A stretch of DNA of 64,000 nucleotides from Ascidiella aspersa (taxonomy: Eukaryota), in the NCBI GenBank assembly GCA_963924565.1, contig OZ004614.1:9734001-9798000 (forward strand), in the 5' to 3' direction. Below are positions 1 to 64,000 of the stretch, piece by piece. The notes beneath the pieces were generated by a model that had not been told where the DNA came from, did no database searches, and saw only the letters and a list, made by a program, of their open reading frames with translations. Position 1 is the first letter of the stretch, and each line of letters starts with the position of its first letter. Position numbers and translations under genes: made by a program.

Positions 1-582
1 TCGCGCTAAACTAACTATGCAAAACGTCTTTGCAACTTTGAGGACTCCTGGTAGAATATATACTCTGTATTTGTCCTTTTTGAATTTTTATTGCATATTT
101 AACGTTTTTACCACGCCCCTTCAACAAAATTATAGGATCCATCCCTGCTCAGATCCTTTTCCTTTTTGTACAATCAATTCAACAACTTTTTGGACTTCGA
201 CTGCGTGATGGCATTTATTTACGTAGTCCTATAGTGGAATAAAAAAACGCTAAATGCAGCTTAGACAATATTGTTAGGAACATTTCAAATCAATCTAGCT
301 AAGCAGAGGTTTATGTGTAAGTAGAAAGAAGGGATAATTCATACCCACATGTGCAACTTGTGACTCTTTGCGGTTAGCCAAGTAACAAATGTAGGTCTCG
401 GTATCTTACTGGTTGGCCACCCTGACCTATAGTCATGCCATATGTAAGCTTACTTGAGAAAGGAGGTCGATTATGAGGGGTAGGCTCTTTTTTCCGAGCC
501 ATTGCCCGAACCACCGCCTTTTTATGCATCTATTCCAGCTTTAACGTTCACAAAACTATTAAACGGTGATGATTTCGCGAAG

Positions 583-3500
583 GTTTAATCGGAAGATCGG
601 CCAAGCTGATCACACAGACACAAATGATGCATGAGGAACTTCGGGAAAAGTTGTTCGCCATGCAGAATCAGGTGGGAACTAACAAGCTCATCGTAGCCTA
701 GGATGAGTTAACGGTTTGCGAAAAAGCTATAGTTAAACGCTTCACGCTTGATCGACGCTTAAGGACCTGTTCGTAAAAACTTCCCGTTATGGCAAAGCGT
801 TTGTATACAATTAAATGGGATGTAAAAGACGTGTTAAGTAAAATACATTTTCTGCAATTACCATAATGATGAAACGATTGTCAAAGTTTAATTCCACAGT
901 CGAGAATTCATTAAGAAATCTTTAAAATAAAAAGCCCACTTTACAAGAATTTTTAACAATAAAACTTTTTGCATAGCAGTTTGTTTAACCACGTTAACCT
1001 AACTGATTGTGAAATTTTTTTGGAACCAATAGACATTAAACCTTGGTAAGAAGGATGTGCTCCGACCAATATAATTTAGAAGAAGCTATTTACTATCGAT
1101 TTGAGAAAATATGCTCTAAAAGTAAAAAAAATCGCAATACTAAACATTAAGTCAATCATGGTCATGCCCAACCCAACTGACCGGCAAACAAGGTTATACT
1201 TAACGAAAAACAAAGGTTATACTTAGATAAACACACTGGTTGACTATTGCCAATTTTTCATGGGAGGTCGCAGCGCTTTTCATGCGCATTTACACTTAAA
1301 TAGACCATATGATATGGCCGAGCCCTACACAGTGTTAACACCTGTAGCCATATATAGCGGACACACGTTAGATTTAGACGTAAATTATACATTTAGATGA
1401 TAATCAAGTGGCACTGTTCAACGAAAAAATTCGTCCAATACGAAATTAGTCTTTCAGCACAGCGACTTTCATTAACCCTTTTATGTTAAAGTATACAACA
1501 GATTGCTGTAATTAAATATGGCGGCCGCAACGACCGTTGGTTTGCATTTATAGCTTTTATGAAGGTTTCTAAGGACGGCGAGCGCTTCAAACTCATACTG
1601 TTACTATTTATGTAACAGCGTGTTTTTTTAAACATTTCACGCAAATGGTATGTTTTTGTTAGCCCTACTTTATTTGGTGATCGAAGCCATGGGGCAAAAT
1701 ATATTCGCTCTTATTTCTGCCAGATCCTTAAATTTTTCACCTTAAAATGTTTCTATTTATCCTGTTTATAAAGATTATAGTGAATGCGGATCCGCGTCAA
1801 GTAATCTTAAACACGTTCATTTAAATCCACGCTTGAATAACCTTTCAAAATTCATGTCAGGTCGCTTTGGACTTGGCCTCCTTGAATCTGCAAAGAGGCC
1901 GCGACCACGCACTTCCCCTGTACAACGACTGGCGCGTTCTGTGCAACCTTACCCGGGCAGAAACATTCGACGACTTGGCCGGTGAAATAAGCAACGCAAC
2001 TGTCAGAGAACGACTGAGGACGCTCTATGGCCATCCTGGGTAAGTTGCTGGCTGCTGTGATGATTTTTGCAGGGGTTAGCAATTGGTTATTTATTAGGGA
2101 TGGCCGACACCTCTTATTCTTTGTTCTCATACATATATTCGAAATGATTGGGGTAAAGTATGGCCGTCCGACCGGATAGCACATGACGTCATCAACGTGA
2201 TCGAATAAGCAAAAATGATAAATTGAAACATATTTTTCTGGTAAATAGTTGAAAGTAGCTTAGCGTTAGAAAGCTTAGTTACTCTTGATTTTCTATTTAC
2301 TGCTTTTCAAGAAATTTACATTATAATTATAAAAAATCTACTATAAAAAATCACACAACATGAATAAAATTCACAGAAGGTAATACTTTTTTCGTGTTGG
2401 ATCGGCATTAATACCAACCTAATCGTTCCGAGTTATGCTAAGTATCACAACTAACAACAACTAAAAATTAAATCTCTATAAAGAATAAAGCTAGACGTGT
2501 CAACGAATATTTCTACAAGGGAAAGACGAAACTAATTCACGAATTTAATTTGAGTTTATCCTTATTTAAAAACAAATTTCTGTTAATGCGATCAGATGAA
2601 GTAGAACCAATCAAACTTTGTTGACAAAGGTTCCGTCTAATTGCCAAATGGTTGGTGTATATTCGACAAATTCAAAATCCAATGAAAATATAAAGCCAGG
2701 GCATTCGATAAAATCGACTATTCATTAAATTTGTCGAGAACAATTATATTATCAATGCAAAATGGGATAATGCAAAGGTGGATAAAATAATGGGCTCATT
2801 TTCACAGAAGTGTATTCAGGGAGTTATTTATTCTTAGAGCTATACATATACAAATTGGTGACTCCGAGATGGACTACTTAAGCTGGAAATAATTACAAGG
2901 CTTAATATTGAACTTCACGAGGTTCAATGTTAATGGTGAAGTTCACTTATATGCTTCCAGATTCAGCTTGTTATAAAAGCGATAAAGCCGTTGTATACTC
3001 AACTGGCACATTGTCTACCCCAAATAGATTCTAGGGACTGATAGGGCATCACTTGTTTAGTTTATACTTAAACCCGACCAATAAATAAAACAACCACGGA
3101 TTTAATGACGCATACCTTCGACGGGGAGCCCCAAGACCTAATGCGTATAAATCGCTTTAGGAGTTTTTTAAGCCAATGATTGTCCCTTTGTAGGAACATC
3201 GATCTTTGGTTGGCCGGATTAGCCGAGGACATTTTGCCTGGCGGTTCGAGACTTGGTCCGACCTTCACCTGCTTGCTTGCGCGCCAGTTTAAGGCGCTCA
3301 GAGACGGTGACCGCTTTTACTATCGCAACCCGGGCGTCTTCTCAACAGAACAGGTTTCAAAAACACGTTTTTCTGTTTGCGATTTGTTGCTGGGAAACGG
3401 TCACGCATCTGTGACGTTCAACAGGCAAAACAGGGAATGAAACACGTCCAAGCCCCAACCCCCCAACCAAAAGATATTTCAACTAAGCTGGTTTAGAAAA

Positions 3501-6500
3501 TCGAGTTAGGCCCGCATATCTTTCAGATTCATCTGGGTTTGCGGGCTGTTTTAATTTCAACCGTCCCGGTCGTTTTTATTATCTTGACAGGGATTTTTTG
3601 ACACCCAATGGGACAGCAGTGTTGGGTGAATCAAAGGTTATAGGGGTATAGAGAAATCGACGCGATGTTTGGATTGTACAATGAACCATATTGTCTGGGA
3701 GTGTTTTTCGGTCATGATAAGTACACACGAAGGCCATAAATTAGGGATGGGCTTGGGGTTATGAGGGTATATTTATATAAGAAAAAAGTTAAGGTCGACA
3801 GCTTATAATTTGACGGCGTCGGGCTGCCATTGGGTCACGTAGTCTTTATGGGGTTCACCTGAGAAGTATAAGAAGCATCACAGTTCAAAAATAAGCAGAA
3901 CATCTAAACACAGGGATTAGGTAGGAAAATCATCCTCGGTAGGACAACAAACTAATTAGCCTTACAATGTTAACCGAGACATTGAGTACTCATCGGTAAT
4001 TTAAGTCAATGACTTGACTACAATAAAGTCACCGTTTTCAAATGATATGAATTAAGTTGTTTTGGTAAAACGACTTGACTTCATTGGAGTTTTTTTTTCT
4101 ATAAGTTACTTGACTTTGTCATTGGGCCAAGTGACTTAGGTATAAGTATTTTCATTTAACATTTTACTATAAAATTGATCTATTTATCTCAAGTTTTGCA
4201 CGTAAACTAAGTTATTGATCTTAATCGAATGATTTTATCAATATTCGTAATAAATTTTCTTGATGATGACTTCAAGATTAACTAAATTGAATTTTCTAAA
4301 TAAGTTGAACCCAAGTAATATATTTTTTAACAAGCAGCAAGTAAATGAGCGAAGGATGACTATAATTTCTACACAAATAGTTTCTATATTTTTCCATAGA
4401 TATTGAATGGGTTTTGAGCGAGTGAATAAAAATCTTTCAGCTTTTCGCTTTTCCACAAAGGTTGGAAACCGAATTGCGTTACAGTTTGGACGGGCGATGT
4501 GTATTTGTGTTTGTTTCTGACATGTATCAATTTTTGCGATTAAACGTAACATATAGATAAGAACTTGTATTGTATACAGTCGAAATACCTAGGTGTAGTT
4601 TTTTTGTAGTATTAAAACTGACTTTCTGGCGATGTGTTAAAAAAAAACGCAGAAATATTTAGTAAAACGGAACACCTGGCGTGGTCTTACCGGATGCGGA
4701 GCAGTATAGCCTATTGCAACAGAACGCTTAGAAATTAAAACTCGAAGCAACTGTGCACGATAAAAATCTCGGCAATACAAAAGCCGAAAAAACAACTATA
4801 CTAAAGAAGTGATGAAGTGGTCCGATTGCCGCAGTCAGCTATTACTCACGGTTCCAATCGATAAGATAAGATCAACATCTTCTGTTAAATGTTCACAATG
4901 TATGAAAAAGCTTCGGCTTACGATTGAGGTCTATAAAAGTAAACAAATGTTGTAACACAATCGGGACTGAAAGTAAACAATCTAAACAATCATTTTGGAG
5001 CTACGGAACACTTTATGTGGTTAATAATTTTGCAGAACACGAACAAAAGTTTACAGCAATACCTTACAATAAACAACACAACAATTTAACGCTTTCGGGT
5101 TTTCCTAGACCTAGTGCGATACCTCCTAGGCTTGTTTGGACGGGCACAAAATTTATATTCGGGCTGTGGTGCAATCCTATTATTACGCAACGAGTCTTAA
5201 GCCTATTACTACATAACAGCAAATTAAAAAAAATACTATTGGAATGATAGTGGATAATTAGTTTCATAAATTAAAGTCCATTTTTTTTATAAACCAGTGA
5301 CCGACGATATATTACGGAACATGCGGAACAGCGGTTGAAAATCACTGGGTATTGGCCTCGACCCGATATTATCGTACATACTGTTAGTTACAATGCTAAT
5401 AGTTCGTAAAACTTAGAATGACACCGTTAAAAGTGAATCACCCTTTGAGGCCATCTCAAAACCTAAAGAGGATACACCGATTTCCGTTATTTCGAATAAA
5501 CCCCACATTCCCAAGAAACTTTTGTTACAAAAGACGCAACATTCAACATTTCTCTGCATTGCAGGCTAGCGCCATCGAGGGATTGAGCTTTGCGCGTGTT
5601 ATTTGCGACAACTCTGGGGTGGATCGGGTCCAGACCGACGTGTTCAGACGGGTTGAATATCCGCGCGACTTCGTCAATTGTGACGCAATAACGGCGCTTG
5701 ACCTGAATCTATGGAGGGAAAGCCCCGAAGGTGAGTTTCGCTCATCCAGTTTACATACATAGTAGAGACAAAAGCTGCTCCCAAAGTGATTTGCCGAATA
5801 GTAGCGTATTTTAAGTTTTCCTTAACTTATAATTTTTTAAATACAAGTGCTTAATGTTAACTTCAATATAATTCGATGTGGTATGTCTATTTTTTTAACT
5901 ATCTTTGTTTGATAATTTGAAAGCATTACAAGCCTTGGGCATTTTCAAATGTCTGAGAAAATTAAGTTCTCTGGTGCCACCTTGTATTGAATTAAAGTAA
6001 CTATATCTATCATTAGGGCATGTGAAAATGGGGGTGCTAAGACGGTCACAAAATATCAACCCTAAAGTCAACTTATCTAACTCTTTTTGCAGCGGTGATG
6101 AAAGTATATTAATATTTGCTGATCCATCGTAGCGGTAAAAACAAGTTTTTTTTATGTATACCAAGTGATAGTATTGTTCTGGTCCAATATTAGGGCAGTA
6201 TTGGTTTCAATTGAATATCAAATTAACATGGAATTTTATCACTGAGTTGCAAACCACTTAGTTATTTCTACATTGAATTGTAAATTTTTAAAACAATTGT
6301 AGGTTAACAATTGGCGGTAACTGGACATTTTAGGGCTAATACAAATTTTGGCCTATATTACCCCCCAAAAAAATCACTTTGAACGTTTTAATTGCATCTA
6401 TTTTGCTTGTTGATAATAGTAACGACGTCATTTGGTATCGGATCGGATCTCCATATTTTTTGTCCTTAATATCGAACATCGGTATCGGAATAAAATGGTA

Positions 6501-8618
6501 TCGGACATCTCTAACTTATCCTTAATGTTTTACTATACGACGGTAAAATAGCAATCGCCAGTAGAAAACTACGACCAGCAAACGTTTGAGTTATGGCTGT
6601 GTTTTCTCGCAGTTGGGTCGTGTGGTCGCCCCAAGGACATCGATTACGGAAGTTGGAAGAGATGCGAAGGGCCAAAGGTGGCCTACTATTGCGGGCGAGG
6701 CTTCAAGATTTTCGGGGAAGCCGAAATCGAATGCGTCGGCAGTTCTTTCAACGCCGTTCCACCCATTTGCAAAGGTAAGAATTGGTACTGTCAGCAATGT
6801 GATGGGAAAATTAAGTCAGGATACGCACTATTGGAGACAACTGCTACAAAAGTATAACTTGAAAACAGCTCTTTTTGTCAATCTGAAGTTTTTTAGGCAA
6901 TTAGAAATGACCAAGTATAGTGTATGCAATTTAAGACATCAGCCGACAAATTTTTGTTTGGTTGGCTACTTTAGTCGACAAAATATAGTGCATTATTTCC
7001 TACAAACTACAGTAGCCTATAATCGATATAACTTAGGCTTCTATTTTATTCATGCTATACCTTAAGAAATGTAGCAGGAAATGTAGATTTATTAGTCGGT
7101 TTGGCGTAAAATGTGATTATAGTTCTTACTTGCTGTGTGATGGAAGTATTTATGTTTTACTATTTTAGCTACAAATCAAGTTAAAAATGGGGTGTTTTTA
7201 AATTTTAAAGTTAATATAGATTTATGCTTTGAGAAACGTCTCTGCGTGGGTTACTAAATTTAAGCAAATAATTTAGTTTTAAAAAAAAATTAAACGTAAA
7301 AAAATATGTCTGGTTACGCAGGGCTAAGCACTTTTGCTTTTTAACAGATGAAAACGAATGCATGGTCAATAATGGCGGTTGTGAAGAGGCCTGCACCAAC
7401 TCTGTAGGAAGCTACACATGTGCCTGTTCGGAGGGAAAAACCCTAAATGAAGACGGCATAAGCTGCAAAATGGCGCCTGCTGCCGATGACATTACAGAGG
7501 TAGGCCCAATTGTGTTGAGCGTAGTGAAGTTGCCTATCACCGGTGAAATTGCCACTAAACTAAACTTTTACAAATAATTTGTCCGACGAAACTGGCATGG
7601 GCGGAACAATCAACATCGCACTTTTAACGAAAATTGTTTTTCTTGTTTAATAAGATTAATAACAGGGAATATCGTTTAAAAAAAAAAATCAATTTGAAAA
7701 TTGCAACGCATTAGGTCGATTATTGGGGTAACGCCGTTTCATTTCGAAGAATCCTTTAGGAAAAGCATCGCCATGTGCACCAAATAGGCAAAAATACCTT
7801 TAAAAGTAGCAAAAAATAATCCTGCTATCTTCTTTTTTTGTTTCGCAGCACCCTGGTAGCCACATCGAGGCAATTGCTACTGGTACTGTCCTTGGAATCG
7901 CACTGCTGGTTTTACTGATAGCGTCAGGTGTGCTGCTCTCGAAATACATGTGAGTAAAGTGTTGTGAAAAGCATGAGTTCTTACTTAATGTGTATAGAAC
8001 AGGAAGCTCGGACCAAAAGCAATAGGTATTTTATTTTATAGGCCGTAACAAAATAGCCTATAACGTCCGTTTTACCTACTGTTCTTTGGGGTCAAAGTTT
8101 ACACGCTTGTTCGCATGATTCGCAGTTATTTAATTAGGTCAAATTTCCAATTAACGTTTGTACAATTACAGTGTTGTAAACAATTTATTTTCCAATGTCG
8201 GAAGTCCCAGTCATGACTTTTGTAAAATAATTGTCTGAAGTCAAGTAGTTTTGATTAAATAGCCTAACAAGTGAAGTCAAGAACACCTACCATATATCTG
8301 CCACATGAAAAAAAATGTATATTTGAGAAAAAACATGCCACACATAGAGTATGGGGTTATAACAATTTTTTTTTAACTTTCGAACGAATAACCGCCTTAA
8401 TGCCTTGGGTTTAAGGAGTTTATAACCTAAATAGCTGAAATTATAGAAAAATACCCGATCAAGAGGATTTGATTCTACACTTACTGAACCACGCATCTAA
8501 AACAATTTTGAATGCTTGCAGAACTGCAAAAGCCATGGCAAAATCTGCATCGGGATACCACGATGAGAAGAGTGCTGACGGCAAAGTATACGTCAATAAA
8601 GCAGCCGAGGAAATGTAG
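583..8618 (+). CDS. TPO: Thyroid peroxidase-like heme peroxidase, 3' part (5' exons lie upstream of the window)
   Basis: Phase-consistent GT-AG exons 583-671, 1861-2039, 3194-3353, 5565-5730, 6613-6774, 7348-7499, 7849-7949, 8522-8618(TAG). Translation includes [34 protein letters not shown]...[12 protein letters not shown] and SFARVICDN (animal heme peroxidase), then a Sushi/CCP exon ([10 protein letters not shown]...CGRGF...[14 protein letters not shown]), a Ca-binding EGF exon ([27 protein letters not shown]), a TM exon ([23 protein letters not shown]) and a short tail. This domain order is diagnostic of TPO. Confidence 0.92.
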
Positions 8619-8823
8619 AATCGAGACTGACTTTTCATCGCCCTCTTTGACACCTCGAACACTTCACAGCCATGTTACTTCACGCTTTTCATACGCGACG
8701 TACAGAACCCTACTTATTGAAACCTTTGTTTTATCCGTTAAAAGCCCTTTTTGACAGGCCATACGGATGTAAAAGCTAACAGGTGAAAACAGGTAGACCG
8801 CCATAAAGTTTGCTTTTAGTTGG

Positions 8824-8829
8824 AATAAA
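8824..8829 (+). terminator. Candidate polyadenylation signal of the TPO-like gene (duplicate at 17837-17842)
   Basis: AATAAA ~205 nt after the stop, followed by a U/GU-rich tract (tttttgttgttgttg). Confidence 0.55.
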
Positions 8830-11366
8830 TCATTTTTGTTGTTGTTGTTGCAATTTACTGAATTGAGTTAAACGTTCCGGCGGTGCTTACTGGGTCCTCC
8901 TAAATAGACTTGGACAACTAGATAATTCTAGTTTTCTAATTCAATAAATTAAAGCGAAATGCGACTAAGTTAAACAAAAAATGATTAATTTAAAGACAAA
9001 ATGCGACTAATTCTACATCTAGTTGTCCAAGTCTGCGTCCTAATAACCTCAGGGTTCTGCCTTTACTCTTCAATACAAACCCCTGCGACGTTGTTCTTCC
9101 AAACGTACTTTCCAAATGCAACTGCGAAAACTTTTTTAACGAAAGTGCCTTTTGAATAACAAATATAAATGTATTTTCTTTTTAGTGAAAAGCATAAAAA
9201 TGTGATTTTGTTCGTGGACGAGCTTATATCAGAATGTCGAGTAATGCATTGTATATATATTAAAGACATTTCTTACCTGTGAGGCATCGATGGTAAAAGC
9301 ATTCTCTGCTATTTAAAAAGGCACGACAAATAAATAGATTTTTGTGGAGGTAGGTTAAATGCATAAATAAAAAAATAACTTTTCACTTTACTAATGTGTA
9401 AGATGTGCATTATAACTTTGGGAGAAATCAAGATGTAAAATGCGTTGGTGATAGCAATGAACTCTTTAAAAAAAAAATTGCAAAATGAAAATTGTACAAA
9501 ATGGTGTGCAACTGTGCATATATAACTCGAACATGTGCGAACCACATAAATCAAATGTAAAAATGCTACATACTAAATTTAACAACCCACTGCGATTTAA
9601 GCAACAGAAGATAGTGCAAGCAAAATAAAGAAGTGCAAATGGAACAAAAACATATTTTAAAATAAACGAGAAAGTGCAATGGTGTTCCATACAACTCTAA
9701 AATAGACGTAGTCCATGACATAAAAACACGTACAATGCGATTTGTCAGATTTGCGTATATAAACAGTAAACAGTGAATAGGTCGACTTGTAATAACAAAC
9801 ACACCAACTTGAAAGCAATAAATCAAAACTCTTAAGTCAACGTAATGTAAAAAATGCACTACTACCAAATACGCTCTATCTTGAAGAAAGCTGGGTTGCT
9901 ATGGGGCTTAAAAATATGAGTTTACCCCTTCATAAAAATCGATGAGGCTAAAAATAGAAATCGAACAAAGACCCAAGGCGAATTTATGATCCAAGTTGAA
10001 GCTTTCCTGTACACGAGAATAGAGATCCGGTTTTCAGGCCCTGTTCAACAAAAGAAGACTTGTAAAATATCGTATATGTTTTGATTTTTCGTTCTTTTGT
10101 TTTTTTTAATCTTTTTGCTGCAAAATAAAACATCGTCACGTGCAAAAAAGATGAATGTTACATCACCGGCGAAATATTTTTTCGCATTTTTTACTAGGGC
10201 AGACGAATTTACTCAAATTATACAACAATTGCAAAATGGGTTCTTAACTCGATGCCTTAGGGTACGTAGTCTAGCTTTAGGGGGGGTCCACGAATGCCTA
10301 ATGGAAACCGTAGTGTATAATTAAAAAATGTAATGATTTTTTTTAAATAAAATACTAGTAGTTAAAAATACGCTTTAGCCTCTTCTTGAATGTATTAAGA
10401 CTTAATTTCACTTTCGATTTACGCATGAGTTACATCGGAAACAGCAATAACTTTGCCTTATGACACCATCACTGAAAAATTACATGACAACCTTGTTCAA
10501 GCGAACCAAAGTTAATTATAGGGCAGGGAACCGCAATCCCAAAATATAAGTTCTAAAGTCGTGCGACCAAAATATTTCGCGGGTTGTTTTTAGTTTAAAC
10601 GTTGGCCTATGACTGTTTATTTGTAGCGACTTTTCTCAAAACTTTGAGCTTTGTCCATATTGAAAATACTCAACAGGAATTGCGTTTTAAGCAAAAATGC
10701 ATTTATATATATCAAGTTTACATCTACATTTAAAAAAATAAAAAGTGTTACGTCTCTAGGGCGCTATAACGAAAGAGCTAAAAATATTTTTTCATAGTAA
10801 ATAAAACATAATAAGAAGCAAAATCGGATTAGCGCCAAGTAAAAAGTTTAAATTTAGATAGTTAATATGGGCAACAATTAGTTCCAAGGATACGAATCAA
10901 AAATTGACAAAAACGAAGCTAGCTATGTCTAATATTTTTCAGTGTATTATCAAATTCATAAATTTTAAGATTTTTGCGATCCAAAGTGAACCTTATATCG
11001 ACCCACTTTTTACGGACCCCTGTTTTAAGAACCCTTGATCTACAAGATGATGGAGTATTATTTATTAAACCAAAAAGTGTAACTGGGAGATTAGGACCAA
11101 AGCAAGCTTATTAATACTTCCTATGTACTCGTAGGCAGGTTCAAGGAAAGCCAAAAAATAAATAGCGGATAGCTTTTTGTTTGAAACAGGAGTTAAACAT
11201 TCTATCGTGAGCGATTTTTCTCCTTTTTTTCTCTTAACTGATTTTTATACTAAACTCTTAATAAGCCGCGCAAAAAACACGGAATTGCCGACCATATAGC
11301 TTTGGGCAAGCTACTTAACACAAATACCAGGCTAGAACTTGTTTTTTTTTGTGCTGGTATCTTGAC

Positions 11367-11477
11367 TTACTTGAAGTTTCTGACCACAAACCAACGTTCA
11401 CTCTCGTCCTCTCCAGGCTGCGAATAGCTCCTCTGCTTTCTCAGACGCTTTTCGGCCGACACCGACTTTTCCATGAT
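11367..11477 (-). CDS. Duplicated (distal) copy of the last identified TRPV exon
   Basis: Intact acceptor (atatatag|ATC). Reads IMEKSVSAEKRLRKQRSYSQPGEDESERWFVVRNFK*, versus IMEQ...QRCYSQ... in the proximal copy at 20382-20492. Confidence 0.65.
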   Translation of the reverse strand: MMEKSVSAEKRLRKQRSYSQPGEDESERWFVVRNFK

Positions 11478-12279
11478 CTATATATGAGCAAAACAAAAAC
11501 GGGTCTGGAAACAAGACTTGGACGACCAGATTTATTTTGGGAACACAATGCAATATGTACGGATCTGTAATGTAGCTTGGTAATAAATTACAAAGTCAAA
11601 AAGGTCGAGTAGATCGACATCATCTTAATTACTGTATAGGACGTTTCGATACGACCTTTTATCATCTTTAGTTAATTGTGACTGAGAAGCGATTAAAGCA
11701 ACACTTAAAAAACTAGGGACGCAATTGTTAGAAGATATAAAAGGTGGGACGCAATTGTTCGATTTATTTTACTTTTTAAAATAAGATTAGAATTTAAATC
11801 AGAGCAATTCATTTTATTTTTTAATTTGATTAGAACTAGAATTATATATTATCATAATCACAATCCAGTTGATTTAAATCGCAATTTATTCTCTTAAGAA
11901 TCGAATTGGCAAATATTCTCGTGCAATATTTTATAAGTTTTTTCCCGACTAAATATTATTATTTCGAATTCTATGTTTCGACTAAGCGACAAAAATTGCC
12001 GTTGGAAAAAGCAGCATTATTGATTGTCGAATTAGATAAGAACTCGAATTAGAGCACTCAAGCAATTTACGAATTAGATTAGAATTAGAATTAGCCGCAT
12101 TTTGCTCGAATTCATTGAATTAGAAAACTAGAATTAGCTAGTTGTCCAAATCTGGTTGGAGCGCTTGGTGTTTTTTTTCCCGAAAAGTGAGCCTGCGACT
12201 TGGGGTGCATGATTCTACCGATACCGATACGTGGTCGTTTGAACGACACCCGATTTCAAATATCGGAAATAAAAATCGG

Positions 12280-15200
12280 AACCCGAGCGTCTTCTCAACA
12301 GAACAGGTTTGAAAAGCACGTTTTTCTGTTTGCGATTTGTTGCTGGGAAACGGTCACGTATCTGTAGCGTTCATTGATGTGCATATAAGCTCATCAGTAC
12401 AGGCAAAACAGGGAATGAAACACGCCCAAGCCCCAACCAAAAGATATTTCAATTAAGCTGGTTTAGAAAATCGAGTTAGGCCCGCATATCTTTCAGATTC
12501 ATCTGGATTTGCGGGCTGTTTTAATTTCAACCGTCCCGGTCGTTTTTATTATCTCGACAGGGATTTTTTGACACCCAATGGGACAGCAGTGTTGGGTGAA
12601 TAAAAGCTATAGGGTATAAATAAATCGACGCGATGTATGGATTGGACAATGAACCATATTGTCTGGGAGTGTTTTTCGGTCATGATAAGTGCACACGAAG
12701 GCCATAAGTTAGGGATGGGCTTGGGGTTATAAGGGTATATTTACATAGAAAAAAAGTTAAGGTCGACAGCATATAATTTGGCGGCGTCGGGCTGCCATTG
12801 GGTCACGTAGTCTTTATTTTTATGGGGTTGAACTGAGAAGTATAAGAAGCATCACAGTTCAAAAATAAGCCGAACATCTAAACACAGGGATTAGGTAGGA
12901 AAATCATCCTCGGTAGGACAACAAACTAATTAGCCTTACAATGTTAAGCGAGACATTGGTAATTTAAGTCAATGACTTGACTAAAGTGCAATAAAGTCAC
13001 CGTTTTCAAATGATATGAATTAAGTTGTTTTGGTAAAACGACTTGACTTCATTGGAGTTTTTTTTTTCTATAAGTTACTTGACTTTGTCATTGGGCCAAG
13101 TGACTTAGGTATAAGTGTTTTCATTTAACATTTTACTATAAAATTGATCTATTTATCTCAAGTTTTGCACGTAAAACTAAGTTATTGATCTTAATCGAAT
13201 GATTTTATCAATATTCGTAATAAATTTTCTTGATGATGACTTCAAGTTTAACTAAATTGAATTTTCTAAATAAGTTGAACCCAAGTAATATATTTTTTAA
13301 CAAGCAGCAAGTAAATGAACGAAGGATGACTATAATTTCTACACAAATAGTTTCTATACTTTTCCATAGATATTGAATGGGTTTTGAGCGAGTGAATAAA
13401 AATCTTTCAGCTTTTCGCTTTTCAACAAAGGTTGGAAACCGAATTGCTGTACAGTTTGGACGGGCGATGTGTATTTGTGTTTGTTTCTGACATGTGTCAA
13501 TTTTTGCGATTAAACGTAACATATAGATAAGAACTTGTATTGCATACAGTCGAAATACCTAGGTGTAGGTTTTTTGTAGTATTAAAACTGACTTTCTGGC
13601 GATGTGTTAAAAAAAACGCAGAAATATTTAGTAAAACGGAACACCTGGCGTGGTCTTACCGGATGCGGAGCAGTATAGCCTATTACAACAGAACGCTTAG
13701 AAATTAAAACTCGAAGCAACTGTGCACGATAAAAATCTTGGCAACACAAAAGCCGAAAAAACAACTATACTAAAGAAGTGATGAAGTGGTCCGATTGCCG
13801 CAGTCAGCTATTACTCACGGTTCCAATCGATAAGATAAGATCAACATCTTCTGTGAAATGTTCACAATGTATGAAAAAGCTTCGGCTTACGATTAAGGTC
13901 TACAAAAAGTAAACTAATGTTGTAACACAATCGGTATTGAAAGTAAACAATCTAAACAGTCATTTTGGAGCTACGGAACACTTTATGTGGTTAATAATTT
14001 TGCAGGACACGAACAAAAGTTTACACCAATACCTTACAATAAACAACACAACAATTTAACGCTTTCGGGTTTTTCTAGACCTAGTGCGATACCTCCTAGG
14101 CTTGTTTGGACGGGCACAAAATTTATATTCGGGCTGTGTTGCAATCCTATTATTACGCAACGAGTCTTAGGCCCATTACTACATAACAGCAAATTAAAAA
14201 AATTACTATTGGAATTATAGTGGATAATTAGTTTCATAAATTAAAGTCCATTTTTTTTATAAACCAGTGACCGACGATATATTACGGAACACCTGACGAT
14301 ATTTTACGGAACATGCGGAACAGCGGTTGAAAATCACTGGGTATTGGTCTCGATCCGATATTATCGTACGTACTGTTAGTTACAATGCTAATAGTTCGTA
14401 AAACTTAGAATGACACCGTTCAAAGTGAATCACCCTTTGAGGCCATCTCAAAACCTAAAGAGGATACACCGATTTCCGTTATTTCGAATAAACCCCACAC
14501 CCCCAAGAAACTTTTGTTACAAAAGAAGTAACATTAAACATTTCTCTGCATTGCAGGCTAGCGCCATCGAGGGATTGAGCTTTGCGCGTGTTATTTGCGA
14601 CAACTCTGGGGTGGATCGGGTCCAGACCGACGTGTTCAGACGGGTTGAATATCCGCGCGACTTCGTCAATTGTGACGCAATAACGGCGCTTGACCTGAAT
14701 TTGTGGAGGGAAAGCCCCGAAGGTGAGTTTCGCTCGTCCAGTTTACATACATAGTAGAGACAAAAACTGCTCCCAAAGTGATTTGCCGAATAGTAGCGTA
14801 TTTTAAGTTTTCCTTAACTTATATTTTTTTTAAATACAAGTGCTTAATCTTAACTCCAATATAATTCGATGTGGTATGTCTATTTTTTTAACTATCTTTG
14901 TTTGATAATTTGAAAGCATTACAAGCCTTGGGCATTTTTAAATGTCTGAGAAAATTAAGTTCTCTGGTGCCACCTTGTATTGAATTAAAGTAACTATATC
15001 TATCATTAGGGCATGTGAAAATGGGGGTGCTAAGACGGTCACAAAATATCAACCCTAAAGTCAACTTATCTAACTCTTTTTGCAGCGGTGATGAAAGTAT
15101 ATTAATATTTGCTGATCCATCGTAGCGGCAAAAACAAGTTTTTTTTATGTATACCAAGTGATAGTATTGTTCTGGTCCAATATTAGGGCAGTATTGGTTT

Positions 15201-18200
15201 CAATTGAATATCAAATTAACATGGAATTTTAGCAATGAGTTGCAAACCACTTAGTTATTTCTACATTGAATTGTAAATTTTTAAAACAATTGTAGATTAA
15301 CAACTGGCGGTAACTGGACATTTTAGGGCTAATACAAATTTTGGCCTATATTACCCAAAAAAAAATCACTTGAACGTTTTAATTGCATCTATTTTGCTTG
15401 TTGATAATAGTAACGACGTCATTTGGTATCGGATCGGATCGCCATATTTTTTGTCCTCAATATCGAACATCGGTATCGGAATAAAATGGTATCCGACATC
15501 TCTAACTAATCCTTAATGTTTTACTATACAACGGTAAAACAGCAATCGCCAGTAGAAAAATACGACCAACAAACGTTTGAGTTATGGCTGTGTTTTCTCG
15601 CAGTTGGGTCGTGTGGTCGCCCCAAGGACATCGATTACGGAAGCTGGAAGAGATGTAGGATAACAAAGGTGGCCTACTATTGTGGGCGAGGCTTCAAGAT
15701 TTCCGGGGAAGCCGAAATCGAATGCGTCGGCAGTTCTTTCAACGCTGATCCACCCATTTGCAAAGGTAAGAATTGTTACTGTCAGCAATGTGATGGGAAA
15801 AATTAAGTCAGGATACGCACTATTGGAGACAACTGCTACAAAAGTATAACTTGAAAACAGCTCTTTTTGTCAATCTGAAGTTTTTTAGGCAATTAGAAAT
15901 GACCAAGTATAGTGTATGCAATTTAAGACATCAGCCGACAAATTTTTGTTTGGTTGGCTACTTTAGTCGACACAATATAGTGCATTATTTCCTACAAACT
16001 ACAGTAGCCTATAATCGATATAACTTAGGCTTCTATTTTATTCATGCTACAACTTAAGAAATGTAGCAGGAAATGTAGATTTATTAGTCGGTTTGGCGTA
16101 AAATGTGATTATAGTTCTTACTTGCTGTGTGATGGAAGTATTTATGTTTTACTATTTTAGCTACAAATCGAGTTAAAATGGGGTGTTTTTAAATTTTAAA
16201 GTTAATATAGATTTATGCTTTGAGAAACGTCTCTGCGTGGGTTACTAAATTTAAGCAAATAATTTAGTTTTGAAAAAAAAAATTAAACGTAAAAAAATAT
16301 GTCTGGTTACGCAGGGCTAAGCACTTTTGCTTTTTAACAGATGAAAACGAATGCATGGTCAATAATGGCGGTTGTGAAGAGGCCTGCACCAACTCTGTAG
16401 GAAGCTACACATGTGCCTGTTCGGAGGGAAAAACACTAAATGAAGACGGCATAAGCTGCAAAATGGCGCCTGCTGCCGATGACATCACAGAGGTAGGCCC
16501 AATTGTATTGAGCGTAGTGAAGTTGCCTATCACCGGTGAAATTGCCACTAAACTAAACTTTTACAAATAATTTGTCCGACGAAACTGGTATGGGCGGAAC
16601 AATCAACATTGCACTTTTAACGAAAATTGTTTTTCTTGTTTAATAAGATTAATAACAGGGAATATCGTTTAAAAAAAAAAATAAAATAAAGCTAAACTGA
16701 TACTCAATTTGAAATTGCAACGCATTAGGTCGATTATTGGGGTAACTCCGTTTCATTTCGAAGAATTCTTTAGGAAAAGCATCGCCATGTGCACCAAATA
16801 GGCAAAAATACCTTTAAAAGTAGCAAAAAATAATCCTGCTATCTTCTTTTTTGTTTCGCAGCACCCTGGTAGCCACATCGAGGCAATTGCTACTGGTACT
16901 GTCCTTGGAATCGCACTGCTGGTTTTACTGATAGCGTCAGGTGTGCTGCTCTCGAAATACACGTGAGTAAAGTGTTGTGAAAAGCATGAGTTCTTACTTA
17001 ATGTGTATAGAACAGTAAGCTCGGACCAAAAGCAATAGGTATTTTATTTTATAGGCCGTAACAAATTAGCCTATAACGTCCGTTTTACCTACTGTTCTTT
17101 GGGGTCAAAGTTTACACGCTTATTCGCATGATTCGCAGCTATTTAATTAGGTCAAATTTCCAATTAACGTTTGTACAATTACAGTGTTGTAAACAATTTA
17201 TTTTCCAATGTCGGAAGTCCCAGTCATGACTTTTGTAAAATAATTGTCTGAAGTCAAGTAGTTTTGATTAAATAGCCTAACAAGTGAAGTCAAGAACACC
17301 TACCATATATCTGCCACATGAAAAAAAATGTATATTTGAGAAAAAACATGCCACACATAGAGTATGGGGTTATAACAATTTTTTTTTAACTTTTGAACGA
17401 ATAACCGCCTTAATGCCTTGGGTTTAAGGAGTTTATAACCTAAATAGCTGAAATTATAGAAAAATACCCGATCAAGAGGATTTGATTCTACACTTACTGA
17501 ACCACGCATCTAAAACAATTTTGAATGCTTGCAGAACTGCAAAGGCCATGGCAAAATCTGCATCGGGATACCACGATGAGAAGAGTGCTGACGGCAAAGT
17601 GTACGTCAATAAAGCAGCCGAGGAAATGTAGAATCGATACTTAGTTTTCATCGCCCTCTTTGACACCTCGAACACTTCACAGCCATGTTACTTCACGCTT
17701 TTCATACGCGACGTACAGAACCCTACTTATTGAAACCTTTGTTTTATCCGTAAAAAGCCCTTTTTGACAGGCCATACAGACATAAGAGCTGACAGGTGAA
17801 AACAGGTAGACCGCCATAAAGTTTGCTTTTAGTTGGAATAAATCGTTTTTGTTGTTGCAATTTACTGAATTGAGTTAAACGTTCCGGCGGTGCTTACTGG
17901 GTCCTCCTAAATAGACTTGGACAACTAGATAATTCTAGTTTTCTAATTCAATAAATTAAAGCGAAATGCGACTAATTCAAATAAAAAATGATTAATTTAA
18001 AGGCAAAAAGCGACTAATTCTACATCTAGTTGTCCAAGTCTGCGTCCTAATAACCTCAGGGTTCTGCCTTTACTCTTCAATACAAACCCCTGCGACGTTG
18101 TTCTTCCAAACGTACTTTCCAAATGCAACTGCGAAAACTTTTTTAACGAAAGTGCCTTTTGAATAACAAATATAAATGTATTTTCTTCTTAGTGAAAAGC

Positions 18201-21200
18201 ATAAAAATGTGATTTTGTTCGTGGACGAGCTTATATCAGAATGTCGAGTAATGCATTGTATATATATTAAAGACATTTCTTACCTGTGAGGCATGGATGG
18301 TAAAAGCATTCTCTGCTATTTGAAAAGGCACGACAAATAAATAGATTTTTGGGAGGTAGGTTAAATGCATAAATAAAAAAACAACTTTTCACTTTACTAA
18401 TGTGTAAGATGTGCATTATAACTTTGGGAGAAATCAAGATGTAAAATGCGTTGGTGATAGCAATAAAAAAAAAAAAATTTGCAAAATGAAAATTGTACAA
18501 AATGGTGTGCAACTGTGCATATATAACTCGAAACATGTGCAAACCACATAAACAAAAGTAAAAATGCTACATACTAAATTTAACAACCCACTGCGATTTA
18601 AGCAACAGAAGATAGTGCAAGCAAAATAAAGAAGTGCAAATGGAACAAAAACATATTATAAAATAAACGAGAAAGTGCAATGGTGTTCCATACAACTCTA
18701 AAATAGACGTAGTCCATGACATAAAAACACATACAATGCGATTTGTCAGATTTGCGTATAAACAGTAAACAGTGAGTAGGTCAACTTGCAATAAAAAACA
18801 CACCAACTTGAAAGAACTAAATCAAAAATCTAAATCAACGTAATGTAAAAAATGCACTGCTACCAAATACGCTCTATCTTGAAGAAAGCTGGGTTGCTAT
18901 GGGGCTTAAAAATATGAGTTTACCCCTTCATAAAAATAGATGAGGCTAAAAATAGAAATCGAACAAAGACCCAAGGCGAATTTATGATCCAAGTTGAAGC
19001 TTTCCTGTCCACGAGAATAGAGATCCTGTTTTCAGGCCCTGTTTAACAAAAGAAGACTTGTAAAATATCGTATATGTTTTGATTTTTCGTTCTTTCGTTT
19101 TTTTTTAATCTTTTTGCTGCAAAATAAAACATCGCCACGTGCAAAAAAAGATGAATTTTACATCACCGGCGAAATATTTTCTCGCATTTTTTACTAGGTA
19201 GGACGAATTTACTAAAATTATACAACAATTGCAAAATGGGTTCTAAACTGGATGCCTTAGGGTATGTAGTCTAGCTTTAGGGGGGTCCACGAATGCCTAA
19301 TGGAAACCGTAGTGTATAATTAAACAATGTAATGATTTTTTTTAAATAAAATACTAGTAGTTAAAAATACGCTTTAGCCTCTTCTTGAATGTATTAAGAC
19401 TTAATTTCACTTTCGATTTACGCATGAGTTACATCGGAAACAGCAATAACTTTGCCTTATGACACCATCACTGAAAAATTACATGACAACCTTGGTCAAG
19501 CGAACCAAAATTAATTGTAGGGCAGGGGTCCGCAATCCCAAAATAAAAGTTCTAAAGTCGTGCGACCAAAATATTTCGCGAGTTGTTTTTAGTTTAAACG
19601 TTTGCCTATGACTGTTTATTTGTAGCGACTTTTCTCAAAACTTTGAGCTTTGTCCATATTGTAAATACTCAACAGGAATTGCGTTTTAAGCAAAAATTCA
19701 TTTATATATATCAAGTTTACATCTACATTTAAAAAAATAAAAAGTGTTACGTCTCTAGGGCGCTACAACGAAAGAGCTAAAAATATTTTTTCATAGTAAA
19801 TAAAACATAATAAGAAGCAAAATCGGATTAGCGCCAAGCAAAAAGTTTAAATTTAGATAGTTAATATTGGCAACAATTAGTTCCAAGGATACGAATCAAA
19901 CATTGACAAAAACGAAGCTAGCTATGTCTAATATTTTTCAGTGTATTATCAAATTCATAAATTTTAAGATTTTTGCGATCCAAAGTGAACCTTATATCGA
20001 CCCACTTTTTACGGACCCCTGTTTTAAGAACCCTTGATCTACAAGATGATGGAGTATTATTTATTAAACCAAAAAGTGTAACTGGGAGATTAGGACCAAA
20101 GCAAGCTTATTAATACTTCCTATGTACTCGTAGGCAGGGGACAATTTTGCTTTTTACATTCAAGGAAAGCCAAAAAATAAATAACGAATAGCTTTTTGTT
20201 TGAAACAGGAGTTAAACATTCTATCGTGAGCGATTTTTCTCCTTTTTTTCTCTTAACTGATTTTTATACTAAACTCTTAATAAGCCGCGCAAAAAACACG
20301 GAATTGCCGACCATAGCTTTGGGCAAGCTACTTAACACAAATACCAGGCTAGAACTTGTTTTTTTTTGCTGGTATCTTGACTTACTTGAAGTTTCTGACC
20401 ACAAACCAACGTTCACTCTCGTCCTCTCCAGGCTGCGAATAGCACCTCTGCTTTCTCAGACGCTTTTCGGCCGACACCGACTGTTCCATGATCTATATAT
20501 GAGCAAAACAAAAACGGGTCTGGAAACAAGACTTGGACGACCAGATTTATTTTGGGAACACAATGCAATATGCACGGATCTGTAATATAGCTTGGTAATA
20601 AATTACAAAGTCCAAAAAGGTCGAGTAGATCGACATCATCTTAATTACTGTATAGGACGTTTCGATACAACCTTTTATCCTCTTGAGTTAATTGTGACTG
20701 AGAAGCAATTAAAGTATGGCTTAAAAAAATAGGGACGCAATTGTTAGAAGATATAAAAGTGGGACGCAATTGTTCGATTTATTTTACTTTTTAAAATAAG
20801 ATTAGAATTTAAATCGTAATTCATTTTATGTTTTAATTTGATTAGAACTAGAATTATATATTATCATAATCACAATCCAGTTGATTTAAATCGCAATTTA
20901 TTCTCTTAAGAATCGAATTGGCAAATATTCTCGTGCAATATTTTATAAGTTTTTTCCCGACTAAATATTATTATTTCGAATTCTATGTTTCGACTAAGCG
21001 ACAAAAATTGCCGTTGGACAAAGCAGCATTTTTGATTGTCGAATTAGATAAGAACTCGAATTAGAGTACACAAGCAACATAGAACGTAGATTAAATTAAA
21101 GTTAGCCGCATTTTGCTCAAATTCATTGAATTAGAAAACTAGAATTAGCTAGTTGTCCAAATCTGGTTGGAGCGCTTGGTGTTTTTTTTCCCGAAAAGTG

Positions 21201-21292
21201 AGCCTGCGACTTGGGGTGCATGATTCTACCGATAACGATACGTGGTCGTTTTAACGACACCCGATTTCAAATATCGGAAATAAAAATCAGAA
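12280..21292. repeat. ~9-kb direct tandem duplication, unit 2
   Basis: Begins aacccgagcgtcttctcaacagaacag, matching 3327-3353. Ends ...atatcggaaataaaaatc, matching the end of unit 1. Confidence 0.97.
14557..17631 (+). CDS. Duplicated TPO-like C-terminal module (peroxidase C-term, Sushi, EGF, TM, tail); alternative 3' end or gene fragment
   Basis: Exons 14557-14722, 15604-15765, 16341-16492, 16862-16962, 17535-17631(TAG). Same lengths as the first copy, all AG/GT sites intact, no stops or frameshifts. It has no 5' exons of its own. Confidence 0.75.
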
Positions 21293-24200
21293 GAAAACAC
21301 AGAGATAATCCAATCAACGACTCACCAGAACCATCTTGGCCCACTGTCTTTGCCATTCCCACCGCGTTTCGGCAATCTTGTTGAAGGTTCTTCCCATCAT
21401 GGCGATGAGCACGTTAATGAGAAGGATGGTCACGAACACCATGTATATCACGAACAGTGTCTGTGAAGCAACGTGATGTGTTAGTGAGGCTTGTGATAAA
21501 CATGGAATATACGGTGATCTAGAGTCCTGCTGAAGTGTTACTGACCAACGATTGTGACATACCAGCGTCGTAATGACTTAAGTCAATAATTTTACTTAAG
21601 TCACTGTTTATTAAAACGACTAGGCTTGATTTAATTATTTTGAACTAGTGATTTGGCTTGGACTTAGTCATTCAGTCAAAAAACTTTGGTTGAAACTGAC
21701 TTGGGTAAAACGTAAAAGTATTTTCTAAACATTTCTTCCTAGGTTATTTATCTCAATTTTTGCAACAATTTGTTAGCAAAATATTACGTTTTGTCATTTA
21801 TCGTTGAGGTACCGCTCATATTCCAATGATGTTACCAAATCTAAAAGTTAGCCGTTTATTTTCAATTCATTGACTGGATTGAAATTGACTTGCACTATAA
21901 ATGACTTGGGCTGCAACTTGACTTGGGCAACATTTTGCTTGGACTGGGACTTAACTTGTTGTTGTTTTTTGCAAAATACCTGGACTTTTGTTAATTTACC
22001 GTGTGAGTAAAGCTAAATCGAACACAGCGAAAAGAGGGGAAATAATAGTATAAAATAAATCTTCACACAATTATATCATTTACTTATCTAAAGTTAAAAA
22101 AACGTGCTAAAAAGCCATTTTTCGTACAAAACAGCCTAACAAATGTTGTTGAAATTTGACATTTGTACCATGACTACTCACTTTTTTACTGTACAACAGG
22201 TTTAGCTATTCAATTGCAAAGTAATGCAAAAACAGTAGAAAAAAATTTTTTTCAGGGGGAGGATAATTTTTTATTTTAGCCTAAATCTGAATTTTCAAAT
22301 TGACGTAGCACGGTCAATACTGAACTAAACGTGCTCAGATTTGTTTTGTGGTTTTTTTAGACGCAACCTAACAATTGAAAATTTGACAAAAGAGTGTATT
22401 TTGAACAACCCTAATAAAGATCTGTATAGATTCCTCATAAAGCGTTATTTTTTGCTCTTTCCTACGACTGCATATATTGATTTTGTTAAAAATTACTCGG
22501 CAAACTTGACTGATAACAGTTTGGTACTAATACAGCAGTTATAACACTTCTAATTTAAAAGGTGATATTCTCTTGCCGTATTGACCTAATAATAGGCGCT
22601 ATTTCACTTGAAGGATAAATTAGTCTTAAAAAGCGGTTTAAAGGGTTCAAGCGGTATAAAATAGGTTGAGAACCACTTCGGATAAAAAAGCAAACAAACT
22701 AACAAAAAATGTAATAGCCCAACCTTGGCTGCGGCTGGATGACGCGCATTGTCGAAGTCGGCGTACAAATCACCAAACTCCCCCAACGTAATGACGAACA
22801 TGCCAAGGATGGAAAGCGCAGGGTGCGAAAACAGGTCGTGGGTCGTTCCACGAAAGCAGATAAACATCGCTGCAACACAGGGATCGAAATGATTCGAGCA
22901 TAATGACCATAGTAAGATTTAGAACATAACAATATTGGGCCAGATCTAATTATATTTTCTGTAAGGCATTGTTGTAATGACTTAATTCACTGTTTTTAAA
23001 TGACTTGACTTGACTTGACTTAAGTCTTTTAGGCAAAATACCTTTACTTGACTTAGGTATTTTTGACAAATTACCCGACTTGACTTGACATAAGTCTCTT
23101 GTACAAATGACTTGGGTTAAAGTCAATGATTTCATCAAGCAAGTTTTTATAATATTGGGTTAATTAATTTGCTTGCTTTATATATATATTGCGTGTATTC
23201 ATTTTTTATTGCTCTTAATCGCCGATGACTTAGACTTGGACTTAAGTTATTTTACGAATGACTTAAGTAATTTCAAAATGACTTATTTACAACACTGATG
23301 TAAGGTGAGATAAGGTTATTGAGAATATCCAGAATATTAGTTTTTTAGCCATGAAAACAGTGGCCCGGGTAACATAGAATCAACAATTCGTTTGGGGAGA
23401 GTTCGGTTTTAGAAAAAAGTAGTTAATTTTTTATTTAGTAATAGCCAAAAAAACAGGAGGAGGGGGCAAAACGACAATAGGGACAACATCGAAGTACACC
23501 CAATGGAGATAAATACCGAAAAATTGTACCAATTGCGAATCAGTTTATCAACTAGCACCTCGAAAAATTCACCTTGTGAAAATCCCAGCAGGAAAATGGC
23601 GTAGATCATAAGAAATCGCAAGAGGTCGCCCGAGATCATGTTGTACACGGCGACGATGAAAGGACCCAGTAACTTGAAGCCTCTAGGAGAGAAGACATAG
23701 TAGAGTGATTTCATATCAAATCACCCAATTTGAATCACATTTCTGATCTGACCCTTAGTTTATTTAATGTGATTCACACAGCAGCTTACGAATGAGAAAA
23801 TACCTATAAGTTGTAAATTTTATAAAAAATCGGTCAAATACTTCCGGAGATATCGCACTTTAAGATAGGAATGATTTCGTCAGTGGTTGGCGCTAGAAAC
23901 TTTGTGTTTTTGATAATATCCTATGATTAGGGATATTCGACAATCGATAATATCGAAACGGTGTCGATACCCGATGCTAAAGTATCGGTATTTGTTCGAT
24001 ACTAGGCTGATATCGGTTGCTATCCTCTACCAAATTAATGTAGGGATTTTAGCTTTTATTTGCGATTCAACGGAGTGGTTTCTAACTTAAAAAGTTCATT
24101 TCACCAAAAATAGTAAAGTGACAATCAAAGGTAACGGTGATCAACACTAACCAACTTTTCGCCTAATAATCTGAAAATCATTACCTTCGCTCGTTTTACG

Positions 24201-27200
24201 ATTAACAATTTTGCTTGTTGGCCATAGTAATGACGTCGTTCGGTATGGGATAAGATCGCGACACTTTTTGTTTTTAAGCCCCATTTTTATCGCTGTCGAA
24301 TTTTGGATACAAACTTCTTATGGGATTTCAGCAATGAATTGCGAACCAAGGCAGAGATTCTAGCCTAAAGGTTAATTTCTTCCAAAATGTTTGGTTAGCA
24401 ACTAGAGGTAAATAAATTTCTTAACGCATAACCAAATTTTGGTGTAACAACATGAAAAAATACCTTAAACGTTGCAATTTTATTGACTTTGCTTGTTTAA
24501 GCACAGCAATAACGTTATTTAGTATTGAATCGGATCGCGATACATTTTGACCGAAAAATCGGTTGTCGGTAACAAAATAAAATGTCGAGCATCATACATC
24601 CCTTATTCTAACCATTGGAATTATACGTTCCTTCACAAATTACTGACACCCATAGGTTCACACAAACACAAGTACACTACAGTCGGCCCAGAAATTCCGA
24701 AACAAGCACAAAAAATGAGTCAAATGACACGCCACGATTAAAGGCCCGTTTACACTACAGCTGAGCTGAGCTGAGCTGAGCTGAGCTGGGCGTAAAAATC
24801 GCTCCAACACGTAACGTTTTTCTATAGCTGCACTGGGCTTGAGTTTAGCAGAGCGTGAAAATCGCTCCAAAGCGTATTTTTTTTCAGCTGCACGGGGCTT
24901 GAGTTTAGCAAAGCGTTAAAAACTCGAAACAATAGAATTTAAATGCAATCTCAGCTCAGTGCAGCTGTAGTGTAAACGGACCTTAAAGGCAAACGGCCAG
25001 AACAAGCCAAACCTGAAAAAGAAGAGCAGGTGCGGCAGACAGGTGCAAATAGCAAGGGTGAGGATAACGTTCTCGGGCACCACGGCGCACGTCAGTCTAC
25101 ACGGGAGTAGTGCCAGCACCAGGATATGAGCTATGTAGAAACTGGCGTTCATCGGGTCGGTGAGTAGAGTGCCGCCGAATGGAAGGATTCCCTGCGCGAA
25201 ATACACCAATTAATACTATTGGGAATGTACGGTAATATCGGTTAAAATGCGATACCCGCTGTGCACCAATAACGCTTGTTCGTCGTACGATAGTATCGGT
25301 TGAAACCGATATCAGTGCCAAGTGGTAGAGTCCGTACTCGTCCGATACCAGAGTGCGATCGCTGCCAGTCAGATACCAAATTATTGTAACAATTTCAATT
25401 TTAGCTATTTAGCTTGTTTGAGCTTAGCAACAACGTAGTTTTGTATCGAATCGCGAAAACTTTTGCCAAAAAATATCGGGTATCGGCATCCGAATAAAAT
25501 TTCAAGTATCGGACACCCTTATAGTATTAATCACACGCAGACTGAACAGTTTTTTTCTCACCTCCTTGTGAATGTCGACGACGGCCAGCGAAAGATAAGC
25601 GATACTCATCAGGTAAGTGAGAATCTCCAGTGTGAAGCGAGCGTACTGCCTCGCGTCCGTCGCCCTTATCAGGTAACACTCGTCTGTCAGACTTGTGACG
25701 TTGGTCGCCTGATTTGTGACGTAGGTCTGTCGCGAGGAGGGGCGTGTTATTGGCCAACTACGTACATATATCGGAGGACTGACGAGTCGGAGTAACTTTT
25801 TTGGACTGGGGGGTTAAGACTCGAGCAGGGCAATTTGTTTGGTTTTTTAAAAACACAAATTTCCAAAAACTTAAGTTATATTTATTATAGTAATTTCTAT
25901 GGAAGAATAATTTAACTTTTAATTTTCTGTTTGGTTTACGGTGTTCAGCATCATGCAAAGTTTGTTTATATTATGCATTATACATATATTTAATTTACGT
26001 TATATTTTTAATTATAAAATTGTTCTATCAGTTAATATTATTTTATTGTTAAATATACCGACTTTTCGATAACCTTTACAAGAAATCTTCAAGTTCATTA
26101 CCCTGATGAAGCATTCCTGTAAAGTTATCGAAACGTCGGTACACTTACTAGGATTTTTTTTGGTCGGAAAAAAACAATTTGATAATGGATACAATGCCCG
26201 ACAGCAAATGTATATTCATTATATTTTTAATCAAAGGTATTACTGTATCTAAGGTATTTCAAGAAATCGGTTTCGGGGAACGGCAGAGATTGTCAAACTG
26301 TGACTTGCGACTTGTGACGCTGCGTCGTTTTATTCTTCCACTCGACTGCAGTAATAAAACGTTCCATATTAAACGTTCTCTAAAATATATTTTTGGTCTA
26401 TAGTTGCACTTATATCGCCCTGAAGAAGATTGCCCGAACAGGTAATCGAAACGTTGGCACTATAATAAAATTTTGCCGGAAGAACAATTTTACAATTGAA
26501 ACACGTCTGGCAGCAACAGAATATTCATAAAGCAAGATGTACGCCAAAAAAAACTCAAACCAACTGTTCTATAGTGGAGATAAACTACGTTATCGTTCGG
26601 AAAAGTCATATCGGTCGATCTCTATCTTAGATAAATACTTTTGGACCGGTAAACAGAAAAAAAAACTTACGGACAGCACAAAAACCAATATAAAGCGAGA
26701 TGTACGCTAATAACAACTCAAACCAACTGTTCTATAGGCAAGTGGTGGAGATAAACTCTGTTTTCGGTCGGAAAAGTTATGATGGTCAATCTCTAAATAA
26801 GATAAAACATTTTCGACCGGCAAACAAAAAAAAAAATACTCACCGACAGTACATAAAAGCAATATAAAGCAAGATGCAAACCAACTGTTCTATAGGCAAG
26901 TGGTGAAAATAAAAACTGCTATCTATCAGAAAACGCATATCGGTTGATCTCTAACTTGGATAAAAAACTTTTAGACTGGGAAACAGAAAAAAAAAACTTA
27001 CGGGCAGCACAAAAAACAATACAAAGCAAGATGTACGCTAACAAAAACTCAAACCAACTGTTCTATAGTGGAGACAAACTCCGTTATCATTGGGATAAGC
27101 CATATTGGTCGATCAATCTCTAACTTAGATACGAAAGTTTCGATGGGAGAACAAAAAAAAACTCACAGGCGGCGGCTGGAGGAAAAACGCCGTTAGGAAG

Positions 27201-30200
27201 ACGACGAGGTAGAAGAAGAAGATCAAGCCGGTGGTGTAGAATCGAACCTTGCCGTACTGCTTCCACTTTTCGTGGAGTAGTTGGATGAGGACCCCGTCGA
27301 GCATCTCCAGATGCTTCCGGGATTTGTCCCTGAGGATAATGGCCAGGGCGCTGTGTGCGTTGATGCTGCCGGTCTTGGGGTCGATCTGATAAGCGGAGAA
27401 AAGGAATTTTACGGATCTAGCGCATCACTAGGGTGATTATTTTTAGACCTAAAAAATTAGCAAAATTGCAACGTCAAAAGTTTTTTTTTTTATTTCTTGT
27501 TATAAAATTTGATTGGGTCCTCTACTATTTCAATATACTACCCAGGAATCAAACTACTACTGAGAGATTGGGTTTCGCATCAACTCCCGAAATATATTAC
27601 TCAGACATGTCTAATGTGAGTGACAGAGTTGTAAACAAGTCATTTAGAAATAAGTCCCGGTCAAGTCATTTGAAAAAAACTTAAATCCAAGTCAAGCCTT
27701 TTTTCAAAAATAACAAGTCATTAGTTGCCCAAGTCAAGTCATTTTTACAGCATGTCAACTTCAAGTCAAGTCATTGACATAAACATTAAACGTTTAAACT
27801 AATGAAATGAAATTGTTTAACGTACAAAAAATGGAAACAAATAACCCAACTTTATCAAAAAATAATGAAAACAATTAATTTTAACCCTAGATATTTGACT
27901 TAATCACTTTTAAGTCCATGTCAGGTTATTCTTCCACAAGCCTTAAGTCATGTCAAGTCATTTTGATGAAAAGACTTAACACAAGTCAAATCATTTAAAA
28001 ACAGTGACTTTAGTGCACTTTAACTCAAGTCATTTTAAAAAAACAGTGACTCAAGTGCACTCAAGTTACTCAAGTCATTGACTTAAGTCATTGACTTAAG
28101 TCATTGCAACACTGGTGAGTGCGGTACCGTGTCAATGCTGGAAAGTGGGTACTTGGCGCAGGTGACTTTGGCGAACACCCACTCGATTTCGCCCTGTCGT
28201 TCCATGATCAAATCCATCATCTGCTTTCTGGCAAGCTTGGCGGCGAGTGTGAGTGGCGTGAGATGTTGCCTACAAGAGAAGATAGGAAAATGTGCGACGG
28301 TCGCTGTTATACGTATAACACCCTTATTTTAACACTCTTGTAGATAATATATAATTTGCCAAAATAGCAATTCTGGATTCTGATTTTGGATCATAATGGT
28401 TTGAGGTTGTGGTTAGACGTAGTGTGAATACCAAAGCCCATGCAGAACATCAGATGTTGAAAAACTATAAAGAGGTATTCAAAACATTTAAAATGAAACC
28501 TACTTCTGTATGGGCTTCGATATTCTTACTAAGGATTTCGCTTGTTACCTAATTCTAGCTTGTTTTTCTTTTAAAATGGGTTTTAAGAGATCAGAAAAGT
28601 TTTTGTATCTTCGGTGACATTTGACGAACTGTAATTCTTCGCGTGTTGTTCTAGCCAGCTGATACTACAACGTAAGCTCCGGGGATTTCGCTAGGCTCTG
28701 GGAAAAAAATGTTTTGAGTAGATTGAAATTATCTATATACGCTTGCTGTCAGTTTGAGTTGGGCGAGTCGGCAACATTATTTTAGTTAGAAGGGTATTGC
28801 TGAATACAACAAAGAGGCCACACTGCCCGCTTACAAAGGCTATGGCTACTAATTCTCTGTTGTATAGTTACAAATGTACACAATTATATTTAATACAACC
28901 GTTCAATAAAGTTGAGAGACCATTTCAGTCTTTAAAAAAAATAAAAAAAGCACGAGTGTTCAACTGAAATGCGGTCCTTCTATTTTCTGAGCAATTAATA
29001 CAAAAAAATCCAGCCTGCACTAAGATTCGAACTCACAACCTATGGTCTAAGTTGTGAGTTGTGACAGTCGCTAGTCCAACTATGCTACAGGAAGGCAAAC
29101 TAATAAGACAAACGAGAACCAACCACAACACTGTTGTGTGCTATCAAACCTTTAGAAAAACGGAAACTCACTTGTTTTCCTGCTTTAAAAGGGTCTTTCC
29201 AATTTCCCTAAGTTCGCCGTTCACCTTTTGCTTGTGGCCGTACACCAAATTGAACATATCCTGCAGAAAGGTTAGCGTTTAAAAATATAATGTCAGAGGA
29301 CAGCTAGAAGCGGGTTATAGACCTGAAGAGACCAACAAACTACAAAACCGCCCAATGAAAGATATTAGGGATTTCTACACCAACTCAAAACAAGGGCAGT
29401 AAGTTCAAAAACACAATTTGAAAGGTTTTCGCTGCACTAATGCGCAAATGTTGTCAAATTTATTAAAGGGGTGCCTTATATCTACAACTGACTTTACGAG
29501 TCAGGCCAGCTTAAACCAGGTAGGCAAACTGGTTTCAATTTTACTATAGAGCGTATACATGGAAGCAAAATAAGCTTTATGATAAGAATTCAATACCGCA
29601 TGCTCCCAAGGCGGTTGAGTTCGTGTGCCAAAGGATCACACTAAAACGTTTTGTCGAGAAAAACTTAGGCTCGGAAAAGAAAATGAAAATATTTTTATGG
29701 ACAGCAGAAATTAGAAGAACAAAAAATCGGTGCGTTAAAGTGTTGCCCGTCGATCTCGTGGTGTTAATTATAGATAAAACAAAGGAGTACGGTATCGTTT
29801 GCTACGGGCTCGGACGACCAACGAAACATCTTACCTTGAGATTATGAATGACGGTCATATGGAGAAGGTTGTTGCCGTTGGTGTCGGTTACACAAAGGTC
29901 CGCTCCCTTATCAAGCAGCAACTGAAAGGCGTCCTTCTGAACGGCACATACGGCGAACGACAAGGCGTACTCGCCCCAGTAAATCATTCTGCGGGTAAAA
30001 ACAAACCAAAACAGTGTTTTTATCGCAATTTGAACGTTTAATTTACGACATACCTAGACCGATATATCGGTTGACCGTAAAAATCGGCTGGGTATCGTTC
30101 AATTTGGGCCGATAATTTTGGCAATATTTTGCCATGAAAATATTATATAGCGTTTCCTTTGAAATCAACAAAGTTTCTAATTTTCTTCCGAACTTCTGAA

Positions 30201-33200
30201 CTTGTCATTTGCTTTCATTTTCACGGCCTACTTTTTAACATAGTGTTTTGTCACCTTGTTTAGCATGATGCAACTTTATCATACAAAAAATTTGCGAAAC
30301 AGCGTTTTCTGCTTTTGAAAAGTATTATTTTACAAAAACAGCAAACTACTGACCAAAGATAACTTAGATTCCTAATGCTTGCGAAAATTTTGGCCCGTAA
30401 ACCAGAAAATGCATTTTGTTTGCAAACATTTTAATCTTCCCAAAACATTAAGTACTGCTTTCTGAATTCTGAATTGCAACGGTCCAAAAGTGTGTCCGTT
30501 ACTAACAATTTACTGGGATGGGCAACAAACAAGTGTTTGCTTAACAAAAATGAATTTGATACTGTCAAGTTACAGCAGTGGCGTTTGCTTTATGATTTGA
30601 TTTGCAACTAATTTTATACCAATTCGACGGGGTTCAAAATTATACACAATGGTCATCAAGTATGTTTTGGGTGAAAATTACTGAACTTGCTGAACATGAC
30701 AAAGGTTTAATCTGAACTTTGGTATTTTCCTATAAAAAGTGCAAAACATAACGCTTGAATCACCCAAAATCGTTTTTTTTTTCAAACCTTAACTAGAAAA
30801 GGTAATTTTCTCCAACAGGGGATTGGGGATTTCTAGCAGGGCCTTATCTCATGGGTAAGTATACTGTAGGTGTATCGAGCTATAAGCCGTCAATGACTGT
30901 GCAACAATAGCGAACTAATAAGATTCCGATGCCGGAGACGGTGCTTTGTACCCTTTCACAAACAGAACGCACCCAGCCGAACACTGTAAAAACGCCTTTG
31001 TGTCGTCACAGAAGAGCGAGCGGGTGTTGTTTGGTTTCAAATCAGCCAGCAGGCGAGGCCAAGCGACGGCAAACACATTACAAAAACAAAGCGAAAAACT
31101 TGTAAAAAACAATATTAGGAGAAAATATCAAAAGAGAAAGCGTGCGTGAATTGGTAAAAACTCTCTTTAATGAAAACACATTGGTAAAAAATAGTTTGAA
31201 CCTAAATTCTAAACCCAATAGTTAATCAGCAGTAATCCAAGTTGCGTAAACAGTTTTGTAGGGACAAATGTATCACGAATTTTTCTTCTAACATTACTTT
31301 GGGTAAAAAAGTACTCGAAACACTGCTAAAGGTTAACATTTTGTCCCGCTGCCAGTGGATTTACTATAGGCCTGTGTTCTTAGGCGTGTAATCCGTAGTT
31401 TCGTTGGCAACGAATCTCTAAAAAAACATCAACGCTGATTTTTGACGGTAAGCCGCGTGCCAAATAGCCTATCTTGGCCCGTGAAGGGTGGAAGAAGTCT
31501 ATGAAAAATCGACAACCGCTTTGATGTAACTTTCAGTTGACAAAACTTGCTGTTTTCAAAAAAGCTTCTAGAAATATGATATTAGAAAATTGCGTATAAT
31601 CCTAAACTGGGTGCGATGTCCAAGCGAAATACGAAATGTGCTTGGTCAGCGGGCGAGGAGCTTAACAATCTACGTAAATTTACGGCAATATTATTTTCCA
31701 GTGCTATTTTTGTGTCAATTCACTGTGGTGGACATGGTCTATCTAAACAACGAGTAGAATGAGCAAAAATGAGACCACGCAACTTTGCTTAACTAAAAGC
31801 AACACATTGCATGTATTTTGGACTGAGCACAAACAATGCCATATTATGCTACAGTTAAAAACACCTTGCAGATTTAAAAAAGACAAGATACTTCGGACTT
31901 TGTGGTTAAAGTTACTGTAAATAAATTAAAATGGATTATAATCTAGTGTCTAGCCTAGTCGATATATTTCCACAAATTTAAAGGGTAGGGTTGCCCGATA
32001 ATATTAGATCGGAGACGATACACGATGCCGAGTGGTAGTATCGGTAATGAACGATATCAGAGTGGTATGGGTGCCGATCTGATAACAGTGTATGAAATAA
32101 TAAAAGAATAGCGAAGCAACGCAGTGATTACACCTTGTTGAAAGATAAATTTATAATCTGGAAAACATTGCCTTGACGTTTCGATTTTGTCTATACTTTT
32201 GATCGGATCGCGACAATTTTTGTCTAAAATATAGCGTTTCATCGCCTGAATGAAATGTCAAATAACGGACATACTATAGGGTAATATGGGTGCCGATACG
32301 ATAACACATTGATTCAGCCAAAGGTTGCGATATAACCGAGTGTTTCTACTTTAAAAAAATAGTACAATAACAATAAAGGTTATCCAAGTTGTTTTCCTAA
32401 TTGGCAAACAATACGTGTTCACGGTTCAATTTTATTACAACTGCTTTTTAAACGCCATATACCGCTTTTCAGACGCCGTACGTTTTTTTCAAAAATATAA
32501 GAGTTTGTAAATGAAGTGTGTAGTTTTAAAAAAAAAGATAGAAATTATCCGAATAGGTGATCGAAACGTCGGTACTTTTTTCTACGAACTTACCCGTTGT
32601 AGTCGGTGTTGGGGTTCACCATCACCCACTCACTGTCGGGTGAGTCCCTCCGGGAATCCTTCTGATCCAGGGGTGAGAAAAAACTGCCAACACAGCGTTC
32701 CTGAAGGTTGATGGGAAATACCCCGGGGCCTCGCTGAAAAGAAACGACTGACTTTCACGTACGTGTCGCACAAAGTAACGGTTTTAAGTGGATTTGCAGT
32801 TGGTCGTGTGAGGGATGTTATGGGATTAGTACCGAGGCCAGATGGCAGGTAGTGTTGGTACTTGTCTAGTGTCCATACGACGATTGTAGCGGTGCATACC
32901 AGATAAACCATAAATTTTGGCATTCTAACACAGGGTTTATTACCTAAAAGGGTTTAAATTTGTCCAAAAATATGTGTTTACGACAGACGGTAGTTGAAGC
33001 GAAAGCATATCATGGCTTATTAACATGGTTCTCATGAATGGACTTTGTACGTTTTAATTTTTAACAATGTTGTTGACCACGATAATGACGTTATTTGCTA
33101 TCGGATCTAATGGTCGAATTCGAACGTTTGGCCCAAAATACCGAGTATCGATTTCACAATGAAGTACCAAGTATCGGATATCGAACTGGGCGAAGTTGAC

Positions 33201-36200
33201 GCGCTGGATTGGTTTTGGGCAATATCTCCAAAAGTTGTGACGAGACAAAGTTCAAATTTCTACACAATCCTTATATTGCTTACATCTTTCCAGCAATCAC
33301 ACTTTTAGCGAAAAAATATGAATATTCATTTTCATAAATATTAATATTCAGCTATATTAACACCCAATTTTCAAACTTTCTCGCTAATTTTTTCACGAAA
33401 TAAACTACAAGACATACTCTTCAAAATGAGCCATAGGTCGCAGTCAATATAAATCGGGCCTTGCTTCAATATGCGATCAAAAATTTCATAACTGCTCAAG
33501 TTCGACATATGGCCTTTCGATTTCAAATACCCCAAATACCACCTAATATTCAGGTAATATAAAAAAAATATATATATTAAAAAAATATTAATATTCATTT
33601 TTATAAATATTAATATTTTTTCGCTTAAAGTGTGATTGCTGGAAAGATGTAAGCAATATAAGGATTGTGTAGAAATTTGAACTTTGTATCGTCACAACTT
33701 TTGGAGATATTGCCCAAAACCAATCCAGCGCGTCAACTTCGCCCAGGTGGATATCGCTACAAGGGTTTAGAAGTTGGACATTGGTGTAGATGTACAGTAG
33801 AACAAATGAAGGCAGTAGGATGGTATTTTGGTCGAGGTACAATATTTTCCGAGGTAAGGCCAATCAAAATTTTATGAGCAAGATTTGGGTACATTTTGGG
33901 TTAACTAAATCCGACGTTATTAACCTTTTTCATAACCTTCACGCCTATAATGTATTTCACCTATTTTTAATTAGGCCTGCAATCAACTAATCAGTAAATA
34001 TCACGTCATTTCAATATTAAACAATTGGAACGCTAAGCTATTCGGCCGTCCAAGATATTATCTCAAAGCATTATCAAAGTCACCTTGATTTTATACTATA
34101 AGGCAGTCCTTTTCGGTACTGCATCCCAAGAATGCTTTTATCAGGAAATATAACAACACGATAACGAAAAAATTCTGACTTCCCTATTGAAGGAATCCTG
34201 GAATGGTAGCCGAAACATCGGATAACATAAATAAGTACCGAAAGAACTCATTTTCAGTATATATATACTATGCCTGGTAGCAACAGCATATTAAACGGTC
34301 GATTTTACATTTAGTTAAATAAATATTTAAAACCGTCGTCTCTTAAGACATGTTTTAACATTTGGACATCCACCATCAGATGTTTAGTTCTTTATAGGTC
34401 CTATTGCGTTTGTCCACAATTGAGGCGCTGCAATATCTTGTGAACACCGACCTCTTCGTTTTTCCTCAGCATGAATCGCAGCATCTCAATGTCCTCGTTA
34501 GCGATTGCCATGTGAAGGCACGTCTCACCGTAGTAGACGTCGCCCTGGTATATGTCGTGCACTGTACAAGTTACGCGGGAAATCTGTTAGTCATTGACTT
34601 TAAAGTACTTCCTAATCCAGTATCTCAATTAAGCAAGGCAGTGTAAACGGGTGTGTAAAAGGGAATTTTTTAAATACTATAAAAAACAATGCTCAATTCA
34701 AATAATTGCCCAATTAAAATGGGCACAAAAAGGGCTAATGTTTACACCTATGGGTTATACCTAATGGCATTTTTTTTTACTTAAAAACAACTTTAAATAG
34801 AGTGTTGGCAAGCTAGATAAGTTTCAAACTTATTTCTGTTTAAGATTTAGAATCTAAAACTCACTAAAATATGCGTTTCTTTGTCATTTACTTGCAGGAC
34901 ACGTTTATATTAGATTTAGGGAAGATGTTTTTGGCTTTCAATTACTTTATAGAAATAGATATTGAAACCCATGAAGGAAAAATTGATTTACTGCAGTTTT
35001 TGTTAAAAAGAAACAATGTAATCTTGCTTTGTTCAGATCTGCTTGCAGTATAAAAATGAATTAACTACTGGGTAAACGTTTCTAACTAAAATTCACTGAA
35101 ATAGAACGCAATACACAAAAACTCTTTTGTAAAGCGAAAACCAAAATAGACAAAACGTATTAAACTTGGCTGCCGTGTGTGATGTAACACTGAGTAGCAT
35201 TGCACGCACAAGTTACTTCCTGTGAAGACTATTTGCTAAACAGAACAAAATTTTGAGCTAATTTCAGTAGTTACAATTATCGGTTTGGATTGTGAATATA
35301 TTGGCGATATATATTTTATACAGTACAGTTAAATTCCGGACATATAAGCAGCTTTTGCCATTTCTTCCTGACACAGATTTCAACACTAAAATAAAAGTTA
35401 AAAAGTTCTTTTCGTAAAGTTAATAAATTCCAAAAAAATAAAAAAATACTCAAAAGTTTTACTGGTAATAACGCAAATAACAGAATCTTTACAAATTTTG
35501 CGAAATAGTCCAAAAATAAGATTTAAATGATAAAATTTTAGATCAATAAATTATTTATATTATTTCAATTTAACCAAAAGTTGCAAAAATTTTTGAAATC
35601 AAATGCACTCACTTTTTTTAGAAATCATTATTACCTTGCTGCTTGCTTTCATTACTAAGTTAGTTTGCAAAGATTTGCTAGTGAGGAATACGCATATACA
35701 ACTACAGCACAATTTTGATTTGCATTCTTTATGCAAATGTACTCACCCAAGTTGGGAAAGACGTTAATCATTTCTTTTGCAAGGAAGTTGTGCAACTGAG
35801 TATTGTTAAGGAAGCAAATATGCAGAGCTGTTTCACCCAATGGACCCCGTTTGTTGGCATCCCAACAACAATAACGAGTTTGTGAACCTGCAGCAGAAAA
35901 AGTTGCTCAAAAGGAGTATATTAATTGTAGGTTAATTTCAAATCAGTTAAATGTGATGTTATTGTCAGCCTAAATAATGTTTCTCCGAAATTGCCGGAAG
36001 GCCTTCTTTTTAGTGTATAAGCCATGGCTTGCAGCAATAGAATATTTATGACAATTCTTAGGCTGATAAATGATTCTATGTATGTTTTTATACTGAGAGT
36101 ACGAATGTTAACTATACTACAAAAATAAACTGATTTTACAAAATTGCATATTACTTTCCAAACAAAAACGATTTGTTACCTTCGAATTTCAGCTTCAAAT

Positions 36201-37373
36201 AAGGCGGCAAATGTACGTACACAGTGCAAAATTACTAAAAAAATGTATATCTTACTTTGGAAGTTCACAGGTTCTACACTGGAACTGCCAAACACCAAGC
36301 CGGTGTTCTTGACAGGTTTGTTCTTTCGAAATTGGCTTCTTCTTTCGATGATATCCTTGATAGGAACATCTTTACCGGCACCATCGTTGTACACATATTC
36401 ACTGAGTGATTCTCTGGATATACAATCATAAAATACATTTGATAATATTTTCATTATGCCCAGAAGAATGAAAAAATTAATAAGGTTTTTTAAATCTTCA
36501 CAGAGTTGTACAAACTTCTGAATGGGATGTGCTATTTATTCTAAACATGACTACAACCTCCTAAGATTTGAAAAAAATTACATAATAAATGATTTAGTCT
36601 ATACTTTAACTTGCAAAGTAAGCCATGTCAAACAGCGTCAGAAAAAAAGAAACTATTTTAAATAACTCATCTTATAAAGGCTTAATATTAAATTCAAATT
36701 TAAAAAAGTCACGTATTTCCTCTTGATAGAGTAAATGTTTTTGCTGTTTGGACACAAGACAACACTACACAAAATTTTTTTGTTTTAATTTTGTTTTTTT
36801 GAATTGGTGTAATGATCAAAGCTGTTATTTTAAACCATTGTATTTCAAAGCTGCATATTGTGAGGATCCACACATAGACAGACAGACATTTAAGCACAAA
36901 TGGTGATTTTATTTGTGAAAAAACTTACCGAATAACTTTTCTTAGTTGCTCATAATCTTTGGTCTTGTATGCTAGTGATGCTGCATCAACCAAGGAGCCC
37001 TTTCCAGCAATAGCGAGACTTGTGGGTGGCTGAACTAGCTAGAATTTGAAAATATATGATGGTGCTTAAAATTACACATTTTGAAAGAAAAGTAACAGCC
37101 TAAGAAAATAATAAATCAGCACATTCTACAAGGTTTTAAAAAAGTTTCTTTTTAAGCATTTCAGTTTTTGTTTTGATTAAATTCTAGGAAATTAAATTTA
37201 GGCACAAATTCCTAAAAAATTGATAAAGTATGTAACTTAAGTGTCAACCAGTAAGCGAAACCTACCTCAAAAATTTTGTGTGTACCCTGAGCTTGGGCTT
37301 TTATACTTGTGGTTGCTCGTATGCTACTGTCCACATCCAAGGAATCACTGATTTTGGACAAGATAAATCCCAT
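20382..37373 (-). CDS. TRPV cation channel, Nanchung/OCR-like subgroup, ~738 aa
   Basis: 16 phase-consistent exons: 37373-37266, 37038-36929, 36413-36256, 35887-35747, 34561-34452, 32733-32594, 29988-29835, 29260-29172, 28269-28128, 27385-27167, 25726-25562, 25191-25013, 23682-23573, 22869-22724, 21460-21326, 20492-20382. Ankyrin motifs RGPLGETALH, YYGETCLHMAI, YWGEYALSFAVC, DTNGNNLLH and LTPLTLAAKL; S4-S5 FFFRGFKLLGPF...GDLLRF; pore TLGEFGDLY; S6 LLINVLIAMMG; TRP box WQRQWAKMVL. The last exon ends AAG-TAA overlapping a possible AA|gtaag donor, so one more short exon cannot be excluded. Confidence 0.93.
22967..23297. mobile_element. hAT-type MITE, AAGTC/GACTT-repeat family
   Basis: Termini cattgttgtaa...ttacaacactg; 8-bp TSD ctgtaagg/atgtaagg; internal gactt repeats. 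Confidence 0.8.
24742..24983. mobile_element. PIF/Harbinger-type MITE with internal (CTGAG)n
   Basis: TIRs AGGCCCGTTTACACTACAGCTG / CAGCTGTAGTGTAAACGGACCT, flanked by TAA on both sides (3-bp TSD). Confidence 0.85.
26099..26141 (+). ncRNA. Second minimal hammerhead motif (degenerate stem II)
   Basis: TACC-CTGATGA-A...C-GAAA-CG-TC-GGTA; stem I TACC/GGTA. Shares a downstream tail (~26196-26220) with the copies at ~26506 and ~34271. Confidence 0.5.
26410..26465 (+). ncRNA. Minimal type-I hammerhead ribozyme motif (Penelope/retrozyme-like)
   Basis: GCC-CTGAAGA-A-[GATTGCC cgaaca GGTAATC]-GAAA-CG-TT-GGC: intact core boxes, 7-bp stem II, stem I GCC/GGC extended by TTATA/TATAA, palindromic ACGT in place of stem III. 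Confidence 0.65.
26529..27166 (-). repeat. Intronic tandem repeat, ~3.7 units of ~160-175 bp, starting at the TRPV exon-10 donor
   Basis: Recurring aaaccaactgttctatag (~26558, 26720, 26878, 27051) and A-tract+cttac/ctcac (ending 26670, 26843, 27001, 27166). Confidence 0.9.
27624..28114. mobile_element. hAT-type MITE, AAGTC family
   Basis: Termini cagagttgtaa...ttgcaacactg; TSD gtgagtga/gtgagtgc. Confidence 0.85.
29003..29096 (-). mobile_element. tRNA-derived SINE head or tRNA pseudogene
   Basis: Minus strand has A-box TAGCATAGTTGG, B-box GTTCGAATC and a following T-run; the acceptor stem and anticodon arm are degenerate. Confidence 0.5.
33184..33748. mobile_element. Foldback/long-TIR non-autonomous DNA element
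   Basis: Near-perfect ~135-165-bp inverted arms (actgggcgaagttgacgcgctgg... / ...ccagcgcgtcaacttcgcccagg); perfect 8-bp TSD ggatatcg (33176-33183, 33749-33756). Confidence 0.9.
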
Positions 37374-39475
37374 ATCTAGCTAGTGGTACTCAAAGAAACA
37401 ACACAGCACTTTTAAAACTATTCATAGCACTTCAGTACTTCTGTAGTAGCCTGTCTTTAACATAGCAATATATTAATAGATAAATATTATCGCAGTTTAT
37501 TATATAATATAGTTGGATGGTCAGTTCAAAATAACAGCGTTCTAACGTCACTAAGTCTATGACTTGACTTAAGTGACTGTTTTTTTTTGACTTAAGTATT
37601 TTGGGGATGACTTGACTTTTATTCATTGATTTTGCCTTTTGTTTTTATGTGAATGACTTGACTTAGACTCAACTTGCTCTAATGTTGGAATTCAGTTACT
37701 ACACAAATGACCTGACTGTGCATTACGATAATTTATTACGAAACAACTTTATTGCAACACTGCTAAATGTAAAGCTAAATGTTTGAAATACCCACCTAAA
37801 TTACTTGCGCTAGTTTATAGGCACTATGGCAAAGCCTAAAGCCTGCTTTTGTTTACATAACGGAGATATGTTTGCTATCGAGGTACTACAATGCGCCTTT
37901 AGTATAGCTAAGTGAAGGAAATGTCGTAGTACCCGTATAACATCACAATACACAAGCTACGTTACTTTAGGGACGACGGGAAACAATACAGTGTATATCT
38001 CAGCTTTGCTGCAATTTAAATCGAAGTCATTTATTTTACTAGAAGGGTGATCTAAATCCTGACTATCACTATCGATGGCCCGTGGAACAACATTTACTTT
38101 TGTAAGCCTCTATGTCTATAAGTTTTCTGTTCCACGATATTTGCGTACCGCTGAACTCCCGATATCTTAAAAATAACCAATAAAAGCTAAAAAGGTCGTT
38201 TAATCAAATTCAAGAAATACTAGCACGGCAGTAGGCCTATACATCCACTATAATGTGTAGCCCGCAGAAAACTATTTTGCCTCTCCAGATGCTGGCATTC
38301 CTTCTTCACCCTGGCCTATATAACAAACTTCGTTTTTCCACATGTTTTTTTTTCTGTCAATGTGCATTCGCACGACGGAAAACATACGTCATTTCCGCTC
38401 GACGCTTTACCATTAAAATTTGAGAAGAACGCGGACGTTGTCTATAAAGCACAATCTGATGTTACAAACAACAGAAATAGGCACGGCGTGAATTTAGTCG
38501 ACCCTGAATTAATATTTCCGTGAAAAGCTTACACAATTTTTGCGTTAGATATATAGACATTTTGGCGCAGCAGTCGTTAACCAAGCAACCAAGCCCTAAC
38601 CATCGCATAGTGCTTCACACAACAACGCGGTCGTTGCCCTGTCTTCTTAAAGTTCGTGTTATCGAGAATGAAATGGGTGTTTGATTCACCCAAGACATTA
38701 TCACATTACGCGTGCTACAGTTAGCAACGCTGGACATCTCAGTAGCGCGGTTAGCGGACGAATTGTTTGACACCTCAAACTTAAATATACCTACAATCTG
38801 TGGCTTGTGATTAATATCAGGTTCTTTAAACCTATTTTGGATTTAATAAACATTTGTTTTCAAACCCTGGTGAAAGGCAGCGAAATGTCAAGCAGGGTGT
38901 TAAAACGTTTGAAAGTTTCGAGTTCAAGATTTTTTCAGAATCCGGTTAGTTCCGGTTTTGAGCTCAGGTTTGACCATAGTTATTTTAGAACCAGTATTTA
39001 TAGGCCTAAAGTTCTGTCCCAAGTCCAATATAACCCGCGTTTGATGGCTTGAAGCTAAATGTTATTTAATTAGAAAAACACACACGGCGTATTAAGTTAA
39101 AAATAGTTTCGTTTAATGCAGAGCAAAAAATTGACCAAAAAGTGGTGCGCCTCTCAGCACTAAGTTCAAAGTCTAATCTAATTCACAGTGCCAGAAAATA
39201 GGCTTAATTGTTACGCCTAAACCGCGATGTGTCATATACCCATGGATCACTTTGGCCTTGACCTAATTTAATTAAAAAATGTAATTTAATTTACTTACTA
39301 TTTAATCGATTGCAGGGTTTTCTATTCCATATATTGCTTAAATAGAATGAATTGATGCCAATTCTGAAAGTCATTATAACTTCACATTTTTTAACCAGCA
39401 GGATAAAAATAAGTGGAGGGCAAACACCATGGATCCTCATGGAAAACTTTTTTTCTCGATTTTTAATATAGAAGT

Positions 39476-40338
39476 CAGTGTTGTAAACAAGTCATTTTGA
39501 AATGACTTTAGTCCCAGTCAAGTCATTTGAAAAATAACACAAGTCCAATTAAGTCGAGTCTTTTGCAAAAATAACAAGTCAAGTTCCAGTCAAAGTCATC
39601 GGTTGACCAAGTCAAGTCCCGGTTAAGTTATTATGAGAGCAAGTCAGCTTTAAGTCATTTCCTTGACATAAAAATAAACTGCTAAACTATTAAAATTGGT
39701 ATACTCGTCATTATGAGCAACACATGAACTAAAAAAACTTAAGTCAGCGGTATGGTCCAGCTGCAGGTCCGCGAGCCTAGTTGCGCTTTATTGGCCCGCG
39801 AACTGATATTCAACTTTGCTGCAAATTTTGTTTTTTTGTTATTGTATTTGACCAAAAAACTTCGTAAATGATCCTTTGTGATTTCATAACTACCGTAGCT
39901 GAATAAAGGTGTACATTTCATAAAGTTAGTATATATGCCATAGGCCGGCGGTTCTTAATCTGGTTATCTTTTGAAACAAGATAACGTACTGTTTAAATCA
40001 AAGTGTCGAGCACGAGCAATTTGTTGTGTGGCCAATGCGAAAAGCCTCCTAAATTTACAGTTAGTGCCAATTCAACCAAATAAACTAAAAAAAAAATTTC
40101 GCGCTTGGTGATATTTAATTGAAAATGCCGAATTACTTTTTGTAGGGGGGGGGGGGGGAATTACCAAGGGGGCGGGTGAAAAAATGTTATGAACCAATGC
40201 CATAGGCTATGTATAATTTGCCAGCAATAAGCCTAAGAATCGCTATTTGAAAACGTTGGCCAGCAAGTTAAAAAATAAAATAGTTTTGGGCCCGCGATGA
40301 AAAGAAGTTGGACCACACTGACTTAAGTCATTACAACG
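39476..40338. mobile_element. Three nested hAT-type MITEs
   Basis: Outer AAGTC element 39476-40338 (TSD atagaagt/atagaaat); middle 39745-40320 (TSD acttaagt twice); inner 39946-40199 (TSD ccataggc twice). Confidence 0.85.
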
Positions 40339-40699
40339 ATAGAAATGCTAAAATGTTTTGGTTAAAAAGGATTGATTTATATAATTCATGGTGGTTCTCA
40401 AAGTGGAGCCCCCTACCGGAGGGGCCTGGCAAAATTTGGGTCATGCATGACTATAAACACATATTTTCATGACAAGTAGCCTATACTGTGTAGTATGGGA
40501 CTGACCATGTTTAAAAAGTTTGAGATATTTAGTAACTTCATTTTTTTCTTTGCTTCACAGTAGCCTATAATGTATTAAAGAGATTGTATGACTGGTTTTG
40601 ATTTTACTTTTGAGTAAAACAGAATAATCGAAAAAAAAAAAAAAAACAGCAATTCGTCAGGACTTTATTTACTCAATTTATCATTACGTCAACGTATAT

Positions 40700-41350
40700 G
40701 ATCATGTGAGCACTAGCTCGTGTGATATGCTTAAAGTGCACGTGTGAGTCTTTTAGGGCCACGTGCGCCAAAATAATCTATGTTAAACCCATGGTTGTGC
40801 AACCAGCCATAACAGCAATACGGGTTTACTTTGAAATCGGTTAAGGTTGTCGTTTTAAACAACAATTTTAAGGACATTTACGTTTTGGAGTTTGCCTTTA
40901 CTGGTTTAATTTACTGCTGTTAACATACATTAAAAAAAGTATTTTCGATGGTTAATTTAACACAAACACGAGCTTTTTAAAATGTGGGAAAACGGAAGTA
41001 AGCCTATCCATATTTTGGAGATACAGGCAAACATATTCATAGAAACTGTCGTAAGTCACTGGTAAATTATTTAAAAGAAATCAATTTATCCAGTTTTCTT
41101 TAAAGAAACTTCAATATTTACTGTTGTGATTTTGCTATATTGTAAAACAACCACGTGACTTATTTGTTTTGTGTTCGCACGTGACTTTGCTATTTACGTT
41201 TGCGTAAGCACGTGATCGGCATATGTGGCCTTTGCTGCATTCAGCCTTGTAACCGTTGCGCAATTTCGTTAAGACGGTTTCAGGTCTTGTGTTAGGACGT
41301 TTAGCACCCATTAGGCCTATAAAAACAATCTATTTCTCCAGTATTCGACA
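40700..41350 (+). promoter_or_regulatory. Candidate promoter of BLVRB paralog 1: E-box cluster, C/EBP-like sites and TATA box
   Basis: CACGTG at 40739, 40760, 41152, 41178, 41209; TTGCGTAA ~41200 and TTGCGCAA ~41256; TATAAAA 41318-41324. A donor (gtaagt ~41453) and an acceptor just before the ATG (cag|ccaaaATG, 42562) imply a non-coding first exon. Confidence 0.5.
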
Positions 41351-42567
41351 GTTGTACAGCTTTGTGTTAGTAAAATATTGACAGTTCCGCTTTGGGAAAA
41401 TGAGGACGCACAAGTTTTGAATTGTGGGCGTTGTCATTTCTGAAAGTAATATGTAAGTGAGCTAAAATTATTACCCATTATATATATTTGGGTTTTGTTT
41501 ACCGAAAAAAAAATATAAATAATAATTTTTAAGTGTATTTGGTAAGTTGAGCTGTGTAGCATTTTGCTTCACATTGTTACCGGGTTGAAACCTGGTGATC
41601 TAATTGCATGTGTTTATAAAAACTGTCAGCATATTGGCTGCTCGTGTTCTGTCAATTGTCCAGAATTTCCTGTTTTTCATTAGTCGTGTTGAAGCGTGTT
41701 GCCCCAAAAGTTAATTGCCGCCAGCTGGAATATATTATTTAAGTGATTTGCATTTATGCTAAAGCAGCAATATTTTAAACTGTTCCTGGACATAAATTAT
41801 TGTACGGATTGTAAGTACCATTTCTCATTTTGTTTATTCTCAATAAACAATTTTTTACTGTGGCTCATACCCATAACTGTTTAGTTTTATGCAGTACTGT
41901 ATGTCTGTGTTAACCTCAATATTTCTATTAGAAGAAAAATACATTCAGCTTTGTAACAACATCAGGTTTCTTCGGGACTTTTATCAAAATTTTTTTGTAT
42001 CGTCATTTGACAAATATTTGTTAAATCTGGTAGAAAATTCCCAATTTTTATTTATTAGAACAGGCCACAAACTTTTCGCTAGTGCCAAGTAAACTTTACG
42101 CGAGTGCAAGGAAAGGGTTTTCTCTTAATTCCTGTATAAAATGTTTGATTGTTCACTACACTGAATGAGGTATTCAAGGATTTTATTAAAATCTGTTTTA
42201 TTTTTTTCGTTGTTGCAATATAATGTTCGGTTTATTATTTAACGTATATAACAAAGCGGCCTATTTACCTGGCTAACATATTCTTTAAATCAACGTATAA
42301 TCACGAATGGTAACTGCGGAAACAGTCACTTCTAAAACAAAAATCACACCTAATTTGGGTTTAAGGTGTCTGTTTACATTTATTTTTTTATACAAAAGTA
42401 GGTTAAATACCAAACAACTCTTGTTTGCTTTTTTGGCTCTATTTGTGTTTACTGTTATCAATATGTTTTCTATCGGAAAAAAATCTGGTAACTTGTGCAT
42501 TAACAGCTTTAAAGTTTACTAATTAACCTGATTCTTATTTTTGTGAATTCCTCAACAATCAGCCAAA

Positions 42568-44086
42568 ATGAGATTAATAGTGTTTGGTTCAACTGGACAG
42601 ACAGGACGGGCTGTTTTAAGATTAAGCACAACAGACTCCGGTAAGTCTAATGTTTATTCTCTATTTATTTAAAACAATTGACATGTCTGATCTCTATGTT
42701 AACTTGTAGTTATACCAACCCTTTTTATCCATTTACCCTAACAGATTTTTTTTATCACATCACTAACACCTTTGCATTTTCAATCACCTTTGTAGTTTAA
42801 AAACAAGTATGACTTTTTTTAGATTGCAACGTTACTGCTTTTGTAAGAAAACCTTCCAAGATTCCCGACGACATTCGCAGCAAAGTTAAAGTTGTGGTTG
42901 GTGATGTCCATAATGTGGAAGATGTGAAAAATGCTCTGGGTGGACAAGATGCAGTCATTTCTTGCCTCGGTGGACCCATCTCCTTTTTTAGTAAGTATTG
43001 GAATTGACTTGATAAATGTATGTATTAAGTTTAAAATATCTTAATGTTTAACATTTTACAGCTCCTTTTTATGTGCTTTCTACTGGAATCAAACATGTTG
43101 TTGAGGGAATGAGAGAACATCAAATTAAAAAGCTAGCGGTTGTTAATAGTGGTAAGTTAGACAATTAACATCAACTTTAATTCAAAAATTAATTGAAATT
43201 GTTTATTTTTTGCATATTCTTGCCTGCCTAATTCACAACAATAAGGATCTTTCATTATTTTTTCAGGTTCATATATATAAGTTACAAAACTATTTACATA
43301 CTTTTCAATAAACATTAAAACAGAATATAACTAAATAAATTTCTCAGAAAGAAAAATAAATTTCTATTCTCATTAGCAATAATGACAAAATAGGAATGAT
43401 GTTTAATACTACCGTACTATGTAGGTTATATCAATTGATGAGCTGACTTTTTATTTTTAAGCTTTACACCTGCCTGGTAAATCTGTTCCCTTTTTTCTGA
43501 AGAACCAACTGGCAGACCACAAAAGAGCTATTGAAGTTCTTAACGACGCAAAGGATATTGAATGGACTTTGTTAATGCCACCTTTCATAAAGGATTTGCC
43601 AAACAGTTCAAACTATGATGTACGTTGGTATTTTTTGTGTATTCTTCTGTTCAAAGTATAAAACCTCTTTTGTCAACTTTTGTTTTGTAGCAGCCTGCCA
43701 CTTAAATCTAACAATTTTAAAGCGGCTGTCTATATACACAGTGAAACAATAAGCTGTATACAACAACTTACTTTGAATGTTTGAATGTTTGATTGTTCAG
43801 ACCATTACTTTTATCCATTTTGAGTAGATCAAAGTGTCATTTGACAGTAGTAAACATGCATTACACAAAAGACATTGTATAATAGGGTTTAAAATTCACA
43901 TATATAAATTTGTTGGTTTTTATAATAAAATATGTACTTTACTTTAAGGTTGCTATTGACAAGGTTCCAGGAAAAAATGTTGTGGGCACACTTGACATGG
44001 CGCATTGGATGATATCTTATATGAAAAACAGTGAAACTTCCGATAAATACCACCACCAAATGGTCGGTATATCGTCCAAATCATAA
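42568..44086 (+). CDS. BLVRB: Flavin reductase (NADPH) / biliverdin reductase B-like, paralog 1, 208 aa
   Basis: Exons 42568-42640, 42823-42990, 43062-43151, 43462-43619, 43949-44086(TAA). MRLIVFGSTGQTG (Rossmann), VTAFVR, VVVGDV, GQDAVISCLG, DH, MPP and DMAHWM match the BLVRB motifs; length is typical. Confidence 0.9.
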
Positions 44087-44708
44087 CTTCGTTTTTTGGT
44101 ATAAACGTTTTCGATTTGTTAAGCTTTACAGTTCACATTATTGTGTTTTTTGTGAATCAACCCGAAATAGTATAGTACTAAATTTCCCATGAATTCCAGT
44201 AAGGATAAAATATTCTTCACCACCCTTATACTATGTTATTGTAAAATTCTGTGTCAAAAATCACTTGTTTTATTGTCCTACTAAAATCGCTTTATATGTT
44301 AAACTCGCCCTTACCTCAATTGCATAAAGCTTATATTTTGCTGAAATATGTAGCTCTCTATCTAATGTGTTATTATGCATTTTCGTATGGGTTTTCAAAT
44401 CATGTTTTATGTACTTTATTGGTATCGTTTTCTATTTTCAGATGTTCTTAAAAGTGGCATATTAGAAACAATGTTAGTTGTACCTTGCCTTTTTTGATGT
44501 ATATATTGTTTTTTTACTTTATGACTCAGGCTCTAGTCCATGACAACTATTAGTTGTACAAAACTAATTTTGTTTAATATTATACTGCAGATTTTTACCA
44601 CAACATTGTTCATGAATTATTGAATTATTTAGTGTACATTTTTCTCTTTATGCACATTACGTGATTGAAGTCAAACAGTATTATTGACCACTCATACATG
44701 CTTTACAT

Positions 44709-45039
44709 CAGTGGTTCTTAAACTGGGGGGTGCACCCCCCCCCCCCCCCCCCCCTTGGGGAACGTGTGAGGTTCACAATTGGGCGCGAGAAATTGGCAAA
44801 CTCTGTATGAATTATGACTAAACATTAAGGCAAAGTGATATTTACGGCTACTAATCCTTGAATTAAACATTTGGTATCCAAAAAACTGTTCCATCCATCG
44901 CATTAATGCAACTTACCTGGAAAAAAATTGCTGTTTTGCTTGATGTTTTTTTTAATTTTTAAACAAGGTGGGCACGAGTTTTGTTAAAATTGTGAAAGTG
45001 GGGGGGCGTGTCTCAAAACGTTTAAGAACCACTCCACTG
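44709..45039. mobile_element. hAT-type MITE between the BLVRB paralogs
   Basis: cagtggttcttaaac...gtttaagaaccactccactg; perfect TSD ctttacat. Confidence 0.85.
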
Positions 45040-45204
45040 CTTTACATTGTTACAACTGTTCATGTCTGTGAAAAACACTTTGTAATAATTGCACCAGCGT
45101 ATTTCGCAATAGCGTCCAGCAATCATTGAATTCTTAATCTAATTCCAGGTTTAGGTTCCTTTTTTTAAATAAATAAATATTAAGGCTTAAAACAATCCAC
45201 TGTT

Positions 45205-47646
45205 ATGAGACTAATAGTGTTTGGATCTACTGGTCTGACAGGGCTAGCTGTGTTGAAATTAAGCACGTCAGATCCAGGTATACTTAGTTTTATTTTTTAG
45301 AAAATGTTACCAATTAAAAAACACCTAGAAAAATTATGCTAATTACTCACCTTATGTACAATGTATTTAATTCTTGATTTTTAATCAACTTATTCCGCCA
45401 CTATGGATTCTATAAAATTTTGCCTATAGATTATCCTTATGTAAATTAATAATAAAAAACAACAATTGTTCACAATATTCGTATGAAAATATTTATTTTT
45501 AGACCTCCAGGTTACTGCTTTTGTAAGAAAACCATCCAAGATTCCAGAAGACATTCGCAGCAAAGTGAAAGTTGTGGTTGGTGATGTGCACAATGTGGAA
45601 GATGTGAAAAATGCTCTGGAAGGACAAGATGCAGTTATTTCTTGCCTCGGGGGACCCATCTCCTTTTTTAGTATGTATTGCAATATTGACTTTTACTAAA
45701 TATATATGTTAAGTTTTATATATGTTTTCCATTTTACAGCTCCTTTTTATATACTTTCTACTGGAATCAAACATGTTGTGGAGGGAATGAGAGAACATCA
45801 AATTAAAAAGCTGGCCGTTGTCAATAGTGGTAAGTTTCACGATGTAACTTTTAGTGATGTTTCTTTTTTGTCGGCTCATTGTAAAAACAATATCCTTTAG
45901 TTTAGTGGGCCTTATAAGCAAAATTGATTAAATTATCTGGAATGGTAATCAGTTTACAAGGCATAAGTCTGCCTAATTGTGTAGGGAAATTTGTAAGTCT
46001 ATAGTTACATCTTTTTAAAAAAATACTTTTTTAGTGCAACATACTATGTTGGATCTTAAAACCTGGCCGTACCGCACAAATCAATCTTCTATCAGATTGA
46101 AACCTGGTGTCAGACAATTACCAATACTACTAATTGATATCAGTTCCAGTCCAAAATTATTGGACATCAATTGTGAGGATTAACACATTTCAGTTAAAAA
46201 TCTGCTGTTTCAATCAACATAGTCAAATTTATTGCATGATGTGTAGCCTGATAAGGTACATTTTGAGCGAATTTTAAACTGAGAAAGACCTGTGTTTCAG
46301 GGATGTTCCTGCCTGGTAAATCTGTTCCGTTTTTTCTGAAGAACCTCCTGGCTGATCACAAGAGAGTTATTGACTTTCTTCACGGTGCAAAGGACATTGA
46401 ATGGACTCTATTAATGCCACCTTTCATCAAAGATTTACCAAACACTACAAACTATGACGTACGTTGTTAGTTTATTTTTAATGTAAGTTTAATGAATTGA
46501 ACAATAACGCTTACAGAATTGGCTGTTTGTTGGCATTTTATTGCCCTAACAAATAGAAACCTCTCTTTAATAAAATGACTAGCCTTTATTGAATATATAC
46601 TCTTTTAAATCATGACCTACGTCAATTTTTAAGTCGTTGGGATTAGTTACCATATTTTCTTGCGAATCAAACACCAACAAAATAAATAATGACAAGCAAG
46701 CTGTTTTGTACGCCAGAAGTAAGAACAATATGTCAGTTATCAAAACTCTATTAAATAAAACTCGTATGTCTACCGTTTTGATTCTCTGAAAGGGCCGAGT
46801 CCACTAAAATGATTAACTTCTGTCCACTAGTTGAGTGCTGTACATTCGAGTATACTGTTCACCAAGGTTTATACACGGTCAAAACTAGGGTATACAGATT
46901 ATGTCAGTGTTAATGTATGCCACAGCTGTAACAGAATGTATTTGGAATTCATCCTGGCCTAACTTATATTTATTAAACTGCCAAGAAGATCTTATCTGAA
47001 CTATCTCAATTTTTGAACAACTAATTTAGCATGAAGAGGTAGATGCAGCATGGCGGGACTGACAGTGACTCTATTGTTTCAACTACGTAACTGTCCAAAA
47101 AGTACATTCCTTTATGGGTGTTTATATCGTTACTTGATTTGAAAAGACCTTTTTTGAGCCCAAATGCGCTCAACTTAACAAGGTTGTTCGCGCTTCCTGT
47201 CAATCTTTACCGTATTTTAAATAGCAACATAGCATCAAGAGTAAGGCCTAATTCATATTACAATTTGCGCCCATTTGGACAATTAAGACAATCAAAATAT
47301 ATCGCGTCTGCAAGTTTACGAATCTGATCACGATACTCTTCATCCAAAATATCGGTTATCGGCGCCGGAATAAAATGCCAATTAACGAACATCCCTAATA
47401 TAGTATGCTTTATACTTTAAGGTTGCAATCAACAAGATTCCAGGTGGTAGTACAGTGGCTGCGCAGGACATGGCTCACTGGATGCTTTCCTACATGAAAG
47501 ATGAGAAAAGTACAGACGAATACCGCCACCAGATGGTCGGCATTTCCTCTACCTACCCGTCGGCTTTTCCTCGCAAAAGCGTTTTTGCAGTTGCCGGCCT
47601 AGCAGTGCTTGCTGCTGCGGTAGTGTATTACGTGAGGTATCTGTGA
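45205..47646 (+). CDS. BLVRB: BLVRB-like paralog 2 with C-terminal hydrophobic extension, 237 aa
   Basis: Exons 45205-45277, 45503-45670, 45740-45829, 46301-46458, 47422-47646(TGA). Identical exon phases and first four exon lengths to paralog 1. Ends ...VGISSTYPSAFPRKSVFAVAGLAVLAAAVVYYVRYL*. Confidence 0.9.
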
Positions 47647-48571
47647 GAAACTGCAGCTCACATGATATAACTGTATCAAGTTGTGAAACTGTAAGACTAT
47701 TTCCGACTAATAAGATTTGTTTTTGGTAAATCGACGCAAAAAGTTTTTTCCACTTAATTGGATTAATGTGTTCTAAACGTATATTTGTCGTGGATATAAC
47801 AGGGTTTCCGCAAAATCCTTAAAAGTTTTTCAATGTCTTTAAATTGATTTACGCAGTGAAAAGTCTCAGATAAACCCTATGTTTTTTTCAGAAGTTTTTG
47901 AATAGTCTTTCAATTTATTTTATATACAGCTTAAGTTATGTATTTATAAAGTTTAGAAACATCACTAATCATCTAAAAAATTTCTTTGAAAAATTTATTC
48001 ATTTGTGTGACAACCCTAATCGTACATCGTTTGTAGTTTTCGATTTAAGTATTTTTTTATTTCATATTGCATCTTTTAATTAACATGTGTACTCTCGGCA
48101 TATTCGTGAAATTATCAAACTTTACTCGTATAGTTTTTCTTTAATCGCAGTATTTTGTTAAATATAAATTGCTTTCAGCCTATAGTTCACTTTTGTTTCG
48201 TGAATATTTGGTTTCGTCCTTTGCACTACTATACTCTTTATTTCATTTCTCTGTGATGATAGCTTGCTGGAACTATTTTAAATATTGCGTTATATTTGTC
48301 TTATGTTTACCCTTAAATTGTCTTGGCAGCAGTACGTTAAAAAATTATGTTTTTTCATGAGGATAATAAAGTACAGAGTTCAAACTCAATTTATTTTTCG
48401 CACCACAATATGGTAGGCTGTAGCCCAAAAACGTTAAGCCACTGATCAATGGTTTGCACTTCCAATAGCAAACAAATTATCACAATTTAACTGGATTTGA
48501 GAACAACTTGTTTCAAGTTTAAACGAATCTCTCTTGTGCCACCTGCCGCCTGCATGTAACGCTATTTAAAC

Positions 48572-48979
48572 CAGTGGTCGGCAACCGCCGGTCCGCGAGG
48601 AGTTCGTTACCGGTCCGTAGCTGGGTTTCCAGATTAAATTTTTGATTAAAAAACAAAAGACATGAAATAAGTCAAAAATAATTAAATGTAGTATTCTATT
48701 AAAAACACATTAACTTTCGTTTAAATATACTCCATGGTTGATTCTAATGATAAAAAATCAATATTAGTATTAAGCAATCGTTCAAAACAAACCAGTGTGC
48801 TGTGGCCATATGAGTTGCATTGCAAAATTATTTATTATTTCGATGTTCAGGTAGGAAAGTTTTAGAAACAAACGTATTTTGTAATACATTACTGAACATT
48901 TGTTTTCTTTTAAGGCTGGTCCGCGGATAAATTTTAGTTTCAAAACGGTCCGCAGGGCCAAAAAGGTTGCCGACCCCTG
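48572..48979. mobile_element. hAT/Charlie-like MITE
   Basis: TIRs cagtggtcggcaacc / ggttgccgacccctg; perfect TSD atttaaac. Confidence 0.9.
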
Positions 48980-51900
48980 ATTTAAACGACAATAAAATAT
49001 TTGATATTTCATTTTGACGATCTACAGTAGCCTTGTCTGGTAATTGTAATTCTTTCGGCAACCTTAGCAAATCGTCTTCGTCAGTTTGGAACAATTACCA
49101 GAGGAGCTTATTTTGATTAATTAAAAAAAACATTATTCTACCGCATAAAATAATTCTTTATTCGTGTCAAAGGATGTAGGTCTCAATACGTTTGCTTGTT
49201 ACAAGCGCCCGGTTATTTGACAAATAGATGAATAGATCTATCAAATAGCATTCCATATGCCAGCGTTATTACGCAGTTTCAAATAACCAAGCCGACTTAC
49301 TCAATCGGAAAGACAACCGCATCAAATAGCCTTTTGTAGGCGTTTCGTAGGCATGTGCCTCTATTGAAGCGATAACATGTATGTGGAACAGAATGTCCAA
49401 CCGTGGCAATATAATAGCCTTTGATTATTTATAATATTTCCGGTTTTGTAAACACAGCTTTTTTTCTTTCCAGTCAGTTACAGTAACTCGACTACGTTTA
49501 CGGTTTGTAATCTGTAAAATGAAGCAGGTTGCTTGGATGACAGAAAAAAGTATACTCTTCTAAAACGTCAAGGTTAAACTAACTTGCCTATGTATTCGTA
49601 GGCCTTCAGTGTGCTTTACAATTTACATAGAATCTTTTTAACAAGATTAGCCTACTGCTCTTTAACAGCAGCCACTAGACATAAATAAAAGTTTTTTTGG
49701 TTATCAGGGTCTTTTTCTTATTAGATGCCAGGTTCGTTTACTTATAGGACTTCAAAGAGGTTATTCTCGTCTATATTTTGAGCTATTCTTTCTATGCTAA
49801 GATTTACAACGACTGAAACCAGGTAAAGTATTTTGGTCGCCTCTTGAAAACCTCGGTTTTTCGTAGGACGCGTTAGCGCTCCCTATAACAAAGATTTAAA
49901 CACAATAATTTCAAATTAATTTTAATTTGTGCGTGGTAAAAAATAAAGGTGGTGCAACAAATCAACTGCTGGGTCCCGTAGTCTTGCTTGATTGTTTCGC
50001 CTTGTAAAAATCCTGCATGCCTCGCGCTGACCGCCGCCGTTGCGTCATACCAAAAACCTCAACATCAAAACCCACGCACAGTGATCGATGGGCCTACGTA
50101 GCCGCGCCATCCATTGGTATGCTTCAACAAATTGGAGCAAAATAGTTCTGATCTAATTTGGATATTACCAACAAATTCTACTTTGTCCAACGGCATTTTT
50201 ATTATTTCAGTCAAAAAAAGATATTGAATTAAACCTCTTTCGTCGGAACAACTGGTATGTAATTTCTACAGTTTGAAAAACATATATGCTATGCCCAAAA
50301 GCATAACATTAAAACAGGAATATTTACAATTCACATTCTTATTAGAATAATTTGCGATTTAAATTAAATTGATTGTGAATAACTAAATGTAATTCTAGTT
50401 CGAATTTTAGTTCAAGTTCGTTTTTTTTTAAATTCGGTAATTCTAATTCCAATCTAATTTAAGAAAACTCAAAATCATCTAATTCTAATTCTAATCTAAC
50501 TTGGAAAAAAATGAAATGATCTAATTTTAATTCTAATCTAATTTTAAAAAGCTAAAATAAATCTAGTTGTCCATCTGCTCGCAAGCGCTCAAACCCTAGC
50601 AAGGGTACACGGCTACACGCGCGTATCAAATTACCTGCAAGAGAGGAAGTCAGTCAAACAGAAGAAGGCCGCCGTCAACTCTGACTGTAGCCAAAGTGCA
50701 GGGCAAGGTTTGTGTAGTGAGCGGCTGGCCACAGGCGTGCTGGGGTTTTATTTTTGCTTGTCGCGTTCAGGGAGAGTTTGCTCGGCGACAAGGTGACGGG
50801 ATTTCCTGTTCACGCTGGCGTACCGCGTGATCGCTGCCAGCCAAAAGTGGCCAGTCGAGCGTGCTTGACTGACAGCGGCGCCCAGAAGATCAGGGGATGT
50901 GCCGAGGGGTGTCGAGTGTTAACAAACCTGTCGCGGACCATGTAGGGCAGAAAATTATCGAGTGGTCTCTTTTTCTCGGTAGAGTTCGACTGTTGATTTG
51001 AATCAGACGAGGCGAGTTTCGATTTGTTTTTTAGTGCTGTATTGCTGTCTGCGCCCGAATTTTAGTTTGCTTTCAGAAAACAACGGAAATTAGTTTTTTT
51101 ACTCCAACTGCAACTTTATTTGAGCGCAAGGGTTGGGTTCGCTTTTCTACGGTACCGGTTTACGCTTAAAAAACGAACGCGGCGTATAAGCCCGTACCAC
51201 AAACAGACAGGAAGTGCATGTAATTACACATACAAAACAATGCAGTGACAACGAGAGAAAAAATCGGCGTCTGAACGAATTGTTTTGAGTTTTCGACGAA
51301 CGCTGTAGAAGTTTTTCTCGCTGTGCAGAACATTGTTAGCATTTCACATCGGTTGTCCGACTTAGTTACGCGCTTATTGGAGTTTTCAGTATAAAACGAT
51401 TTAAGCATTGGTGTATTGCATGTTTATTTGCGCATTTTTGCAATTGTAATTTGTCGAAAATCCGTCGCCAAACGGCCAACAAACTTCAGTAGAAATAAGT
51501 GAATAATTTTAGAGCATAATGGCTGGAGTGGAGGTAATATAATTGGCGTATAATGAAAATCAAAGCTCATTCCACTTATACTATAGTGTATGGCCTTTTT
51601 ACATTCATCTACCGCATTGATCGACAAACTTTGGACCGCGGTACAAATGTAGGCCTTTTAGCAATTTTTAGTTAGTCGCAAGCTATTCATTCATATTTCA
51701 GTTAAACTATAAATGCCATTATTGCGAGTATATTGGGATTTCTGTTACGTACCTCACGCGTCAGGTATCCTTTAACTCCCCATTAACAATCCTGGCGTAT
51801 TGGTTAAACGTAGTTTGTCTGAAAATGCTTCTGAACGAGTATTTTGGCCACGACAAAAATATTTGCCGACCACTGATGTACAACTTAACAAATTTTTTTG

Positions 51901-52170
51901 TTTTGGAAAACAGAAATATCGCCGAAATAGGACAACAAAACAGCATCAGGGTGCGCGTCACTGCCCAAATCAGATTTGTTCGCCGTTTTTTTCTGGAATC
52001 TTTTTAAACGTGAGAAGCAGGAAGCAGATTGGCTCTTTTTCAGCGCCGTTTTCTCGCGGCATTTACCGATAGCATCACCGAACGTAAATACTCGCCAAGT
52101 TTGGCGGGAGCCGGCGAAGTTTTCAAGCAAACAAACAACCCGACCCCCGAGCGAACTTTGGGTCAGTGCT

Positions 52171-55100
52171 ATGGAGAATGGAAGCGTAATTTGGCGGCAT
52201 CCTTGTCGCCTTCACTTCAGAAGCGACCTTGTGCCCTACACCATGGTCGTCGTGGTCGAGGTGAGTCTATCGTGGTTTGCAAATAGAACGACTGTTTCTA
52301 CTTTAAGGCACTTGCTCGCCATTGAGTACTTATTTTAGCTGCCGTGTCTTGGAGATTAATTGGGCTTAAATGAAACGCGAAATAAACAGAGCACGTTCTA
52401 TATACGTCGGTGGTCGACAATATACTTAATTTTCTTATTCATGGGACTTCTTGGTTAAAACTGGTACCAAACAGTGTACGTAACCGTTCAAATGGTACGC
52501 GAATAGAAAACATAATGAGGATCACTAAGTTGATCAAAGTTCCTTGGGCAAAGGGCAATGATTTTGTGAGCCACATGTTGCTCGCGGGATGGGTTTGGAC
52601 CACCTGTATTCAGATAATTAAATATGTAATGATATCGAAAAGCAATAAAATGTTACTCTTATTTCAACTGTATTCAACTTACCTGTTTTAAAACAAGGGC
52701 GAAAGGAAAATTTCTGACGTTTTCTAGAAATGCTGAAGCTTTGCGGAGTTTTATATCTTGAACGTGACGTTTAATTAATGTTGACAAACGCTTTGCCATG
52801 CCAATATCTGCCGAATGAACCCCTAATTTTTATTTCACGCATTTCCGGTTGCATTTGGGAATTTACGTGGTGCCTTTGGCTCACGATCAATGGTTGAATA
52901 GAATCAAGCAGAATTTCGCTCGTCTTTTTTTGTAGGGGCCAGCAATTATTTCGGGCAACATTGCTAAACTAAAAAATTGATCAATTGACGAAAAGGTAAA
53001 CTATAGGAAATCCTGTCATCAACGAAACATTGGGCAAAAAATACATTTTATTTTGAAGCGGGGAGCGAGCATAAGTTATTCGGCCGCGTACTACCTATAG
53101 CTCGCAATAAAACAAGGCTTAAGCCGCATAACAGGCCCAATCTAACTGCCAACAATGCTGCATGCGTCAAACGCCATTGATAAACAGTCGTCGGTGTTGG
53201 CGCAAACGGAATACGGGCCGTGCGGGGCCTTGTAAAGCGACCCTTGCCGTCATTTCCTCCACTTGTGCTTCGCGATTCTACCTGACACTTGTACCTTAAG
53301 CCCGCCAGCAGTTGCCTTTGAAAAAACTCGTTTCGTTCGTCAGTTTTGTACTCGTATGGGTCAAAGACGGCTACCAATTATTAAACGAGACTTAGTTTTA
53401 GTTATTTATTGGAAAACAATCGATCTTTTCTCGACGCTGAAAGGTAAAAAACAACTTATTTGCCCTACAAGCCTCTCTGGTTTCAGTAATCACCTTTATA
53501 AGTCATCTACCATCATTTTATTTTTTTGATTTTATTATGTCTTAACTCCAATCTTTAGAAAATCCTGGCCCTTTTTGTAACCTCCCCAAAACTTTTCGAA
53601 TTGGAAGAAATTGGAAAAATAGAAGAATTTGGAATAAATAAAAAAATATAAAACAAATTAAAATACGCATTGTATTTCCAATGCAAGGATTGTGCTCACC
53701 TTGCATGAACATAATAGCATTTTATACTGATGTCTTGGATTTAAAATTGGGCCCTTCTGTTGTTTAGAATAACAAATTTACTACAATGACGTTATGTAGT
53801 TTGGCGATTATTAAACTGTTTCAACCAGTCCCCTCGTCTGCGTTCAAAACGTTTGGCATTATACAAAAACTAATACATGGCATGAAAATACTTTATCGTT
53901 TGCCAGTAAAAAAACAATCATGCCCCACCAAGTTTTTTATTTTGCCTCACTAAAATTTTGCGGGACACATTTGGGGCGGACCACCACATAATTACTTTGT
54001 GTTTTTTTCGAAATAAGATTCGACTCTATAATGGCAAGTACACCAAGTTAACACATGGTTGTACATTTACCCCGGTCTGCGGTTATGGTTTAGTCATCAC
54101 TTCGGGAATGGCGAGTGCGGCGCAAAAGGTGCACCTGACGTTTTGACAGACCAAGCTAAAACGGGCAACAACCGTTTTCATCCGTCACGCTGGTGACTGA
54201 CTAATTGCAAATGCGAATCACGCTCCTAGTTTATTTCTGCACAGTTTGCAAACCAGCTCGGCGAAACATCAACAAACCGCTCCGCGCCACGCACGTGACA
54301 ATCGGGGACGGAATGACGTCATCCGGATGGTTGACCCGATGCGCGTAGGCCCTCTGCGCAGTGCGACAGGCCGACTGTTGGCCTTCGTGTTTTTTTGCCT
54401 TTGTAGAGTTCTTGAATAGTTTTAGAAATACACCTAAATTCCCTAACGCAGTGGTTTGAACCCATCGGGGCATTTGTACAATCTTTCGGATGTGTGGAAT
54501 AAGTAACCAAAAGTTATTAAGTTGTTTTTGGGTATTAATACACAACAAGTGTTAAGGCCAGCGTACGAGGGTTTGTATTGTTGTATGAAGAAACCACCCA
54601 ACCTGTGAATAGAAACGAGTGACGTGAGGAATAAGCATATGGTTAAAATTTCCAAAGAAAAATCCAACTACGACGTATCACAAGTAAGCACTTTTAGGAA
54701 ACCAATCCGAAAAAAAATTTGGATAATTATATACACAACCATACACATGATCATATGTTATCTTTTCCTCATCACTCACATGTCTACACACTATATTCAA
54801 GCGCAATTATTTCGCAGCTGTAGTTGCAATGCGGGGAACTAGGCCAGATGTTCTTATTATTTTCGATGTATGATTGTGGTAAACACTCCGTGTGCGGTTT
54901 TCGGGGAGTTTAAGATTAGATTCGCAGCCGTTGTTTATTTGCTAACTATCGCTCTGAGGCCGACTGGTTTGGGAAATTTCGTCTTCCTCTAATTTTAGAC
55001 GAAAATAAAGTATGGTTGAAACGTTTTGTAAGTCTAACGCCGCTTGAACGGCGCCTCCGCTCTATTCAATGTCGATCTTTGAGAAATCCACGACCTCGTG

Positions 55101-57878
55101 AGTTTTATGAGTTGCAAATATTTATTTTTTAGGCGTCAAAAATATTGCCACTAAAATCTTCTAATTAACATATTTTTTTTTCCTATTTGTTTCGATTTTT
55201 GCCACGCTTAACATCGGAAACAACACTTTATGCCAGCCCTGGGCAAACGACGACCCACGAGCCAGGTCAAGCTTGCCAAGCAATTTAGTCCGACCCGGGG
55301 CCAAATGTTCATAAAACTTTTTGAAGCAAATATAGGCCTTTACGATTTTTTCAAATTTTAAAAGATGTTATTGAACAAATTACACTTGATAGGCATCCTT
55401 ACGTATTTCTAATCACATCGGCTTGTCTAAACAAGGATAATTTCTGCTGACAATTACATTTTATATTAGGTGTATTTCCGATACCTTTTTGACTCAGTCC
55501 TCCAAGATAATTTCTGTTTCTCAAGTGTCCGCCTGTCAAAAATAATTGCCCACCCCTTTTATGACGTACATTGTTTGTTATTGTATACACCCGTTGAAAG
55601 TGATTATTGTGTAAATTTCGATACACGTTAAGTACACTATACAGTAGGATATCAAACACATGTAGTCATCTAATTTCTTGAGCAGAAACACTAAAAAAAA
55701 GTTTTCAAACAAATCTCAATATTTGAAAGTATGATGTAAATTTTCGCTAATAAACATGTGCCATATATCGTATCAGTAACAAAATTACCTTGTGGCCAAA
55801 CTCAAAATACACAATTATGTGATGTAAATGTTTCAAACGAATATGTAATTTTTAAGTAATGTCAATAGTGTACAAAATAGTCTTTTGGACTTACAAAGTC
55901 AAATATTCGGCGAAACGGACTTTTATTCCCGCAAAAGTTTATTTTTAATTTTTATTAAATTTTGTAGTCAAAATTTCTACCTATATTAAATAACTTCCCT
56001 CTTTTTTACCTATATAGTAAGGGTTTACGAACCACCGGTCTGGCGGGGATCTCAATGTAAATTTGCAAACTTTTCAGGAAAACGGAGTCCGCATGCAAAA
56101 CTGACTAATTGCTCGTATTGTTTTCGTGTCGTGTCCATTCTGTCAACAAACGAGGCACGCAATATAACCTCATCTGTTTAAAACAACCGCTGAACGGATA
56201 TCCGGCTGTAGTTAAAACGCGCAGTGGCTTAGCTTCGAGGAAAATATATTTGACCATTCACTGTTTAGGCTTACCATATTTCATTTCCTAGACCAGTGGT
56301 TCTCAACCTTTTATGCTTCGTGGCAGGGCTGCGGAGTCGGTTAAAAATAACCCGAGTCCGACTCCGGCGAAAAAAATAAACCCGAGTCCGACTCCGCTCA
56401 AATGTGCGATTTCGTCGAGTCCCGAGTCCGGCCCTGACTCTACAGCCTGTATTTCACCAATTTACGTAACTAAAATAACGTGGATATTCAGCAATCCACT
56501 TATAGGGGTGTCGTATATTTCATTCACTTACAAATACATGGTTGGAAAATATTCCACCTTTACAATTTCCATTTGGCGGCCATGTCAGTTTTAAAATTCG
56601 GTTCTGCGCATGCGCATGTCGGACTCGAGACTCTGGTAGTTTTACAAGGTCTTACTCGAGTCCCGAGTCCGACTCCAGCAAAAACAAACCGACTCCGACT
56701 CCGCATCCCTGTTTCGTGGCCCCTTCGATAGGCTCTCAACCCTTGTGCCCCCCTGCTTGTAAAAAAGACCTAGCATTGCATTTACGTGTTTTCACTTATG
56801 TTACTTCTCCACGTCAGTAACAAACAGCAATTAAATGAAGTCTAACAAATAAATTTATGCTTACTTTCTAATATATTAACAAACTGTTTTTCACTTGAAA
56901 TTAGCGTAATTATAGTCATTGCAAAACTCATTCTTGTACTCCGCCAAGGTATTTTAATTAGGCTCGGTTTTGTTTCAAGCCATTTCGTTTAATTCACGCA
57001 AGATCAGAAAATCCAGCTTCGCAAAGATATTAATACTGGCGACTTAAAAGCACATTACGACGGCCTTATTGCTGAGTATAGTGAGTACGAATCTCGAATA
57101 AACACAAAAAACGGGGGGTGTTACTTTTGTTATTATGTGGCAGTTTCATTGCAGTCATGAAAGTGAAAGTCTGTGTTTTATATAACGCCTTTTCACGCCA
57201 ATTATAGGTTTGAACTTTCGCGATAAACTACCCATAATAGTTCTGGTTGTTTAACAAGATGTTTGAAACATTTACGCGGTTCCACATACAGTTATACGTG
57301 CAATCAGTGTTGTAAACAAGTCATTCATAAATAATTAATGTCCCAGCCAAGTCATTCGTAATTAACGTTAAGTTCAAGTGAATTTTTTCGAATAGATAGC
57401 AAGTCGCAGTCCAAGTCAAATTGCTAAAAAAATTCATTTCAACCCATGCCATTTGTCCTAAAGACTTGAGTCAATTCAAGTCATTTAAAAATAGTAATCT
57501 ATGAGTATACGTAAGTCAAGTCGAAATGTTCTACTCCATTGCTTACACTTTGCCATTTTCTAACAAAACTATTTAAAACATTTTTAAAACGGTAGCCTTC
57601 TTTAGTGTACCTCTTTAACCTACAATGATTTTGATGTACAGTTTCCCATTTTTTCACAGTGCTTATTCAACTTGCTTGTCGTGGTCGCCATCGCCTTCAA
57701 TCGAAGCAAACTCAAGCACAATCACGTCTACTGTTACGTCACAAGCGTGCTGACCGCCAACATGGCACTGGGCCTGCTGTTCACCTACACACTGGTCAAC
57801 TACATGATCGCCTTCGAACGGAACCACAGCCCAGCGGAAAACGTGACCCACAGGTGGGAGAAGGCTACAAATGGCCAG
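52171..57878 (+). CDS. Divergent class-A (rhodopsin-like) GPCR, first two coding exons (partial)
   Basis: Exon 52171-52260 (MENGSVIWRHPCRLHFRSDLVPYTMVVVVE|gtgag) splices in phase 0 to 57660-57853/57878 (CLFNLLVVVAIAFNRSKLKHNHVYCYVTSVLTANMALGLLFTYTLVNYMIAF...). Shows an N-terminal NGS sequon, a TM1 N-x-L-V motif, a basic ICL1 and TM2. Confidence 0.65.
56324..56711. mobile_element. hAT-type MITE (GAGTC/GACTC subterminal repeats) nested in an older element that starts at 56294
   Basis: TIRs cagggctgcggagtcgg / ccgactccgcatccctg; TSD cttcgtgg/tttcgtgg. It interrupts cagtggttctcaacctttt... Confidence 0.88.
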
Positions 57879-59460
57879 GTTTTAGAGGTTTAAAGATATT
57901 AACGTAACTTCCTTTGCAAACCTGAAATCGCGATTCCATCGGACACCAATTGGCGTCATTACTGTACTCACAAGCAAACCGACGAAATTAAAACTTCCAA
58001 GTGAAACTGTGTTTATGGTCATTAGGAAATAATTTGCTTCAGTGTAATTAGTAACCTACTGATGTTAAGTAAGTTCAGCTTTTAAATTCTCTGCGTTTCA
58101 TCGAAAATCATGGCTAGAATTGTTGTATTAATTTGGTATCAGATATGAACGGATACTACCCAATAGTATCGTACTAGTACCGATATGACCACTTTGGCAT
58201 CGGGTATTGGATCCGATCCGACATTATCGGACATCGCTACCATAATGTAACGACATGTCTTCGTTCAATAAACAAACACGACAAGAAAAACTATTGGCTA
58301 ATGTTTGGCTCGGGCATTATTAAACTTAGATATCTGATTCGTGATTGAAGCTAACTGTGCTTTAAAGGCACGATCACCCTTTTTTGTGAACCATATATTT
58401 ACTTTACCTTAACCGCGCATAAAATAAATTGAAATCTGCTTTTCGCTCTCGGAAGAATAATTTCTAATTTAAAAGAAACTAAAACGCGTTAAAAACGATG
58501 GGACGATACAAAAGCTTGACAACTTTGCAAATCGATTTGCACCAAAGGGAAACTTATTTGGCTGGGCCTTTGCTTATAAGCTACAAAACAAACAAAATAT
58601 CTGTATTAACGACAACTTTTTTTATTTGGAGAAAACTAATTTGGATTCCGAGTAATAAATTGCGAAACGAATTAAAGCCTAAATTTCGGCAGCCATTTTT
58701 GATCACAAGCACATACCCGGTAATGTGGTTCACTTGAAGCCCCACGAAGCGCAGAGTGGCGTCCGCGTGGGTTGGTAGGGCGTAACCCTATTTGACCCCA
58801 AACTTACCCAAAGCGCCGAATAGACAAAGCACGACGCTTTGGGGCTAGGGCGTCGGGCGGTCTGTTTTTTCTCGGAAACTGTACGCCGTATAGCACAGGC
58901 GCCCGACTAAGTCTAAAATCACGAGCAAACGTTCGATTTATATCGCGTCGTTCCCTGCCCGCTATACTGAGACATGACTCAATGAACGAAAATATTTTTC
59001 GATGCCAGGGTATATGAAAGATTATGTATTCGCGCGTCGCAATTATGGGTGGCGATACGTTCGGATCACGGCTGTTACGCGGGGACTTGATTAAAACTAT
59101 GTGCTGGTAATGTCGAAACATATTGGCATTATAGCCATGTTAGAAAACTAACGCAACGTTTTCTAATTAAAAGGTACATTTAATTATTAGAATGTATGAT
59201 ACTTCGCATTTTATTCCGATACCGATGATCACAGCTTTAGGCAAAAAATACTTTCGATCGAATCACAAGTGACAGTATGTTAGTATGGTTTACAGGCGAA
59301 ATTGATAAAATGGTAACGTACTAATGTAAAGTTTTCCAAGTTGTTAAGCTAAACATATTCATCACTCGGGCAAACTGCAGCTTCTTATAAACATGTTTGT
59401 GGCGTCCCCAACTCAATAGCAAGACTATAGTGTCACCTATTTCGACACCAATGATTTTGC

Positions 59461-59957
59461 CAGTGTTGTAAACAAGTCATTTTGAAATAACTTAAGTCCC
59501 AGTCAAGTCATTCGTAAAATAACTTAAGTCCAAGTCAAGTCTTTTTGAATAAATAACAAGTCAAGTCCCAGTCCAAGTCATCGGTTGCCCAAGTCAAGTC
59601 CCAGTCAAGTTATAATTAGAGCAAGTCAATTTCAAGTCCAGCCCTTGTCAAAAAAATAAAACTTTAAATTACGAAAACCGGAAAACTCCTCCGATTATTA
59701 TGAGCAACTCAAGTAAAAAATAACATAAAAGCAGCACAAGCAAATTTTTTTATGTGCAAAGATTGGAATAAATAACGCAATTTTATAAATTGCAATTGTT
59801 AAAACAATTTATTTTAACCCAAGTCATTTGTCCAACTGACTTAAGTCAAGTCAAGTCATTTGCCCAAAAGACTCAAGTCAAGTCAAGTCAATTCATTTAA
59901 AAACAGCGACTTAAGTGCACTTAAGTCAAGTCATTGACTTAAGTCATTACAACACTG
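59461..59957. mobile_element. hAT-type MITE, AAGTC family, best-preserved copy
   Basis: Perfect TIRs CAGTGTTGTAA/TTACAACACTG and perfect 8-bp TSD gattttgc. Degenerate copies lie near 3990-4250, 8170-8285, 21563-21990, 37535-37762 and 57305-57550. Confidence 0.92.
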
Positions 59958-62900
59958 GATTTTGCGAATCGCTCGTGTTATTAACTTTTAAGATTTTAAT
60001 TTCCTCGTAAGGTATAAGTTAGCTAAATTAAATCCAAATTGGCGGGAATTCATTATTCACTGTACATGTCACCCATGGGAAAAAACATGTGAAAGTACAA
60101 CAATTATGTATCACGTAATCCACTTCACTTGTTTATCAGCAATTTTGACCCAGGTGTTGGCAAAATGTTTTAACGCAAGTGCGTTTCCATTTGCAAAATG
60201 GATTGGCTTCTAATCGCAAACGCCTGACCCTGCAGTTTTCACATATATGCAACTGGCGAAAACATAAGTGTTTAGTGACTCTTATATAGGAGGCGTAAGG
60301 CTATAGGCCCCTAAAGGGTTTCATGCAAAGCAAAAAATCCAACGTATACCGGTACAGTATTAGATTTCAATTCATAATTCCAGTTATTTTCGTTAAATCA
60401 GCGCATAGACAAACAGCCTTTAGTGAAAATCAAACCCCAATGCTTCGCCATGCTATAGGACTTCTGCTTATTGGCAGAGGCGTTTAAACATTATTTGTTT
60501 TTATATAACTATATGTGTCTTGGGAAATGTCACAAGCATTTAGGAAACGTCACAAGCCACAAAAATGATGGATTTTGTGTGTTTAATGACTTTCAGTCGT
60601 AACTGGCCATCGTTGAAGTAATTTGGACGAAATAGTATGCACCTGGCTAAAGCACATTGTTCGGGGCGGATTCTGAATCATTTATTTCGAACTATAACTC
60701 TTGTATTAAAGATTTCGACCGAAATGATCAACCTTCATAATTTACGGATATTGTCAGATTCATCCTTTTTCAAATTTCTAATTCGTTTTAATTACTCAAA
60801 AGAACAGTAATCAATAATCTTCATCAATAATTCGAAGGGTCTACAAAACATTCACTACAACAGCTTGGTAAATGACGTTTTGCATACAATAATACCAGCT
60901 GCTTAATTTATATTGCTGATTGATCCTTGCTGATATTTTTTTATCTGAGCCTCAACAAATATAAATTGCGAAATCAACCGCGTATATGTTTATGTTTACG
61001 GCCGCATCAACAAAGCAACGCAGGAAGTTTTTTGTTTGATCGTAAGCAACCGCAATGTCCGCTGCGAATGCTTGCAATCTGAAAAGTTTGCGCCTAAAGC
61101 GACGTCCATACTTCACACTGCTGTAAACAGATCATTTCGAAATCACGCCAATGTTAATTTAGATTTTTTTGCGAAATAAATTTAGTATAAGTCAGGTCAT
61201 TTACGACAAATATGAAAGCTGAATTCGCAGTACAAACCAACAACGAAACATTCACACATATATGTGTGTTAATAACTAAGATCATAGATCAACAGATTCG
61301 GTGAGTCTGCGATGGCTTTCGGTGTACAAACCAACAATTGATTTATATTGTAATTATGTCATACGCGTAAATGTTATCTCAAGACACGTCTAAAAGACAA
61401 AACAAAAACTTTTACACAAAATCTGTAAATAAACCAATTCTGTCAATCATTTTACCTTGACACCACCTAAACACGTGAGTATAATTTGAGCGATTTGCGT
61501 AAATGACTGAACTCCAAGTCAAGTGATTTGTCACAATGCCACACCTAAAGTGAACTGCGCAGATTAGGTCATATCAAGCGCAGAAAGTGAGTGTGTAAAA
61601 CAAATAATACTTCGGAACAGTTCGGTTAATTCACTTTTTAAAGGCACAAATTCGAATTTAAGTTTTTTTCGGTAAAAAGGCCCAGGTCAAGCCTTTTTCG
61701 ATAAATATCCAAGCTAAAATCCCTCTCCCAGTATTTCCAGTTAATATAGAAGTGTCCCAATCCACACCAGTGTTTTTTTATTTGAAAAAGTACCCTGAAA
61801 CAAGGTTGATGTAAATGTAATCATTGTAGCGTCGAAAGCCTTAAATCATCAATATTTTTTTGTTAGCCCCTTTGTATGTAAAAACAATACACATTTTATT
61901 GTTGGCTCATTTCAAGTCAAATGCCAAAAAATCTAATTATTCTTACCGTTTTTAACATGGCATTATACGTTTCAAATAAAGTCCAGCACGGGCGAAATTT
62001 TACAAGTAAAATCCTTGTTGAATTAAACTACAAATCCCATTATTCAAGCCATTATGCAAATATCGTTATGTGTTTATGCATCACGTAATTCTTTTAACTA
62101 AAGGTTTTGCAAGTTGTATCTACATAAACGTTGTTTGTTCGCGCTTCGTGCCTTTAGACCACATTTCAGCTGCACATTTGCGTATGAGTTCGCTTTACAA
62201 AACAATTTGCTTTTAAGATAAATTGCGTTGCAGCGTAACGTTTTGACGTAAGTTTGTGACGTCATCTCTACTAAATTTCATGGACTCTCCCAAACAAAAA
62301 TCCTGGGGTCCGCATCTGGTCAAGACAACCTATATCACCGCTATAGGCAACATTTAGATTTCGAAGTCGACCTGATTGATTCCCCTTAGCGCAAATCGAC
62401 CTAACTGATTCCCCTTAGCGAGTCTGTGATGATGACGGTGCCCAATGCGACGCGAGTGTTTTGTTTAATCCTCGTGTTGTGTGTTGCGAGCAAGATGCAA
62501 CTGACTTTCCTCGCAGTAAGGGAGGAGCGGTACTCAAGAGAGTTCAGCTTGCCCCCTTCCGGTTTAGGGTCGACGCCGGAATCACACACACCGCAATTGC
62601 TGTCATGCCTCTATCAATCACTGGACGAGGTCATAGAACGTAAACACGTTTTCTGACTGCAAGTAACATCGCATCGAGTATGTTGTGTTTCGAGATTGAG
62701 CCTTGAATGAGCCAGGGCTCGACTGCTTGCCTGCTTTGCATTACTTGTGTTGGTTTAATATTGGCTTCATGATATCGAAATTACGGATATCCGATATTCC
62801 GCGTTTAATTCTGATACCCGAGTTGGGAAACTTCAGCAGTCGTATCACATGCGTTTCGAAGCTTACTTTTTCTCGATTGTTAACTTACAAAATTTGTAAA

Positions 62901-64000
62901 AAAAATCACCCTCTAAGTTAGGAAACGATGTGTTGTTAACGGTGGTTTAAATACCTATAGATTATTGACTTATTAGCTATCACATAACAACCTACTTTTA
63001 ATGATTACATCAATGTCATATCGGACCTCCCAAATCAGAGCAAAAACACTAACTCTTTCAGCAGGATTAAATTTTACCTTAAAGACTTTAATTTACTTAA
63101 ACAGAAACAGGCCCACGCAATTACAATCCTATACGCAACGTGTCTTAATATTACATAACAATAAATAAGAAAATAAATGGAAAACATAAACTGGGGTGGA
63201 TACTTACTTTTAATACATTAAAGTTATTTAAATCGATTGTGTTAGAGTTAGACCAATGATCTTTGACCGGGCGTGTATTCCATTGAATGTAAAATTAATA
63301 AATTACTTGTGGAACACCTGGCTAGCTTTCACGGAAAGTGTTCCGCAGAACACCGTTTAAAAATCACTGAGCTATAGCGATACAATTGATATGTACGAAA
63401 TTATCGATATGGTTAATTAATCTTTCGAAGGAGCGTTGCAAACGTTTGTTGTGGAACACAGGCTCACTTAGGTTAATCTGTCAGCCAGGGAAATCGCACA
63501 ACGAGAAACTAATCATTATCCCGCAGCTGGGTGCAAATCGAAAAACGACAACAGCATAACATAGTCCACGGCAGGCGAATATCCGCTCTTATTCAGTAAT
63601 CAGTAAAAAGTATTTGGATCGAGCGGAATTAATGAATTGCAAAACACAGCGACGTGACAAATCTGTGTCACACAAGTCGCTTAGAACGATGGCCTGGGTA
63701 CGAAGCAAAAGCGAAATGTTAAATGATTGGCTTTATAATCACCGGCGGAAATGAATAAGCAGCTGGCAAGCTTACACACGTAAACCGACGAAAACAATAG
63801 TGGGTCGAGAGGAGCTTTTGTTTTGTTTACAGCGCAGTTTTGTGGTTGACCGTTGTTGGGCTTAATCACTTTCTCGCTAATTTTTCGCGTCTACGACTTC
63901 CGAGGCCTCATTTTACTGCGAACTGTTTTTCATTTATTTCGAAATTGCGCAAAACAACATTTGTTTTACTTTGTCAATTGTCGAACAACCATTTTGTGGG

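Follow-up and report, generated by a model that had tools for sequence, protein, structure and literature searches.

Alternative last exons, as well as transcriptional interference between convergent genes and natural antisense pairs, are known classes. Tandem assembly errors form another known class in polymorphic genomes, as set out in HaploMerger2 (PMC5870766) and by Ko et al. 2022 (PMC9516828), and sea squirts are very polymorphic according to PMC1868934. Ko et al. 2022 describe a gap between the copies as the most frequent situation in false duplications, and a true allele-specific duplication inside a contig, with haploid read depth, is mentioned as well (PMC9516828).

The window analysed here, a stretch of 64,000 nucleotides from Ascidiella aspersa, contains a direct head-to-tail repeat of a 9-kb unit (Table 1). 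Compared by blastn of the window against itself, its copies A and B match at 95.85% over 9067 columns. When aligned end to end with MAFFT, they mismatch at 231 of 8908 aligned bases (97.4% identity) and show 35 indel events, which sum to 162 bases, with 25 bases in the largest. No other direct repeat of at least 400 bases occurs within the window, and the unit was found exactly twice in the 308.6-Mb assembly, both times here. Each copy carries the five 3' exons of a TPO-like gene on the forward strand and the terminal coding exon of a Nanchung-like TRPV gene on the reverse strand. A unit of this content had been proposed in a preliminary description of the same DNA, and blastn, MAFFT and an exon check bear it out.

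Table 1. Coordinates of the tandem unit, its junction and the gene tails it contains (positions in the window)
Feature	Position	Strand	Evidence and remarks
Copy A of the unit	3322..12281	no strand	blastn self-match and MAFFT
Copy B of the unit	12275..21292	no strand	blastn self-match and MAFFT
Junction heptamer ATCGGAA	12275..12281	no strand	sequence comparison
Dispersed repeat member, about 400 bp	11761..12161	no strand	the other near 20776-21172; stops some 120 bases short of the junction
Last unduplicated TPO-like exon (peroxidase domain)	3180..3353	+	Pfam An_peroxidase 68.6 bits; donor 3353, phase 0; 3180 is the start of the open frame, no mapped acceptor; final 32 bases inside the unit
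a1, proximal, end of peroxidase domain	5565..5730	+	weak Pfam An_peroxidase, 17.3 bits
a2, proximal, Sushi/CCP	6613..6775	+	Pfam Sushi 20.2 bits (cut-off 20.7)
a3, proximal, EGF-like	7348..7499	+	Pfam FXa_inhibition 41.5 bits (cut-off 33.4), EGF_CA 21.9 bits
a4, proximal, hydrophobic, membrane-span-like stretch	7849..7949	+	read by eye from the translation
a5, proximal, coding part and stop	8522..8618	+	AATAAA at 8824 and 8943
Orphan duplicate of the exon end at 3353 (final 32 bases); donor, no acceptor	12275..12306	+	
b1, distal	14557..14722	+	2 synonymous differences from a1
b2, distal, Sushi	15604..15766	+	differs from a2 at 13 bases, an 8-base block (15656-15663) among them; 5 residues change
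b3, distal, EGF-like	16341..16492	+	2 synonymous differences from a3
b4, distal	16862..16962	+	1 difference from a4, at the last base; codon split over the b4/b5 junction, Ile to Thr
b5, distal, with stop	17535..17631	+	2 synonymous differences from a5
TRPV terminal coding exon, proximal, 36 codons and TAA	20382..20492	-	tblastn of Clavelina homologue P0003, residues 687-725
TRPV terminal coding exon, distal	11367..11477	-	2 base differences from the proximal exon, giving 2 residue differences (K/Q, S/C)
Penultimate TRPV exon, with S6 and TRP box; lies beyond the unit	21326..21478	-	donor 21326, phase 0; upper limit set by where the tblastn match stops

On its left side the unit breaks within the TPO-like exon ending at 3353, and on its right side 34 bases into the TRPV intron that follows donor 21326. 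No N letters occur in the 64-kb window, and thus none at the A/B junction. They are also lacking from 20 pieces of 10 kb sampled over the surrounding 464 kb (about 264 kb together with the window), a sample of separate pieces that cannot reveal 9-kb repeats. The heptamer at the junction shares six of its seven letters with the start of copy A (3322-3328) and six of seven with the end of copy B (21286-21292), and these two parental ends agree with each other at five of seven. When 200,000 pairs of positions were drawn at random from the window, 1.9% matched in at least five of seven letters (P ~0.019). Judged by its letters, the heptamer is a hybrid of both parental ends, a putative microhomology at the join. 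The junction pattern had no matches in metagenome contigs, a result that is uninformative. A member of a dispersed family (about 400 bp; 2851 first-look candidates in the genome) sits in both copies, which explains the depth spikes in the read table. No Rfam family was found at gathering scores in positions 1-40000.

Thyroid peroxidase combines a haem peroxidase domain with a Sushi domain, an EGF domain and a membrane span. The haem peroxidase domain of the TPO-like gene was recognized by Pfam (PF03098, 74.8 and 68.6 bits), and the best solved relatives are myeloperoxidase, eosinophil peroxidase and lactoperoxidase; the domain and structure searches were run with individual exons or open frames from the window. 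The putative order in the tail is Sushi, EGF and membrane span, of which the Sushi match is just below the cut-off and the span was read by eye. The gene begins beyond the window, which lacks its 5' part. In both copies, the tail exons have equal AG/GT sites, lengths and phases (0,1,1,0,2). Outside the Sushi exon, six of the coding differences are synonymous and one is non-synonymous; the residue changes within it (b2 versus a2) are EGP/RIT, F/S and V/D. The polyA signal that had been assigned to the unit stands in so far as hexamers lie downstream of the stops in both copies; as evidence these are weak, since such hexamers are common in this AT-rich DNA.

The facing gene is predicted to encode a TRPV channel of the Nanchung-like type, given its ankyrin repeats, six-span core, TRP box and best matches among TRPV proteins. 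Pfam Ank and Ion_trans were detected, and the TRP box follows S6. Searched exon by exon, Nanchung was the best match (E 9.8e-15 and 1.2e-17), followed by Inactive and TRPV1-6. Fifteen tblastn segments in the window are collinear with the Clavelina homologue P0003 along its length, and the closest homologue is a Phallusia protein (P0155, 66% identity). The window's own TRPV protein, sought through the Clavelina relative, was not in the protein collection searched, and the 36-residue tail exon alone had no match among solved structures. The stop of this exon overlaps GTAAGT, and the exon could be read as internal. This reading was rejected, as four of six sea-squirt homologues among those listed end 3-7 residues past the same ...VRNFK motif; seven homologues were listed in all, and the JGI protein P0162, which diverges in the motif, is left out of the base of six.

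In terms of splicing, the layout is as the preliminary description had it: by their splice contexts, phases and stops, the proximal tails of both genes are intact, and the distal ones are intact and phase-compatible. Donor 3353 is in phase 0 and acceptors 5565 and 14557 share one context, while acceptors 20492 and 11477 have an identical context that is compatible with the phase 0 donor 21326. The joins 3353>14557 and 21326>11477 are thus compatible as claimed. The geometry was also described correctly, in that use of a distal tail would need transcription across the tail of the other gene.

Of the 40 variant sites listed, 34 show the letter of the other copy in other individuals, and these individuals also differ among themselves. 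For example, X1 and X2 are of opposite copy-types at 11805, 13359, 14074 and 14849, and at most listed sites each has one contig and one letter. In X6, only the other copy's letter was found at 14348 (8/8), at 14736, 14849 and 15540 (4/4 each) and at 9940, 10604 and 10869 (3/3 each). At four positions with the same letter in A and B, X6 has a third letter at 100%, and so it is an animal other than the assembled one. Within the TRPV tail, X1 combines the copy-B letter at 11468 with the copy-A letter at 11429, and the residue differences between the two tails are therefore segregating alleles. Going by counts of other letters, the reference diverges from the contigs of other individuals by 1.0-3.5% here, a range that includes the 2.6% between A and B. 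The other copy's letters in other individuals, together with the mutual differences, identify the A/B differences as population alleles and not as divergence after duplication. They are of the allelic kind.

At least one other individual, X2, lacks the duplication. A contig of this animal (record 13, 445 bases) runs unbroken through 12281 and continues with 157 bases that do not fit the reference; its depth of 101.7 is about that of most X2 contigs here, and the X2 depth at 12300-12899 is 0. In X1 and X2, the depth of heterozygous contigs is roughly half that of the remaining ones, and the totals fit two haplotypes, not four. For X6, the depth is 3.5x over 24 bins free of repeats, where a single copy should give 6.27x. 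There was thus no sign of extra copies of the unit in X1, X2 and X6, all of them other individuals, by a rough test that compares depth inside the unit only and takes its calibration from genome size and, internally, from the contrast between heterozygous and homozygous contigs. None of the listed reads or contigs of other individuals, a part of 303 loose ends and 3009 pieces, bridges 12281. Other animals seem to be without the repeat.

In our judgement, there is about an even chance that the repeat is a real but unfixed, rare structural variant of the assembled haplotype, built from two haplotypes. One non-homologous, microhomology-aided join would then link the last TRPV intron, 34 bases in, to the TPO-like exon, 32 bases short of its end, and place two versions of one 9-kb segment in tandem. 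The two versions would represent two different population haplotypes, brought together by exchange between homologues, or by later recombination of the duplicated chromosome with single-copy ones. The TPO-like gene would splice from 3353 to 5565 and end in copy A, the TRPV gene from 21326 to 20492 and end in copy B, and the junction-side copies would be spare and most likely unused. Because the segment covers the facing 3' ends of both genes, neither would be broken. The presence of the junction in the DNA, its origin by such a join and the silence of the distal tails are inferred. The gapless sequence at the junction, in the window and in the sampled surroundings points to a real variant, as false duplications are mostly gap-separated. 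So do the microhomology, the occurrence of the unit exactly twice and only here, and the sites, frames and stops kept in all ten TPO-like and both TRPV tail exons. Against it stand the lack of any listed read or contig (from other individuals) across 12281, and the X6 depth. Moreover, a young duplication within one chromosome should have identical copies, yet these differ by 2.6% and 35 indels that are population alleles, so a real variant needs either homologue exchange or a long history. A long history sits poorly with X2, which lacks the repeat, and with the X1 and X2 contig depths, which suit two haplotypes. There is a substantial, if less than even, chance that the repeat is a false heterotype (haplotypic) duplication. 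An assembly haplotype duplication had been raised as a caveat in the preliminary description, alongside unequal crossover between alleles, and that caveat is favoured now that the copies are found to differ like alleles. Here each chromosome would carry one copy, A and B would be alleles of two homologues, and the assembler, or a gap-closing or joining step, would have put overlapping ends of haplotype contigs in series. This accounts for the divergence with its many small indels, inside the range seen between reference and individuals, for the other copy's letters at 34 of 40 sites, and for the opposite copy-types of X1 and X2 at four sites. It also agrees with the X2 contig that crosses 12281 unbroken before its 157 non-fitting bases, with zero X2 depth beyond the junction, and with two-haplotype contig depths. 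Parts of the literature describe sea squirts as very polymorphic and tandem assembly errors as known in such genomes (PMC1868934, PMC5870766, PMC9516828). A false duplication is opposed by the lack of a gap, the commonest mark of such errors, between the copies and in the roughly 264 kb sampled, by the microhomology, which a simple abutting of contig ends does not predict, and by the fact that this is the only such repeat in the window.

Two further explanations were considered. An old tandem duplication, fixed in the species and diverged by 2.6% afterwards, is the least probable explanation of all and was rejected. Only the divergence itself and the intact exons speak for it. At 95% likeness, both letters would be expected at each A/B site, but X1 and X2 mostly have one, X6 has only the other copy's letter at many sites, and the X2 contig passes unbranched through the breakpoint. 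It is very improbable, too, that each gene picks a proximal or distal C-terminal tail and that antisense transcription couples the choices. Each choice would send antisense transcription over the active tail of the other gene, making the choices mutually exclusive. Intact distal exons with identical splice contexts and compatible phases are in its favour, as are the coding differences in the TPO-like tail outside the Sushi exon, 6 synonymous and 1 non-synonymous. The alternative tails, by contrast, are only 2 of 36 residues apart in TRPV, where the differences are segregating alleles (X1 at 11468 and 11429), and differ in five Sushi residues and one split codon in the TPO-like gene. The repeat is also absent from at least one other individual, and distal use would require read-through past a complete terminal exon and its poly(A) hexamers, with five good acceptors skipped. 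The single RNA run, X7, has no reads on distal TPO-like exons (depth 0 on b1 and b2), and likewise none that mark the proximal ones; in the bin holding the distal TRPV exon its depth is 0.44, at most about one read. About 6 in 100 of this run were read, a part in which neither gene is measurably expressed, and at 95% likeness reads from the proximal copy would also land on distal exons. Being almost without reads on either gene, the run is uninformative on use or non-use of the tails. For the distal tails to matter, the junction would have to be real, the variant kept in the population and the distal tails used by read-through transcripts, a highly unlikely combination in which the Sushi domain and two TRPV residues would be switched. 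The proposal of a coupled choice between two C-termini is therefore unsupported, with tails nearly identical and a repeat that looks absent elsewhere. The repeat is a rare variant or an assembly error and not a demonstrated means of choosing gene endings; it amounts to no more than a one-haplotype variant, and is no designed gene architecture.

If the junction is real, the locus offers a tidy duplication across two convergent gene ends that harms neither gene, and the spare terminal exons it leaves would serve as raw material, along a route that is already known and only modestly interesting. Should the repeat instead be an assembly error, it is a warning only: exon and gene counts in this polymorphic sea-squirt assembly need read checks before evolutionary stories are built on them.

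Compared with known systems, the locus resembles the false heterotype duplications treated in parts of PMC9516828 and PMC5870766, in that adjacent copies differ as alleles do and the differences are common to the population. The very polymorphic group and the lack of any sign of a second copy in other individuals add to this likeness; unlike in such duplications, no assembly gap separates the copies, and the junction has microhomology. With allele-specific tandem duplications, or copy-number variants, it shares the head-to-tail order, the gapless and sharp microhomology junction and the intact genes. It departs from them in that the copies are already 2.6% apart and carry population alleles, which calls for an origin between homologues or later recombination. 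The geometry would also permit alternative last exons in an antisense pair, with two facing genes and a second set of terminal exons past the end of the other gene. In contrast to such pairs, the alternative products are almost identical and the arrangement is not common to other individuals.

Self-comparison of the first 24 kb reveals one long direct repeat, in which 3322-12281 (copy A) and 12275-21292 (copy B) lie head to tail at 95.85% identity over 9067 columns. It first showed up as 16 families in register, with a spacing of about 9.0 kb. Global alignment of the copies gave 97.4% identity, with 231 mismatches (127 transitions and 104 transversions) in 8908 aligned bases, and 35 indel events totalling 162 bases, the largest of 25 bases. 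The 64-kb window contains no N bases and no other direct repeat of at least 400 bases, and the 9-kb unit occurs only twice in the whole assembly (308.6 Mb, 75 records). The left breakpoint falls inside the exon of the TPO-like gene (+ strand) that ends at 3353, so that copy B opens with an orphan 32-base exon end plus donor (12275-12306). The right breakpoint falls in the last intron of the TRPV gene (- strand), 34 bases past the donor. The heptamer at the junction (12281), ATCGGAA, is a hybrid of both parental ends, which match in 5 of 7 letters, a likeness found in 1.9% of random pairs.

The exon boundaries proposed in the preliminary description hold. In the TPO-like gene, the exon before the tail ends at 3353 (phase 0), and the tail itself is intact in both copies, with five exons of equal lengths, AG/GT sites and phases. 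The penultimate TRPV exon ends at 21326, also in phase 0, and the terminal coding exon begins at 20492 (copy B) and 11477 (copy A), with an identical acceptor and 36 codons to TAA. A reading of this last exon as internal, its stop overlapping GTAAGT, was rejected. It is terminal, because four of six listed sea-squirt homologues stop 3-7 residues past the ...VRNFK motif.

Features of the TPO-like gene in the window
Feature	Position	Strand	Score
An_peroxidase (animal haem peroxidase domain)	frame 1837-2040	+	74.8 bits
An_peroxidase (animal haem peroxidase domain)	frame 3180-3437	+	68.6 bits
Sushi	frame 6552-6854	+	20.2 bits (cut-off 20.7)
EGF-type modules	frame 7272-7574	+	FXa_inhibition 41.5 bits
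Tail exons, copy A	5565-5730, 6613-6775, 7348-7499, 7849-7949, 8522-8618 (stop)	+	
Tail exons, copy B	14557-14722, 15604-15766, 16341-16492, 16862-16962, 17535-17631	+	

Other animals indicate what the differences between the copies are. Two Logan contig sets labelled as the same species (X1, containing 0.70 of the sampled words, and X2, containing 0.40), a DNA run of raw Illumina reads (X6) and a run of raw RNA reads (X7) were compared with 9900-15899, which covers the junction, with the distal TRPV exon to its left and the first two TPO-like tail exons of copy B to its right. Among 40 listed sites with a letter other than the one in the window (154 more exist), 34 matched the other copy, five matched neither copy, and one had no aligned partner. 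One X1 contig (13960-15440, 1481 bases) had 15 other letters over 36 sites at which the copies differ, and another (10903-11173) had none over two such sites. At 11805, 13359, 14074 and 14849, X1 and X2 were of opposite copy type, and within the TRPV tail exon X1 combined the copy-B letter at 11468 with the copy-A letter at 11429. Both copy types occur as a mosaic in these animals; the differences between the copies are therefore alleles segregating in the population, and not changes acquired after a duplication. X6 comes from an animal other than the assembled one, as it carries a third letter at four sites where the copies agree (14034 in 6/7 reads, 14113 in 3/3, 14151 in 4/4 and 14347 in 8/8).

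None of the records listed from X1, X2, X6 and X7 bridged the junction. In X2, a contig of 445 bases (depth 101.7) matched 11732-11852 and 12120-12281, departed from the reference exactly at the last base of copy A, and continued for 157 bases that match nothing within 9900-15899. It ran unbranched through the breakpoint with a depth near that of most other X2 contigs in this stretch; across 12300-12899, X2 depth was zero. By depths that are rough, being measured inside the unit only (9900-15899), heterozygous pieces of X2 stood at about 52-59 and others at about 100-115; in X1, the two alleles of a 270-base indel stood at 62.5 and 54.4, and most pieces at 52-65. Summed over non-repeat bins, equally rough depths had maxima of about 117 for X1 and about 161 for X2 (mostly 85-140), whereas four copies would give about 220. 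Both sets fit two haplotypes, not three or four. On the same rough basis, X6 averaged 3.5x over 24 non-repeat bins, compared with 6.27x expected from letters read and genome size.

Each copy contains, about 120 bases short of its end, a dispersed repeat some 400 bp long (11761-12161 and about 20776-21172; 2851 first-look candidates genome-wide). In X2, one X1 allele and three X6 reads, about 260-270 of its bases were missing or replaced, with joints at 11852>12120 and 11799>12072. The repeat thus carries an insertion/deletion polymorphism, which is common to both copies.

An old, fixed duplication was rejected, as both letters would then be expected at each differing site in every animal. The repeat has about an even chance of being a real, rare, haplotype-specific duplication. 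In favour of a real junction we counted the occurrence of the unit only twice in the assembly, the hybrid heptamer, and the lack of any gap here or in 20 sampled 10-kb pieces across 464 kb. Passages of Ko et al. (PMC9516828) describe false duplications as mostly gap-separated, sometimes by wrongly filled sequence, alongside one genuine, allele-specific tandem duplication within a contig. A false haplotypic duplication, that is, an assembly artefact, is a serious possibility that falls somewhat short of even. It would agree with the allele-like behaviour of the copies in all tests run here, and with the repeat not being seen in X1, X2 or X6. Moreover, sea squirts rank with the most polymorphic animals according to an excerpt of one source (PMC1868934), and part of another treats tandem assembly errors as a recognised class in such genomes (PMC5870766).

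If the duplication is real, a single join with microhomology would have linked the TRPV intron to the TPO-like exon. Either this join was between two homologues, or the flank-side halves would later have been replaced by recombination with single-copy chromosomes. Since the unit covers both 3' ends, each gene would still reach its own complete tail first. The junction-side copies would lie past an entire terminal exon, and to use them would take read-through and the skipping of five good acceptors.

The coding differences between the tails are small. The TRPV tails differ at two bases, both residue-changing (K/Q and S/C), TPO-like tail exons 1, 3 and 5 have two synonymous differences apiece, and exon 4 has a single one in a split codon (Ile/Thr). 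Of the 163 bases of the Sushi exon, 13 differ, eight of them in one block, with five residue changes; the exon falls in one of the two most diverged 500-base bins of the unit (28 mismatches). Tail choice would therefore alter very little protein, the Sushi module excepted. The earlier proposal that each gene chooses between two C-termini, coupled by antisense transcription, was not borne out, given near-equal proteins outside Sushi and the need for read-through and acceptor skipping; we consider such coupling highly improbable. In the Sushi block, eight consecutive bases differ (6665-6672 versus 15656-15663, EGP to RIT) within an exon that otherwise aligns well, pointing to a block substitution or a short conversion tract. 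In the bin of the copy-B block, the contig depth of X1 and X2 drops to half, a hint that neither set carries this block.

The RNA run had zero depth over the first two copy-B tail exons and 0.44 in the bin of the distal TRPV exon, at 95% likeness, which would let proximal-copy reads land on the first of these tail exons and on the TRPV exon too. Neither gene was therefore measurably expressed in the part read (about 6/100 of the run), and the run is uninformative on tail use. Within 9900-10099, five RNA reads, the first mate always on the + strand, cover 9940 and extend past the left end of the compared stretch (9900). They have the copy-A letter, seen in none of the DNA data sets, and represent either a long TPO-like 3' UTR or antisense or TRPV read-through RNA.

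No Rfam family reached gathering score in 1-40000, and open frames on both strands at about 42800-47650 resemble two related genes of the short-chain reductase type.

Homology searches used single exons or open frames, not a joined spliced model. The TRPV exons (about 37.4 kb to 20.4 kb) are collinear with Clavelina lepadiformis protein P0003 (729 residues). Of the homologues found, the closest belongs to Phallusia mammillata (66% identity across matched exons), and among solved structures two of the exons match Nanchung best (E 9.8e-15 and 1.2e-17), followed by Inactive and TRPV1-6. The top match of the S6/TRP-box exon in the representative library, P0001 (4342 residues, 68 matched stretches), resembles the translation of a tandem array, or an assembly anomaly in another data set.

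In the TPO-like gene, read-through of the weak donor at 3353 (GTTTCA) adds 28 codons (3354-3437), part of which the Pfam peroxidase profile still aligns, to profile position 521 of 530; this likeness could be accidental, or the remnant of a former exon end. Among solved structures, the peroxidase exon is nearest to myeloperoxidase, eosinophil peroxidase and lactoperoxidase. A hydrophobic exon and a short tail complete the 3' part of the gene, its 5' part being beyond the window. The order of peroxidase, Sushi, EGF-type modules, hydrophobic exon and short tail is what we take to be that of thyroid peroxidase.
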